Source of the DNA: Candidatus Woesearchaeota archaeon
GTDB lineage: Archaea > Nanobdellota > Nanobdellia > Pacearchaeales > GW2011-AR1
Direction: 5' to 3'
NCBI GenBank assembly: GCA_964364885.1
Contig: CAYIOA010000002.1
Coordinates: 1-54,786 of the forward strand
DNA: 54,786 nucleotides
The notes under the pieces were generated by a model. It was not told the origin of the DNA. It ran no database searches and was given only the letters and a program-made list of their open reading frames with translations. Made by a program: the position numbers and the translations under genes. Shown piece after piece: positions 1-54,786 of the stretch. Position 1 is the stretch's first letter; every line of letters starts with the position of its first letter.

Positions 1-233
1 TCATGGCTTTCAATCTCATAGCCAAAAACCCTATCAGACACCTTTATCTCCCTAAGCCTATCAATAAGTCTATCACCTTTTTTCCCAGCCTTATACTTCA
101 CAAAAATCGGATCTCCCTCATTATCAAAGAAATCAAAATCAACAAAACGATAATTTCCAAATTCTAGCATGTACGTAGGACCTCTGCTCACAGAAACCTT
201 CATCAGCTCAGGCAAATCTCTAAGCAATTGCAT
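1..233 (-). CDS. hypothetical protein, truncated by window edge
   Basis: ATG at 231-233 (minus) opens a frame that stays open to position 1 (MQLLRDLPELMKVSVSRGPTYMLEFGNYRF...). It is absent from the ORF track because it has no stop in the window. No motif recognised. Confidence 0.3.
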   Translation of the reverse strand, partial: MQLLRDLPELMKVSVSRGPTYMLEFGNYRFVDFDFFDNEGDPIFVKYKAGKKGDRLIDRLREIKVSDRVFGYEIESH

Positions 234-286
234 AATGCAAAATTAATTTCTCGCTTTTTAAGTTTTTCTATGTTAAAAGAGAATTC

Positions 287-673
287 TCAAGCAAAAATTT
301 TTTTATATTTATTAAATGCAATGAGTGCAGGAATCAAGAACATAAAAAAATGCAGAAACATAAACAAGAATACAAAAAACAGATCATAGCCTTGTAAGAA
401 ATATTTAGTCTGCAAGACAACTGAAATCAATCCCGCAAATATCAATGCCCTTTTATTCGTGCTCTCAATCCTATATTTCGAAGCAATCCACAAAGCAACA
501 AGTCCCCATAAAGTTGCAAATATAATTTTATTCCTATAATATTCAAAATCAACAAAAAATTCCGGGCGGGAAGAATGAACTCCCCAGTCTATCAATGTCG
601 CAACAACGACGATAAGTAATACAATCCCGACTTGTTTCGCTAAATTACCTCTTTTTTTAATCATAAAAATCAC
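287..673 (-). CDS. small polytopic membrane protein, unknown function
   Basis: 128-aa ORF with about 4 hydrophobic segments. No catalytic motif recognised. Confidence 0.5.
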   Translation of the reverse strand: MIFMIKKRGNLAKQVGIVLLIVVVATLIDWGVHSSRPEFFVDFEYYRNKIIFATLWGLVALWIASKYRIESTNKRALIFAGLISVVLQTKYFLQGYDLFFVFLFMFLHFFMFLIPALIAFNKYKKIFA

Positions 674-744
674 CTCTCTCTTAAGTACACTCTATCTTTT
701 AAACTTATAACAAAATATAAAAACATCTATTAATTTATAAAAAG

Positions 745-1197
745 ATGAATAAAAAAAAGAAAACAATTTTAATTATCTCATCTGTTGTAATTGTTTCAAT
801 AGTTATTGCCACAACATTTTATACCTCTATTCTCCTAGACAAAAAATGTAATTATAATTCTCAGACAAAAAAATATATCGGGAAATCCAAAACTGAATGT
901 GAGAGACTATTGTTTCAATGCGAAGAAAATTCGCAGGCGTTTTTCGACGACTGTGGTTGTGGCTGCGAAACAAAAAATTCAAACAGTCCCCCTCGAACAC
1001 CTGAAGAAACTCTTTGCGGCCCGAAAAGCGGGCTGGCAGAATCATGTACAGAGGTTTACGCTCCTGTTTGCGGCTGGTTTAATCCCGAAAAAATAGAATG
1101 TATAAAGTATCCCTGTGCCCAAACATTCTTAAACAGCTGTTTTGCCTGCGCAAACAAAGATATTTTATCCTGGACAGCCGGAGAATGTCCAGAATAA
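745..1197 (+). CDS. membrane-anchored or secreted Cys-rich protein with Kazal-like C-terminal domain
   Basis: N-terminal K-rich leader plus TM (KKKKTILIISSVVIVSIVIATTF). C-terminal half reads C-x7-C (CTEVYAPVCG), then FLNSCFAC and GEC, a Kazal-type Cys spacing with one extra Cys pair. Confidence 0.6.
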   Translation: MNKKKKTILIISSVVIVSIVIATTFYTSILLDKKCNYNSQTKKYIGKSKTECERLLFQCEENSQAFFDDCGCGCETKNSNSPPRTPEETLCGPKSGLAESCTEVYAPVCGWFNPEKIECIKYPCAQTFLNSCFACANKDILSWTAGECPE

Positions 1198-1252
1198 ACA
1201 GTGTTTGAGCACCCAACACAAAATTTATAATCCTCCTCATCAATATCTTAAA

Positions 1253-2860
1253 ATGAACAACAAAAACAAGAGATTTAAGCAAAAACCCAAAAGACAAATT
1301 TATAACTTTAATCATCAGGAAAGAGAAGCCCAAATAGAAAAAATAACTATGGAAAATACTGGAGAATTAATATCAATAAGCGGATTAATAGACAGCATAA
1401 CACAGACATCAGGTCCGACACTATTTTCAATTACCGACGGCACAGGAGTTTTGATTCTAAAGGGATTTGAAAGTCCGGGCGCAAGAGCATATCCCTTCAT
1501 TAAAGAAGAAGATGCAGTTCAAGCAACAGTTAAGATAAATGAATATAACGGCATGTTAGAAGGGGAAATCAAAAAAATACAAAAATTAACGCCAGAGCAA
1601 AAAGAGAGTATATACCATCAAATAGAGCAGATTGAAAGAAAAAGAGCCGAGCCGGAGAGAGTTAATTTTCTGGTAAAAAGCCCAATTTTAGATAAGCTAA
1701 GAGAAAAGTTTATAGAGGCAGCACGCGAAATCAAGCTCGCAATAATTCAAAATCGCCCAATAATTGTCCGTCACCACAACGATACAGACGGATACAGCGC
1801 AGGCTATGCTTTAGAAAAAGCGATTCTACCTTTGATAGAAAAACAACATGGCGAAGGAAAATCAGCTTGGGAGTTTTATCTTAGAGCCCCATGCGCAGCT
1901 CCATTTTATGAAATAGAGGACTCTATCAGAGACACGGCAATGTCCCTAAGAAACGAAGCAAAGTTCTCAAACAAAATGCCCATGATCATAATTGCAGACA
2001 ATGGCTCTTCTCCAGAAGATTTGTTGGCAATAAAACAAGGAAAAGTTCACGGAATAAACTTTGTCGTTATAGACCACCATTATTTTGATAAGGATGTTAT
2101 CTCGCAGGAGGTTTCAGTTCATATAAATCCTTTTCTTGTTGGGGAAGATGGTGCAAAATTTTCAGCAGGAATGCTTTGTACAGAACTAGCGCGCTTTATA
2201 GCCCCCGCAGAGAACCTTGAGCAGATTCCAGCGCTGGCAGGACTAGCAGACAGAATAAATAACCCCCCGGTCCTGGATGAATACTTGAAAATTGCTGCAA
2301 AAAAAGGATATAACAAAAGTCTCCTTTTGGATATTGCTACAGTTATAGACTTCATTTCTTCAAAATTAAGATTTATGGAGGCTCGCGAGTATATAGAAGT
2401 CCTCTTTGGAGAGCCGATGAGTAAACAAAAAACTCTCGTAGCTCTGTTGGCTCCCTACATAAATGGGCTGGAAAATAAGGGATTAGAAATAGCAAAAAAT
2501 TCAGTGAAAACAGAAAAAATAAACAAAACAACTCTGCAGTTATTGTTTATAGAGGAAATCTATTCTAGAGGATTTTATCCAAAGCCTGGAAAATGCAATG
2601 GGCTTCTTCATGATTACGCTCAAGAAAAAAAAGGAATAAAAAATATTGTCTCAGCAGCTATCTTATCAGATATGGTAACAATCCGCGCATCAGATGAGGC
2701 AAATTTTTCAGTTCATGAATTTATACTTTTTATAAACAAAAAAATTCCAGACGCTTTCCCAGAAGGCGGTGGCCACAAGAACGCCGGAGCCATAAAGTTT
2801 GTGCCAAACAAGCAAAAAGAAATAATCACCTCTTTAAAAGAATTTATAAAAATTAGATAA
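1253..2860 (+). CDS. RecJ-like DHH/DHHA1 phosphoesterase with N-terminal OB-fold
   Basis: DHH motifs: RHHNDTDGYSAG, IIADNGSS, VIDHH. DHHA1 motif: GGGHKNAGA. The N-terminal ~90 aa look OB-like. The track start at 1142 overlaps the upstream gene; the likely start is ATG 1253 or 1349. Confidence 0.8.
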   Translation: MNNKNKRFKQKPKRQIYNFNHQEREAQIEKITMENTGELISISGLIDSITQTSGPTLFSITDGTGVLILKGFESPGARAYPFIKEEDAVQATVKINEYNGMLEGEIKKIQKLTPEQKESIYHQIEQIERKRAEPERVNFLVKSPILDKLREKFIEAAREIKLAIIQNRPIIVRHHNDTDGYSAGYALEKAILPLIEKQHGEGKSAWEFYLRAPCAAPFYEIEDSIRDTAMSLRNEAKFSNKMPMIIIADNGSSPEDLLAIKQGKVHGINFVVIDHHYFDKDVISQEVSVHINPFLVGEDGAKFSAGMLCTELARFIAPAENLEQIPALAGLADRINNPPVLDEYLKIAAKKGYNKSLLLDIATVIDFISSKLRFMEAREYIEVLFGEPMSKQKTLVALLAPYINGLENKGLEIAKNSVKTEKINKTTLQLLFIEEIYSRGFYPKPGKCNGLLHDYAQEKKGIKNIVSAAILSDMVTIRASDEANFSVHEFILFINKKIPDAFPEGGGHKNAGAIKFVPNKQKEIITSLKEFIKIR

Positions 2861-2886
2861 AAATAAAAATTTATTATTCTGCTGAA

Positions 2887-3063
2887 TTACATTGGTCTCT
2901 TGTTTCTGAAACAATCTCTGCAATAAACAGGTTTTCCTTCTGTTGGCTTGAATGGAACTTCGCATTCTTTTTGACATTCAGAACAAACTGCTTTGTGCAT
3001 TTCTCTTGGACCAAAATTTCTACGCGATCTATCGTTATTAAATCGCGAATAATTGCCGCTCAT
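2887..3063 (-). CDS. CxxC-x17-CxxC zinc-binding mini-protein (58 aa)
   Basis: Hand translation: MSGNYSRFNNDRSRRNFGPREMHKAVCSECQKECEVPFKPTEGKPVYCRDCFRNKRPM. A strong GGAGG lies 8 nt upstream. It falls below the ORF-track length cutoff. The VPFKP...PVYCRDCF signature is typical of the CxxC-x17-CxxC family. Confidence 0.65.
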   Translation of the reverse strand: MSGNYSRFNNDRSRRNFGPREMHKAVCSECQKECEVPFKPTEGKPVYCRDCFRNKRPM

Positions 3064-3229
3064 TTTCGCTCCCTCCTTTCCATTGTTGAAAATTAATATT
3101 CCAGAATAAACGTTTGAATTTCCCCTTCACTTTATCTACTTTACTTCCATAGGTCTTTGTATATCCGCAATTTACAAAATAACCCCCTTTTTAAGTGTTT
3201 GCATCTTTAAAAACTCGAAAAATAGAAAA

Positions 3230-3655
3230 CTATTTCCAGACAGCAAGAATTACTCCGCTAACAACAAGAGAAACAAGCTGATAAAAAACATTAATCAGAT
3301 ACAGCTTTATAGGTTTCCCGTCCCACAATACTGTTCCTAAAGCAACAGTAGCTATAAATCCCATCCAAACCCAAAACCCAAGTTGTATTCCCGATGCAAT
3401 ATCGTCAGCTCCAACATAGGCAATAAAATGTGCGAGTACATATACCATAACAAAAGAGCCAAAAAAAGCAATCAGATATGACTTTTCCATTCCTTTTTGT
3501 TTTGATTTGTCAATATCTTTTTTGTTTTTCCCGCTTAATCTCATCCAAACATTCCCAAACAGTACTGGAGAATACCACAAAGCTCCGATGATCATGGATG
3601 CCACCGTAGCCGCTAAAACAGCGAAGTAATTAACACTAATATTAGGTATAGTCAT
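3230..3655 (-). CDS. DUF1761-like membrane protein
   Basis: 141 aa with 4 TM segments. The N-terminus (YFAVLAATVASMIIGALWYSPVLFGNVWMRL) is typical of DUF1761. Confidence 0.65.
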   Translation of the reverse strand: MTIPNISVNYFAVLAATVASMIIGALWYSPVLFGNVWMRLSGKNKKDIDKSKQKGMEKSYLIAFFGSFVMVYVLAHFIAYVGADDIASGIQLGFWVWMGFIATVALGTVLWDGKPIKLYLINVFYQLVSLVVSGVILAVWK

Positions 3656-3675
3656 AATATCCCATATAAAACATC

Positions 3676-3685
3676 TTTATAAATA
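3676..3685 (+). promoter_or_regulatory. TATA box for the tRNA gene
   Basis: TTTATAAATA is centred about 26-27 nt upstream of the mature tRNA 5' G (3707). Confidence 0.45.
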
Positions 3686-3706
3686 TTGTTTTTGTCGTAT
3701 AATAGT

Positions 3707-3833
3707 GCCTCTATAGCTCAGTTGGTTAGAGCGCCAGTTTCGTAACCTTAAGAATGTAAATTCTTGAGGTGCTTGCGATTACGCAGCTAATCGGAACAAC
3801 TGGAAGTCGAGGGTTCAACTCCCTCTAGAGGCT
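3707..3833 (+). tRNA. tRNA-Thr(CGU) with 53-nt intron at 37/38; no encoded CCA
   Basis: Acceptor GCCTCTA/TAGAGGC (7 bp). D arm GCTCAGTTGGTTAGAGC. Anticodon stem CCAGT (3734-3738)/ACTGG (3799-3803), loop TTCGTA|intron|A. T arm GAGGGTTCAACTCCCTC. Discriminator T3833. Intron 3745-3797. Confidence 0.85.
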
Positions 3834-3908
3834 TTTGTCAATTATCAAAATAAAATGCACAAAAGTTTTTAAACTATCTGCACTGTTCTTATCACACACG
3901 AGGTGAAA

Positions 3909-4118
3909 ATGTCAGGAAGTTGCAGAGATTTAAGAAAATATCAGGCTGATGAAGCAGTTCTAAACGCATTTTCCGCGCTTGTTTCCGGAGGAAGACCAGG
4001 GTATAAAACAGTAATAGAGAGAAAAAAAGAAATTCTGAAATGTTCTGGCTGTCAGTTGAATTTATCAGGCGATGAAAAATTCTGCCCGGAATGCGGGACA
4101 AAGGTAAAACAAATATAA
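3909..4118 (+). CDS. small zinc-ribbon protein
   Basis: C-terminal CSGC-x11-CPECG zinc ribbon. AGGTG lies just upstream of ATG 3909; the track start at 3903 is GTG. Confidence 0.5.
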   Translation: MSGSCRDLRKYQADEAVLNAFSALVSGGRPGYKTVIERKKEILKCSGCQLNLSGDEKFCPECGTKVKQI

Positions 4119-4155
4119 AGAATAGTTTTATTAATTAAGACTTGCATTTCTACAG

Positions 4156-5826
4156 ATGAGAGAAAAAATTTCTTCGATTCTGGAAAAGTTTGTCCCTTTG
4201 AAAAAATCAGAGATAAACGACTTAATTGAAATTCCCCCTTCCTTAAACCTTGGAGATTATGCTCTCCCCTGTTTTATTTTATCAAAAAAACTAAAAAAAG
4301 AGCCTGCGGAAATAGCGAAAGAGCTGGCAAGGAAGATAAAGTCAAAGGAGTTTGAGAAAATCGAGGCAAACGGCCCGTATTTAAATTTCTTTATAGACTC
4401 TAGATATCTAACAGAACAAACGCTTTCAAGAATAGTAAAAGAAAGAGAGAAATACGGCTCTTCAAACATAGGTAAAGGAAAGAAAATACTAATAGAAATG
4501 TCTTCTCCAAACATAGCCAAGCCGTTTGGAATAGGCCATCTAAGGTCAACAATAATAGGAAATTCAATATCCAATATCTGCTCTTTTCTCGGGTACAAAA
4601 CAATACGTCTAAATTATTTAGGAGACTGGGGAACCTCTTCTGGCAAGATTTTAGCAGGCTACAAACATTTCGGCTCAGAAAAAGCTCTGAAGTTGAATCC
4701 TCTGCATCATCTCTACGACATTTATGTAAAGACTTCCAAAGACGAAAAATTTGAAGAACTAGGAAGACAATGGTTCAAGAAGCTGGAATCGGGGGACAAA
4801 GAAGCTGTCAAAACGTGGCGAAAATTCAGGGAGATAAGCGTAAAAGAATTCAACAAAATCTACAAATCTCTCGATATAAAGTTTGATGTAATATCTGGCG
4901 AATCCTTGTATGACAAGAAAATTAATTCTGTTGTTTTAGACTTAAAAAAGAAAGATCTTATCAAGAGGTCAGAAGGAGCAGACATAATAGACTTGAATAA
5001 GTATGCTCTAGGAGTTGCTTTGGTAAGAAAATCAGACGGCACGACATTGTATGTAACAAGGGATATTGCAGCAGCCATTGACAGGTATAAAAAGTACAAA
5101 TTTGAAAGAATGTTTTATGAAGTTGGGCAGGAGCAAAAACTTCACTTTAAACAGCTGTTTAAGATTTTAGAATTATTGGGTTGCAAGTGGGTAAAATCAT
5201 GCGCCCATATAGACCATGGTTTATACTTAGACAAAGACGGGAGAAAGTTTGCAACAAGAACAGGAAAAACTGTTTTTATGGCTGATATCCTGGAAGAAAC
5301 AAAAAAACTAGCTAAAATAGAGATTTCTAAAAGAGGGAAATTACCTATAAAATATCTTGAAAAAAGAGCTCAGGCAATAGCAATAGCCTCAATATTTTAT
5401 GGAGATCTGAAGAATCACAGATCAAATGACATTGTCTTTGACATTAATCGGTTTGTATCTTTTGAAGGAAACACCGGTCCATATTTGCTCTACACATATG
5501 CAAGAGCAAGAAATATCTTAAGAAAAGCAAAATATAATCCCAAACTAAGATACAAAATTGAAAAATTATCAGATGCAGAGAAGTCAATAATCTCAGAGTT
5601 GAACAAATTCGGAGAAGTTGTCTACCAGTCTTATATCTCCCTTTCCCCTAATCTTATAGCTAACTATGCCTACACTCTCTCACAAATCTTCAACGAATTC
5701 TATCACTCCTGCCCCGTTATCGGCTCTGAAAATGAACAATTTCGCTTAGCCCTTGTAGATTCAACCTCGCAGGTCATAAAAAATTCCCTAAACTTGCTAG
5801 GAATTAGCACTCTGGAAAGTTTATAA
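4156..5826 (+). CDS. argS: arginine--tRNA ligase
   Basis: 556 aa. Class I HIGH region SSPNIAKPFGIGHLRST, plus overall ArgRS architecture with the DALR-type anticodon-binding C-terminus. Confidence 0.93.
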   Translation: MREKISSILEKFVPLKKSEINDLIEIPPSLNLGDYALPCFILSKKLKKEPAEIAKELARKIKSKEFEKIEANGPYLNFFIDSRYLTEQTLSRIVKEREKYGSSNIGKGKKILIEMSSPNIAKPFGIGHLRSTIIGNSISNICSFLGYKTIRLNYLGDWGTSSGKILAGYKHFGSEKALKLNPLHHLYDIYVKTSKDEKFEELGRQWFKKLESGDKEAVKTWRKFREISVKEFNKIYKSLDIKFDVISGESLYDKKINSVVLDLKKKDLIKRSEGADIIDLNKYALGVALVRKSDGTTLYVTRDIAAAIDRYKKYKFERMFYEVGQEQKLHFKQLFKILELLGCKWVKSCAHIDHGLYLDKDGRKFATRTGKTVFMADILEETKKLAKIEISKRGKLPIKYLEKRAQAIAIASIFYGDLKNHRSNDIVFDINRFVSFEGNTGPYLLYTYARARNILRKAKYNPKLRYKIEKLSDAEKSIISELNKFGEVVYQSYISLSPNLIANYAYTLSQIFNEFYHSCPVIGSENEQFRLALVDSTSQVIKNSLNLLGISTLESL

Positions 5827-5870
5827 TACTAAAACACAATAATTAAAAATCTTGATTATAGTCTTATTCT

Positions 5871-6038
5871 ATGAATACTTCCGCATTATTAACGCTCAAT
5901 GGAATACTTCTCTTAGTCTTATTAATAACTCTTCTTTTTGTCCTGACTAAAGATGGAACTATGAAGAAGAATGCTGGGAAAATTGAAGAAGATATAAAGA
6001 AGATAAAAGAGCAGATAACAAGCTCCTTTCTTGATTAA
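5871..6038 (+). CDS. possible 55-aa single-pass membrane protein
   Basis: Hand translation: MNTSALLTLNGILLLVLLITLLFVLTKDGTMKKNAGKIEEDIKKIKEQITSSFLD. One TM plus a charged helix. Below the track cutoff. Confidence 0.3.
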   Translation: MNTSALLTLNGILLLVLLITLLFVLTKDGTMKKNAGKIEEDIKKIKEQITSSFLD

Positions 6039-6048
6039 AAAGCTTAGG

Positions 6049-6057
6049 TTTATAAAA
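6049..6057 (+). promoter_or_regulatory. TATA box for SRP RNA
   Basis: TTTATAAAA lies about 25 nt upstream of the predicted SRP RNA 5' end. Confidence 0.4.
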
Positions 6058-6077
6058 TATCCTTTTTTGGTATTTTG

Positions 6078-6340
6078 GTGCAGACAAGTCGGCGCGTTAG
6101 CCCTGCGCCATTCGCAAACGGGCTTCATGGCGAACTTAAAGGAGCGCGTGAGATCGAGGGTTAGCGGACTCTTATCTAACGTTGACGTTTTGTCCTGCTC
6201 GACCGCGCTCTTGCAAAATGGGTCAGGCCGTGAAAGGAGCAGCCCTAAACAGGAAGCGGGGTGCTGGCAGGGTAGCAAAACCGAGGATGGTAAGAATCAT
6301 CCGCTCAATCCAAAATCGAGCAATCTCCCCGTCTGCACAC
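6078..6340 (+). ncRNA. ffs: signal recognition particle RNA (7S/SRP RNA), compact
   Basis: Sharp GC-rich island. Helix-8 signature GGTCAGGCCGTGAAAGGAGCAGCC at 6221-6244 (compare 4.5S GGUCAGGUCCGGAAGGAAGCAGCC). Closing helix GTGCAGAC 6078-6085 / GTCTGCAC 6331-6338. Ends are uncertain by a few nt. Confidence 0.85.
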
Positions 6341-6373
6341 AATTTATTTAAATTCCCCTTTCTATCAATAAAA

Positions 6374-6910
6374 ATGAAAAAAAGAGGGCAGGTCTATCTT
6401 TTAGCTACACTCATCTTAGTCAGTGTGATTGTAAGTCTAGGCACTGTTTATAACAAAGCAAAATTCAATAAAGAAGACGCAACAGCTTTTTATTTAGCAG
6501 ACGAAATCTATTTCGAAGCAAATCAAATAATTGAGCATAGCATAAGAAATTCAGTCCAAGATGCAGTTGTAGCCACTAAGATCGAGGAGTTGCTAGACTA
6601 CTATGCCTCCTCAAATCCCTATAATGACCTTATAGTTATTTACGGAACCCAGCAAACCTTAACAGCTTTCTTTTATGATAATCTCCAAGTCAGCACTCTA
6701 GAAATAAATAATCAGCAAATTTCCAATAATCCAACAACTCTGCTCTCATCTAGCAATCCTGGAACAATCAAAATTACAACTCAGGGCAAAGATATAAATT
6801 ATCAGTTTACTCTGCATCAAGGTAAAAACTTTCTTGTATTAATAAAAAAGGAGAGACAAGGAGAAACCTTTATAGCAATCCCGAAAGGAATTGACATAAC
6901 ACATGTATAA
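6374..6910 (+). CDS. archaeal type IV pilin-like protein
   Basis: Class III signal-peptide-like N-terminus MKKRG|QVYLLATLILVSVIVSLG. The track ORF start (6182) runs through the SRP RNA; ATG 6374 is the plausible start. Confidence 0.6.
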   Translation: MKKRGQVYLLATLILVSVIVSLGTVYNKAKFNKEDATAFYLADEIYFEANQIIEHSIRNSVQDAVVATKIEELLDYYASSNPYNDLIVIYGTQQTLTAFFYDNLQVSTLEINNQQISNNPTTLLSSSNPGTIKITTQGKDINYQFTLHQGKNFLVLIKKERQGETFIAIPKGIDITHV

Positions 6911-7415
6911 AATACTTAATATATCTGCTAAAAAGAGAGGAATAAGTTTGATAGTTTCCTATGTGTTGCTTATCGTAATAGGTATAGCTGTCGCATTAAT
7001 AGTATACACATATTTAAAATTATATCTTCCTTCCCAGACTCCAGAGTGTCCTTCTGATTTAGCTCTCGCGATTCAAGACTCAACCTGCACAATTACAAAT
7101 AAAAAACTAACATTAACAATTATAAACAAAGGCTTATTTAATGTTTCAGTTTATTTTCTAAGATTTGGAGATGTCGACCGTGATGTCTTACAGCAATTAA
7201 ACAGAAATCAGGAATATTTCCCCTATCCACTTGCTCCTGTAGATAATCTGGCAACTTCTCCTAAAGAAGAAGATGAAGTTACACTGATCTTTAATCTTCC
7301 AAGTTCACTCAGCGCAGGAAAAAAGAAAATTGAAATCCAGCCAGCAATTGTAGAGAAAGGTGTCTTTTATCCTTGTGAAAAAGCAGTTATAACACAAGAA
7401 GTTGATTGCGTCTGA
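6903..7415 (+). CDS. archaeal type IV pilin-like protein
   Basis: N-terminus ...AKKRG|ISLIVSYVLLIVIGIAVALIVY (class III signal plus hydrophobic helix). Overlaps the upstream pilin gene by 8 nt. Confidence 0.65.
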   Translation: MYKILNISAKKRGISLIVSYVLLIVIGIAVALIVYTYLKLYLPSQTPECPSDLALAIQDSTCTITNKKLTLTIINKGLFNVSVYFLRFGDVDRDVLQQLNRNQEYFPYPLAPVDNLATSPKEEDEVTLIFNLPSSLSAGKKKIEIQPAIVEKGVFYPCEKAVITQEVDCV

Positions 7416-7477
7416 TAGAAACTGGAAATTTGTTTAAAACAATAATCTATATATAATCAGACAAAACTTCTGTTAAT

Positions 7478-8632
7478 ATGAAATTTGCTCATATAGGAGA
7501 TTGTCATCTAGGCGGCTGGAGACAGCCGCAGCTAAGAGACTTAAATTTCAAAAGTTTTCAAGAGGCAGTCAGGCGCATAATAAAAAACAAATTAGAATTT
7601 GTTCTTATCTCTGGAGACTTGTTTGATTCAGCATACCCATCAATTGAAACGCTAAAATATTCTTTCAATGAGTTCAGAAAATTAAAAGAGCAGAAAATAC
7701 CTGTCTTTTTAATCGCAGGAAGTCATGATTATTCTGTCTCAGGCAAAACCTTTCTTGATGTCTTAGAAAGAGCAGGATTCTGCAAAAACGTAGTTAATTA
7801 CACTGAAAGAGAAGGAAAACTGCTGTTAGAGCCGACATTGCATAAAAATATCGCAATCTATGGTTTCCCGGGAAAAAAATCAGGTCTGGAAGTAGACGAA
7901 GTATCCAGAATAAAAATTCAAGACTCTCCAGGATTGTTCAAAATTCTTATGCTTCACACAACGATCAGGGATGCAGTAGGAGAAACACCAATCAAGGCAG
8001 TTGACGAACGTTTGCTCCCCAAAGTAGATTACCTCGCTTTATCGCATCTGCACATAAGATACAATAAAGAAGGAAGAGTTTATTCAGGTCCGACATTTCC
8101 AAACAATTTGTCAGAACTGGAAGAGCTAAAAGGGGGCTCTTTCTGCATTTTTGAAAATGGAAGAATTAGAAGAGAAGAGATAATAATAAAAGAAGTTCTT
8201 TTAATAGAAATAAAAATAACGAATGTGTTCACAGCAGCAGAAGAAATCTTAAAAATTATTTCAGACAAAGAAGTCAAAGACAAAATAATAATAGCCAAAC
8301 TGACAGGAACATTAGACAAGGGAAAAATTTCAGACATAGACTTCCAGAAAATAGAGTCTTACCTATCTGAAAAAGGAGCATTTGTTTTTTTGAAAGGCAC
8401 TTCAAAATTACACATGGTAGAGCCGGAAGTAAAGCTGGATGCATTAGATTCTGAGAATCTAGAAGAGCAGATAATAAGAAGGTTTGAAGAGAGAAATCCA
8501 AGCAGATTTAACTCGCTCATCCCTGATTTAATGAAAATTCTAACAGTAGAAAAATTAGAAGACGAAACAGCCTCTTCCTTTGAAGAGCGCCTTCTCTCTG
8601 AATCAAAAAAAGTCCTGAAATATGAGATTTAA
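7478..8632 (+). CDS. mre11: DNA double-strand break repair nuclease Mre11
   Basis: Calcineurin-like phosphoesterase motifs GDCHLG, SGDLFD, AGSHD, LSHLH. Confidence 0.9.
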   Translation: MKFAHIGDCHLGGWRQPQLRDLNFKSFQEAVRRIIKNKLEFVLISGDLFDSAYPSIETLKYSFNEFRKLKEQKIPVFLIAGSHDYSVSGKTFLDVLERAGFCKNVVNYTEREGKLLLEPTLHKNIAIYGFPGKKSGLEVDEVSRIKIQDSPGLFKILMLHTTIRDAVGETPIKAVDERLLPKVDYLALSHLHIRYNKEGRVYSGPTFPNNLSELEELKGGSFCIFENGRIRREEIIIKEVLLIEIKITNVFTAAEEILKIISDKEVKDKIIIAKLTGTLDKGKISDIDFQKIESYLSEKGAFVFLKGTSKLHMVEPEVKLDALDSENLEEQIIRRFEERNPSRFNSLIPDLMKILTVEKLEDETASSFEERLLSESKKVLKYEI

Positions 8633-10706
8633 AAAATTAAAAATAAAGAATATAAGATCTTACAAAGATCAGGAGATATGTTTTCCAGAGGGATCTCTAT
8701 TGTTATCAGGAGACATTGGTTCTGGGAAAACCTCTGTTCTGATCGCTCTGGAATATTCCCTTTTTGGTTTGCAGCCGGGCCAAAAGGGTTCTTCCTTATT
8801 AAGAAACAAGGAAGACATAGGAGAAGTAGTCCTGGAAATGGAAGCAGGGGGAAAAGAGGTAGTAATAGAAAGAAAACTAAAAAGATCTTCAAAAGGGGTA
8901 GCTAATGACTATGCCTCTATAACAATAGACAACAATAAAAAAGAATCTTCGCTGACAGAAGTGAAATCAATAATAGTAAACCTTCTGGGTTATCCTCAGG
9001 AATTTGTCAAAAAAAACAACATTCTCTACAGGTATACAGTTTACAGTCAGCAGGAGCAGATAAAACAGATAATTCTAGAGGACACAGAAACAAGACTGAA
9101 TATTCTTAGGCACATTTTCGGAATTGAAAAATATAAGAGGATAAGAGAAAACGTATCAATCTTGCTGACTAATCTTAAAACAGAGCTAAAAATCATGCAA
9201 GCAAGAATAAAAACAATAGAGGAGGACAAGGAGAATCTGAAATCAAAAAGAGCAAGTCTGATATTGCTAGAGGAAAAAACAAAAGAAAAAGAATCCGAGC
9301 TGCAGGAAAAAACAAAAAAATCCCAATATTCTGAATTTGAATTAAAAGATTTAGAAAGAAAATTAGAAGAGAAAAAGAATTTAGAAAGAGAAATAGAAAA
9401 AGCAAAGATTCTAGTTTCAGCAAAAAAAGATGCTCTTTACTCAGTATCAAAACAAATAATTGAGTTAGAAAAGACAATACTGGATGAAAAAGACCAGTTT
9501 AAGGAAGAAGAATACTCCGAATTATCCAATAAGCTCAATCTTCGCAAAAAAAAATTAGAAGAATCCGCCTCTTCTTACATGGAGTTAAACAGCAGGATAA
9601 ACTCTCTTGAAAAAGAAAGAAACGAAACATTAGAAAAAAAAGAGCGCATTTTCAGTATAGATATATGCCCTACTTGTCTTCAGGACGTTTCAGAAACTTA
9701 CAAGCACAATATATTAAATGAATCAGAGTCAAAGCTCTCAAGGACAAAAGAGGAGCTGTCAAGTCTCGGAGTAAATATATTAGAAATAAAAAACCAAACA
9801 GAGCAAATTAAAAAAGAAATCAGTTATTTGGAAAACAACAGGATAAAATTAGAGATTCTAAAATCCAGAATTGAATTTCTTGAAAAATCAAAGATTAAGT
9901 TGCAAACTTTCATCAGCGAGAGGGAAGAATTAGAAAAAGACATAATTTTTCTTCAGAAGCATTCTAGTGACTTAAAGGAGAGTGTTCTGAAATATTCCCT
10001 TACAGAAACTCTCTTTAATAAAAAGCTGTCAGAGGTTAAACAAGCTCTATTAGACGAGAAAAACCTGGAGATTTCTTTAGCCGGATATAGAAAAGAGATT
10101 GAATTATCTATCAAGGATATCAATGCCCTTGAAGATTCAATAAATAAAAAAGAAGAGATAAAAAACAAGCTTAATGAAATAAACGAAATAATAGAATGGT
10201 TCTCTTCTCTGTTTATGAATCTAATTGAGTTTACAGAGCGAAACATACTCTTAAAACTAAGAAATGAATTTTCAAATCTCTTTAGAAAATGGTTTCTCCT
10301 CCTGGTTCCTGAAAATGCGTTTGATTCTAGAATAGACGAGAACTTTACTCCGATAATCATACAGGGGGGGGCAGAAATAGACTATGACTTTCTTTCAGGT
10401 GGAGAAAGAACAGCAGTCGCACTTGCCTATAGACTGGCATTAAATCAGATAATTAATTCTATTTTAAGCAAAATAGAAACAAAAGGGGTAATAATTCTTG
10501 ATGAGCCGACAGACGGATTTTCAGAGACACAGATAATGAAGATAAGGGATATTCTAGAAGAATTAAACGTAGAGCAGTTAATAATGGTCAGTCACGAGCA
10601 GAAAATAGAAAGTTTTGTTGACCATGTTATCAGAATAACCAAAGAAGAAGATACATCTATAGTCGAGGGGGCTCACCAGGTTTATTTAGCTGTCAAAGCA
10701 AGCTAA
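8622..10706 (+). CDS. rad50: DNA double-strand break repair ATPase Rad50 (compact, 694 aa)
   Basis: Walker A GDIGSGKTS. Long K/E coiled coil with a CPTC zinc hook. Signature LSGGERTAVALA. Walker B IILDEPTDG. Overlaps mre11 by 11 nt. Confidence 0.9.
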   Translation: MRFKKLKIKNIRSYKDQEICFPEGSLLLSGDIGSGKTSVLIALEYSLFGLQPGQKGSSLLRNKEDIGEVVLEMEAGGKEVVIERKLKRSSKGVANDYASITIDNNKKESSLTEVKSIIVNLLGYPQEFVKKNNILYRYTVYSQQEQIKQIILEDTETRLNILRHIFGIEKYKRIRENVSILLTNLKTELKIMQARIKTIEEDKENLKSKRASLILLEEKTKEKESELQEKTKKSQYSEFELKDLERKLEEKKNLEREIEKAKILVSAKKDALYSVSKQIIELEKTILDEKDQFKEEEYSELSNKLNLRKKKLEESASSYMELNSRINSLEKERNETLEKKERIFSIDICPTCLQDVSETYKHNILNESESKLSRTKEELSSLGVNILEIKNQTEQIKKEISYLENNRIKLEILKSRIEFLEKSKIKLQTFISEREELEKDIIFLQKHSSDLKESVLKYSLTETLFNKKLSEVKQALLDEKNLEISLAGYRKEIELSIKDINALEDSINKKEEIKNKLNEINEIIEWFSSLFMNLIEFTERNILLKLRNEFSNLFRKWFLLLVPENAFDSRIDENFTPIIIQGGAEIDYDFLSGGERTAVALAYRLALNQIINSILSKIETKGVIILDEPTDGFSETQIMKIRDILEELNVEQLIMVSHEQKIESFVDHVIRITKEEDTSIVEGAHQVYLAVKAS

Positions 10707-10765
10707 AAAAACAAAAAGCTTAAATACTAAATAATATCTTCCTTTAAACAACAGTTCTTATTAAC

Positions 10766-11428
10766 ATGAACCTGACAAGCGAAGAAATTTCTAAGAATGT
10801 ATTGAAATCTGGTACAAGCATAGTCGGAATTGTCTGCAAAGATGGACTTGTTCTCGGGGCTGATAGAAGAGCTACTGCAGGCAATCTTATAATGTCAAAA
10901 AATACGCGGAAGGCAGTCCAGGTTAATGATTTTATAGCTGTAGCAGGAACAGGAGTAGCTTCAGATATAGAGTTAAGCCAAAAAATTCTTGCAGCAGAAT
11001 TAAAACTAAAGGAATTAAAAACACGTTCTCAGCCGACAGTTAAGGAAGCTGCAAATTTGTTTGGCCTTATGACTTATAGGAATATAAGAACTCCTTCAAT
11101 GATACCAAATATAGTTGGTACATTGCTTGCAGGCTACAATGAGGACGGCTCAACAGAAATGTATACAATAGAGCCAGCTGGCGGGATTTACCAAGTAGAA
11201 GATTATGATGCGAATTTCAGCTCTGGAATGCCCTTTATTTTAGGATTACTAGAAAGACAATATAAAAAAGGAATTACACTAAAAGAGGGAGTAGAGCTTG
11301 CAAAAGAATGTTTGAAATCTTCAACACAAAGAGATGTTGGTTCAGGAAATGGAATAGACGTCTTAACAATAACTCCTGAAGGCATAAAACACGTAGTTTC
11401 TGAGGAGATTGTACCTCATTTTAAATAA
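10766..11428 (+). CDS. psmB: proteasome subunit beta
   Basis: Propeptide followed by G|TSIVGIVCKDGLVLGADRRAT, with an Ntn-hydrolase Thr1. Confidence 0.92.
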   Translation: MNLTSEEISKNVLKSGTSIVGIVCKDGLVLGADRRATAGNLIMSKNTRKAVQVNDFIAVAGTGVASDIELSQKILAAELKLKELKTRSQPTVKEAANLFGLMTYRNIRTPSMIPNIVGTLLAGYNEDGSTEMYTIEPAGGIYQVEDYDANFSSGMPFILGLLERQYKKGITLKEGVELAKECLKSSTQRDVGSGNGIDVLTITPEGIKHVVSEEIVPHFK

Positions 11429-11449
11429 AAAGAAAACTCGCTTATAATA

Positions 11450-13345
11450 ATGGCAGACATCTTAAAAACAATTAAAGAAGAATTACCCCCAAAAGTTGTA
11501 ACAGAAGCAGTATTTGAGGGAGCAAACATAGTTCTATATACCGAAGACAAAGATTTTTTCAAAAATGGCGAGGAGCAGATAAAAAAGGCAGTTTCAAAAA
11601 TAAAAAAAAGAATAGAATTAAGAGCTGACAGAACAATTCTTGCATCAGAAGAGGATACAGAAAAAACAATTAGAGCCCTTGTTCCTCCAGAAGCAGAAAT
11701 AACAAATACAATTTTCGATGTTCAAAGAAGCATTGTGATTATAGAGGCAAAAAAACCAGGGCTGGTAATCGGAAAACAGGGGGCGATTCTTTCAGATGTA
11801 AAAAAATCAACTTTTTGGTTGCCATTTGTGCAAAGAAGCCCGGCAATACCCTCAAAAATAACAGAAAAAATTCGCTCGGTTTTATATGCAAACAACAATT
11901 ATCGAAGAAAATTTTTAAATGACATAGGAAAAAAAATTTACAATGATTGGAACCCTGAAAAGAAAGATATGTGGGTAAGGATTACATTTCTCGGAAGCGG
12001 CAGGCAAGTCGGTCGTTCGTGTCTGCTTTTACATACACCAAATTCAAAAGTTTTATTGGACTGCGGAATAGATCCTGCAATTTCAGAAGGCCCTGAAAAA
12101 TTTCCCTATCTTGATGTCTCAGAAATAGGAGATATAAACACAATAGACGCAATAGTACTTTCACACGCTCATTTAGATCATTCAGGATTAATCCCGTATT
12201 TATACAAGATGGGCTATCGCGGGCCAGTCTACTTAACAGCTCCAACTCGCGACATATCTGCTTTACTTCAGCTTGATTTGATTGGCGTTGCTTACAAAAA
12301 AGCAGAGTTTCCTCTCTATAAGGCAGAGGACATAAAAGAAATGGTTCGGCATTCTATATGCCTTGAATACAACGAAGTTACAGACATAACTCCAGACATA
12401 AGAATAACTTTCTATAACGCAGGTCATGTCCTTGGCTCAGCCCAAGTGCATATCAACATTGGAAATGGTCTGCACAATTTTGTTTATAGTGCAGACACAA
12501 AATATGCAAAAAGCCGTCTTTTAGATATGGCTGCAAACCGTTTTCCAAGAGTAGAAACTCTTCAATTAGAATCAACCTACGGAGCAAAACAAGATATTCT
12601 GCCACCAAGGCAAGAAACAGAATCGAGATTTATAGAAATGGTGAAAGAAACAATCGAGAAAAAAGGAAAGATTCTACTTCCAGAACTAGGCTTGGGACAT
12701 GCCCAGGAAACAATGCTGAGAGTAGAAGAAGCAATTAGAACCGGAGAGTTGCCCCAGATTCCTGTATACATAGATGGTATGATATGGGATATAAACGCAA
12801 TCCATACAGCTTATCCAGATTTTCTAAGTTCAAGTGTCAGAAGCCAGATTTTCCAGGACAATAATCCTTTTCTTTCAGATATATTCAAAAGAATTGGCAG
12901 TTCAGCAGAAAGAAAAAATGTTTTAGAGGGAGGAACGTGCATTATTATTGCAACATCTGGAATGCTTGTTGGCGGGGCATCAGTAGAATATTTCAGAAAT
13001 TTCGCAGACAATCCAAAAAATTTGATTGCCTTCGCGTGCTACCAGCCTATTGGCTCATTAGGCCGCCAGATAAAAGATGGCGATAAAGAAGTAACATTAG
13101 GCAAAGATTATGGCCATGAAAGAGTAAAAGTAAATCTTAGAGTTGAAACATTATACGGTCTATCCGCGCACTCTGGAAGAAACGAACTCATGCAATATGT
13201 GAGCAGGATGATTCCAAGACCAAAAAAAATAATACTGAATCACGGCGAAGCGTCAAAATGTCTGGATTTAGCTTCTTCAATTTACCGCGCGAACAAAATA
13301 GAGACAATCGCTCCAAGAAATTTAGAAACAATACGGCTAAAATAA
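11450..13345 (+). CDS. beta-CASP ribonuclease aCPSF1 (KH + metallo-beta-lactamase + beta-CASP)
   Basis: 631 aa. N-terminal KH region (GLVIGKQGA). HAHLDHSG motif. C-terminal beta-CASP/RMMBL segment. Confidence 0.9.
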   Translation: MADILKTIKEELPPKVVTEAVFEGANIVLYTEDKDFFKNGEEQIKKAVSKIKKRIELRADRTILASEEDTEKTIRALVPPEAEITNTIFDVQRSIVIIEAKKPGLVIGKQGAILSDVKKSTFWLPFVQRSPAIPSKITEKIRSVLYANNNYRRKFLNDIGKKIYNDWNPEKKDMWVRITFLGSGRQVGRSCLLLHTPNSKVLLDCGIDPAISEGPEKFPYLDVSEIGDINTIDAIVLSHAHLDHSGLIPYLYKMGYRGPVYLTAPTRDISALLQLDLIGVAYKKAEFPLYKAEDIKEMVRHSICLEYNEVTDITPDIRITFYNAGHVLGSAQVHINIGNGLHNFVYSADTKYAKSRLLDMAANRFPRVETLQLESTYGAKQDILPPRQETESRFIEMVKETIEKKGKILLPELGLGHAQETMLRVEEAIRTGELPQIPVYIDGMIWDINAIHTAYPDFLSSSVRSQIFQDNNPFLSDIFKRIGSSAERKNVLEGGTCIIIATSGMLVGGASVEYFRNFADNPKNLIAFACYQPIGSLGRQIKDGDKEVTLGKDYGHERVKVNLRVETLYGLSAHSGRNELMQYVSRMIPRPKKIILNHGEASKCLDLASSIYRANKIETIAPRNLETIRLK

Positions 13346-13382
13346 TCAAAACAATTAAAAACGCCCTGCTCCAGATAAGACA

Positions 13383-14339
13383 ATGAAACATTCTATTAAA
13401 ATAACACTTATTCTCTTGCTAATGTTTTTTCTAGCCCAGCTTATAGGATTGTTCATAACAAGCCAGTATTCTCCTCAGGTTAAACAAATCACAGACTCAG
13501 CAGGAAATTTAGTAAATATAACTTCTTACAATCTTCCTTACGGCATGGACCCTCCTCCAGATATAAAACAAAAGAGTGCAGCCAGCATGGTTTTCTCATT
13601 TATTCTAGCTTTCTCATTCGCAATTATCATAATGTTTATTCTAATGAAGTATAATGCAGAAACTTTATTTAGAGTATGGTTCTTTTTTGTCGTCGCTCTG
13701 GCAATTGGAATAACATTAAACGCTCCCTTCTCTGGCAAGCCTTTCGCTTCATTAATAGCTCTCCTAATTTCTTTGCCTCTCTCTTACATAAAAATTTTTA
13801 AAAGAAACATAATAGTCCACAATCTGACAGAATTGTTAATCTACCCGGGCATTGGAGCAATATTCATCGCTTTAATTTTTTCATGGACAACGCATCCTCT
13901 AACAGCAATAATAATGTTATTAATAATAATCTCAATTTATGACATCTATGCTGTTTGGCATTCTGGAATAATGCAAAAAATGGCGAAATATCAGATAAAC
14001 AAACTCAGAATATTCTCAGGATTTTTTGTTCCTTATCTAGGAAAAAAAGAAAGGGAGATTATATCAAAACTATCAAAATCAAAAACCCAGAAACTCAAGG
14101 GCAAAAAAGTTAAAGTAAGTATTGCAATTCTTGGAGGAGGAGATGTTGTTTTTCCAATAATCCTGGCCGGAATAGTGTTCAGACAACTTGGAATATTGCC
14201 AGCCTTAATAATTTCCATTGGCGCAACACTTGCTCTTGCAGTCCTTTTCTTCTTCTCAAAAAAAGGGAAGTTTTACCCAGCAATGCCCTTTATCACTGCA
14301 GGATGTTTTATTGCTTTGGCTCTAGCAAATTTAATTTAA
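13383..14339 (+). CDS. presenilin/signal-peptide-peptidase homologue (GxGD intramembrane aspartyl protease)
   Basis: Polytopic protein with YD (IISIYDIYAVW), GxGD (ILGGGDVVFP) and PAL (GILPALIIS) motifs in the expected order. Confidence 0.75.
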   Translation: MKHSIKITLILLLMFFLAQLIGLFITSQYSPQVKQITDSAGNLVNITSYNLPYGMDPPPDIKQKSAASMVFSFILAFSFAIIIMFILMKYNAETLFRVWFFFVVALAIGITLNAPFSGKPFASLIALLISLPLSYIKIFKRNIIVHNLTELLIYPGIGAIFIALIFSWTTHPLTAIIMLLIIISIYDIYAVWHSGIMQKMAKYQINKLRIFSGFFVPYLGKKEREIISKLSKSKTQKLKGKKVKVSIAILGGGDVVFPIILAGIVFRQLGILPALIISIGATLALAVLFFFSKKGKFYPAMPFITAGCFIALALANLI

Positions 14340-14433
14340 ATCCTCTCCGTCATTAATTCTTAAGTAATATGTTGTAACTTAATAATAATCACAAATAGAA
14401 AGCTTTATATACTCTATTTTATGTTGCCCCTAT

Positions 14434-15219
14434 ATGATAATAAAACAAGAACTCGTAAAGAGAATAAAGGAATACTTTAATCTAAATATTTACGAAACTA
14501 AAGTTTGGATAGCTCTGCTTTCAAAAGGCATTGCTTCAGCAGGCGAAGTAGCAGAACTTTCAGGCGTTCCAAGGTCTAGAACCTACGACGTTCTAGAATC
14601 ATTAGAAAAACGCGGATTCTCGATTGTTAAGATAGGAAAGCCTGTAAAGTACATAGCAGTTAAGCCAACAGAAGTGCTGGAGAAAATAAAGTCAAACACT
14701 CTTCAAGAGGCGCAGGACAGAGTAAAAAACCTTTCAAATATAAAAGAAAGTGTAGAGTATATAGAGCTAGAGAAGCTCCATACAACCGGAATCTCCCCAA
14801 TCAAACCTCATGAAATAGCTGGCTCGCTAAAAGGTCGCTCGAATATCATATCAAAGTTGCGCGAGATGATAGAAAACGCAAAGAGAGAAGTTTTTATTGC
14901 AACCTCTACCGTTGACTTTGAGGATAAAAGCAGAGTATTAGTGCCTGCTTTAGACACTGCTGTAAAAAATAATGTAAAAATAAAGATAGCTCTTTCAGGC
15001 TCCCCAGAAAAGCTAAAGAAATCTTCTCTAAAATCAGAATTAAAAATAAGTGCCATAGACTCTAACGCTCGCTTGTATATCGCTGATAAGTCAGAAGTAT
15101 TGTTTATGATAACCCCTGAGAATTCAGAAGAAGAAATAGGAGTCTGGCTTAACTCTCAGTTTTTTGCAGAATCACTTCGCGGAATAATTGAAAATTCAAT
15201 AAGAAATAAGAAGCAATAG
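14434..15219 (+). CDS. TrmB-family transcriptional regulator
   Basis: N-terminal wHTH YETKVWIALLSKGIASAGEVAELSGVPRSRTYDVLESLEKRGF, plus a TrmB-type C-terminal domain. Confidence 0.8.
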   Translation: MIIKQELVKRIKEYFNLNIYETKVWIALLSKGIASAGEVAELSGVPRSRTYDVLESLEKRGFSIVKIGKPVKYIAVKPTEVLEKIKSNTLQEAQDRVKNLSNIKESVEYIELEKLHTTGISPIKPHEIAGSLKGRSNIISKLREMIENAKREVFIATSTVDFEDKSRVLVPALDTAVKNNVKIKIALSGSPEKLKKSSLKSELKISAIDSNARLYIADKSEVLFMITPENSEEEIGVWLNSQFFAESLRGIIENSIRNKKQ

Positions 15220-15235
15220 CCAGTAAGATACAGAT

Positions 15236-16510
15236 CTAAGTCTTCACAGTGAGGTTTGTTATGCTCATTTCATTAATCTTCTTTTTTTCCTCTCTGCTGA
15301 ACTTTTCCAGAAATTCCCGGGTGCTAAAATCCACCCTGACTTTAGCATGTAATATACCATTTTTCTCGAAAACATTTTTATTTTTCTTCCTAAATTCAGA
15401 CGCGCCTTTTTTCATTTCTTTTGGAGGGCCGATCCTAATAATCTCTCTTTTGGATTTGGCAACAATATAAAAATCAGCCTTTCGGCCTAGAGAATAAGAG
15501 AACTCCTTGCTCAAAACTTCAAAATATTTAGAAATCTCCCGCTCTAAGAACTGCGCAAATTTCTTCAGTTTTGTCCCGGCAATATCTCCTTCCTGCCTGT
15601 TTGTTTCCAGAATAACATGAACAAATTCAGCTTTCTTGCTCTTGGCAAACTCAAGAATTTTTTTCTCGTCTATACTCTCAAATTCAAAAAATTTCCCAGA
15701 AGGATTTTTCAGGAATCTTTTGCAATCGCTCTGAAACTTCATAAAACTCTCCCAATTAAGAGCTGCAAGAACGTTGCGCTCTTTCCACGTGGGATCAACT
15801 AGAATTATAGGCCCATTTAACTTGCTTTCGTTCATCTCATAAAAAACATTCTCCTTTTTTTTGTAATGTTTTGCAGGATCTATAACAATTCTTTCTTTTA
15901 TTTTGACAAGCTCGCGAATCATTTTCTCAAACGACTTATAATAAATAATCAGGCATTCCAGGCCATATCCTGAAAATCCATTTATATAGGATTCAGCTCC
16001 ATAAACTCTCCGGGCCTTGCAGAACTTCTTTGCAAGATTGATTTCTCTTGCAATGTTCTTGTTAAGATTTCTTTTAACATAATTAACATGAAAATAACTA
16101 AGATCAGTAACATTTCTTGCTTCCCTGACTTTCTTAATTCGAACAACAGGAATTATCTCAAAGCTAATTCTATCTCCAGCATCAAATCTAAAATAATCTC
16201 TGCTTCCATGCATCCTAAAAATAGATATCTTCATACTTTTTCCAACATCTCTTAAGAGTCCCTCCAGAATATCCGACAAAGACTCATACTTCCAGCCGAA
16301 TCTGACAAAAATATCAATATCATACTCTTGATTCTTTGTTATAGTCCCCTTAGCAAAACTTCCTCCTACAAAGACATCTGCATCAATACCATTTCTAGAA
16401 ATAGACTTCTTAATCATCTCCACAAAATAATTGGCTCTTTTTCTAATTTCTGAAATCTCTTTTTTTTCAAGGCCAAAATCCAACTTTTTCAAAAACAATT
16501 TAATCTTCAT
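15236..16510 (-). CDS. cca: CCA-adding enzyme (archaeal class I tRNA nucleotidyltransferase)
   Basis: VGGSFAKGT...YDIDIFV nucleotidyltransferase motif. 424 aa. Consistent with the tRNA gene lacking an encoded CCA. Confidence 0.85.
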   Translation of the reverse strand: MKIKLFLKKLDFGLEKKEISEIRKRANYFVEMIKKSISRNGIDADVFVGGSFAKGTITKNQEYDIDIFVRFGWKYESLSDILEGLLRDVGKSMKISIFRMHGSRDYFRFDAGDRISFEIIPVVRIKKVREARNVTDLSYFHVNYVKRNLNKNIAREINLAKKFCKARRVYGAESYINGFSGYGLECLIIYYKSFEKMIRELVKIKERIVIDPAKHYKKKENVFYEMNESKLNGPIILVDPTWKERNVLAALNWESFMKFQSDCKRFLKNPSGKFFEFESIDEKKILEFAKSKKAEFVHVILETNRQEGDIAGTKLKKFAQFLEREISKYFEVLSKEFSYSLGRKADFYIVAKSKREIIRIGPPKEMKKGASEFRKKNKNVFEKNGILHAKVRVDFSTREFLEKFSREEKKKINEMSITNLTVKT

Positions 16511-16525
16511 GATTATACCAATAAT

Positions 16526-16566
16526 CTCTTATTTTTAATTATTCTCTTATTTTTAATTATTCTCTT
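16526..16566. repeat. 18-nt tandem duplication (2.3 copies) CTCTTATTTTTAATTATT
   Basis: Identical units at 16526-16543 and 16544-16561, with a partial third copy at 16562-16566. It spans the stop codon of the Zn-ribbon gene and the TATA region upstream of cca. Confidence 0.85.
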
Positions 16567-16937
16567 CTTAGTTTTGAAGAAAGATCAACTATGTATTTTC
16601 CATCTTCCAGCTTATATACTCTTGGTTTATTAATGGCAAATAAATTTCCCAAGTCTAAAAGGTATTTTCCAGGCTTAATAATCTTTACACTCTCAAAGTC
16701 CAAAAAAACAGGAGTTTCCTCATCTTCAATGCCAGAAATATCTCTCACATCTTTTTCAATCTGTTTTTTTTCAGAAGAGCTCAGCTCCAGGTCCTCCTCT
16801 TTATACTCTTTAATTTTTTCTACTTGCTCTGGTTTAATGTAGAAGAAAAACTTGCCTCTGCAGCCGTCACATCCAGACAAAACCTGACTAGAGCCATCTT
16901 CATATACTTCCGAGCAATGAACACATTTGTAGGGCAT
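16557..16937 (-). CDS. Zn-ribbon protein (DUF2072/COG3364-like)
   Basis: N-terminal CVHC-x14-CDGC ribbon followed by an acidic linker. Sits in the position seen for the Zn-ribbon partner of DUF2073 and the GTPase in archaea (family assignment from memory). Confidence 0.55.
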   Translation of the reverse strand: MPYKCVHCSEVYEDGSSQVLSGCDGCRGKFFFYIKPEQVEKIKEYKEEDLELSSSEKKQIEKDVRDISGIEDEETPVFLDFESVKIIKPGKYLLDLGNLFAINKPRVYKLEDGKYIVDLSSKLRRE

Positions 16938-16993
16938 ATCTTAAAAAACAATATCTTATTAATAAACATTTAGATGTTCTAAATAAAAAACCT

Positions 16994-17377
16994 CTAATTC
17001 AGCCATAACTCTAGTTTTCTCGGGTCTCTTTTAATCTCTTTTATCACTGAAGCAGGTCCAATAACACTCAAACAGCTGTTATCACCAACAAGTCTTTTTG
17101 CCAGGCCATGTTTCATTTTAATCAGGATATTCTTCCCTTTAATATTCGGTTCAATAACTGCAAGCTCAATTCCCTTAAAGCTTTTGATATGGTCAACAAG
17201 AGCCATAGTATCCTCTATAAGCCTAGCTTCCTCTTCAGGCCTTAATCTGCCGTGCAATATCACTATTTTATTGCCTAAAACAAGGTTCAATATTTTTTTT
17301 ACACGCTCCCCTATAGAAAGTTTTTGCACCTCTGAAAACGGAATTACATGCAAGCTAAGACCCCTTATTCTTTTCAT
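16994..17377 (-). CDS. DUF2073-like protein
   Basis: 127 aa. The KIVILHGRLRPEEEARLIEDTMALV segment resembles the archaeal DUF2073 core. Lies between the GTPase and the Zn-ribbon gene. Confidence 0.5.
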   Translation of the reverse strand: MKRIRGLSLHVIPFSEVQKLSIGERVKKILNLVLGNKIVILHGRLRPEEEARLIEDTMALVDHIKSFKGIELAVIEPNIKGKNILIKMKHGLAKRLVGDNSCLSVIGPASVIKEIKRDPRKLELWLN

Positions 17378-17395
17378 CTCTTTTACCTCTTATCT

Positions 17396-18034
17396 TTATA
17401 CCTCTTTTGACAATTTAAATAAAGACCCGTAAAATTCCTCAATATTCGTCCCGTCTCTAGCTGAAATTCCAACAACTTTGTATTCCGGAAAAGCACTTTC
17501 AATTTTTTTTATGTCTGCTTTTTTAAGATCAATCTTGTTCGCAGCAATTAAAACAGGAATCTTTCTAGCGATAAGATTCCCTATTATTGTTATATTCACC
17601 TGAGAATAGGGATTCTGCGTTGAGTCTAGAACAACAATAACTGCGTCCATATCATCTAGCCACTTTATAGATTCTATAATCCCCTGCGTAGCCTCCTTGG
17701 CTCTCTTTTTCGCATCGCTTTTTTTCATTCCATATTTTAAGAAATCTTCATAATCTATCTTAGTAGCTATCCCCGGCGTATCAACTATCTTAAACATTAA
17801 ATTTTTGCCCTTGTTTTTTATTTTAACTTGCTCTTTAATCTGGACATTCCTTGTTTCATGCGGCACATTGCTGACTTTTCCCATTTCTTCGCCCACCCAA
17901 TCTTTGCATATCCTATTTGCCAGACTAGTCTTTCCAGAATTGGGGGGCCCATAAAACCCTATTTTTATATTATCTTTTCTTCTAAAAAAATTACCGATTA
18001 TTCTCTTCGAAATCTTTTTTATAATCTCCAGCAT
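17396..18034 (-). CDS. small GTP-binding protein
   Basis: G1 GPPNSGKTS, G3 DTPG, G4 NKID. 212 aa. Confidence 0.85.
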   Translation of the reverse strand: MLEIIKKISKRIIGNFFRRKDNIKIGFYGPPNSGKTSLANRICKDWVGEEMGKVSNVPHETRNVQIKEQVKIKNKGKNLMFKIVDTPGIATKIDYEDFLKYGMKKSDAKKRAKEATQGIIESIKWLDDMDAVIVVLDSTQNPYSQVNITIIGNLIARKIPVLIAANKIDLKKADIKKIESAFPEYKVVGISARDGTNIEEFYGSLFKLSKEV

Positions 18035-18039
18035 CTGAA

Positions 18040-20736
18040 TTAGAGAGATGGTCTTTTAATAAATCTTGCGTCTAGAGGAACCCCTTGTTTCCTTTCAAGT
18101 TCTTGTCTGACTTTCCTGTTTTCTAAGAACTTAAATAGGGGTATTTCCCACATTCCCGTTCTCTTTCCGGCAATTTTCCTAAAAGCATAAGTTGCTTGCT
18201 CCCTCTTCCATTTCTTCTCTCCCAGCTTGCTTTTAATTTCGTCGTCCTTTAATCCAAACTTTCTGGAGTTATAAACAAAATTCAGAATATTATATAGGTC
18301 ATCAGGATTTTTAAATAATCTTTTTTCATAATATCTCTTATACCACTCCTGGAGAATAATATACAAAATAAGCGTTCCCAACAAAATAAAGAGCATGCTT
18401 ATATTATAAAATTTCCAAGGAAACTTCCACCTGTATACCTCTCCCAGAGGCTTGTCTCCGCCAAATTTATCACTCCTAGGAGATAAGTATATCCCCAGCT
18501 CATCAACGTTAGGAACTTCCCCCCCAGCCAGAAATTCTATCTCGCCGGGTTCTCCAGACTCTCCAATTGGGATATAAACTGCGCTTCCGTCGCTGAGATA
18601 TCCCGCACCATAATCTCTCATGAAAATTATAGAATCCCTCGGGTAATTTATAACTAAATACGACTGCTCGTTCTGCGCAGCTTTCTGCTCCAATGAAATT
18701 TTATATTTTCCGAATATATCTCTCTCTGCATAATCTTCTTTAATAGAGAAAATCTCAAAATCAATCTCAAAATCATAATTATCATCCATCCATGCAATAA
18801 TATTATTCTCTAATTCTTCCCCTCCCTCGCTTCCTGATATTTCCTCTATAATGCTTGTGTCAATATTATTAAATCCAATCTCCCCAGGAAGGCTTCCGCG
18901 TTTGCTTATATAAACAGAATAAGGTATATCCATTTTAATAAGAGAATCTAATATCTTTGAGTATGCCTCTGTTTTAGCATCACTTTTCAAACTCGAGAAT
19001 TCATTTTTTATCTTTGTCAAGGAAGACGAACTCTCGTCTAGTTTTATTTCTTTTTTAATCTCTTTTCCAATCCATCCTGGAAGGGAATTTATATCTCCCT
19101 CAACATCTTTTATTCTAGTCTCATATTTCACTATTGTGATATTTGCAGATGTTCTTGGCTCTCCAACAATAACCTTGAATTTCTTAGTGGAGCTCTCTCC
19201 TGCAGCATTGCTGGCAGAAACTTCAATTATAAACTCTCCCTCTTTCATATAAGCGTACTCTGCCTCATTTTTATTGCCTTTCACTTCGCCTCCTCCATCC
19301 CCAAACTTCCAAGATGATGAAACTATTTCTTCTGCACTGATTGCTCTGAATAAAGTTTTATATCCAACAAGTATAACTCTAGGACTAACGCTAAAATCAA
19401 ATCCAACATCAACATTTACTGTTTCATTAAGAATTTTCTCTCCATCCAGATAAAGAAGAAAATCATGGTTTCCATCTCTGTTTGGAACCTCAAATTTCAT
19501 TTTCTCTAGACTTAAAAGAAGATGTTTTGAACTGATTGAAGAATCTTTGTTTGTTATCTCAAAGATATTCTTTTCTTCAAGCGCGACGTTTTCTCTTTTA
19601 TATATAATCTTTACATTGCTGATTGCTATTCCATTATCAGCTCCCCAGAGCCCAATAGGAATAACGCATCCATTTGAGCAATTATTATTGTAAACCCTAG
19701 TAAGATAACCATTAACATCTTTTACAAGCTCCTGTCCATTCAGGTTTTTGTATACTGCTTCATCAAAATTTATCGTTCCAATTGGAGCATATTTCAAAGG
19801 AACAGCATAAATCTCATAATCAAAATTTGGTCCTGTGCCTGGAGTTGCAGGATGTCCTGTTCTTCCGCACGAATCATCGGCTCCCCTGAATCTTATCTTA
19901 AACTTTCCAGAGTTATCACTGTCACTAACACAAACATAACCCTCTTCTACTTGCTTTTTAGGATGATACTTTATATTTACACTAACATCTCCTGCTTGAG
20001 GATCGCCAACTTCAAAACCGCCGGAATATGTTCCGCTTAGATTATACATTTTAAATTGGAGTCTTCCTCCGCTTCCTTCTTTCTGAATCTTAGCCCCGAC
20101 TTTATATCCTGGAGCTGCCTTTAATTTTATTTTTTCGCAATATCCAGTACTATCAATTATAGCGCTCCCTTCTATGTTTCCATCATCTCTAAAACACCCA
20201 TAATTAATTTGCTCTGTCTCGCATACTTCTCCGGCATTTGTATTAAAAAAGTCAGCTTCTAAATCATTGAACATATCAAGATAAAGCTGATTTGTGCAGC
20301 TGCTCTGGCTTGTTTCACTGTTTATATCAAATTTCATACTGCTAACAGATACTTTCTCTCCGTTCAGCTTAAACCCATACAATTTTTTATTGCTTCCTAA
20401 AGAAATTAGTGCGCTTTCTGCCCCGGTTCCATCAAGCTCAACATAACCTCTTTCGCAATTAAATGGCTCGCAAAAGAAGTCTCTTCCAAAAGCATATCCG
20501 GAAAGGTTTAACACCTCTAAAAGTTTCTTTGTGCCGTTAAAATTACTAGTGAATTCAGAATTCCTCTGCTCTGAGAAGCTAATATTAATAACTCCTCTAA
20601 CAACCTCTCCTTCTAAATAATTTTTTTCAATTCTCGAGCCATTTTCATTATAATTAAAATTTCCGGCAGCAAATGCTCCTCCAGCTAGCAATACAAGAAA
20701 AAACATACAAATAATAATTAAAACTTTTCTTTTCAT
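18040..20736 (-). CDS. large secreted surface protein with PKD domain, C-terminal TM anchor and basic cytoplasmic tail
   Basis: Signal peptide MKRKVLIIICMFFLVLLAGGAFA. PKD signature WKFGDGGG...YAYMKEGEFIIEVSASNAAGES. TM ISMLFILLGTLILYIIL followed by an ~100-aa K/R-rich tail. Confidence 0.8.
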   Translation of the reverse strand: MKRKVLIIICMFFLVLLAGGAFAAGNFNYNENGSRIEKNYLEGEVVRGVINISFSEQRNSEFTSNFNGTKKLLEVLNLSGYAFGRDFFCEPFNCERGYVELDGTGAESALISLGSNKKLYGFKLNGEKVSVSSMKFDINSETSQSSCTNQLYLDMFNDLEADFFNTNAGEVCETEQINYGCFRDDGNIEGSAIIDSTGYCEKIKLKAAPGYKVGAKIQKEGSGGRLQFKMYNLSGTYSGGFEVGDPQAGDVSVNIKYHPKKQVEEGYVCVSDSDNSGKFKIRFRGADDSCGRTGHPATPGTGPNFDYEIYAVPLKYAPIGTINFDEAVYKNLNGQELVKDVNGYLTRVYNNNCSNGCVIPIGLWGADNGIAISNVKIIYKRENVALEEKNIFEITNKDSSISSKHLLLSLEKMKFEVPNRDGNHDFLLYLDGEKILNETVNVDVGFDFSVSPRVILVGYKTLFRAISAEEIVSSSWKFGDGGGEVKGNKNEAEYAYMKEGEFIIEVSASNAAGESSTKKFKVIVGEPRTSANITIVKYETRIKDVEGDINSLPGWIGKEIKKEIKLDESSSSLTKIKNEFSSLKSDAKTEAYSKILDSLIKMDIPYSVYISKRGSLPGEIGFNNIDTSIIEEISGSEGGEELENNIIAWMDDNYDFEIDFEIFSIKEDYAERDIFGKYKISLEQKAAQNEQSYLVINYPRDSIIFMRDYGAGYLSDGSAVYIPIGESGEPGEIEFLAGGEVPNVDELGIYLSPRSDKFGGDKPLGEVYRWKFPWKFYNISMLFILLGTLILYIILQEWYKRYYEKRLFKNPDDLYNILNFVYNSRKFGLKDDEIKSKLGEKKWKREQATYAFRKIAGKRTGMWEIPLFKFLENRKVRQELERKQGVPLDARFIKRPSL

Positions 20737-21947
20737 TTTCTTTTCATTGAATAAAACAAGTATACAACAAACAAAATTGACAAGCTCAAAACAAAACTAA
20801 ATCCGCTGAAAAACGGCAATTGGAGAACTCTCGGGCATGGCACATCGATATCGCAAAGTTGATCAACACCACAACCAGCATCACAACCATCTGGTTCAGA
20901 CTCATATACAACATTTCTGCTTGTCTGTCCTTCTGTACATTCTGGTATCGCTCCAACAGGAAAGATAGAGCACGTTATTGCCGTCGGACCACTGCCAGTT
21001 GTCTTAGAATAAACGCATTTATTATCACTTGCTTTCCACACACAAGCTCCTCCAGCAGTAGCTGTTTGTCTATTCAAAGGGTCTTTAATATTTACACCAT
21101 AACAATCTTTCTCGCAGGCGTTTTTATTCACATTTGCATCACTGCTTACTTTATTATAATCATCGCAGCTTGATATAGGATAAGTATTTCCTCCAGAATC
21201 ATATGTTGTAGGACTGCAAACTCCCCCTCCGCCTCCTGGAGGAGGACCACCTCCAGTACATTGCGAAGTATCAAACGCGCATAAGGCAGTGCATCCAAGA
21301 GTGCCCCCAGTAAATCCGCCCCCGATAGTTGTGCAGTCATTCACTCCTAAACTACTTCCATCGCAACTCTCTCCAGGATCAACAACACCATCACCACAAC
21401 TACTCGTAAGAGGACAATCATGCGGGCAATTATTTGGATTCTCCCCGCTTTCACAGCTACTGTCATAATCGCAAATTGGAGTATCTCCAGGACTAACGCA
21501 GCACAAGCTATTAGGATACCTATTGCTTAGTGCAACATGCGCATTCGTATTAGAAGATAAAGAAACAATAAAAGAACTTTTGTCTCCTCCAAGAGTATAT
21601 CCCTCACATTTATCGCTCCTTAATTCACACACTAAATCCCCATAGGTTACCAGAGTATTATAAATCGATCCACTAGGTCCTTCAGCATGCGCATTTGTGC
21701 TGGCGCTCAACTTCAACATAGTATTTGATCCTCCTCCAACACTGCCAGAAAAATAATTATCAAAGCATACCTCTCCATTATATGAACTGCCGATGGCAGT
21801 TCCAGCATGCGCATTCGCAGCACCAGATATCTTGAACATTATTTGAGAAGAAGAGCTGCAAGTCGTCTGCGCAGAAGCAAAACTCGCAAAGATAATAAAC
21901 ACGCTTATAAAAGCCAGTATTAAACAAAACCTCTTCATCCCTATCAT
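20733..21947 (-). CDS. secreted Cys-rich repeat protein with C-terminal TM anchor
   Basis: Signal peptide. Three N-terminal repeats containing NAH[AV] (SGAANAHAG, SASTNAHAE, SSNTNAHVA). CGDGVVDPGESCDG Cys-rich repeat. Gly/Pro linker. C-terminal TM. Confidence 0.75.
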   Translation of the reverse strand: MIGMKRFCLILAFISVFIIFASFASAQTTCSSSSQIMFKISGAANAHAGTAIGSSYNGEVCFDNYFSGSVGGGSNTMLKLSASTNAHAEGPSGSIYNTLVTYGDLVCELRSDKCEGYTLGGDKSSFIVSLSSNTNAHVALSNRYPNSLCCVSPGDTPICDYDSSCESGENPNNCPHDCPLTSSCGDGVVDPGESCDGSSLGVNDCTTIGGGFTGGTLGCTALCAFDTSQCTGGGPPPGGGGGVCSPTTYDSGGNTYPISSCDDYNKVSSDANVNKNACEKDCYGVNIKDPLNRQTATAGGACVWKASDNKCVYSKTTGSGPTAITCSIFPVGAIPECTEGQTSRNVVYESEPDGCDAGCGVDQLCDIDVPCPRVLQLPFFSGFSFVLSLSILFVVYLFYSMKRK

Positions 21948-21983
21948 AGAGAATTAAACTTTATAAAGATTATCCAGACGAGA

Positions 21984-22388
21984 TTATTTTTTCCAAACAG
22001 AAATTTTAACTTTTTTTGGCGCATAATTAGCTATGTTAGGGCAAGCACTAATCACCCTCTCGCTGGAATAAACCTGCCCGCTGGATGTTATTGCTAATAC
22101 GCAAGGAGCTCCCAAATCACATATATCAAAGCTATAATCAAAAGCAGCGCTGTTTATTCTGTTATTTAAAAAAGGGGTTATAGTAGTCACACTTGTTGGA
22201 TTATCATTGCATACGCTCTCTCTTAAAACTCTGTCTTTGGCAATCTCCTCTAAAACAGGGGGGATAATATCAGACAAGTCCTCCTCACCAGAACTTCTTT
22301 GATAATAAAAGAAAATAATAACTCCAAAAATAATCATTATAGATATCATTGCCTCTGCAATTCTTGCAACTCCCATTTTGTCTACCAT
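21984..22388 (-). CDS. small pilin-like or membrane-anchored protein
   Basis: Short leader then hydrophobic helix (MG VARIAEAMISIMIIFGVIIFF). Start is either 22388 or 22376. Confidence 0.4.
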   Translation of the reverse strand: MVDKMGVARIAEAMISIMIIFGVIIFFYYQRSSGEEDLSDIIPPVLEEIAKDRVLRESVCNDNPTSVTTITPFLNNRINSAAFDYSFDICDLGAPCVLAITSSGQVYSSERVISACPNIANYAPKKVKISVWKK

Positions 22389-23146
22389 ATTGTAACAGTC
22401 AAATCAGCAAATTCAATTCCCCCGTATTTTCTTAAAATTTCCACTCTTTTTGTGATTGAGTAAGTTTCAATATTATCAGGAATGTTCCTCTGGGCAACAA
22501 TGCTATTGCCATCACTAAATATAACTGAGAAGCCAAAATCAACTCTATTTGGGATATTGAATCCACTCGCTCCTTTAAAGGTTGCATAATCAGTTGTGTA
22601 ATCTACTTTCAATTGCTCAAGCTTTTTTTCAGATAAATACTCTCCAATCTTCGAGGATAGTATCTCATAGCCCACTTCTCCATGCGGACCATCAGCTATA
22701 GCATCATTAGAAAATTCTTCACTAAACCTTATTATAATAACCTCTGTATCTGTCCATATGCCAGAAGTAGGTTTGACATATATTAAATCCCCAGTTCGTT
22801 TAGAGTCTATAGGAGTTCCATCACTTCTCTCACCATCTGGATTCCTGCCAGTGCCAATTCCAGGGAGATTTATTGCAAAAAGAAATCCTCCAATCTGGAT
22901 TAAATGAGCCGTGCAATCAGATCCAGGAATAATAACTTTACTGCAGTCAATTCTAACAAAATAGCTCTCAACTTCAACACCTGCGTTTCTATTTATTTCT
23001 CTAAAAACATAATCTATTGAGCTGTCAATTAAGCGGTTGCTGTCAAAAGGGCTGAAGAAATAAAGTGCGAATCCCACGGCCCCTGCAAAAATAATAAACG
23101 ACAAAATAATCTCTACATGGCTGATTCCTCTTTTCTTCATTGCCAA
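22382..23146 (-). CDS. type IV pilin-like protein
   Basis: MAMKKRG|ISHVEIILSFIIFAGAVGFALYF: class III signal with Glu at +5. Confidence 0.6.
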   Translation of the reverse strand: MAMKKRGISHVEIILSFIIFAGAVGFALYFFSPFDSNRLIDSSIDYVFREINRNAGVEVESYFVRIDCSKVIIPGSDCTAHLIQIGGFLFAINLPGIGTGRNPDGERSDGTPIDSKRTGDLIYVKPTSGIWTDTEVIIIRFSEEFSNDAIADGPHGEVGYEILSSKIGEYLSEKKLEQLKVDYTTDYATFKGASGFNIPNRVDFGFSVIFSDGNSIVAQRNIPDNIETYSITKRVEILRKYGGIEFADLTVTIW

Positions 23147-23191
23147 GCATAGAATGTCAAGTTTTTTAATCTTTACATCCTGATTATATAA

Positions 23192-23974
23192 ATGAACACA
23201 AATGAAGAGATTATAAGAAAGATAAAATCAAAGAAAGAGCTCTCAGGAATTACAAATTCAATTGTAGAGGAGCATCTCAGCAATTACATAAAAAAAAGAG
23301 GAATAAACCTTCCCGAATTAAGAGAAAAACAGTTAAAAATAATAATAAAAGAAATACGGGCAAAGCTCAGAACTTTGTCAGGGCAATACCAAAGAGGCGT
23401 AAAACATAGATTAAAATTTCTTAACAATAAAGAATTAGAAAATTTATTAAGAACGCATTCATCAACTTCAGAAAGAATTGATTTTTATCCCTCTTTAAAG
23501 AAGATGATAAAAAACTTAAAGATTAAATCAATTTTAGACTTAGGATGCGGATTAAATCCTATAGCTCTATCAGATAAAAAAATAAAGTATTATGCTTCAG
23601 ACATAAAAGAAGATGAGCTATCCCTAATAGAGTCGTATTTCGCGCAAAACAAAATAAACGGAAGAACTTTTGTTTATGATATAAGAGCAATAAAAGATGA
23701 CCTCCCAAAGGCAGATTTATGCCTGTTATTTAAAGTAATAGACCTTGTATCAAAAAATAATAAATCCCTCACAAAAAATATTTTATCCAATATCAAGTGT
23801 AAATATATCCTTGTCAGCTTTCCAACAAAAAAACTCTCAGGAAGACCAATGTCAAAGCCAAAAAGAATATGGTTTGAAAGAATACTGGCAGAATTAAATA
23901 TGAAATTTGAAACATTCCAGTCAGACAATGAAATATTCTACCTCATCAATACACGTGAAAAATCTTCAATCTAG
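23192..23974 (+). CDS. FmrO/ArmA/Rmt-family 16S rRNA (guanine-N7) methyltransferase homologue
   Basis: Collinear with ArmA/RmtB as I recall them: LLRTHSSTSERI, SILDLGCGLNPIAL (SAM motif I), YYASDI, DLCLLFKVIDLV, ILVSFPTKKLSGR...IWFE, NEIFYLI. Confidence 0.72.
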   Translation: MNTNEEIIRKIKSKKELSGITNSIVEEHLSNYIKKRGINLPELREKQLKIIIKEIRAKLRTLSGQYQRGVKHRLKFLNNKELENLLRTHSSTSERIDFYPSLKKMIKNLKIKSILDLGCGLNPIALSDKKIKYYASDIKEDELSLIESYFAQNKINGRTFVYDIRAIKDDLPKADLCLLFKVIDLVSKNNKSLTKNILSNIKCKYILVSFPTKKLSGRPMSKPKRIWFERILAELNMKFETFQSDNEIFYLINTREKSSI

Positions 23975-24067
23975 AGGTTAGAGTTAGTTAATGTCGATTT
24001 TTCCCGGTTCTCCCAAAACCCCGAACAGCGCACTTTAGTGTGGTAAACAAGAGGGTTTTGTGATAAA

Positions 24068-24940
24068 TTAAGCACTCGGCGTTGATAAGAACAGCTTTGA
24101 TCCTGTAGAAACGAGAAAAGCTATTGTCATAAGGATAAAAGAATGTTTAATTCCGCTCTTAATAGATCCTTCAGCAAGTTTTCCTATCGTTAGGCCTATA
24201 AAAAACCCCTGTGCCAAAATAAGATATAAAAAAGATTTGCTAAACTGTTCTGTCGAACTCGCAATCTCTTCAGAACTGCTCTGCTGCTCAAGACTGCTTA
24301 CACTAAAGTCAAATCCTCCTATCCCTCCTATACCGCTTGTCAGAGGAATAATCCTGAACTCCATAACAAGTATTATCCCTAAAAACAAAAAGAATATTAC
24401 ATATCCCTGAACCACTAGATTATAAATTGCAGACTTTCTTTCTTTCTTAAGCTTTTCAACCTCAGATATTGATTTGGCAGTTGAGTCAAGAATATAATCT
24501 ATCTCCCCTCCGGCCTTCTCAGCTTCTCTTATCAAGGCAACAGCCCTTTTTATAACAGAGCTGTTGACATCACTGGAAAAGTTCTGCAAAGCCACGTCAA
24601 CTGAAACACCAAGCTCTATTTGATTAGAAAGTTTTGTTAAATAAGGATTCAAAACACCATAATTTTTTTTCCTAATGTTAATGACGCTCCGGCTTATAGG
24701 AGTCCCAGTAGAAACACTCTCAGCAAGATTGCGCGTGAACTCCAAGAACATCTCATTTATCTGTTGCTCTTTTTTATTCTCAAGTGTAAGGCCTACAACA
24801 AAAGGGAGAGCAGCTATCCCCCATGCGATTCCAATCAAAAAGAATAGCATTCTTTCATCATTAAAAAAGAATATAAGGTCAACTATCACAACTACAACTG
24901 CAATTATTATTCCAAACCAATGCATTTTTTTCAATCTCAT
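24068..24940 (-). CDS. type IV pilus platform protein, T2SSF-domain (FlaJ/TadC-like, C-terminal half)
   Basis: 290 aa polytopic protein with one T2SSF-like cytoplasmic domain (FTRNLAESVSTGTPISRSV...ALIREAEKAGGEI). Confidence 0.8.
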   Translation of the reverse strand: MRLKKMHWFGIIIAVVVVIVDLIFFFNDERMLFFLIGIAWGIAALPFVVGLTLENKKEQQINEMFLEFTRNLAESVSTGTPISRSVINIRKKNYGVLNPYLTKLSNQIELGVSVDVALQNFSSDVNSSVIKRAVALIREAEKAGGEIDYILDSTAKSISEVEKLKKERKSAIYNLVVQGYVIFFLFLGIILVMEFRIIPLTSGIGGIGGFDFSVSSLEQQSSSEEIASSTEQFSKSFLYLILAQGFFIGLTIGKLAEGSIKSGIKHSFILMTIAFLVSTGSKLFLSTPSA

Positions 24941-24941
24941 T

Positions 24942-26255
24942 TTAATAAGTTGGCTGCCTCAAATGCAACAGTATAAGGAAAAGAATATTTAATAATGCTA
25001 CTCCCAGAATAACCAAGAGAGATAACTGCAACGAACTAAGGCCGACATTAAATCCAGCAAGCATAATCATAATAAAAAGCAGTAAGAAAACCATTGGAGC
25101 AGCTATAACCAGGCTGATATAGATATCAAGAAAAGTCTCAGCAGTTTTAGTGTATTTCTCTCTGTCAAGCCTGTAATTTAATAGCAAAGTTTCAGCTCTT
25201 TTCTCAAAAAATTCAGGCAAGCTCGCCCCGGAAGTTATTGTTGTTGATAACCCGGAAAACAATTCAGACAATTTTTCACTAGGCGTGCTAATAGAAGCAT
25301 TGTTTAAGGCAGTAATCAAATCATATCCATATAAATTAATCTGATTCAAGACCTTCCTTATCTCCTTCCTCAAGTAAGGATACTCCCTGTTTAGTCCTAT
25401 TATTCTAAATATCTCGCTTGGCTCAATGCCTGACCCGGATATGGCGCTCATATGTATTACTGCAAACGGCAGCTCAATATCTATTCTTCTTTGGAGAGAT
25501 TTTTTCTCAGTAGAAGGGTAAACATAAAGAATAAGAAAAACAAGCACCGGCGATACAAAAGGTATCCAGAATATCTTTGCGAATCTTAGCAAGTAGCTTC
25601 CATTAAAAAACTCGAAAAAAGGAAATCCAGGCGCAAAATCAAAAAAGAAAAAAAACACAACTGCAAAAATGGATAAGACTAAAGTAAGAAAGCTGGAGAG
25701 AAGTATAACTGCGACATAAGACTCCAGCAGCAAATCAAGATTGGATTTTTTTAATTCAACAGACAAGTTCTTAAAATACCCTTTTTTTATCAAAATATCT
25801 GCCCTGTCAAAGAAGAATTTGTTTGCCAGCTTAAAATATCCTCTGCCAACCTTAAATTCTGTATATACCTCTTTTTCCTCGCGTCTCTTCTTTTTAATCT
25901 TCCTAAGCAGGTTCTCGCCTATGCTCAGCTCGCGCAGGAATTTCTCCTTATCTCTTCTGTCTAGTACGACCTCAAGGCTCCTGTCGCTTCTCTTGAATTT
26001 TATTCTCTCAAAACTAAATCTCGCACTCCTCGGCTTGGCACTGTCAGAAGGAAGCTTTTTTGTTATCTCAATATCTTTCAGCAGTTTTGGAATAGAGGCA
26101 TTTATTATTTTTATAGTCTTCTCTAAAGAAACTATTGAGCCAATCAAAAGAGATTTTTCATGCTCGCTCACATATTCCAGACTCCTCGTGTAATTTGATA
26201 TTTCTCTGAGTATTCCTATTTCAGTTCTAACATTATTTTTCAATTCATCTATCAT
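24942..26255 (-). CDS. type IV pilus platform protein, T2SSF-domain (FlaJ/TadC-like, N-terminal half)
   Basis: 437 aa: a charged N-terminal region, TMs, and a T2SSF-like domain (ELPFAVIHMSAISGSGIEPSEIF...SGLSTTITSGASL). 1-nt gap to the next gene. Confidence 0.8.
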   Translation of the reverse strand: MIDELKNNVRTEIGILREISNYTRSLEYVSEHEKSLLIGSIVSLEKTIKIINASIPKLLKDIEITKKLPSDSAKPRSARFSFERIKFKRSDRSLEVVLDRRDKEKFLRELSIGENLLRKIKKKRREEKEVYTEFKVGRGYFKLANKFFFDRADILIKKGYFKNLSVELKKSNLDLLLESYVAVILLSSFLTLVLSIFAVVFFFFFDFAPGFPFFEFFNGSYLLRFAKIFWIPFVSPVLVFLILYVYPSTEKKSLQRRIDIELPFAVIHMSAISGSGIEPSEIFRIIGLNREYPYLRKEIRKVLNQINLYGYDLITALNNASISTPSEKLSELFSGLSTTITSGASLPEFFEKRAETLLLNYRLDREKYTKTAETFLDIYISLVIAAPMVFLLLFIMIMLAGFNVGLSSLQLSLLVILGVALLNILFLILLHLRQPTY

Positions 26256-26413
26256 AAAATCTCGTCTATTTGTCTTTGAAAGTTTAAAATCTCTTTTTTA
26301 GCAAGAGCCATCTGCTCAGAATCTTTTTGTTTTTGCGCTTCCTCTAATTTTACTATGCTGTCTTTTATAGCAGTCAAAAGCTGGGCCAAAATAAGAATTT
26401 CCTCTTTTTTCAT
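26252..26413 (-). CDS. 53-aa coiled-coil micro-protein
   Basis: Hand translation: MKKEEILILAQLLTAIKDSIVKLEEAQKQKDSEQMALAKKEILNFQRQIDEIL. Its TGA overlaps the ATG of the platform gene (ATGA). Confidence 0.4.
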   Translation of the reverse strand: MKKEEILILAQLLTAIKDSIVKLEEAQKQKDSEQMALAKKEILNFQRQIDEIL

Positions 26414-26450
26414 AAATCTAAAAGTTATAAAATGTTTATATATCTTTCAA

Positions 26451-27977
26451 TTATCCTTGAATATTATATCTGCTCAAAATTTCTACAGGATTTTTATAAT
26501 ATTCGTTTACAATCCCTCCAACTTGGTCAAATCCAAAAATTTTTCTTTTATACATCTCATACAATAACCTGGACCTAACATCAAGATCTCTCTGGAGTTT
26601 CTCAACAGAAACGCCGGTTTTAGCTGCAATTTTTTCAAAAACCTTGCTTTGTCTTTTATAGTAAAAAGTATCTTTAGAGGGATCCCATTTAAATGGCGAG
26701 TTGACTAAAGCAGTTCCATCCCTGTTAACATTAACAATCTCAACAACTTCTCTAACCTTTCTTGTTTCCTGCCCATTGACTATTGCATGCGTCGCAATTA
26801 AAACACAATCTAAAGAGTTGACAAGGGTAGGCGACAAGTTAATTGGAGGGGTTTGAAGTCTTCTCACCAAGGTATCAACAGAATCAGCATGCATTGTGCT
26901 TATAGATGCATGCCCAGAAGCCATGCCTTGGAATAGAACATATGCTTCTTTTCCTCTGACTTCTCCAACAATTAAGTAATCAGGGTTTTGCCTGAAAGAA
27001 CTCTTTAATATATCAAATAAATCAACTTGTCCGACTTTTCCAATTCCTATAGATGTTCTTGCAACAGAAGGCAGCCAGTTTTCTCTAGGCAGATTAATCT
27101 CCCGAGTATCTTCCAAAGAAACAACTCTCGCTTCAGGAGGTATAAAAAAAGCAAGGGCATTTAATAAAGTGGTTTTCCCGCTTGCAGTACTTCCAGAGAT
27201 AAGTATATTTGCTTTATTTTCTATCAATATCCAAAAATAAGCGAGAATCTCAGGGCTTAAAGTTCTTAACCCAAGAAGCTGTATCGGGGTCCAGGGTATT
27301 TTTGTAAATTTTCTTATGCTGAAACTAGGTCCTCTTGAAGAAACATCCTTTGTAAAAGTAGCATTAACTCTTGAGCCATCTGGCAGAGTTCCATCAAGCA
27401 AAGGCTGCGCATACGACACATACCTCCCAGATCTTTGGGCAAGTTTCTCAACAAAACTAGCGAGCTTATCAATATCATTAAAGATAACATTTGTTCTTAA
27501 ATTTCTATAAACTCGATGAATAACAAAAATAGGAGTTGAAGCTCCATTGCACTCAATATCCTCTATAAAATAATCTTTTAATAACGGATCAACCTCATTC
27601 ATCCCAATAAAATCCCTAAAAAGATAATAAAATATCTTGCTATAGCTGTCTTTGGAAATTTTTATATTTAGCTCGTTAATCAGCAGTCTGGCTGTTTTGT
27701 CTATGTAATCAGAAGTTGCCTCAACAGTTTTTTCCACTGCAACATTTACATTAATTAATTCCAACATCGCGCTTTCAATTTTTTCAAGAACCTTTTTCTC
27801 ATAATCATTGATAATCGGCTCTTCCAATTCATACACCAGCTCATTCAATTTCGTATTCCAGTAGATATGTGTAGAAGCATAAGGAGGCATAAGCATGTAT
27901 CTTACATTGATTTTCTTTTTATTGTCATACTTTGGAAGCGGTGGAATAGACGGATTAAGATTAATTTGGAAGCTCAT
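26451..27977 (-). CDS. type IV pilus/archaellum-type assembly ATPase (FlaI/PilB/VirB11 superfamily)
   Basis: Walker A SGSTASGKTT. Asp and His boxes (LIVGEVRGKEA, GHASISTMHA). The track start at 27992 is TTG; ATG 27977 is preferred. Confidence 0.9.
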   Translation of the reverse strand: MSFQINLNPSIPPLPKYDNKKKINVRYMLMPPYASTHIYWNTKLNELVYELEEPIINDYEKKVLEKIESAMLELINVNVAVEKTVEATSDYIDKTARLLINELNIKISKDSYSKIFYYLFRDFIGMNEVDPLLKDYFIEDIECNGASTPIFVIHRVYRNLRTNVIFNDIDKLASFVEKLAQRSGRYVSYAQPLLDGTLPDGSRVNATFTKDVSSRGPSFSIRKFTKIPWTPIQLLGLRTLSPEILAYFWILIENKANILISGSTASGKTTLLNALAFFIPPEARVVSLEDTREINLPRENWLPSVARTSIGIGKVGQVDLFDILKSSFRQNPDYLIVGEVRGKEAYVLFQGMASGHASISTMHADSVDTLVRRLQTPPINLSPTLVNSLDCVLIATHAIVNGQETRKVREVVEIVNVNRDGTALVNSPFKWDPSKDTFYYKRQSKVFEKIAAKTGVSVEKLQRDLDVRSRLLYEMYKRKIFGFDQVGGIVNEYYKNPVEILSRYNIQG

Positions 27978-28007
27978 ATTTACAATAAACAAATATTTTA
28001 TTTAAAC

Positions 28008-28556
28008 CTATCCTCTAGATATTTCTTCAATATTTATTTGCAATAAGCTGTTAGAAACCCCCAAATTCTCTATAGACAGCTTGTACGGAATTCCCGCAGC
28101 AGAAAGCTTTTTTTCTTTATTACTTGTTTCATAAGCGAGATCAATTTTTCCACTATACTCAAGAGTAATAGTAAGGTTATTATCTCCTTTTTTCTTTTCC
28201 TCAGAGAAAACCTTAAACTTCCCGGATTGCACTTGAACATTCGGCTCAGAATAAGGTTTTTTTAACTCATCCAGCTTAAATACAATCTTGTCATTCAGGC
28301 CATCAATATAAAGACTTCCTCGTTTTATCTTAAACTCAGGGATTATTCTGACATTCCCAGGACCTCGGTCAATAACATCATTTATTTTTTCATCCAGAAC
28401 ATTCAAAGATTCCATTGTCTGCTCAATAACAATTCTATCTTTCGCTTCGCTTATTTTTGGCAGAACTATCGCTAATATAATTCCTATTAAACTTAAGCCG
28501 ATTAAAGTATACAGGACTGTCTCTATCCAAACTTGCCCAACCTTGCTCTTTTTCAT
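28008..28556 (-). CDS. type IV pilin-like protein
   Basis: MKKSKVG|QVWIETVLYTLIGLSLIGIILAIVL, with Glu at +5. Starts 2 nt after the upstream stop. Confidence 0.6.
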   Translation of the reverse strand: MKKSKVGQVWIETVLYTLIGLSLIGIILAIVLPKISEAKDRIVIEQTMESLNVLDEKINDVIDRGPGNVRIIPEFKIKRGSLYIDGLNDKIVFKLDELKKPYSEPNVQVQSGKFKVFSEEKKKGDNNLTITLEYSGKIDLAYETSNKEKKLSAAGIPYKLSIENLGVSNSLLQINIEEISRG

Positions 28557-28558
28557 TT

Positions 28559-29068
28559 TTAGCATGAACTCTTTATTTTTATATAATCTGTTTTTCCACA
28601 AACCCTTCCAGACTTTAATACAGGAACAACTTCAACAGAGTAATACAAATTACTAGATGTATAAAGATAGCTTCTAGTCTCTCCAGTTTTCGGTATTTCT
28701 ATATTCTTGCTTGAATCTGAAAGCATTTTTATACTTCCCGGGCTGTTTCCTTCCAGAACATCAACTGCCTGAAATAAATTTCCATCGCTATAAACAAGTT
28801 TAAATCCAGCGATATTATTATCAGAATCATCAGCTTTAGCCAAAACACTTATCTTATACTCTCCACTAGGCGCATCTAAACAACTAAATCCAGAATCTTC
28901 ATCAAATTTAAAATATTCTTTATAAGCAATACACTCACTGCTGGCATATAAGTTCTTTTTTACAAACGGCACAGCAAATTCTGCAACAATCATCACACTG
29001 CTAACTGTCAATAAAATAATAAAAACTACTGCAACAATCTGGGATAATGCCTTTTTGCCATCAATCAT
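28559..29068 (-). CDS. type IV pilin-like protein
   Basis: MIDGKKA|LSQIVAVVFIILLTVSSVMIV class III-like N-terminus. Confidence 0.55.
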   Translation of the reverse strand: MIDGKKALSQIVAVVFIILLTVSSVMIVAEFAVPFVKKNLYASSECIAYKEYFKFDEDSGFSCLDAPSGEYKISVLAKADDSDNNIAGFKLVYSDGNLFQAVDVLEGNSPGSIKMLSDSSKNIEIPKTGETRSYLYTSSNLYYSVEVVPVLKSGRVCGKTDYIKIKSSC

Positions 29069-29069
29069 T

Positions 29070-29537
29070 TTAAGGTTCTACTATTACCTCTATACCATAA
29101 TCTTTATCGCAAACATAGGCTTTCTTGTAATCTTCACCCTCGCCTAATAAAACAGGCACGACAATAATCTCGTCACCATTATTTAAACTTGGAGCATCAA
29201 CACTAACACTTTCTCCAGTTATCACATTCTGCTCAAGAATCTCTGTTTGGATTGCCTCTCTGAATAAATTTTTCTTAAGAATTTCTATTCCATAAAGCGG
29301 AATTGTTCCAGTATTCTCAATGTGGATTTGCCCGCCGTAAGCTTCCCCCCTGAAACTTACTTCTTCACAAGAGAAGTCTATTTTTCTTTCCCCTTTTGTT
29401 ATTGACTCTCCTATAAAACTCTTAGCCCATATAAAGACAATAACAGCCAGAATAACTGCCAATAAAATAAGAAGAACACTTGCAATAACCGGAGACAAAC
29501 CTCTTTTTTTCTCATTATTCATTCTTTTAAATGCCAC
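29070..29537 (-). CDS. archaeal type IV pilin (Pilin_N/DUF361-type N-terminus)
   Basis: NEKKRG|LSPVIASVLLILLAVILAVIVF, the canonical archaeal pilin N-terminal signature. Confidence 0.75.
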   Translation of the reverse strand: MAFKRMNNEKKRGLSPVIASVLLILLAVILAVIVFIWAKSFIGESITKGERKIDFSCEEVSFRGEAYGGQIHIENTGTIPLYGIEILKKNLFREAIQTEILEQNVITGESVSVDAPSLNNGDEIIVVPVLLGEGEDYKKAYVCDKDYGIEVIVEP

Positions 29538-29563
29538 CCTCTCTTTAAATATTTATTGAAGAA

Positions 29564-30538
29564 TTAACTGCTCTCTACTTTATTTTTCGTTATAAACTCA
29601 TAGGCAGAATAAGCTGCAGTGCATCCCTCAGCAACACCAGTTATTGCTTGCTTGAACTGCTTATCAGCAACATCCCCCCCAGCAAATATTCCCGGGATAT
29701 TTGTCTCAGAAGTTTTGTGATCAATCACAATCTCTCCCTTGGCGTTTAATTTAACACCAAGGGGTTTAGCCAGTTCAGATAAAACAACATGCCCGATAGC
29801 AACAAATACTCCGTCCAACTCAATTTCTTTTTTATCTTTATATGCTCTGTCCAGAACAGCGCTTCTGACAAACTGCTCTCCTTTTATCTCAACAACATTT
29901 GTATTATTAATAATCTCAATCTTTTTATTTGATTCAATTCTTTCCATATTAATCGGTTCAGGATGTATTTTTTCACCTCTATAAATAATATACACTTTTT
30001 TTACATGCTCTGCTAGTAATAATGCATCTTTAGCTGCAGAATCAGAGCCGCCAATCACTGCAACTATTTTATTCTTGAATAACGGCCCATCACATAAAGC
30101 GCAGTATGCAACACCCCTGTTCTCAAACTCTCTGCTTCCAGGAACTTCTAGTCTTTTCCATTTTGTTCCAGTAGCAAACAAAATAGTTTTTCCTTTGTAG
30201 CATTCTTTATCACTCTTTACAAAAAACAAATTGCCCTTCTTTTCAACACTCTCCACTTTCTCTTCTTTTATGCTGACTAATTCATAATCCAGGGCATGAT
30301 CTTTTATTTTATCCGCAAGTTCTGTTCCGGTTAATCTAATAAATCCAGGATAGTTCTCTACAACATTCGTAGTTGTAATAACTCCACCTACAGGCAGTTC
30401 AGAGCCGTGCGTTGCACCCAAAACAAGGCTTTTCAAGCCCAATCTGGCACCGTACATTCCAGCAGCAAGCCCGCTCACACCAGCCCCTAGAATAATAAAG
30501 TCGTAATTCTCTTCCTTCTTTTGTTTTTCTTTCTTCAT
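29564..30538 (-). CDS. trxB: thioredoxin-disulfide reductase
   Basis: FAD motif ILGAGVSGLAAG. Redox CALC (CxxC) followed by DG. NADPH motif VIGGSDSAAKDA. Start taken at M15 of the track ORF. Confidence 0.88.
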   Translation of the reverse strand: MKKEKQKKEENYDFIILGAGVSGLAAGMYGARLGLKSLVLGATHGSELPVGGVITTTNVVENYPGFIRLTGTELADKIKDHALDYELVSIKEEKVESVEKKGNLFFVKSDKECYKGKTILFATGTKWKRLEVPGSREFENRGVAYCALCDGPLFKNKIVAVIGGSDSAAKDALLLAEHVKKVYIIYRGEKIHPEPINMERIESNKKIEIINNTNVVEIKGEQFVRSAVLDRAYKDKKEIELDGVFVAIGHVVLSELAKPLGVKLNAKGEIVIDHKTSETNIPGIFAGGDVADKQFKQAITGVAEGCTAAYSAYEFITKNKVESS

Positions 30539-30612
30539 TGCTAAAAATAAAATCTTATGTATATAAACAATTCGCTGCAAACATATATTAATCTAAATCT
30601 ATAAAAAATAGA

Positions 30613-31098
30613 ATGGAAAAAGCTCTGCTCTCTTATTTAAAAAAATATCATATAAATTACAAGATTCATAAACATCCTCCTGTTTTTACAGTGGAAGAGT
30701 CAAAAAAAATAAAGCAGAAAATCCCTGGATTAAGCACAAAAAGTCTATTTCTCAAAGACGAAAATAATAATTACTACCTGATTAGTCTGCCCGGAGAAAA
30801 GCGCCTGAATATCGGGCGATTAAAAAAATATTTCCTAATAAAAGAATTGATATTCGCTTCTCCTGAAGAATTATTCAGAGAACTCCATGTAATGCCTGGA
30901 AGCGTATCTATATTTGCGATAATTTACTCAAATAAAACAATCCTTGCACTTGACAATGAAGTTTGGGACGCAAAAATAGTCGGTTTCCACCCGAATATAA
31001 ATACAGAAACACTTGAGCTAACTCACGATGATTTAAAAAGATTCTATGACTCAGTTAAAGCACAGAAGCACATTATCGCCTTAAACGATGCCTTATGA
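30613..31098 (+). CDS. YbaK/ProX-like aminoacyl-tRNA editing domain protein
   Basis: 161 aa. HPPVFTVEES...KSLFLKD...GSVS...HPN pattern typical of the YbaK/ProX deacylase fold. Confidence 0.6.
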   Translation: MEKALLSYLKKYHINYKIHKHPPVFTVEESKKIKQKIPGLSTKSLFLKDENNNYYLISLPGEKRLNIGRLKKYFLIKELIFASPEELFRELHVMPGSVSIFAIIYSNKTILALDNEVWDAKIVGFHPNINTETLELTHDDLKRFYDSVKAQKHIIALNDAL

Positions 31099-31835
31099 AG
31101 TCCTCACATGCTTTAATTTTATCCCTATTGATAACGCTGTTTATCTCGCTCAATGTCTCTCTTCTTGGCTCAATTAATAAATCCGTTCGTAAGCCACTGA
31201 TTATAACGCGTGTTATAGACGGAGACACATTAATAACAGAAGAAGGAACAACAATTCGTTTGTTAAATATCAATACACCTGAGAAAAATAACCCGGGTTA
31301 TCAAGAAGCCTTGTCTTTTCTAAAAAAACTGGAAAATAAAACAGTTGAAATAGAAGAATTAGAAACAGAAAAATACGGCAGGACTCTGGCAAGGGTATAC
31401 TCTCCGAATTATCTAAACTTAGAAATAGTCTCTTTAGGATTGGCAAAAAAGTTTCTTGTTGATGAGGCAGAAACTAAAGAATTCAATGAAGCAGAAGAAG
31501 AAGCTGTAGAGAACTCAAGAGGCCTTTGGAAAAAATCACCTTATTATAACTGCCTAAGCGCAAAAATAGACCAGAAAGATGAAGTAATCTACCTAAAAAG
31601 CAAATGCGGAAAAATATATATAAAAAATTGGTATTTAACAGACGAGAGTAGAAAAGAATATAAATTTGGCAATTTATCAATAGATGAGATAAACATTCAC
31701 TCTAAAAGTGGTGCAAATACAGAAACAAATTTGTTCTGGAAATCAAAACAGAATATTTGGAACAATGATAGGGATACATTATATGTCTTCGATGAAAAAA
31801 ACAATCTCGTGCATCATCAGTCTTACGGCTATTAA
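31095..31835 (+). CDS. secreted thermonuclease (SNase) fused to lamin-tail-domain (LTD)-like module
   Basis: Signal/TM. SNase core VIDGDTLI...IRLLNINTPE...GRTLARVY. C-terminal LTD pattern EVIYLKS...IKNWYLTD...IWNNDRDTLYVFDEKNNLV. ATGA overlap with the upstream gene. Confidence 0.8.
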   Translation: MKSSHALILSLLITLFISLNVSLLGSINKSVRKPLIITRVIDGDTLITEEGTTIRLLNINTPEKNNPGYQEALSFLKKLENKTVEIEELETEKYGRTLARVYSPNYLNLEIVSLGLAKKFLVDEAETKEFNEAEEEAVENSRGLWKKSPYYNCLSAKIDQKDEVIYLKSKCGKIYIKNWYLTDESRKEYKFGNLSIDEINIHSKSGANTETNLFWKSKQNIWNNDRDTLYVFDEKNNLVHHQSYGY

Positions 31836-32532
31836 GATTATTTTTCTTATTCTATTGCAGCTAAGCCTAGTGTCCTCATTAGAATTCGATATAAACTATC
31901 CAAAACAGGTTGAACAAAATAAAGAATTTACAGTTTCCATAAGCTCAGCTCCTCCTCCAGAAGAATCCTATGATGTAAAAATATTTGTAAACAAGCATAC
32001 GAAAGAATTTTCCGAAATTTATGATGGGGAGAAATGGAGAAGTCCATTTAGTTATTTGTCTTCAGCTTATCCTAATAAAATAGAATTCAAAATACTCTCG
32101 CATTTTGTTGGAGAATCTCAGCTTTGTGTGCGTCTAAGAAAGACGCTCTCTCCAAATGAAAAAATATCCGAAGTATGCAGCCCGATTGAAGTCAGCCCTC
32201 TATACTCTTCTCAGGAAGAGCAAGAACAATCAACTAATAAAGAAGAAAAAGAGCAAAAAACAAAAGAGAATTATAAAGAAACAGAGAAAAAGGAAAAAAT
32301 AAAACCCTCAATATCCGGGAACGTATCGCAAAAAGTTGAAGATTTAACTATAAATAAGAAAATACCCCCAGAAAGTACAGAAAAAATAATTCTCAAGACA
32401 GGCAAGAGTCAAGTTAAGAGTGAAAAAGATGTTCTCTCTACAAAACAAGAAAAAACAAGGTTAGCAATCATGTACAGTTTTGCTGTTTTCTCTGTTTTAC
32501 TGATTATTTTCCTGTTTCTAAAACGCTGGTAA
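31792..32532 (+). CDS. C-terminally anchored surface protein with K/E-rich linker
   Basis: Signal-like N-terminus, a beta-rich domain, EEQEQSTNKEEKEQK linker and a C-terminal TM. Start 31783 or 31792; the track start (31708) lies deep in the upstream gene. Confidence 0.5.
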   Translation: MKKTISCIISLTAIKIIFLILLQLSLVSSLEFDINYPKQVEQNKEFTVSISSAPPPEESYDVKIFVNKHTKEFSEIYDGEKWRSPFSYLSSAYPNKIEFKILSHFVGESQLCVRLRKTLSPNEKISEVCSPIEVSPLYSSQEEQEQSTNKEEKEQKTKENYKETEKKEKIKPSISGNVSQKVEDLTINKKIPPESTEKIILKTGKSQVKSEKDVLSTKQEKTRLAIMYSFAVFSVLLIIFLFLKRW

Positions 32533-32534
32533 GA

Positions 32535-33047
32535 ATGTTTAAAAATGCTCTTTCCATCATAAAAAAAATGGAGAAATTAAGCGTCGTTCTCGTAATAGAA
32601 ATATTAGGTCGCCCCCCAGAGCACGTAAAAGAAGGTCTGGATATTTTAATTGAGCGTCTTGGCTCAGAAAAAGGCGTAAAATTGCTTAATAAAAACTGCC
32701 ACGAGCCGGTTCAAATACAGGATTCCAAAGATTTATTCACAGCTTTCGCAGAAATTGAGCTGGAATTAGACTCTCTAGAAAACTATTTCGGTATACTATT
32801 TGCGTATATGCCTTCCCACATAGAAATAATCCATCCGGAAAAAATAGCTCTCGCAAACACAGAACTAAACACTCTCGGAAACTTATTAGTTCAAAGACTC
32901 CATGATTACGACGCAATAACAAAAAAAGCATTAATTGAAAAAGATGTCCTGCTTAAAAAGTTGCAGGAGATTTCCCCGGAATTATTCTCAAGCAATCAGG
33001 ACAGCAAAGACATTAAAAAAACAAAGCGCAAAAAGAAGCTAAGGTAG
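32535..33047 (+). CDS. hypothetical cytoplasmic protein
   Basis: 170-aa ORF, 2 nt after the upstream stop. No motif recognised. Confidence 0.45.
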   Translation: MFKNALSIIKKMEKLSVVLVIEILGRPPEHVKEGLDILIERLGSEKGVKLLNKNCHEPVQIQDSKDLFTAFAEIELELDSLENYFGILFAYMPSHIEIIHPEKIALANTELNTLGNLLVQRLHDYDAITKKALIEKDVLLKKLQEISPELFSSNQDSKDIKKTKRKKKLR

Positions 33048-34379
33048 ATTTTTCTCTATGTCAAATATCTTCTTTGGTATAGGGCTCCCAGAGCCAGATT
33101 TTGATTTTCTGTACTTAAAGAATATTATCAGAATGACTAGAATAACAATTCCAATAATCAAATATCCTGCCCAAGATTTACCGCTGCTCGCTGGCTCTTT
33201 TTCACATTTTCCAATACAGCACAAATTATCAAGACTATTAACTTCCTCTCCAGAGCATATTTCATCTGCGCTGCACTTTACTCCAAGCAGCTCGCTGCAG
33301 TAATACATTTCTTTCCCTCCGGTAGTATTGCTCTTAAAATATTTAGCCCCGCTCTCACTCTCATTTTTAACAGACTTTAATTTTACTAGCAAGTAAGAAC
33401 TGCTGTTCTCTGATTTAGCTGTAACAACCTCTTTCATATCTCCTTCAGCATTTTTCAAGCTCAGATTAAAATACTTCGTTTCATTTGAGTTTATTGTTTC
33501 GTTCTCTCCGGTTAAAATAGAGAAAATATCGTTATTGTACTGAAAAAAAATTCTGTCTATATTTCTTCCTTTGTTTATAATCCCTATTTGATAAACAGGG
33601 AGTTTTCCGCCTTCTATATAATTTATTTCAATTATCTTTGGAAAGAATTCAAATAATAGTTCTTCTTTTTGAATATAAAGTGGTGGAGGCTCTTCGCTCT
33701 CATTTATTTCAATTACAGAATCGTTTGTATTACTTATATTGCCTGGCAAACTTTGATTAGCTCTGGCGTTCAAGCCATAAGAATAATTTCCAAGAATATA
33801 CCCGGGAACATTATATCTCCCAATTTTTATAGGAACAAATTTAGCTCCAGAAACTTTTTCTATGGAGAATTTTAGCTTGTTCTCCCCAGGCTTAAGTTCA
33901 AATTCTCTTGTCTCAGGAAAATCAGAGTTTATTACTTTATTGAAGTCCTCATAAACTGTAGCAGTTATCTCAAAATCTTTATCACTCAGCACAAATCCCG
34001 GCTTTATTGAATAATCTACGCTCTCTCCTTCAACAGAGAAACTCTCTTGGTAGTCCATAACTTTATTTTCCCCATTATCAAAGACAATCATGTCCTCTAT
34101 TGTAAAAGTATAGCTATTCTGGCTATTTGGTGCAATAAACCAGAAATAATACTTATCTCCTAGTTTTTTAATGTCATAATCAAATGCAACATCCACATGT
34201 CCCCTCTTTAACTTAACCTGCTCTTTTGTTATTTGCTCTAGTATAGTTCCTGATAATTCTGCAATAGCAGTTTCTCTCGGAGCATAAATCTCCTTTAAGT
34301 TTGAAGTTACAGAGGAAGCCTTCTCCATATAGGCAAATAACATAATAAAAACGAACAATAAAATAACACTGATTTTCAT
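33039..34379 (-). CDS. secreted surface protein with Cys-rich juxtamembrane module and TM anchor
   Basis: Signal peptide. Beta-rich ectodomain. CSELLGVKCSADEICSGEEVNSLDNLCCIGKCE followed by a TM and a short tail. Confidence 0.7.
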   Translation of the reverse strand: MKISVILLFVFIMLFAYMEKASSVTSNLKEIYAPRETAIAELSGTILEQITKEQVKLKRGHVDVAFDYDIKKLGDKYYFWFIAPNSQNSYTFTIEDMIVFDNGENKVMDYQESFSVEGESVDYSIKPGFVLSDKDFEITATVYEDFNKVINSDFPETREFELKPGENKLKFSIEKVSGAKFVPIKIGRYNVPGYILGNYSYGLNARANQSLPGNISNTNDSVIEINESEEPPPLYIQKEELLFEFFPKIIEINYIEGGKLPVYQIGIINKGRNIDRIFFQYNNDIFSILTGENETINSNETKYFNLSLKNAEGDMKEVVTAKSENSSSYLLVKLKSVKNESESGAKYFKSNTTGGKEMYYCSELLGVKCSADEICSGEEVNSLDNLCCIGKCEKEPASSGKSWAGYLIIGIVILVILIIFFKYRKSKSGSGSPIPKKIFDIEKNLP

Positions 34380-34469
34380 CTCTAAATAAAATCATTTCTT
34401 TATATAAATCCTATCCTCAAAGAAACCCAAACAAAACGAATATAAACCCTCTTTTCTTATGTTGTATAA

Positions 34470-34754
34470 ATGGCTGATATCAATTCATCAGAGTTATTGA
34501 AAGACACAGTCAACCTGTTCCCGCCAGATTTAACTCTTAAACTAACTTCATTGATACATCTGGCAAGAAGCGCAGCAATTTTAGTTTTGATGTATATTTC
34601 ACTGCTTATTATAATAAAAATAGTTCAATTCATAAAAGAGTTTAAACAAGCTAGTTACATAAGAAAAATCTCAAGGAACATAGAAGAGATTAATGAGAAC
34701 CTAAAATCCCTTCTTCCAAAAAAAGGAAAGGGCGAAAAGAAAGAAACTAAATAA
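34470..34754 (+). CDS. small single-pass membrane protein
   Basis: 94 aa with one TM (AAILVLMYISLLIIIKIV) and a K/E-rich tail. Confidence 0.4.
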   Translation: MADINSSELLKDTVNLFPPDLTLKLTSLIHLARSAAILVLMYISLLIIIKIVQFIKEFKQASYIRKISRNIEEINENLKSLLPKKGKGEKKETK

Positions 34755-34762
34755 ATCGCTCG

Positions 34763-36643
34763 TTATCCGCTTATTTTCTTTAATTTCTTAAGTGTTTCTT
34801 CCATTTCTTTTTCTCTCTCGCTAATAGCTCTCCCAGCAGGTCTTGTTACTGGAGCTCTTCTTGCAGGCTGAAATATTCTAGGAGAAAAACTTCCAGGAAG
34901 AGCCCTAGGACTTCCAAGGAGGGGTGGTCCGCCAGGAGGAGGCCTCTGCATAGGCGAGGACTTTGCTTTTCCTCTAAACTTAAACCACCAAACTCTAATC
35001 TTATTTCTAAAAACAATTCCGACTAAAACAAGAATTATCAGAATTATCAGAACAATAATAATAATCCTTAAGTTTCCGCTGGATTTAGTCTGCTCTCCGT
35101 CTCCCCCGCTCCCTTCTCCAGGCTCACTTTCTTTTTCTTCCAGCTCGCAAGCTCCTAAACAGCATTCTCCATCAGATGAAGAAACAGTTCCAATAGAGCA
35201 TTTCTCATTGCTTCTGCACACCTGCCCAACAAGTTCAGCGCAGCTATTGCTTATTTCAACAACTTCTTTTGTGCAGCACTTCTCTGCAAAACTAGCGCAA
35301 GCATATCTATCCTCAGGCAGTACATCTCCTCCAGAATCAAGGCACGCAACTAAATTTGGCGCGCAATAATATCCTTCAATCTCGCAATCAGTCAAAATTG
35401 TCGGATCATATATGCCAGGAACATCTCCCCCGCTAATATTCCCATCAGAAACATTAGGAGGATTATCATCTATTGGTTTTGGACCTGGAACTTCATCATC
35501 TCCATCATCGCCTTGCTCACTAGCTCTCAACCATCTAGCTGAATAAATAATAAAAGCTGTATCTCTTATGTTGTTGCTGTTCCAGCATCCGCTTTCCAAT
35601 TGCTGGTCAAACAAATAAGACAAACTATCTTCTGCGCCAGAGGCTTTTCCTCCTCCCAAACCGATCAAACCAAGACTTGTATCATAATATTTATTATAGG
35701 GTGTGTTTGGCATTTCCCAGAACCCTCCAAGTTTTCTGCTTTGAAGTATATCTGTATAATGTTCCAGTCCTTTCCTGCCGCCTATTATATGCCTTAAAAA
35801 TGCGCTCGGAAAGAATTTTTCATTATCAGACGCAAAAGCAAGAAGATATGGAATGTAAATATCAATTTTTTTTCCTTGTGCATACAAAGCAGTTGTTGCC
35901 CACAGGCTCGCTTCATAGTCGCACGAACTTCCCTCTTTAAAGCACTTGGCGCTTATTTTCTGGTTGGTTCTCCCTTTTGCAGCAGACCCGCTTGTTTTAG
36001 CAGAAACATAAATTGTCCCTCCAGAATCTTTCTCATATAAAAAATTCGTCTTAAAATCTTTATCACACGAAACCACATATTCTTTATCGACACAATCAGG
36101 CTTTATTATAAGCCAATATCCTGAAGGGCTAATCTCAAGACAGCTTCCAGCATCTCCGTTCAGTTTCATATCCTGGCCAATAGAGATAGTTCTCTCAGAA
36201 TCTCCATAAAAAATACTGCATTGTGCCTGCTCGTTTTTATCAATCGTTATCTGCAAGTACCATCTCAATTCATTTGTAGTTCCATTTTTCGTATAAAGCC
36301 AGTCAATTGATTTATCAGTATTATTTCCAAGTTTTTTATAAGCGAGAATAGCCTGGGAAGTTTCTTTGATTTTACATCCAGCTTTAGGCCAGCATCCATC
36401 ATTCGCGCTCTTTTGCAATTCTATTGTATCACTAACCTTTTTATTTGGAACTCCTGCCAGAGCAGAGAAACTTGCTTCTTCCAAAGACAAAGAGGAGCTT
36501 TCATTTACTCTTTTATCCAAGCACACTAACGCTCTATTGATATTTTCTGCTTCATTCTCCTGTGCATAAACACCAAAAAGTCCTGCAAACAGTAAAATAA
36601 TAAAACCTAATATAATCCTCTTTTTCATATTATTCAAATGCAA
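34763..36643 (-). CDS. secreted surface protein with alpha/alpha-toroid (prenyltransferase/terpene-cyclase-like) repeats, Cys-rich stalk, TM and Pro-rich tail
   Basis: Signal peptide. Repeats of the type DGCWP...ETSQAILAY, GGFWEMP...DTSLGLIGL and SGCWNS...DTAFIIYS. CAELVGQVCRSNEKCSIGTVSSSDGECCLGACE, then a TM, then a PPPGGPP tail. Confidence 0.65.
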   Translation of the reverse strand: MHLNNMKKRIILGFIILLFAGLFGVYAQENEAENINRALVCLDKRVNESSSLSLEEASFSALAGVPNKKVSDTIELQKSANDGCWPKAGCKIKETSQAILAYKKLGNNTDKSIDWLYTKNGTTNELRWYLQITIDKNEQAQCSIFYGDSERTISIGQDMKLNGDAGSCLEISPSGYWLIIKPDCVDKEYVVSCDKDFKTNFLYEKDSGGTIYVSAKTSGSAAKGRTNQKISAKCFKEGSSCDYEASLWATTALYAQGKKIDIYIPYLLAFASDNEKFFPSAFLRHIIGGRKGLEHYTDILQSRKLGGFWEMPNTPYNKYYDTSLGLIGLGGGKASGAEDSLSYLFDQQLESGCWNSNNIRDTAFIIYSARWLRASEQGDDGDDEVPGPKPIDDNPPNVSDGNISGGDVPGIYDPTILTDCEIEGYYCAPNLVACLDSGGDVLPEDRYACASFAEKCCTKEVVEISNSCAELVGQVCRSNEKCSIGTVSSSDGECCLGACELEEKESEPGEGSGGDGEQTKSSGNLRIIIIVLIILIILVLVGIVFRNKIRVWWFKFRGKAKSSPMQRPPPGGPPLLGSPRALPGSFSPRIFQPARRAPVTRPAGRAISEREKEMEETLKKLKKISG

Positions 36644-36663
36644 TACATATTTAAAAATGTTCT

Positions 36664-38208
36664 CTAGACTATGCGTTTCAAATTTCTCTTAACATCCACC
36701 AATGGATTTTTCGTATCTGGTTTCTTGTCAATCAATCCCAAATCTCGATAAAAGCCGTCATTATCATAATTCGGCGGCAGAATCTTTCTCTTTTGTTTCA
36801 AATGCCATTCAATCTGGCTTCTAATGTACCCTTCTTTCAGAGGAGGCTTATTTTTTTCATTCCACTCTCTAATTCTTTTATTGATTTTATCAGGAGAAAA
36901 ACCCAGATTTCTAAGAAAGGTTATTAATACAAAAAGCCCGCGTTTTTTTCCATCCTCCAAACCATTTAGCAATTTTTTAATAGGTTCTGGAAAAAAACTT
37001 TCATCAACATCATCAAATTTCAACTCTTCATACTTATAATCTTCATATCTTTTTTTCTCAATTTTATCCTCCCGAATATCAACTAGCTTTTTCCATTCAA
37101 CAGCGCTGTTTAAAATCCTGCTTCCCTCTCCAGGATAATTATCTGGCAGAAAATCTTTAATAGCTACTCTAAGAGGATCCGCATGTTTTATCTCAAATTT
37201 GTTTAGTTCATTTTTACTTAAAACAACACTTGCCAAGGCAGTTTTTTCATGCAGAGAATAGGGCATTCTAAACAAATGTCTTGGTGCAACTAAAACCAGG
37301 TCTAAAGATGCAATTTCTTCAGCGTCAATACCCATAACTTTCTCAAAATTTTCAGGATGCCTTTCATAATCCAATTGAAAATTTTTATTATCAGGATCCT
37401 TGCAGTTTTCACAATAATAGTATTCCCGGCTGTCTTCATCATTCAGAATCCCTGCACATGAGGAATTCAGGCATTTCAATCTTCTCTTAGATGTCTTACT
37501 GTCTTTTTTTTCAACTTTCATTCCGCAGACATTACAAACCAAATTAACAATAATTCCATTGATTGCCTTTTTCCCGCAATTTTTACAATAAAATCCAGAA
37601 ATATCTTTTTTAGTCAGTCTAGTCCTTCTTAAAATATCATCCTCACTTAGAATCTTTCCAATCTCTTTATTATAATCTTTCTTTATATAATTCATCAAGT
37701 ACTCTGAAATAGCCCTCGCCCATTCAGGAAACATTTCTTTTGTTTTATAACCTTCATATTCCTCAAGAAAAGCTTTTCCTGAGACAATAATATGGAATCC
37801 CTTGCTTCCCGAGAACTTTACGCCATACCTCTTAATTCCATGCTGCTCAAGAGCCTCAATAATCAAGCGAGTAGCAATCTTCGAGCAGTCAAGAAATGGA
37901 GAATCCACATCAATCAGCAGATCCCAGGATTTTCTTAAGCTATTAGATTCGCCGACTGTCATCTCAGAATCTAGCTTGAATACATCCTCCCATAATTCTT
38001 CAGAAGCATGAAAAGAAGTTGCTCCTTTTCTCACAAGTCCAATCACATCAGACTCATATTGAATACTATCTGGCCTTTTCCCAAACTGCTCAAAATACCT
38101 CGGCACAACCTCCCTGTTTTTAGAAAAATCAACAATACTCTCTTGTAGTTTCTTATTTGAATAATACAAATTAGTTATTGCTCTAATCCTCTTTTCCTTT
38201 TCTTCCAT
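36664..38208 (-). CDS. priS: DNA primase catalytic subunit PriS with Zn-ribbon insert and PriCT-like C-terminal helical domain
   Basis: AEP motifs WDLLIDVDS and FSGSKGFHII. CKNCG...CNVCG insert. C-terminal DGKKRGLFVLITFLRNLGFSPDKI...W segment resembling PriCT or helix-bundle primase domains. Confidence 0.78.
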   Translation of the reverse strand: MEEKEKRIRAITNLYYSNKKLQESIVDFSKNREVVPRYFEQFGKRPDSIQYESDVIGLVRKGATSFHASEELWEDVFKLDSEMTVGESNSLRKSWDLLIDVDSPFLDCSKIATRLIIEALEQHGIKRYGVKFSGSKGFHIIVSGKAFLEEYEGYKTKEMFPEWARAISEYLMNYIKKDYNKEIGKILSEDDILRRTRLTKKDISGFYCKNCGKKAINGIIVNLVCNVCGMKVEKKDSKTSKRRLKCLNSSCAGILNDEDSREYYYCENCKDPDNKNFQLDYERHPENFEKVMGIDAEEIASLDLVLVAPRHLFRMPYSLHEKTALASVVLSKNELNKFEIKHADPLRVAIKDFLPDNYPGEGSRILNSAVEWKKLVDIREDKIEKKRYEDYKYEELKFDDVDESFFPEPIKKLLNGLEDGKKRGLFVLITFLRNLGFSPDKINKRIREWNEKNKPPLKEGYIRSQIEWHLKQKRKILPPNYDNDGFYRDLGLIDKKPDTKNPLVDVKRNLKRIV

Positions 38209-38309
38209 ATTCTATAAAAGTAGAATTCTTTATATGGTTTATTATACACCAGGCGAACATATATCCAAGGTATACAAATCTTTAAAAGTTAAAACATCCG
38301 TCTAAGAAA

Positions 38310-39038
38310 ATGTTGTTAAAACTAGAGAACCCAAGAATCTTTTCAGATATAATAACCATTATTTCAGAGCTAGTTACAGAAGTAAGAATAAAAGTTGTTT
38401 CTGATGGCATAAGTCTGACAGCTATAGATCCTGCGAATGTAGCAATGGTTTATTTTAAAATACCCTCTGCTCTTTTTTCAGAGTTTAATCTTGATAAAGA
38501 GGAAGAGTTAGGAGTTAACTTAGACAGTTTAAAAGCGGTTTTAAGAAGATGCAAGCCAGGCACTTCTCTAACTTTAGAGAGAAAGGAGAACACCCTCCGC
38601 CTGGGAGTCTACGACAGAATAAGGAGAGACTTCTCTTTAGCTTTAATTGAGATAGATGCAGAAGAAAAGCCTCTTCCACAATGGGAATTCAACTCAGTTA
38701 TTCACATGAATTCAGAGTCCCTGCTTGAAGTAATAGAAGACTGTGCAGTTGTTTCAGATGCATGCACATTTATCGCTGAGCCGAATAAATTTGTTGCAGA
38801 AGCACATGGACTAAATTCAGCAAGTATAGAATTCTCTTCAGATGAAATTGAAATACACTCCGGAAATAGTTCTGCCCGCTATTCCTTGGAGTATTTGGCA
38901 AAATTCGCAAAGGGAGCCAAGATCTCTTCAAGAGCAACTTTAAGCTTTTCAGATAGTCATCCTCTGAGGTTAGACTTCCATACCGGCCAAGTCGTGCTTT
39001 CTTTTGTTCTCGCGCCGCGAATCGAGCAGGAAGATTAA
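38310..39038 (+). CDS. pcn: DNA polymerase sliding clamp PCNA
   Basis: 242 aa. N-terminal FSDIITIISELVTEVRIKVVSDGISLTAIDPANVAMV typical of archaeal PCNA. Divergent from the primase gene. Confidence 0.9.
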   Translation: MLLKLENPRIFSDIITIISELVTEVRIKVVSDGISLTAIDPANVAMVYFKIPSALFSEFNLDKEEELGVNLDSLKAVLRRCKPGTSLTLERKENTLRLGVYDRIRRDFSLALIEIDAEEKPLPQWEFNSVIHMNSESLLEVIEDCAVVSDACTFIAEPNKFVAEAHGLNSASIEFSSDEIEIHSGNSSARYSLEYLAKFAKGAKISSRATLSFSDSHPLRLDFHTGQVVLSFVLAPRIEQED

Positions 39039-39074
39039 GATTATATACAAATATCTCAGACACCAGGATAAAAC

Positions 39075-39278
39075 ATGGTAGAAGAAGATCTAGAAGAAAA
39101 AACAAAAAGAGTAGAAAAAGGAGAAGTAATATCTTCAGGGAAGTACACGGGGCAGGTAAGTTCAGGATTCTATTGCGATGTCTGCAGGGAACCAATACCT
39201 AAAAGGAGAATAGGTCGATGGGCCAATTCCAGCTATTGTAGCAAGGAATGCCGAGACAAGGATGATATTTGTATTTAA
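39075..39278 (+). CDS. small TRASH/zf-FCS-like zinc-finger protein
   Basis: 67 aa with CDVC-x17-CSKEC. Confidence 0.4.
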   Translation: MVEEDLEEKTKRVEKGEVISSGKYTGQVSSGFYCDVCREPIPKRRIGRWANSSYCSKECRDKDDICI

Positions 39279-39395
39279 CATCAGTGGTGATGTCTAATCT
39301 TCGGTTGTTTTAACCATTTCTTGCTCTCCTGTCGCTTTCGGCTGGTGTTTGATTATCCACTGCAAGTTTAAATAATCAGAGAACAATAGAGATTA

Positions 39396-39755
39396 ATGGA
39401 TAAAAGAGGGCAATTTGGTTTTAATTCAATAAGAATTCCCCCTGTCAAATTAAGACCTATAAAGTTTAGCAATCCTCTAATAAGAAAAAACATTAAGGAG
39501 AAAGGCAGGGCTTTCGAGTTAAAAGTTAGAAAAGCATTAAGAGCTAAGGGATATACTGTTTCTAAAGCGAAATCAAGGCACTATGACTGGTTAGCAAAGA
39601 AAGGAAACAAAACTTATCTTGTTGAATGTAAATGCACAACTGCCAGACCTTCGTTACACCAAGTAAGACTTCTTGTTAAATCAGTAAAAGGAAAACAACC
39701 CTATATTCTTGCAACAAAAACAAATACTGGTAGAATTAAATTAGATTTTTATTAA
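39396..39755 (+). CDS. small PD-(D/E)XK nuclease-fold protein (Hjc/restriction-endonuclease-like)
   Basis: GRAFELKVRKALRAKGYTV...YDWLAKKGNKTYLVECKCT gives the E...D...ExK arrangement seen in Hjc-type resolvases. The length and tails are atypical. Confidence 0.45.
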   Translation: MDKRGQFGFNSIRIPPVKLRPIKFSNPLIRKNIKEKGRAFELKVRKALRAKGYTVSKAKSRHYDWLAKKGNKTYLVECKCTTARPSLHQVRLLVKSVKGKQPYILATKTNTGRIKLDFY

Positions 39756-39921
39756 ATATTCCAAGTCCTTTCTTTTGCGGTAATTTCTTTATATATAATA
39801 TTTGAAGAAATTAGTTTATACTAAATATTAGCGTCACAATACACAGTACATAAATGCTATAATTCTAAAATATACTATTTAGAAGACAAATTCCTTTTAA
39901 GTCGTGAAAAAGGTAAGATTT

Positions 39922-40146
39922 ATGGAAGACTTTTTTATTTGGGTTTCTATATGGGCTGTTTTAATTTTAGCCATCTGGGTTATAATTGGGATGTTATGGA
40001 GATTTATAAGAAATTTTTTTCATAATAATTATTCCTTTTTCGATATATCTTTTATCCTATCTTATTTTATCCAACAATTTATTCTTATTCTTCTTTTACA
40101 ATATAATCCGCAAAGAATAGTTTTATGGGTTGGTTTATTGCTCTGA
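39922..40146 (+). CDS. hypothetical small membrane protein
   Basis: Two hydrophobic segments in a very AT-rich context. The track start at 39904 is GTG. Confidence 0.3.
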   Translation: MEDFFIWVSIWAVLILAIWVIIGMLWRFIRNFFHNNYSFFDISFILSYFIQQFILILLLQYNPQRIVLWVGLLL

Positions 40147-40352
40147 TAGTTGTGACAACAGCAGCATTACAAAAGTTGACTATGGACAGTAGAGATAGAG
40201 AGCTTAGAGATTTATATACTATCGAAAGACATATAAAAGAGGAAACTGAAGGATTTAACTACTCTCTTCTTGAAGAAAACGAAGGGCTAAAAAAACAAAT
40301 AAAAAAACTTTCTGATTATATAATAAAAAATAATATCAAGTTAAAGAAGTAG
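40125..40352 (+). CDS. hypothetical TM plus coiled-coil protein
   Basis: 75 aa: an N-terminal TM then a charged helix. Confidence 0.3.
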   Translation: MGWFIALIVVTTAALQKLTMDSRDRELRDLYTIERHIKEETEGFNYSLLEENEGLKKQIKKLSDYIIKNNIKLKK

Positions 40353-40511
40353 AGATATTCTTCTCTCAACTTCCTTGCTTTTCTTTTTCATTCTTTTCAA
40401 CTGTTCTTTTATATGTTCGTTATTGACATCACTTTTCTTAATCAACAACTCGCTTTGTTTTAGCAACTCCTCAACGCTTAACTCAGAATTAATTTGAATT
40501 TGTTTTGCCAT
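40341..40511 (-). CDS. possible 56-aa helical protein
   Basis: Hand translation: MAKQIQINSELSVEELLKQSELLIKKSDVNNEHIKEQLKRMKKKSKEVERRISLLL. No motif recognised. Confidence 0.2.
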   Translation of the reverse strand: MAKQIQINSELSVEELLKQSELLIKKSDVNNEHIKEQLKRMKKKSKEVERRISLLL

Positions 40512-40740
40512 TTTCTTCTTACTATTTTTATCTATATAACTATATGTACTTATATTTATATATTTTGGATGTATTTTTAACTATTTCAACAATCTAAAGT
40601 TCAATGACAAAACATCTTTTAATCAAAAACAAACCACAAAAACCTTTAAAAACCCAAAAAACACTTTCTTCTAAGAATCTAATAGAATAATCACGTAAAT
40701 AAACAAAGTGGAGTTGCACTTTACTCAATGATAATAAGAA

Positions 40741-41679
40741 ATGTCGAAGTTAAGCCGTCCGAGAAGTGGAAGCTTGCAGTTTTATCCTCGCAAGCGAGCA
40801 GCTAAAGTTTTGCATAGTGTAAACTGGGCTCCTGTAAAAGGTGAAGGCATTCTTGGTTTTATTGTTTACAAAGTTGGCATGGCCACTGCAATTGTCCGGG
40901 ACCAAGCGGAAAAATCAATGAGTTATAAAAAACAGATAGCTATTCCAGTTACAGTTCTCGAAGCGCCGAATATGAAAATTTATTCAGTTAGGTTTTATAA
41001 AAACAACAGGATAATAAAAGAATTAGCTGTCTCAAATGATAAAGAATTAAAAAGAAAATTAAGAGCTCCTAAACAGCAAAAATCTCTATCTGAAATACCT
41101 CAGGATTATGATGACATTAAAATTATTGTTTATTCAATTCCAAAACAAACAACTATAAAAAAAACCCCGGATATATTGGAAATAGCCATCTCATCAGAAA
41201 GTAAATTAGATTTTGTTAAAGAGTTCATTGGAAAAGAGATATCTCTCTCAGATTTTCTAAAATACAAGATTCTTGACATCCGCGGTGTGACAATAGGCAA
41301 GGGATTCCAAGGGCCAGTAAAAAGATTCGGAATAACTTTGAAACAGCATAAATCCGAAAAAGGAATTCGCCGCCCAGGAAGTCTCGGCCCATGGCATCCA
41401 GCCCGCGTTACATTCAGAACGCCAATGGCCGGCCAGTTAGGCTTCTTCTCAAGAATTACATATAATTCAAATCTCATCGCCTCAGGAAAGATCTCAGAAA
41501 AAAACATAAACCCTCCAACAGGATTTAAAAATTATGGAAATATAAAAACCTCTTATTTGATTGTTAAAGGTTCTGTTCAAGGTCCGGCAAAGCGCCCTCT
41601 TTTAATAACTCCTCCATTTAGGCCGTCAAAAACTCAGCTCAAAAAGAAATATGAATTTGTAGAGGTTTTAACAAAATGA
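40741..41679 (+). CDS. rpl3: 50S ribosomal protein uL3
   Basis: PRSGSLQFYPRKRA N-terminus and the W...GKGFQG motif. Confidence 0.93.
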   Translation: MSKLSRPRSGSLQFYPRKRAAKVLHSVNWAPVKGEGILGFIVYKVGMATAIVRDQAEKSMSYKKQIAIPVTVLEAPNMKIYSVRFYKNNRIIKELAVSNDKELKRKLRAPKQQKSLSEIPQDYDDIKIIVYSIPKQTTIKKTPDILEIAISSESKLDFVKEFIGKEISLSDFLKYKILDIRGVTIGKGFQGPVKRFGITLKQHKSEKGIRRPGSLGPWHPARVTFRTPMAGQLGFFSRITYNSNLIASGKISEKNINPPTGFKNYGNIKTSYLIVKGSVQGPAKRPLLITPPFRPSKTQLKKKYEFVEVLTK

Positions 41680-42443
41680 AGGTGCAATTATTTAATCAAG
41701 ATGGCTCCAAACAAGGTCAGGTAGAACTCCCAGAAATTTTTAACATAACGATAAGAGAAGACATAGTTGCAAAATATCTCGAGGCAGCTAAATCATCCCA
41801 GCCGTATTCTCCAAATACGTATGCGGGAAAAAAATATTCTGCTTCAGGAAGAATAAGCCACAGAAGGCATACTTGGGGAGGGCATTATGGAAAAGGAATC
41901 TCAAGAGTTCCAAGAAAAACAATGTGGCGTCGTGGAACACAATTTTATTGGGTAGGTGCAACAGTCTCTAGCACAAGAGGAGGAAGAAGAGCCCATCCTC
42001 CTAAAATAAACTCACAGATAAAAAAAATAAACAAGAAGGAAATTAAAATAGCCATGTATTCTGCCATTGCAGCCACAGCAAGCCAGGATTATGTAAAAAA
42101 GAGATATGAAACAATAAAAACTCTATCAACAGCACCGATAATAATTGAATCTCTCCCAAAAAAAACAAAAGAGTTGAAAAGCGCTTTAAAAATAATATTA
42201 GGAGAAAATTTTGCTCATGCTTTCAAACAGAAATCAATACGCCCAGGCAAAGGAAAAATGCGCGGTAGAAAATACAAATCCAATGCAGGAGTGCTCTTTA
42301 TAATATCCTCAAAAGAAAAAACAAAAATGCGCGGTCTTGAGATTAGAACACCAAAAGAATTAACAGTTCAGGATTTATACCCTCTTGGCAGACTAACACT
42401 CTTCACAAAAAGCTCATTGGAGGAATTAGAAAATGTTGCTTAA
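41676..42443 (+). CDS. rpl4: 50S ribosomal protein uL4
   Basis: Operon position. GRISHRRHTWGG / GGRRAHPPK motifs. Confidence 0.9.
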   Translation: MKVQLFNQDGSKQGQVELPEIFNITIREDIVAKYLEAAKSSQPYSPNTYAGKKYSASGRISHRRHTWGGHYGKGISRVPRKTMWRRGTQFYWVGATVSSTRGGRRAHPPKINSQIKKINKKEIKIAMYSAIAATASQDYVKKRYETIKTLSTAPIIIESLPKKTKELKSALKIILGENFAHAFKQKSIRPGKGKMRGRKYKSNAGVLFIISSKEKTKMRGLEIRTPKELTVQDLYPLGRLTLFTKSSLEELENVA

Positions 42444-42675
42444 GCCAATAACCTCGGAAAAAGCAGTAAAACTAATAGACATAGAGAACACTCTAACCTT
42501 CACATGCGGAAGAAAAGAATCAAAAACAGATATCAAAAAAGAAATCGAGAAAATTTTTTCAGTCAAAATAGAAAAGATAAGAACTTCAATTAGGCAGAAC
42601 AAAAAATATGCATACATAAAGCTAAAAAAGGAGAATCCTGCGATTGATATAGCAACTAAGCTGGGAATGATATAA
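42433..42675 (+). CDS. rpl23: 50S ribosomal protein uL23
   Basis: 80 aa. Operon position. TSEKAVKLIDIENTLTF motif. Confidence 0.88.
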   Translation: MLLKPITSEKAVKLIDIENTLTFTCGRKESKTDIKKEIEKIFSVKIEKIRTSIRQNKKYAYIKLKKENPAIDIATKLGMI

Positions 42676-43368
42676 ATGGGAAAAAGAATAATTCAACAAG
42701 CGCGTGGAAAGGGAAGTTTAAGTTATAGGGCTAAAAAAAGCGCTTTTAATTACAGAATTTCTTATCCAGCTAATTCAGGAGAAGCTGAAATCATAAACCT
42801 TATTCATTCAGCAGGCCATACAGCTCCGCTTGCAAAATTAAAAATCAACAGCGAAATATTTTTTATACCAGCATTTAATCATGCCTTTATAGGCCAAAAA
42901 ATTCTAGTAGGAAAAGAGCCAAAAGAAGGGAATATAACCTTCCTAAAAAATATTCTCCCGGGCACGCAAATTTTTAATATAGAAAATAATCCTGGCGACG
43001 GTGGAAAGATAATGCGCTCAGCTGGAACATCAGCCATACTCCTAAAAACGCAGGGCAATAATTCAACAATACTTCTGCCGAATAAAAGAGAAATCATTGT
43101 TAATGAAAATTGCAGAGCAACAATCGGAAGAGTTGCAGGTACAGGCAGAATATTAAAGCCGTTTATTGGCGCAGGAGGGAAATTTTACAAGATGAAATCG
43201 CGAAATAAGCTTTGGCCAAGAACATCCGCAGTCAAATTCAACGCAGTAGACCATCCCTTCGGTTCTGGAAGAGGTAAAAGAATAAAGTCAAAAATAGCAA
43301 AAAGAAACGCTCCGCCAGGAAGCAAGGTGGGTCATATTAGACCAAGACGAACAGGTAGAAGAAGATAA
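42676..43368 (+). CDS. rpl2: 50S ribosomal protein uL2
   Basis: GDGGKIMRSAGTSA and NAVDHPFGSGRGK motifs. Confidence 0.93.
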   Translation: MGKRIIQQARGKGSLSYRAKKSAFNYRISYPANSGEAEIINLIHSAGHTAPLAKLKINSEIFFIPAFNHAFIGQKILVGKEPKEGNITFLKNILPGTQIFNIENNPGDGGKIMRSAGTSAILLKTQGNNSTILLPNKREIIVNENCRATIGRVAGTGRILKPFIGAGGKFYKMKSRNKLWPRTSAVKFNAVDHPFGSGRGKRIKSKIAKRNAPPGSKVGHIRPRRTGRRR

Positions 43369-43369
43369 A

Positions 43370-43780
43370 ATGAAATCACATAATAGCCAAGAAGTAAAAG
43401 GAAAGGAAATATTATACAGGGGAAAAGATATAGAATTCCTAAAGCAGCTGGATGTAAGAGAATCAGCAAAATATCTTCCTTCAAGAAGCAGAAGAACAGT
43501 TCTTAGAAATTTCGACAAAATAGAAAGATTCATAAAACGCTGCGAAAAAAAGTTATCCCGGAATAAGAAGCTAAAAACACATAGCAGGGACCTGGTAATA
43601 GTGCCTAAATTAGTTGGTTTGACAATCGCAGTTTATAACGGGAAGCATTTTCAGGAAGTTGTAGTCTCTTCAGAGATGATAGGGCATAGATTAGGGGAAT
43701 TCTCTCCAACAAGATCAAAAATTGTTCATGGTAGCGCAGGCATAGGAGCGACAAAGAGTTCGCGTGCGCAAAAGAAATAA
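43370..43780 (+). CDS. rps19: 30S ribosomal protein uS19
   Basis: VYNGKHFQEVVVSSEMIGHRLGEFSPTR motif. Confidence 0.92.
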   Translation: MKSHNSQEVKGKEILYRGKDIEFLKQLDVRESAKYLPSRSRRTVLRNFDKIERFIKRCEKKLSRNKKLKTHSRDLVIVPKLVGLTIAVYNGKHFQEVVVSSEMIGHRLGEFSPTRSKIVHGSAGIGATKSSRAQKK

Positions 43781-43781
43781 A

Positions 43782-44246
43782 ATGGCAGAAGAAACAAAAC
43801 CAGAAGAGCACGCAAAAGAAAAGAAGCTTGTAAATAGAAAAGCAAAGAAAAAGGAAGCAATTGCCAGAGGTGCGTCTCTGCCTATCTCAAAAAAACATAG
43901 CATCTATCTATGTCGTTTTATCAAAAATAAAGATATTAATTCAGCAATAAAAAAATTAGAAGGAGTTTCTAAATTCAAGGAAGCAGTGCCATTTAAAGGA
44001 GAGATTCCGCATAGGAAGGGAATGATGTCTGGGCGTTATCCTATAAATGCCTCGATACAATTTATTAGCCTCCTAAAAGGGTTGAGGGGAAATTCTATTA
44101 CCAATGGATTAGATTTAGAAAAAACCAGAATATATTTTGCTTCAGCAACTTGGGCTTCTCGTCCAGCAAGAAGCGGGGGAAGGCATGCAAAAAGAACAAA
44201 TGTTATATTAAAGGCAAAAGAATTTGTAGCCAAGGAAGAATTATAA
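43782..44246 (+). CDS. rpl22: 50S ribosomal protein uL22
   Basis: ARGASLPISKKHSIYLCRFIKNK motif. Start taken at ATG 43782, right after the uS19 stop. Confidence 0.9.
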   Translation: MAEETKPEEHAKEKKLVNRKAKKKEAIARGASLPISKKHSIYLCRFIKNKDINSAIKKLEGVSKFKEAVPFKGEIPHRKGMMSGRYPINASIQFISLLKGLRGNSITNGLDLEKTRIYFASATWASRPARSGGRHAKRTNVILKAKEFVAKEEL

Positions 44247-44929
44247 TGGAAGAAAAAAAATTTGTTACATTCAAGAAGGAAGAGCTGGGAGTAAGGGAAT
44301 ACATAAAAAGCGAGCTAGGCAAAGGCAGAATAAGTGAAGTAATGATTGAGTATACTCCAATCGGAGAGAAAATAGTAGTAGCAACAAGTCGCCCAGGCAT
44401 AGTAATAGGGCGAAAAGGAGAAAGAATAGAAGAGTTGACAAGATTTCTAAAAAAGCGTTTCAAACTCGATAATCCTCATATCGAAATCAGGGAAATCATG
44501 GAGCCATTATTAGACGCGCAATTAGTAGCCGATGAAATAGCAATCTCTTTGGAGAGGAAAGGTTCTCTAAAATTCAAGGTTATAGCATATAAAATGTTGC
44601 AGCAAATTATTAAAGCCGGCGCCATGGGAGCTGAAATAGTTCTATCAGGCAAGCTTCCAAGCGAGCGCGCCCGCTCATGGAGATTTTCTCAAGGTTATCT
44701 AAAGAAAACAGGAGATCCTGCAAAGGTTGTTGACAGAGCCCAATCTCAAGCAACAACAATCTCTGGTGTTGTAGGAGTCAAGGTAAGCATACTTCACCCA
44801 GACGCGGTAATTCATGACAGAATAATAATAAACGAGAATCTCACAAACCAGATAAAAACAACCAATGAAGAATTATCTCAAAAGATCGAGAAGGAAAAAC
44901 CAAAAAAAAGGAGAAGCTCAGAAGAATAA
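44246..44929 (+). CDS. rps3: 30S ribosomal protein uS3
   Basis: KH domain (PGIVIGRKGERIEEL). TAATG overlap with uL22. The track start at 44150 is an upstream extension. Confidence 0.92.
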   Translation: MEEKKFVTFKKEELGVREYIKSELGKGRISEVMIEYTPIGEKIVVATSRPGIVIGRKGERIEELTRFLKKRFKLDNPHIEIREIMEPLLDAQLVADEIAISLERKGSLKFKVIAYKMLQQIIKAGAMGAEIVLSGKLPSERARSWRFSQGYLKKTGDPAKVVDRAQSQATTISGVVGVKVSILHPDAVIHDRIIINENLTNQIKTTNEELSQKIEKEKPKKRRSSEE

Positions 44930-45130
44930 ATGGCAATTATAAAATCAAAAGAAATACGAAATATGGGGGAGAATGAGAGAAATAACCGGCTTAATGAGCT
45001 GAAATTAGAGCTTATAAAGGCAAATGTTACAGCAAACAAGTCAAATGCAAAAACAAAAGAAATTAAAAGGGCAATTTCACGCTTAATTATGTTCAACAAA
45101 TCCACAAGGGAGGAGTTGAGAAAGAAATAA
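44930..45130 (+). CDS. rpl29: 50S ribosomal protein uL29
   Basis: 66 aa. ELKLELIKA helical pattern. Operon position. Confidence 0.88.
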   Translation: MAIIKSKEIRNMGENERNNRLNELKLELIKANVTANKSNAKTKEIKRAISRLIMFNKSTREELRKK

Positions 45131-45426
45131 TGAATCTAGACGAATTCGGTCTGCCAACAGAAGCCGATGTGTTTAGGGAAATCGCAAAAAGCGAACAAAG
45201 CATAAAGGTGAGCACCCAGACGAGGAGATACGGAAAAAAAATAACACTCGTAGAGGGTTTTGACAAGCATATAGATGTAAAAGCAATTGGAAAACGTCTA
45301 AAAGAAGAGCTAGCCTGCGGCGGAACAGTAAAAAACAACGTTATCGAATTGCAAGGAGATCACAAGGTAAAGGTAAAACAGGTTCTTGTGAAACTCGGTT
45401 TTTCAGAAGAAACAATCAGCGATTAA
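45130..45426 (+). CDS. translation initiation factor aSUI1 (eIF1 homologue)
   Basis: GKKITLVEGFD...LKEELACGGTVKNNVIELQGDH motif. Confidence 0.9.
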   Translation: MNLDEFGLPTEADVFREIAKSEQSIKVSTQTRRYGKKITLVEGFDKHIDVKAIGKRLKEELACGGTVKNNVIELQGDHKVKVKQVLVKLGFSEETISD

Positions 45427-45449
45427 CCAAACAAGCATATGGAGAAGTA

Positions 45450-45767
45450 ATGAGCAAAGACAAGAAACATTTAGTAGAGAAAGAAGGGAAAATAAAGGAC
45501 CTAGTTGGAGCTCGCGGAAGAATTTTCGAAGGTTTCGTAAAGAAAAAATTTCCCAAGCGAATAACAGTAGAATTTGAAAGAACACTCTTTATAAAAAAAT
45601 TCGAGCGTTTTCTTAAGAAAAGAACAAGACTGCATGCGCGCCTGCCAGACAACGCTGATGTTGGAGTAGGAGACTATGTTCAAATAAGGGAGTGCAGGCC
45701 ATTAAGCAGAACAATACACTTCATATTCACAAAAAAAATACGCTCTTTTAGCGAGGTAAAAAAATGA
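45450..45767 (+). CDS. rps17: 30S ribosomal protein uS17
   Basis: GDYVQIRECRPLSRTIHF motif. Confidence 0.9.
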   Translation: MSKDKKHLVEKEGKIKDLVGARGRIFEGFVKKKFPKRITVEFERTLFIKKFERFLKKRTRLHARLPDNADVGVGDYVQIRECRPLSRTIHFIFTKKIRSFSEVKK

Positions 45768-46165
45768 AGGCAATAAGTGCAACTATCACTCGCGGTCTGA
45801 ATATCGGAAGTCAGCTAGTCGCAGCAGACAATAGCGGAGCAAGAATTGTAAGAATAGTTTCAGTAAAGCACGGGAAATCAAAAAAAGGAAGGCAGCAGTA
45901 TGCAAAAGTCGGAGATTGGATAAAAGTCTCGGTGCGTGCAGGCAAGCCTGACATGAAAGGCCAGGTATTTGATGCAGTATTAGTAAGGCAGAAAAAACCG
46001 TATAAAAGAATAACTGGAGAAAGAGTTTGTTTCGAGGACAATGCGGCAGTTTTATTGAAAGATGAAAAAGGAAATCCAAAAGGCACGCAAGTCAAGGGTC
46101 CAGTCGCTAGGGAAGTGCAGGAGCGATGGGCCCAAGTATCTAAAATTGCACAATTTGTAATATGA
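45764..46165 (+). CDS. rpl14: 50S ribosomal protein uL14
   Basis: VAADNSGARIVRIVSV motif. Confidence 0.93.
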   Translation: MKAISATITRGLNIGSQLVAADNSGARIVRIVSVKHGKSKKGRQQYAKVGDWIKVSVRAGKPDMKGQVFDAVLVRQKKPYKRITGERVCFEDNAAVLLKDEKGNPKGTQVKGPVAREVQERWAQVSKIAQFVI

Positions 46166-46189
46166 CAAAGGTTGTGGGGAGCTATTAAT

Positions 46190-46597
46190 ATGAGAAAAGC
46201 ATTTTCTTCTAATTGGCTCTCTAGCAAGCAAAAAAGAAAGCAAATAAAATACCGCGCAAATGCTCCCTTACATAAAAAGCATAAATTTTTAAGTGCCCAT
46301 TTGTCGAAAATGCTTAGAGAGAAATACAGCAGAAGAAGTCTTCCTTTGAGAAAAGGAGATGAGGTTATTGTCATGCGGGGAGCTTTCAAAAAAAGAAAAG
46401 AGAAAGTATCTTCAATAGACCTCAAAAGACTGAGAGTAAATCTTGAAAATCTGCAGAGATCAAAAAAGGACGGCACAAAAGTAAACGTCCATTTCTCCCC
46501 AAGCGTACTTCAAATTCAATCCCTAAACTTAGAGGATAAAGAAAGAATACAAGCGCTAAACAGGAAACAAAAGGAAAATGCATCAAACAAGAAGTGA
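46190..46597 (+). CDS. rpl24: 50S ribosomal protein uL24
   Basis: KQKRKQIKYRANAPLHKKHKFLSAHLS and RKGDEVIVMRGAFK (KOW) motifs. ATG 46190; the track start at 46172 is TTG. Confidence 0.9.
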   Translation: MRKAFSSNWLSSKQKRKQIKYRANAPLHKKHKFLSAHLSKMLREKYSRRSLPLRKGDEVIVMRGAFKKRKEKVSSIDLKRLRVNLENLQRSKKDGTKVNVHFSPSVLQIQSLNLEDKERIQALNRKQKENASNKK

Positions 46598-47204
46598 GGT
46601 GACAAAAAAATTACCTATCCCTCGAAAGGGAACAAAATACGTAGCCAGGCCTCTTTCAGACATAAAAAATTCAGTAACAATTGTGGCTGCAGTAAGAGAC
46701 ATGTTGCACTTGGCAAGAACAGCCCGCGAAGTGCAAGAAATGATAAAACAAAAACTTCTTAAAATAAACGGGAGAATAGTTAAAGATTATAGGGATAGCA
46801 TAAGACTTTTTAACATATTGGAGGCTGGGAATAATTATGTTCTTGCCTTAACTAGGAATGGAAGATTTACTCTGGAGGAAGCAAAAAATCCCTCAGAAAG
46901 ATTATGCAAGGTAATAAATAAAAAGATACTGAAAAAACAAAAAGTGCAAATAAATCTTCATGACAATTCCAACATTATTGCTGACAATAAAATCCAGATA
47001 GGAGACTCTCTCTATTTAGACTTATCAGGCAAAATAAAAAGAACTGTCCAGATGAAAGAAGGAAAAGATTGCATAATTATTTCTGGCAAATATATTGGAT
47101 TCACAGGCAGAATTAACAGCGTGGTCAATAACAAAGTAGAAATAAAACTAAAAGAAAAAGATGCCTTGGTAGAATTAGAAAAAAGGAGTATAGTCACAAT
47201 ATGA
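46578..47204 (+). CDS. rps4e: 30S ribosomal protein eS4
   Basis: LPIPRKGTKYVARP N-terminus. S4/KOW architecture. Operon position. Confidence 0.88.
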   Translation: MHQTRSEVTKKLPIPRKGTKYVARPLSDIKNSVTIVAAVRDMLHLARTAREVQEMIKQKLLKINGRIVKDYRDSIRLFNILEAGNNYVLALTRNGRFTLEEAKNPSERLCKVINKKILKKQKVQINLHDNSNIIADNKIQIGDSLYLDLSGKIKRTVQMKEGKDCIIISGKYIGFTGRINSVVNNKVEIKLKEKDALVELEKRSIVTI

Positions 47205-47728
47205 AATTACAGAAACTAAAGGAAAAAATAGCCAAAAATCCAATGAGAGAAATAAAGCTGGAAAAAATAGTCCTTAGCTGCGGAGCAACAGGGGCAGATT
47301 TAGAAAAATCAAAAAAATTATTAGAGTTTTTGACAGGGAGAAAAGCCCATAAGATAATCTCTCTAAAGAGAATTCCAGATTTTGGAGTTCGTCCAGGCCT
47401 GGAAGTTGGAGTAAGAGTAACAATAAGAAAAGAAGCAATAAACCTTTTAAGAAAGCTTCTTGGAGCAATAGGAAACTCCTTGGACGAGGACCAAATAACA
47501 AAAAATAGTTTTTCTTTTGGCATAAAAGAGTATATAGAAATACCAGGCATAGACTATCAAAGAGAAATAGGCATACGTGGGCTTAATGTAACAGCCTCTT
47601 TTATCCGCGCAGGCGTAAGAGTAAGGAGAAAAAAAATAAAATTTGGGAAACTGCCTAAAAAACAGCACGTCTCCAAGGAAGAAATAATAGGATACATGGA
47701 GGAAAAATTTAACACAAATATAACCTAA
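47201..47728 (+). CDS. rpl5: 50S ribosomal protein uL5
   Basis: NPMREIKLEKIVLSCG and FGIKEYIEIPG motifs. Confidence 0.92.
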   Translation: MKLQKLKEKIAKNPMREIKLEKIVLSCGATGADLEKSKKLLEFLTGRKAHKIISLKRIPDFGVRPGLEVGVRVTIRKEAINLLRKLLGAIGNSLDEDQITKNSFSFGIKEYIEIPGIDYQREIGIRGLNVTASFIRAGVRVRRKKIKFGKLPKKQHVSKEEIIGYMEEKFNTNIT

Positions 47729-47729
47729 A

Positions 47730-47960
47730 ATGACATCAAGCGATTGGAATAAAATAACAAAGCAACTTAAAAACAAACCTGTAGTCCTACAGAAATTTTT
47801 AAGAAATTGCAGACCGAAAGAAAGAAAGATAGGTATTTCAGTAAAGAAGTGCGGACGCTGTGGAAGATATGGCTCCCATCTAAGTCAATATAATCTAAAT
47901 TTATGCCGGCATTGTTTCCGCGAGATAGCGGAGGAAATAGGCTTCAAAAAATACAGTTAA
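47730..47960 (+). CDS. rps14: 30S ribosomal protein uS14 (zinc type)
   Basis: CGRCGR...CRHCFRE zinc motif. Confidence 0.9.
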   Translation: MTSSDWNKITKQLKNKPVVLQKFLRNCRPKERKIGISVKKCGRCGRYGSHLSQYNLNLCRHCFREIAEEIGFKKYS

Positions 47961-47961
47961 A

Positions 47962-48336
47962 ATGTCACAAGATATAGTTTCAGACGCACTAAACCAAATA
48001 ATAAACGCCAAGAAAGCAGGCAAAGAAGAGTTAGAAATAAAAAGGCACTCAAAACTACTTCTTTCAATATTAGCCATAGCCAAAATGAGAAAGTATGTCA
48101 AAGAGTACAAGACAGATGGAAAAGCTCTCAAAATAAAATTAGGGACAATAAATGACTGCAGGGCAATAAAGCCAAGATTTACAATATCAATAAGTAAAAT
48201 TGAGAGGTATATAAGCAGATATTTACCGGCAAAAAACATAGGGATATTGATAATTTCAACATCTAACGGGCTTATGACTCATCAAACAGCTGTAGAAAAA
48301 AACATAGGGGGGAGCTTGATAGCATATATTTACTAA
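47962..48336 (+). CDS. rps8: 30S ribosomal protein uS8
   Basis: DIVSDALNQIINAKKAG N-terminus. Confidence 0.92.
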   Translation: MSQDIVSDALNQIINAKKAGKEELEIKRHSKLLLSILAIAKMRKYVKEYKTDGKALKIKLGTINDCRAIKPRFTISISKIERYISRYLPAKNIGILIISTSNGLMTHQTAVEKNIGGSLIAYIY

Positions 48337-48337
48337 G

Positions 48338-48880
48338 ATGAAAAATAAAATTATAAAAGAAATAGACATTCCGGAAGGAATCAACTGCGAATATTCGAAC
48401 TATTTCCTAAAATGCGAAAAAGATTCTGTATTCATAAAGAGAAAGATAACTATCCCGGAAGTTGAAATACAGGTCAAAAATAACAAGTTAAAATTCGAGT
48501 GTAAAAAAGGAAACAAAAGCACTTACAAGACAATCATGTCGTTTGCCGCGCATATTGAAAATATGCTCTCTGGGCTGCAAAAAAACTTTATTTATAAATT
48601 AGAAGCTTGCAACGTTCATTTTCCAATGGTATTAAAATTAGAAGGAGACAAAATTTCAATAGGAAACTTTCTAGGGGAAAAAACATCAAGGTATGCGAAA
48701 ATACTCCCGAATGTTGAAGTAAAAATAAACGGGCAGCAGATTATAATTTCTTCATCTGATAAAGAAGCGGCTGGTCAGACAGCGGCAAATTTAGAGAAAT
48801 CAACAAAAATAAAAGGCCGTGACAGAAGAATTTATCAGGATGGAATTTTTATAACTCAAAAACCAGGAAGGGAATTATAA
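48338..48880 (+). CDS. rpl6: 50S ribosomal protein uL6
   Basis: Two-domain uL6 pattern. RRIYQDGIFI C-terminus. Operon position. Confidence 0.9.
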   Translation: MKNKIIKEIDIPEGINCEYSNYFLKCEKDSVFIKRKITIPEVEIQVKNNKLKFECKKGNKSTYKTIMSFAAHIENMLSGLQKNFIYKLEACNVHFPMVLKLEGDKISIGNFLGEKTSRYAKILPNVEVKINGQQIIISSSDKEAAGQTAANLEKSTKIKGRDRRIYQDGIFITQKPGREL

Positions 48881-49227
48881 TGCCGGGAAAATTTATTCGG
48901 CAGGACAGCTCACGGCATCTTAGAATTGGTAAGAGAAGAAAGAAAAAAAGAATCTGGCGAAAACCAAAAGGAAGACATAGCAAGATGAGACTAAAAAGAA
49001 AGTCTTATCCCTCCTCGGTAGCAGTAGGCGCAAAATCTCAAAGAAATAAGTCTGGAAAAATAAACAATTTGACGCCAAAATTAATTCATAATCTCAAGGA
49101 ATTAAGCTCTCTAAATAAAGAGTCTATAGGAATACTCGCCAAAATAGGTGTAAAAAAGAAGCTGGAGATTATAAAATCAGCAAAAGAAAAGAACATAAGA
49201 TTATTAAATGTTAAGGGTGCGCAATGA
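48880..49227 (+). CDS. rpl32e: 50S ribosomal protein eL32
   Basis: FIRQDSSRHLRIG...WRKPKGRHSKMR motif. Confidence 0.9.
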   Translation: MPGKFIRQDSSRHLRIGKRRKKKRIWRKPKGRHSKMRLKRKSYPSSVAVGAKSQRNKSGKINNLTPKLIHNLKELSSLNKESIGILAKIGVKKKLEIIKSAKEKNIRLLNVKGAQ

Positions 49228-49628
49228 AATTAGAGAAGAAAAAATCACTTGTTGTAAGAACGCTTGGCGTAGGAAAAGCCAGAATAGTTTTCAACACTCA
49301 AAGGCTGAGTGAAATAAAAGAAGCAATAACGAAGCAGGATATAAAAGACCTGCATAAGTCTGGGGCAATTATAATAATAGAAAAGAAAGGAAGAAGAAAA
49401 GTAAAAAAAAGAACGAGTAGAAGAAGAAGCGGAAGTATAAAGCACAAAAAGAGCAATTCAAAGAAAGAGTATGCAACCCTGACAAGAAAATTAAGATTAT
49501 ATCTGTCAGCTCTAAAAAGAAACAACAAAATTTCACAGGAAGAATTTAAAAAACTAAGAAAAGAGATAAAGAACAGAAACTTTAGAAGTCTTTCTCACAT
49601 AAAAGAAACAATCTCGGGGGCAGCATAA
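49224..49628 (+). CDS. rpl19e: 50S ribosomal protein eL19
   Basis: KKSLVVRTLGVGKARI N-terminus and a basic C-terminal helix. Confidence 0.9.
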   Translation: MKLEKKKSLVVRTLGVGKARIVFNTQRLSEIKEAITKQDIKDLHKSGAIIIIEKKGRRKVKKRTSRRRSGSIKHKKSNSKKEYATLTRKLRLYLSALKRNNKISQEEFKKLRKEIKNRNFRSLSHIKETISGAA

Positions 49629-49629
49629 A

Positions 49630-50106
49630 ATGACAAAAACATTAAAAAGAAGAAGAAAAGAAGCAAAGACAGATTACAAAGCAAGATTAGCTCTGCTTAA
49701 ATCAGAAAAGCCGCGCATAGTAATAAGAAAAACAAACAAGTATATCATGGCTCAAATTATAAAATCAGATCACGCCCAGGATAAAGTTATAGCGAGTGCT
49801 ACGTCAAAAGATCTATTAAAGAAAGGCTGGCCGGATAATAAAAATGGGAGTCTTAAAACTCTCGCCGCTTGCTACCTCACAGGATCTCTTTTGGTAAAGA
49901 ATCTCAAGGATAAGCCGGAAGAGGTTATTCTTGATATAGGGTTGTCAAGAAATGTTCACGGTTCAAGAATTTATGCTCTTCTTAAAGGAGCAATAGACTC
50001 AGGGCTGAATGTCTCTCATAAAAAAGAAATTCTTCCTTCATTAGAAAAAATAAATTCAACCAACAAATCAAGCATTGTTCTTGCTAAAATAAAGGAGGGA
50101 ATATAA
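49630..50106 (+). CDS. rpl18: 50S ribosomal protein uL18
   Basis: RRRKEAKTDYKARLALLKSEKPRIVIRKTNKYIMAQI motif. Confidence 0.92.
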   Translation: MTKTLKRRRKEAKTDYKARLALLKSEKPRIVIRKTNKYIMAQIIKSDHAQDKVIASATSKDLLKKGWPDNKNGSLKTLAACYLTGSLLVKNLKDKPEEVILDIGLSRNVHGSRIYALLKGAIDSGLNVSHKKEILPSLEKINSTNKSSIVLAKIKEGI

Positions 50107-50107
50107 A

Positions 50108-50863
50108 ATGGCGGAAAAAGAAATAAAACAAGATATTGAAGCACTGCCGGAAGAAATAGGGAAAATAGATATTTTAGCGGAGAAAAAAGAACAAAAAGAG
50201 TACACAGGAGAGAAAGTCTATTTAGATTCATGGGTTCCTAAAACAAAACTGGGAAGGTCAGTTAAAGAAGGAAAAGAAAAAGATATTGACAAGATAATAA
50301 AAAGCGGGAAAAAAATTCTCGAGCCGGAGATTGTAGAATCTCTAATCAGTCTGGAATCAGAATTGCTTATGATTGGGCAAGCAAAAGGAAAATTCGGAGG
50401 AGGAAAAAGAAGAGCTTGGAGGCAGACTCAGAAAAAAACACAGGAAGGAAATATAATTACCTTTTCAACAATGGCTGTTGTTGGCGACAAAAACGGACAT
50501 ATTGGCATAGGATACGGCAGGGCAAAAGAAACTCTTCCTGCGAGGGAGAAAGCAATAAGAAACGCAAAATTAAATATCACAAAAATCGAGCGCGGATTTG
50601 AATCCCCAGAATCAGAAGAGGAGAAAAACAATCCGCACACAGTCCCGTTTAAAGTTCAAGGAAAATGCGGAAGCGTAAAATTAACTCTTTTGCCGGCTCC
50701 AAGAGGAACGGGCCTGGTTATCGGAGATGAATGTAAAAAAATCCTGCGTCTTGCAGGAATAAAAGATGTATACTCCCAAACAAGGGGGAAAACAAAAACA
50801 ACTTTCAATATGGCAAAGGCATGCATGAACGCTTTAATAAACACAACAAAAATAAATTTGTAA
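50108..50863 (+). CDS. rps5: 30S ribosomal protein uS5
   Basis: WVPKTKLGRSVKEGK and VVGDKNGHIGIGYGRAKE motifs. Confidence 0.92.
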   Translation: MAEKEIKQDIEALPEEIGKIDILAEKKEQKEYTGEKVYLDSWVPKTKLGRSVKEGKEKDIDKIIKSGKKILEPEIVESLISLESELLMIGQAKGKFGGGKRRAWRQTQKKTQEGNIITFSTMAVVGDKNGHIGIGYGRAKETLPAREKAIRNAKLNITKIERGFESPESEEEKNNPHTVPFKVQGKCGSVKLTLLPAPRGTGLVIGDECKKILRLAGIKDVYSQTRGKTKTTFNMAKACMNALINTTKINL

Positions 50864-50864
50864 A

Positions 50865-51284
50865 ATGATAGCAGTTATAAGAATTTCAGGAGACGTAGAC
50901 CTTCCGGGGAACATCAGAGAAGCCCTTTACAGGCTTAAAATAAGAAGAAAATACTCAGCTGTGCTTATTCATCCAACACAAATAAACATGAAATTATTAA
51001 AAGTATTAAGAAATCATGTCGCATACGGCACTATAGATAACGAAACTTTAACAAAGCTAATAGAAAAAAGAGGAAAGCCTCTCGAAAAGGATAAAAAGAT
51101 TAACAAAGATGAAATAATAGAGAAGCTGGACAAAAAAACACTCTCGGACTTAGGATTGAAGCCATTTTTCAGATTGCATCCCCCGCGAGGAGGAATAGAC
51201 TCAAAAAAGCATGCTGGAAAAGGCAAGGGTGTCCTAGGCGACAACAAAGAAAAGATAAATGATTTAATTAGGAGGATGTTATAA
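50865..51284 (+). CDS. rpl30: 50S ribosomal protein uL30
   Basis: IAVIRISGDVDLPGNIREALYRLKIRRKY motif. Confidence 0.9.
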   Translation: MIAVIRISGDVDLPGNIREALYRLKIRRKYSAVLIHPTQINMKLLKVLRNHVAYGTIDNETLTKLIEKRGKPLEKDKKINKDEIIEKLDKKTLSDLGLKPFFRLHPPRGGIDSKKHAGKGKGVLGDNKEKINDLIRRML

Positions 51285-51541
51285 TGGCATATGCTGGTTT
51301 CATATGGGAATGTAGCTGTGGTCATATTGAATATGGGGAATACGCTCCAGAAGAGTGCGCCCAATGCAACAAAATAGACACTTTTATTAAACTGCCGGAA
51401 GAATTTATAGAGGAGAGAGAAAAAGATATATCAAAGAACGAATTTGATGACATTTTAGCAGTAAGAAAACATCGGCTGAGAAATAAAACTCCGAAGATGC
51501 AAAAGCAGGTTAAAAAAACAACGAGAAAAAAAAGAAAATGA
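51284..51541 (+). CDS. rubredoxin-like Zn-ribbon protein with lysine-rich tail, embedded in the ribosomal operon
   Basis: WECSCGH-x12-CAQC ribbon. Acidic middle. KHRLRNKTPKMQKQVKKTTRKKRK tail. Start overlaps the uL30 stop (TAATG) and stop overlaps the uL15 start (ATGA). Confidence 0.6.
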   Translation: MAYAGFIWECSCGHIEYGEYAPEECAQCNKIDTFIKLPEEFIEEREKDISKNEFDDILAVRKHRLRNKTPKMQKQVKKTTRKKRK

Positions 51542-51981
51542 AAACAAAAAAAAGAAAAAAATCTACGAGATATCGCGGAAGCTACACGCATGGAAGAGGC
51601 GGAAAGAAAAAAGCAAGAGGCAGCGGCCATAGAGGCGGAAAAGGAATGGCTGGAACAGGAAAAAGAGCTGACCAAAGAAAGTCTTTAGTGATAAATTTAT
51701 ACAAAGGAGATTATTTTGGAAAAGCCAAAACATTAAGAAGAAAAAAATCAAAAAAACTAAAAACAATGAATCTGAGGGACATTTCTGATAATTTCAGCTC
51801 CCTCATAGAAAAAGGTGCAATAAAAGAAATAAAAAAAGGTGAATACGAGATTGATCTCAAAGGTTATAAAATTCTAGGTGATGGAGAAATAACAACAAAA
51901 CTGACAATTATTGCTTCCGAGGCATCCAAGTCAGCAAAAGACAAGGTTAAAAAAGCAGGTGGAGATATAAGGTCAATCTAG
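51538..51981 (+). CDS. rpl15: 50S ribosomal protein uL15
   Basis: GRGGKKKARGSGHRGGKGMAGTGKR motif. Confidence 0.92.
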   Translation: MKTKKRKKSTRYRGSYTHGRGGKKKARGSGHRGGKGMAGTGKRADQRKSLVINLYKGDYFGKAKTLRRKKSKKLKTMNLRDISDNFSSLIEKGAIKEIKKGEYEIDLKGYKILGDGEITTKLTIIASEASKSAKDKVKKAGGDIRSI

Positions 51982-51982
51982 A

Positions 51983-53377
51983 ATGGCACTTGAAATAAAG
52001 CAGATATTGTACAATCTTCCAGAAGTAAAAAAGCCTCTAGAGAAAAAACTAAGCTTTAATACAAAACTTAAATGGACTCTGATTATCTTAGGCGCTTTTT
52101 TTATATTATCCAATATTTCTCTATACGGCTTGTCGAACAACGCTCTTTCCAGGCTGGAATTTTTGCAGCTTATATTTGCAACCCAATTCGGAAGTATAAT
52201 CAGTCTTGGTATCGGCCCAATAGTAATGTCTTCTATTATACTGCAATTGCTTGCTGGCTCAGGAATTCTTTCGATTGATACAAAAACAGAAGAAGGAAGA
52301 AAGTATTTTCAAGGGCTTCAGAAAATAGGAACGATATTTTTTATTATCTTTGAAGCAATGGTTTATATTTTAATGAAAGGATTAGAACCATCCCCCGGAT
52401 TTGCCTCAATTTTAATTTTTCAGTTAATCCTTGGAGGTCTAGCAATCATGCTTATGGATGAAGTAGTTCAAAAATGGGGGTTTGGCTCAGGTACTTCGCT
52501 GTTTATTGTTGCAGGAGTGGCTTGGGAATTATTCGCCCGTTTATTCCAATTCATAGATCCGACAACAGGGCAGAACTGCCTTTTTGATTTTGCAAACACC
52601 CCCTGCGGAGGAAATCTCCTTATTATTATACAATCAATTTTAAACGGCGCACCAAAAGAAGCTCTTATCGCTTCAACAGCAATTATATCCACAATCATAA
52701 TTTTCTTAATCGTTATTTTTGCGCAGGGCTTAAAAGTAGAAATACCTCTTTCTTATGAAAGGCTTCGCGGTTTTGGCATGAAATGGCCTCTAGCTTTCTT
52801 CTATGCTTCAGTAACTCCAGTTATATTGGCAGCTGCATTAGTTGCGAATATTCAATTGTTTGGAAGTCTCCTAGAAAGCTGGCTGGATAAACCTACATTT
52901 TTAGGAAGTTTTTCTCAAGGCCGTGCAGTCTCAGGTCTTGCTTTTTGGATTAGTGATTCAAATCTCTTAGAGGCGTTAATCAGAGGAAGCTTTCAAAATG
53001 TGTTTATAATTCAAGCAATAATACATCTAGTCTTTTATACAGCAATATCAGCTATATTTGCAGTTTTTTGGGTAAAGACTTCAGGGATGGACGAATCATC
53101 TCAGGCAAAAAATATTCTATCCTCTGGATTGCAAATTCCTGGTTTCAGAAAAGATCCGCGAGTACTAGAATCGATCCTTAGTCGTTACATCATGCCTTTA
53201 ACAATCATGGGCGGTCTTTCAATAGGAGCTCTCGCCGCGTTAGCGAATCTTATTGGTGCTTTAACTTCTGGAACAGCAATTCTCCTTGCAGTTATGATAA
53301 TACACCAGCTTTACCAAAAAATCGCAGAGCAGCACGCACTAGATATGCATCCAGCTCTAAGAAAAATAATGGGATAG
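51983..53377 (+). CDS. secY: preprotein translocase subunit SecY
   Basis: 464 aa with 10 TMs. Conserved position after uL15. Confidence 0.93.
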   Translation: MALEIKQILYNLPEVKKPLEKKLSFNTKLKWTLIILGAFFILSNISLYGLSNNALSRLEFLQLIFATQFGSIISLGIGPIVMSSIILQLLAGSGILSIDTKTEEGRKYFQGLQKIGTIFFIIFEAMVYILMKGLEPSPGFASILIFQLILGGLAIMLMDEVVQKWGFGSGTSLFIVAGVAWELFARLFQFIDPTTGQNCLFDFANTPCGGNLLIIIQSILNGAPKEALIASTAIISTIIIFLIVIFAQGLKVEIPLSYERLRGFGMKWPLAFFYASVTPVILAAALVANIQLFGSLLESWLDKPTFLGSFSQGRAVSGLAFWISDSNLLEALIRGSFQNVFIIQAIIHLVFYTAISAIFAVFWVKTSGMDESSQAKNILSSGLQIPGFRKDPRVLESILSRYIMPLTIMGGLSIGALAALANLIGALTSGTAILLAVMIIHQLYQKIAEQHALDMHPALRKIMG

Positions 53378-53413
53378 CATACAATTTAAAAACTATCTTT
53401 ATTAATAATAAAA

Positions 53414-53941
53414 ATGAACAAGTCAATTAAGACATTATTTCTTTTGATGTTTATCAGCTTAGCAATAGCTCTTTTTTGGGACAAAATTCCACTAATTAGT
53501 CAGACAGTTCATCTTGTTTTTAATCCAACAATAGGAAAAATTTTAAATTTCAATGCAAATTTTGGCTTGATTTTAGTTTCAGCAGCAATCAGCTTTTTTA
53601 TAACATTAATTCAAAAATATACTACTGATCAAGAAACACTCAGAAGTATAAAAAAAGAGCAGAAACTTTTGCAGGAAGAAATGAAAGCATATAAAGATCA
53701 CCCTGAAAAGCTTCTGGCGCTCCAGAAAAAACAGCTGGAGTTTATACCAAGAACTTTCGAGATAACACTAAGACCATTGATGTATACTTCAATACCAATA
53801 ATTATCTTTTTTAGATGGTTTTCAGATTATTTCACGGCAAATCCATTCAAAATATTTGGCTTAATGCACTGGCTTCTTGCATACTTGATATTCAGCATAG
53901 TCTTCACAACAATATTCAGAAAAGTATTAAACGTAGCATAA
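53414..53941 (+). CDS. DUF106/EMC3-TMCO1-like membrane protein (archaeal Oxa1/YidC-like insertase)
   Basis: TM, then coiled coil (KKEQKLLQEEMKAYKD...LQKKQLEF), then TM-TM topology. Located in the secY neighbourhood, as in other archaea. Confidence 0.7.
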   Translation: MNKSIKTLFLLMFISLAIALFWDKIPLISQTVHLVFNPTIGKILNFNANFGLILVSAAISFFITLIQKYTTDQETLRSIKKEQKLLQEEMKAYKDHPEKLLALQKKQLEFIPRTFEITLRPLMYTSIPIIIFFRWFSDYFTANPFKIFGLMHWLLAYLIFSIVFTTIFRKVLNVA

Positions 53942-53942
53942 A

Positions 53943-54668
53943 TTACTTAACTATTCTTCTCAAGTTTTCTTCATAAACCCTTACTATTTTTTCATCACTT
54001 GTTTTGATATAAGCTGCTTCGAATCTGCTTAAATCAAAATTTTTTCCAAGAATTTCCTTGAATATTTTAATGCAGAATCTTATCCCTTCTTCAACATTCA
54101 TATCTTCTTTATAATCCCTTCTCAAAAATTCTTTTATCTTCTCGTCGTTCTCTCCTATCGCATTTGCCTTGTAAGCAAAGAAATTGCCTGTGACATCAGA
54201 CGTATATAAATGAGTTTTATTTTTGTTCACTCCTAAAAGCATTATAGAGACACCATAAGGTCTTGCTCCCCCATACTGAGTGAACAGCTGTTTTCTGTCA
54301 GATATCATCCTTATCACAGAGATAGGCTCTATCGGGGACCCAAAGGTTACTTTATTCTGCTGAGCTAAAACCTGCGCTTGATCAATTAATATCCTTGCAT
54401 CAGCCAGTATTCCGGCAGAAACAGCGATTATATGGCTGTCAATCTCAAATATTTTATGAGTAGACTCAAGAGCAAGAAGTTTGTCCCTTACTCTTTTATC
54501 AGCAACAATAACAACTCCATCTTTGCAGACAAGCCCTATGCTCGCGCTTCCCAATCTAACTGTCTTCTCAGCATATTCAACTTGCAATAAATGCCCCTCA
54601 GGAGAGAACATAGTCGCGGCTCTGTCATAGCCCATTACCTGATGCTGCATTTCTGTTGGAATATCCAT
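53943..54668 (-). CDS. psmA: proteasome subunit alpha
   Basis: YDRAATMFSPEGHLLQVEYA N-terminal signature. Confidence 0.93.
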   Translation of the reverse strand: MDIPTEMQHQVMGYDRAATMFSPEGHLLQVEYAEKTVRLGSASIGLVCKDGVVIVADKRVRDKLLALESTHKIFEIDSHIIAVSAGILADARILIDQAQVLAQQNKVTFGSPIEPISVIRMISDRKQLFTQYGGARPYGVSIMLLGVNKNKTHLYTSDVTGNFFAYKANAIGENDEKIKEFLRRDYKEDMNVEEGIRFCIKIFKEILGKNFDLSRFEAAYIKTSDEKIVRVYEENLRRIVK

Positions 54669-54786
54669 TTTCTCTTTCTCAGAATTATCAATCTAAAAAT
54701 AAAACTCTATTTAAGCTTTGCTCTAATCTGCATAATTGAAAAAAATTGATGAGTCCCAATAATATTTATAATCCCCCCATATTAGT

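Follow-up and report, generated by a model that had tools for sequence, protein, structure and literature searches.

In a tiny DPANN archaeon of the Pacearchaeales, a conserved surface protein with a PKD domain is encoded immediately before dipA, and this conservation suggests an undescribed membrane partner of the Dip/Arv GTPase. The locus lies in a stretch of 54,786 nt (contig CAYIOA010000002.1, assembly GCA_964364885.1), referred to below as the window. The region is best explained as two distinct things adjoining, a family-specific surface block and a conserved four-gene cassette consisting of the PKD surface protein, dipA, dipB and dipC. This cassette is read as a Dip/Arv system in which the transmembrane PKD protein is a fourth component specific to the lineage, with a cytoplasmic tail that would physically contact the Dip proteins with consequences for their action; a probability of about 0.5 is assigned to this reading.

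Seven open reading frames follow one another on the minus strand (Table 1), with the gaps and overlaps that the initial annotation had described. Their arrangement is far from chance and is seen again in each of the related loci compared. The surrounding 17-kb region is syntenic throughout the family GW2011-AR1, unrelated genes included, and CCA, TrmB and SPP keep their side in 93-98% of loci.

Table 1. Features of the locus and its surroundings, in window coordinates
Feature	Position (nt)	Strand	Remarks
Type IV pilus-like machinery block (context only)	24068..29537	-	Pfam T2SSF x2, T2SSE; Pilin_N + TIGR02537
FmrO-like methyltransferase gene	23192-23974	+ (opposite strand)	Separates the pilus-like block from the seven genes
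pil254, pilin-like	22382..23146	-	254 aa, TTG start as first called
pil134, short pilin-like	21984..22388	-	134 aa; MV.KKG↓WLRIVEA
Cys404, Cys-rich secreted	20733..21947	-	404 aa, 36-nt gap before
PKD898, single-pass surface protein	18040..20736	-	898 aa; ATGA overlap with Cys404 at 20733-20736
Cytoplasmic tail core of PKD898, residues about 796-866	18139..18351	-	Homologue conservation
Predicted BRE/TATA promoter of dipA-dipB, GCAAGATTTATTAAAAG	18053-18069	-	Inside last PKD898 codons (..ARFIKR..)
dipA/arvA/oapA, small membrane-binding GTPase	17396..18034	-	212 aa; Pfam MMR_HSR1 2e-16
dipB/arvB/oapB	16994..17377	-	127 aa, 18-nt gap; Pfam OapB PF09846 (formerly DUF2073) 1.8e-16
Predicted TATA element of dipC, AATGTTTATTAA	16959..16970	-	TTTATTAA 29 nt before dipC ATG
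dipC/arvC/oapC, Zn-ribbon	16557..16937	-	126 aa, 56-nt gap; Pfam OapC PF09845 2.7e-21

Judged by sequence, the trio downstream of the PKD gene is the archaeal system named OapABC, ArvABC or DipABC. DipA carries the GTPase motifs GPPNSGKT (Walker A, at 29), DTPG (85), NKID (166) and SAR (191), and its N-terminal 16-mer forms an amphipathic helix (muH about 0.6). DipB, encoded directly downstream of the GTPase, scores above the gathering cut-off of PF09846 and is 72-86% identical across the best 120 matches. Further downstream, DipC has a CxxC...CxxC pattern, an acidic linker and a C-terminus that is conserved; insertions often move its gene away from dipB, and just 41% of loci have a gap of at most 150 nt between the two. 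Pfam matches to MMR_HSR1, OapB and OapC uphold the GTPase, DUF2073 and Zn-ribbon assignments made at first. Orthology to HVO_3014-3012 and the ArvA family is supported indirectly, through relatives present in the ArvA/ArvB tables of Mills et al. DipA and DipB of GCA_016188825 (L001/L027), an ArvA and ArvB carrier in these tables, are 79% and 75% identical to those of the window, and the GW2011-AR1 members UBA73, PSPM01, MFWN01, CABMGN01 and JAGVXD01 are tabulated as well (PMC10927574).

The initial annotation had regarded this trio as lacking an assigned function, a view overtaken by work on its relatives. In Haloferax, it was tied to extracellular-vesicle formation in 2024: ArvA knockout lowers and overexpression raises vesicle output, ArvB and ArvC also affect vesicles, and the ArvA family is reported from seven DPANN phyla (Mills et al., PNAS, PMC10927574). 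The name OapABC refers to origin-associated proteins (Wolters et al. 2019, as cited in PMC10927574). DipABC of Haloferax volcanii and Archaeoglobus fulgidus is described as a Min-like system of divisome positioning, with knockout phenotypes ascribed to mis-placed division and minicells, and Min-like oscillation shown; Haloferax dip mutants are non-motile, the upstream neighbour of Haloferax dipA is oriC1/orc1, and DPANN Dip members are reported only in Nanohaloarchaeota (He et al., 2026 preprint, bioRxiv 10.64898/2026.05.19.726155).

The window shares with Haloferax and Archaeoglobus three proteins in equal order, a GTPase with an amphipathic helix and GPPNxGKT/DTPG motifs, DUF2073/OapB directly after it, a Zn-ribbon OapC nearby although sometimes displaced, and, as in Haloferax, a primary promoter predicted immediately before dipA. 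It differs from the system of He et al. in its short DipC, which is without the long disordered region, and from Haloferax in what lies upstream, since a single-pass PKD protein of about 900 aa always stands before dipA in the window and in related Nanoarchaeota, where Haloferax has oriC1/orc1. Unlike OapABC, the trio has no orc1/cdc6 or origin beside it in the window. With ArvABC it forms one gene family, GW2011-AR1 genomes being tabulated by Mills et al., including the closest named relative of the window. Their survey of neighbours, as far as the searched text goes, covered downstream arvB and arvC only and makes no mention of an upstream membrane protein (PMC10927574).

The PKD protein (888 aa from an internal ATG start in the source gene call, P0001) qualifies as a PKD surface protein by its match to Pfam PF00801 at residues 445-519 (nt 19168-19404; 2.6e-08; 34.2 bits against a cut-off of 23.5). 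Its AF2 model (mean pLDDT 82.6) begins with a signal-like helix, in keeping with a signal peptide, and continues with a beta-sandwich ectodomain bearing conserved Cys, a helical region before the membrane, a TM helix at 774-807 (nt 18316-18417) and a helical cytoplasmic tail. The matches returned by Foldseek were all generic beta-sandwiches of adhesins, PKD domains, CBMs and S-layer proteins, among them the PKD domains of ColG/ColH at a probability of 1.0. The tail counts 91 aa with a pI of 10.1 and, together with the modelled TM helix, agrees with the C-terminal TM segment and basic extension of about 100 aa noticed initially.

The TM segment and the tail are the best-conserved part of PKD898. 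The tail core comprises a juxtamembrane WYKRxYE, a three-helix module (LFKNxxDLYNLxNFIYN...GWxxEQIxYAFKK) and a GKRTGMWEIP loop, and its codon identity is 0.65-0.86 at positions 1+2 versus 0.36-0.51 at position 3, which indicates selection at the protein level. A profile of the tail matched 1135 representative clusters; of the best 150, nearly all are about 900 aa long and carry the module C-terminally. Neither the sequence nor the fold of the module found a match in the PDB. In two loci (L072 and L169), a gene for a small membrane protein stands inserted immediately ahead of dipA, and this protein ends in the same module. The GKRTGMWEIP extension is missing in about seven dipA-adjacent homologues and in divergent lineages, and the helical module occurs in a paralogue without dipA after it (P0015/L006); both observations are counterpoints to a role of the PKD protein as a Dip component.

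The linkage between the PKD gene and dipA, which are separated by only 5 nt in the window (TTCAG, 18035-18039), extends over all loci compared. In the GTDB species-representative loci, dipA is preceded on its own strand by a PKD898 homologue in 66/66 cases, at a median distance of 8 nt, and in the metagenome loci the tail is followed by dipA in 76/76 cases. Likewise, a PKD homologue of 847-937 aa precedes dipABC in all six divergent loci (L169-L174; DipB 39-56% identical), each time with a detectable tail module (E 1e-17 to 1e-23), and in L170, L171 and L172 every other neighbour of the cassette differs. The adjacency is therefore real and not coincidental, and the initial proposal that a PKD protein with a basic tail accompanies the GTPase trio, rather than unrelated upstream genes, holds throughout. 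Gaps of at most 150 nt separate the PKD gene from dipA in 92% and dipA from dipB in 94% of loci; these two junctions are equally tight and far tighter than dipB to dipC (41%), CCA to TrmB (32%) and TrmB to SPP (30%). Most of the 142 close loci are nevertheless weak evidence for a partnership, because synteny is family-wide and the overlap of promoter and coding sequence would itself disfavour insertions, and the case is carried chiefly by the six divergent ones.

The same considerations feed an alternative, somewhat unlikely, in which the genes are neighbours without being partners. The PKD protein would belong to the envelope, resembling an adhesin or S-layer protein, and DipABC would be a cytoplasmic system of the usual kind, serving division or vesicle formation. 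Their adjacency would be inherited synteny, kept in place by the overlap of the dipA promoter with the PKD stop region and by the scarcity of rearrangements in these reduced genomes, and the tail would be conserved for another function, for instance anchoring, sorting or envelope assembly. This agrees with the very high general synteny noted above, with the specific promoters that dipA and dipC possess, with the S-layer and adhesin beta-sandwiches among the Foldseek matches, with the L006 paralogue and with the functioning of Dip in Euryarchaeota in the absence of a PKD-type protein. The one insertion found in the two related loci L021 and L160 fits as well, as it sits on the upstream side of the promoter element and cuts the PKD protein short at its C-terminus. 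However, the pair persists amid the wholly changed surroundings of L170-L172 and across normal intergenic spacers of 28-300 nt where no overlap locks the genes together, and the genes inserted before dipA in L072 and L169 encode membrane proteins ending in the same cytoplasmic module. The functioning of Dip/Arv in Haloferax and Archaeoglobus without a PKD-type partner is likewise a counterpoint to the reading of the PKD protein as a fourth component.

The spacing between the PKD gene and dipA had been thought to leave no room for a promoter. A BRE/TATA-like element, GCAAGATTTATTAAAAG, is instead predicted within the 3' end of the PKD gene, where its only exact copy in the window lies, and it is conserved independently of the reading frame. 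Indeed, it is in frame as RFIKRP codons in some loci, in another frame (..KVY-stop) in L010, L015, L043 and L048, and intergenic in L016, L021, L049 and L053. In about 74% of loci it keeps one fixed spacing to dipA, and the wobble positions of PKD898 are conserved only there. With TTTATTAA beginning 29 nt ahead of the dipA ATG, the mRNA is expected to be leaderless or nearly so. The dipC gene is preceded by TTTATTAA at exactly -29 in 50/76 loci, and such elements were counted before it in 71% of loci; among 13 genes tested, this variant occurs only before dipA and dipC. Because a TATA-like element also lies at -36..-17 before Cys404 in 85% of loci, Cys404 and PKD898 probably form a unit that begins with Cys404. 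By contrast, no TATA was found before dipB in the window, and only 27% of loci have TATA-like elements there. T5 runs after dipA are missing from every locus, and in the window a T6 run comes after the dipB stop; an AGAGGT Shine-Dalgarno-like sequence is present upstream of dipB, which is thus predicted to be co-transcribed with dipA.

The conserved internal promoters before dipA and dipC are computational predictions. With elements predicted before dipA, dipC and Cys404, the stretch from 23146 to 16557 does not appear as a single operon free of internal promoters, and the seven genes probably form three or four transcription units. A transcription start is predicted at 18034-18040, the interval in which the initial annotation itself had held that a start would contradict it. 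As dipA would have its own promoter, its co-expression with the PKD gene is not enforced, a further point against the PKD protein as a fourth component.

The surface block opens with the pilin-like gene recognized at first, although its start is most likely the ATG at 23140 (MKKRGISHVE) rather than the TTG at 23146. It overlaps pil134 by 7 nt, an overlap retained in 13/14 anchored loci, which suggests translational coupling. Both proteins have class-III-type N-termini with a short basic leader to a Gly, about 20 hydrophobic residues and a Glu near +5, namely MKKRG↓ISHVEIILSFIIFAGAVGFALYFF with Glu at +5 in pil254 and MVDKMG↓VARIAEAMISIMIIFGVIIFF with Glu at +6 in pil134. The motifs MKKRG↓ISH(I/V)E and MVNKKG↓WLRIVEA are kept in about 35 homologues each (36 in one count for the former). 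Neither protein matched a Pfam or NCBIfam model, including the curated pilin/archaellin N-terminal model, unlike a 155-aa pilin at 29070-29537 that matches TIGR02537 and Pilin_N. Cys404, whose residues include 29 Cys (7.2%), begins with a signal peptide and is anchored by a TM segment at its C-terminus; its homologues range from 390 to 1011 aa. The pilus-like block, syntenic within GW2011-AR1, includes two T2SSF/TadC-like membrane proteins, one T2SSE ATPase and three pilins, and this adjoining machinery presumably processes and assembles pil254 and pil134; no A24 prepilin peptidase was found within the window.

Type IV pilus minor-pilin/tip-adhesin operons, such as fimU-pilVWXY1E, and archaeal type IV pilus loci offer a comparison. 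Here too, two class-III-type pilin-like genes are followed by large secreted proteins and adjoin genes for an ATPase and a TadC-like platform. In the window, however, both large proteins bear C-terminal TM anchors, the pilin-like proteins match no pilin family model, and the proximity of pilins to PKD-dipABC is conserved in one family only. Indeed, pil254 and pil134 are absent from L169-L174, Cys404 from L169-L172 and L174, and the pilus-like block is absent beside dipABC in L169-L174. Since in three of these six loci the flanking genes are unrelated and pilus genes are missing, the pilin-like genes and the Cys-rich gene count as family-specific neighbours and not as part of the conserved core.

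The initial annotation had joined all seven genes into one operon encoding a pilus- and adhesin-based host-contact apparatus under an intracellular GTPase switch. Its link between a surface protein and the GTPase survives for the PKD protein in all loci, but not for the pilin-like and Cys-rich genes, and the seven-gene apparatus as such is not conserved. The common strand, short gaps and overlaps, the pilus machinery upstream and the order conserved within GW2011-AR1 speak for it; the divergent loci, the promoters predicted before dipA and dipC, the TATA-like elements before Cys404 and experimentally supported roles of the trio unrelated to pili, even though Haloferax dip mutants are non-motile, make it very improbable.

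A vesicle-cargo role, in which the GTPase would be an Arf/Sar1-like ArvA recruited by the tail of a PKD cargo or receptor, yielding adhesin-decorated vesicles or protrusions for host contact, is improbable, if less so. The conserved PKD-dipABC cassette is compatible with it, a single-pass topology with a short basic tail would recall eukaryotic cargo receptors, and ArvA, ArvB and ArvC shift vesicle yield in Haloferax, with the ArvA family in seven DPANN phyla (PMC10927574). Nevertheless, the vesicle interpretation is weakened in general by the finding of Min-like oscillation and by the explanation of the knockout phenotypes through minicells and mis-placed division (bioRxiv 10.64898/2026.05.19.726155).

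In the preferred reading of a Dip/Arv system with the PKD protein as fourth component, and by homology with the systems studied in Haloferax and Archaeoglobus, DipA-GTP would bind the membrane via its N-terminal amphipathic helix, DipB would stimulate GTP hydrolysis and free DipA, and DipC would be the Zn-ribbon effector on FtsZ, the output being division-site placement and/or vesicle budding. dipAB and dipC would each be expressed from their own TTTATTAA-type TATA promoter, that of dipA being buried in the last PKD codons; read-through from the PKD gene into dipA would be possible and not required. In Bacillus subtilis, the Min system (MinCDJ-DivIVA) is recruited by a membrane adaptor and a landmark, without oscillation. 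The analogy is functional only, in that a landmark protein, transmembrane or peripheral, tethers a membrane-bound NTPase division regulator to a site; there is no relation in sequence or fold, Dip is a GTPase system and the landmark role of the PKD protein is hypothetical. The juxtamembrane cytoplasmic helical module of the PKD protein would most likely give DipA-GTP or DipB a fixed landmark or docking site at the membrane, and such docking would bind the GTPase cycle to a defined place of the envelope in these very small cells.

The GTPase/DUF2073/Zn-ribbon trio encoded downstream of PKD898, the gene for a large PKD surface protein, is an archaeal system named successively OapABC (origin-associated proteins), ArvABC and DipABC. 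The initial annotation gave this trio no assigned function, a view overtaken by experiments in Haloferax volcanii and Archaeoglobus (PMC10927574; bioRxiv 10.64898/2026.05.19.726155). In Haloferax volcanii, knockout of the GTPase leads to fewer extracellular vesicles and its overexpression to more, ArvB and ArvC likewise matter for these vesicles, and 1,666 ArvA homologues have been reported, about 518 of the carrier genomes (Table S12) being Nanoarchaeota and seven DPANN phyla being represented (Mills et al. 2024, PMC10927574). Deletion of any one dip gene causes misplaced division and minicells as well as loss of motility, all three Dip proteins oscillate from pole to pole, and overexpression of DipC abolishes FtsZ1 filaments (He et al., bioRxiv 10.64898/2026.05.19.726155, 19 May 2026). 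In the same work, DipA of Archaeoglobus, which carries an amphipathic helix at its N-terminus, binds membranes in a GTP-dependent manner, and DipB stimulates hydrolysis and detaches DipA. These functions have been assigned only recently and are disputed, vesicle formation being set against a Min-like positioning of the divisome, and the system has so far been described as a cytoplasmic one of three proteins. The DipA of the window shares the hallmarks of the characterized protein, namely GPPNSGKT, DTPG, NKID and an amphipathic N-terminus, and DipB has no sequence match in the PDB. The closest named relative of the window, GCA_016188825 (GTDB Nanoarchaeota; Pacearchaeales; GW2011-AR1), appears with several other genomes of the locus set in the ArvA/ArvB tables of Mills et al. 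(PMC10927574). The oldest name of the trio might imply a nearby replication origin; no orc1/cdc6 gene adjoins the trio in the window.

All seven minus-strand ORFs from pil254 to dipC have exactly the positions, gaps and overlaps of the initial annotation. Pfam profiles confirm the PKD domain (residues 445-519 of PKD898), the GTPase (MMR_HSR1), OapB (PF09846, former DUF2073) and OapC (PF09845), and leave the two pilin-like proteins with no curated family in Pfam or NCBIfam. The N-termini of the latter, MKKRG/ISH(I/V)E... and MV.KKG/WLRIVEA..., are kept in about 35 homologues each, and comparison with homologues indicates that pil254 probably starts at ATG 23140. Cys404 carries 29 cysteines, a signal peptide and a C-terminal TM, and the cytoplasmic tail of PKD898 beyond its TM comprises 91 aa with a pI of 10.1. 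A type IV pilus-like block is parted from the seven genes by an opposite-strand FmrO-like methyltransferase gene, wedged between pilus platform and pilin-like genes in most GW2011-AR1 loci as well. The remaining window is ordinary chromosome of a reduced archaeon, encoding ArgRS, Mre11/Rad50-like proteins, proteasome, FttA, CCA enzyme, a putative fused primase, PCNA and ribosomal proteins. One TTG ORF, which has no Pfam match, is overlapped at its start by a small SRP RNA match and may therefore be spurious, wholly or in its 5' part, and the length of one tRNA match implies an intron-containing gene.

Coordinates of genes, predicted promoter elements and other features of the window
Feature	Position	Strand	Remarks
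pil254, pilin-like gene	22382-23146	-	254 aa; ORF
pil134, pilin-like gene	21984-22388	-	134 aa; 7-nt overlap with preceding gene
Cys404	20733-21947	-	404 aa; 36-nt gap before
PKD898	18040-20736	-	898 aa; ATGA overlap with Cys404
dipA, GTPase	17396-18034	-	212 aa; 5-nt spacer TTCAG before
dipB	16994-17377	-	127 aa; 18-nt gap before
dipC	16557-16937	-	126 aa; 56-nt gap before
Type IV pilus-like block	24068-29537		Upstream of pil254; two T2SSF, one T2SSE ATPase, three pilins
FmrO-family gene	23192-23974	+	16S rRNA methyltransferase-like; PF07091, 1.7e-16
Predicted dipA promoter element	18053-18069	-	GCAAGATTTATTAAAAG
TATA-type core of dipA element	18056-18067	-	TTTATTAA
Predicted dipC element	16959-16970	-	TTTATTAA
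Tandem duplication	16525-16560	-	18-nt ATAATTAAAAATAAGAGA x2, between dipC and CCA-enzyme gene
tRNA match	3707-3833	+	Spans 127 nt
Small SRP RNA match	6186-6279	+	Rfam RF00169; 42.5 bits, gathering score 40 bits
TTG ORF	6182-6910		242 aa
Cys-rich secreted protein gene	34763-36643	-	626 aa; Cys-rich repeats, C-terminal TM, Pro-rich cytoplasmic tail
Primase-like ORF	36664-38208	-	Single 514-aa ORF; weak matches to small and large primase subunit families, consistent with fused PriS-PriL; PCNA adjoins

Full-length homologues of PKD898 were found in Pacearchaeota/Nanoarchaeota MAGs at 22-42% identity, and five of six of their contexts keep the order T2SSE, two T2SSF, (FmrO), two pilin-like genes, large Cys-rich gene, PKD, dipA, dipB, dipC, CCA. 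Scanning GTDB species genomes with a DipB alignment gave 80 loci (the best 80 matches); a PKD898 homologue lies upstream of dipA on the same strand in all 66 with enough upstream DNA, at a median gap of 8 nt. Among the matches listed for metagenome contigs anchored on the tail, dipA follows immediately in 76/76 loci. The PKD-dipA junction is as tight as dipA-dipB, with a gap of at most 150 nt in 92% against 94% of the loci listed, and much tighter than dipB-dipC (41%), dipC-CCA (65%), CCA-TrmB (32%) or TrmB-SPP (30%). These close-relative surveys, drawn from the best 80 matches, cover essentially one family, as every locus with checkable GTDB taxonomy comes from GW2011-AR1. Groundwater datasets such as Hainich and Rifle are among the sources of the loci. 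Since unrelated genes also keep their order there, adjacency among close relatives is by itself weak evidence.

A search beyond the family used the most divergent DipA of the set (from locus L072) as query, and six contexts were fetched (L169-L174), whose DipB proteins are 39-56% identical to that of the window. In all six, a PKD protein of 847-937 aa with full-length homology to PKD898 (22-27% identity, E 1e-25 to 1e-64) is encoded upstream of dipA-dipB-dipC on the same strand. In L170, L171 and L172, the other neighbours are all unrelated (AI-2E transporter, amidohydrolase, DisA/DHHA1, transglutaminase, PAC2), and no pilus, pilin-like, Cys-rich, CCA, TrmB or SPP genes occur in these neighbourhoods. 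With the PKD gene and dipABC kept while other flanks change, the conserved unit is a four-gene cassette of the PKD protein and dipABC, and the pilin-like and Cys-rich genes stand outside it as neighbours peculiar to the family. The coupling of the trio to surface proteins proposed in the initial annotation thus holds for the PKD protein, which precedes dipA even among unrelated flanks, and is lost for the pilin-like and Cys-rich proteins. The main rival explanation is that PKD and dipABC are inherited side by side with no interaction, partly locked by the overlap of promoter and coding sequence. It fits a family in which even unrelated genes keep their order, fits poorly with a PKD-dipABC unit retained amid wholly unrelated neighbours in L170-L172, and is considered rather doubtful. 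The pairing of a single-pass PKD surface protein with dipABC survives this stringent test. It also appears to be undescribed so far, the trio being already known and the PKD membrane protein apparently the new element; a literature search of incomplete coverage turned up no description of such a partner, be it a PKD or another membrane protein, for Arv/Dip in DPANN archaea.

Several other arrangements were observed around these genes. One PKD homologue with no dipA after it (P0015, locus L006) was examined as a counter-example and set aside as a distant paralogue (22% identity) lying beside a Cys-rich protein gene. The 778-aa protein encoded directly after it (4329-6665 of L006) resembles by eye the 626-aa Cys-rich protein of the window; if the likeness holds, PKD-type and Cys-rich envelope proteins are paired in more than one genomic place. 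In two related loci (L021, 8422-9242; L160, 1996-2700), a small gene of unknown function is inserted between PKD and dipA; the insertion point immediately precedes the dipA promoter element, and the PKD C-terminus is truncated (..ENAAIKPY). Between dipA and dipB, L169 (6563-6853) and L174 (8654-8926) have an extra ORF of 90-96 aa with similar sequences (..KWIS...KYGSEF.G...L.YD), and L173 (6379-6849) encodes a 156-aa pilin-like protein; these extra ORFs may have been added to the dip locus in particular lineages.

Separate conserved promoter elements are predicted before dipA and dipC. Where the initial annotation saw no room for a promoter in 5 nt, the predicted element GCAAGATTTATTAAAAG lies within the last PKD codons, with its TTTATTAA beginning 29 nt before the dipA ATG, and the same DNA stands at the same distance from dipA across species. 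At tight PKD-dipA junctions the element encodes ..RFIKRP; L010, L015, L043 and L048 have it in a different reading frame, its TAA serving as stop codon, and L016, L021, L049 and L053 have it between the two genes, as far as 946 nt from PKD. The last 12 PKD codons are the only ones in which conservation at the wobble position equals that at positions 1 and 2. Within -36..-14, TTTATTAA precedes dipA in 74% and dipC in 71% of loci L009-L088 (best 80 matches), and 11 other genes of the same loci in 0%. Before dipC it stands at exactly -29 in 50/76 loci among the matches listed, and dipC keeps an element of this type even where moved kilobases from dipAB. No TATA is found upstream of dipB, which in the window is preceded by a Shine-Dalgarno-like AGAGGT. 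As the motif count in the window alone is not significant (7 matches with one mismatch allowed, 4.05 expected), the promoter evidence lies in the constant position of the motif across species. The predicted promoters of dipA and dipC are of one specific type and their mRNAs probably leaderless, the common TATA variant suggesting a dip-specific promoter class or a regulator site.

From these elements, and from their lack at dipB, the predicted transcription units are [pil254-pil134], [Cys404-PKD898], [dipA-dipB] and [dipC], with read-through from the PKD gene into dipA possible. T-run terminators were tried as boundary evidence and do not discriminate, T5 runs following 24% of PKD, 39% of dipB and 0% of dipA genes among the matches listed; the last value supports dipA-dipB co-transcription only. 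A transcription start is predicted between 18040 and 18034, where the initial annotation had itself placed the start that would refute its proposal, and the predicted dipA promoter agrees in position with Haloferax, where a strong primary TSS immediately precedes dipA (He et al., bioRxiv 10.64898/2026.05.19.726155). A single operon of seven genes building one surface apparatus is therefore very improbable: it fails, with its pilus connection, on the predicted conserved internal promoters before dipA and dipC and on the divergent loci L170-L172, where PKD-dipABC has no pilus, pilin-like or Cys-rich genes beside it. The locus is a clean case of a predicted archaeal promoter concealed by the final codons of the gene before it; short gaps in archaeal genomes should be read as signs of an operon only with caution. 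Downstream of dipC, the first copy of the duplicated ATAATTAAAAATAAGAGA holds the dipC stop codon, and the second, TATA-like in look, precedes the CCA ATG (16510) by about 23 nt.

The TM and tail (residues 781-898) are by far the best-conserved part of PKD898, with a mean identity to the window of 0.40-0.62 against 0.18-0.37 in the ectodomain (alignment of 70 sequences). Across residues 791-880, codon positions 1 and 2 are more identical (0.65-0.86) than position 3 (0.36-0.51), which indicates constraint at the protein level. AF2 models (mean pLDDT 82.6 for full-length PKD898, 80.2 for the tail alone) place after the TM helix a three-helix bundle (811-856), a GKRTGMWEIP loop and a further basic helix. 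The tail has no match in Pfam/NCBIfam, its profile none among PDB sequences, and its separate model no Foldseek match below E=1. The full-length model gives only generic Ig-like, PKD, CBM, adhesin and S-layer beta-sandwich matches, which do not tell an adhesin from an S-layer protein. An exhaustive tail profile search gave 1,135 representative clusters; the best 150 of these are almost all proteins of about 870-990 aa that carry the module C-terminally. The juxtamembrane part (796-857) is present in all six divergent PKD proteins (E 1e-17 to 1e-23), and in L072 and L169 an extra gene directly before dipA encodes a membrane protein ending in the module, with weaker matches (E 5e-5 and 6e-4). 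Only GW2011-AR1 has the GKRTGMWEIP...RFIKRP extension, which about seven members of that family lack.

Orthologue experiments suggest a cycle in which DipA-GTP would sit on the membrane until released by DipB, with DipC acting on FtsZ; alternatively, the output would be vesiculation driven by the Dip/Arv system. Within this cycle, we give about an even chance (roughly 0.5) to the reading that DipA or DipB docks on the cytoplasmic module of the PKD protein or uses it as a landmark, which would fix the GTPase cycle to one place of the envelope in cells probably too small for geometry-sensing oscillation. MinJ/DivIVA of B. subtilis is the nearest functional analogy to such a landmark. More tentatively, the protein of about 900 aa may be a fourth Dip/Arv subunit in Nanoarchaeota, a TM landmark whose helical module would recruit or regulate DipA or DipB, with the division or budding site set by where an extracellular structure lies. 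A vesicle-cargo variant seems improbable, even if lower and higher vesicle production upon ArvA knockout and overexpression in Haloferax volcanii (PMC10927574) speaks in its favour.

A surface-exposed, membrane-spanning protein kept at dipA across divergent DPANN lineages is a concrete candidate partner of the Dip/Arv system. Through it, one can approach the questions of how division sites or vesicles are placed in ultra-small, host-attached archaea and of whether extracellular contact is coupled to this placement. If the fourth-subunit reading is true, the cell would divide or bud vesicles where a host-contact site or an envelope feature directs it to. It would then be explained how a Dip-type system works in cells too small for pole-to-pole oscillation, and archaea would offer their first case of an outside-in spatial cue acting on a Min-like or Arf-like GTPase system.
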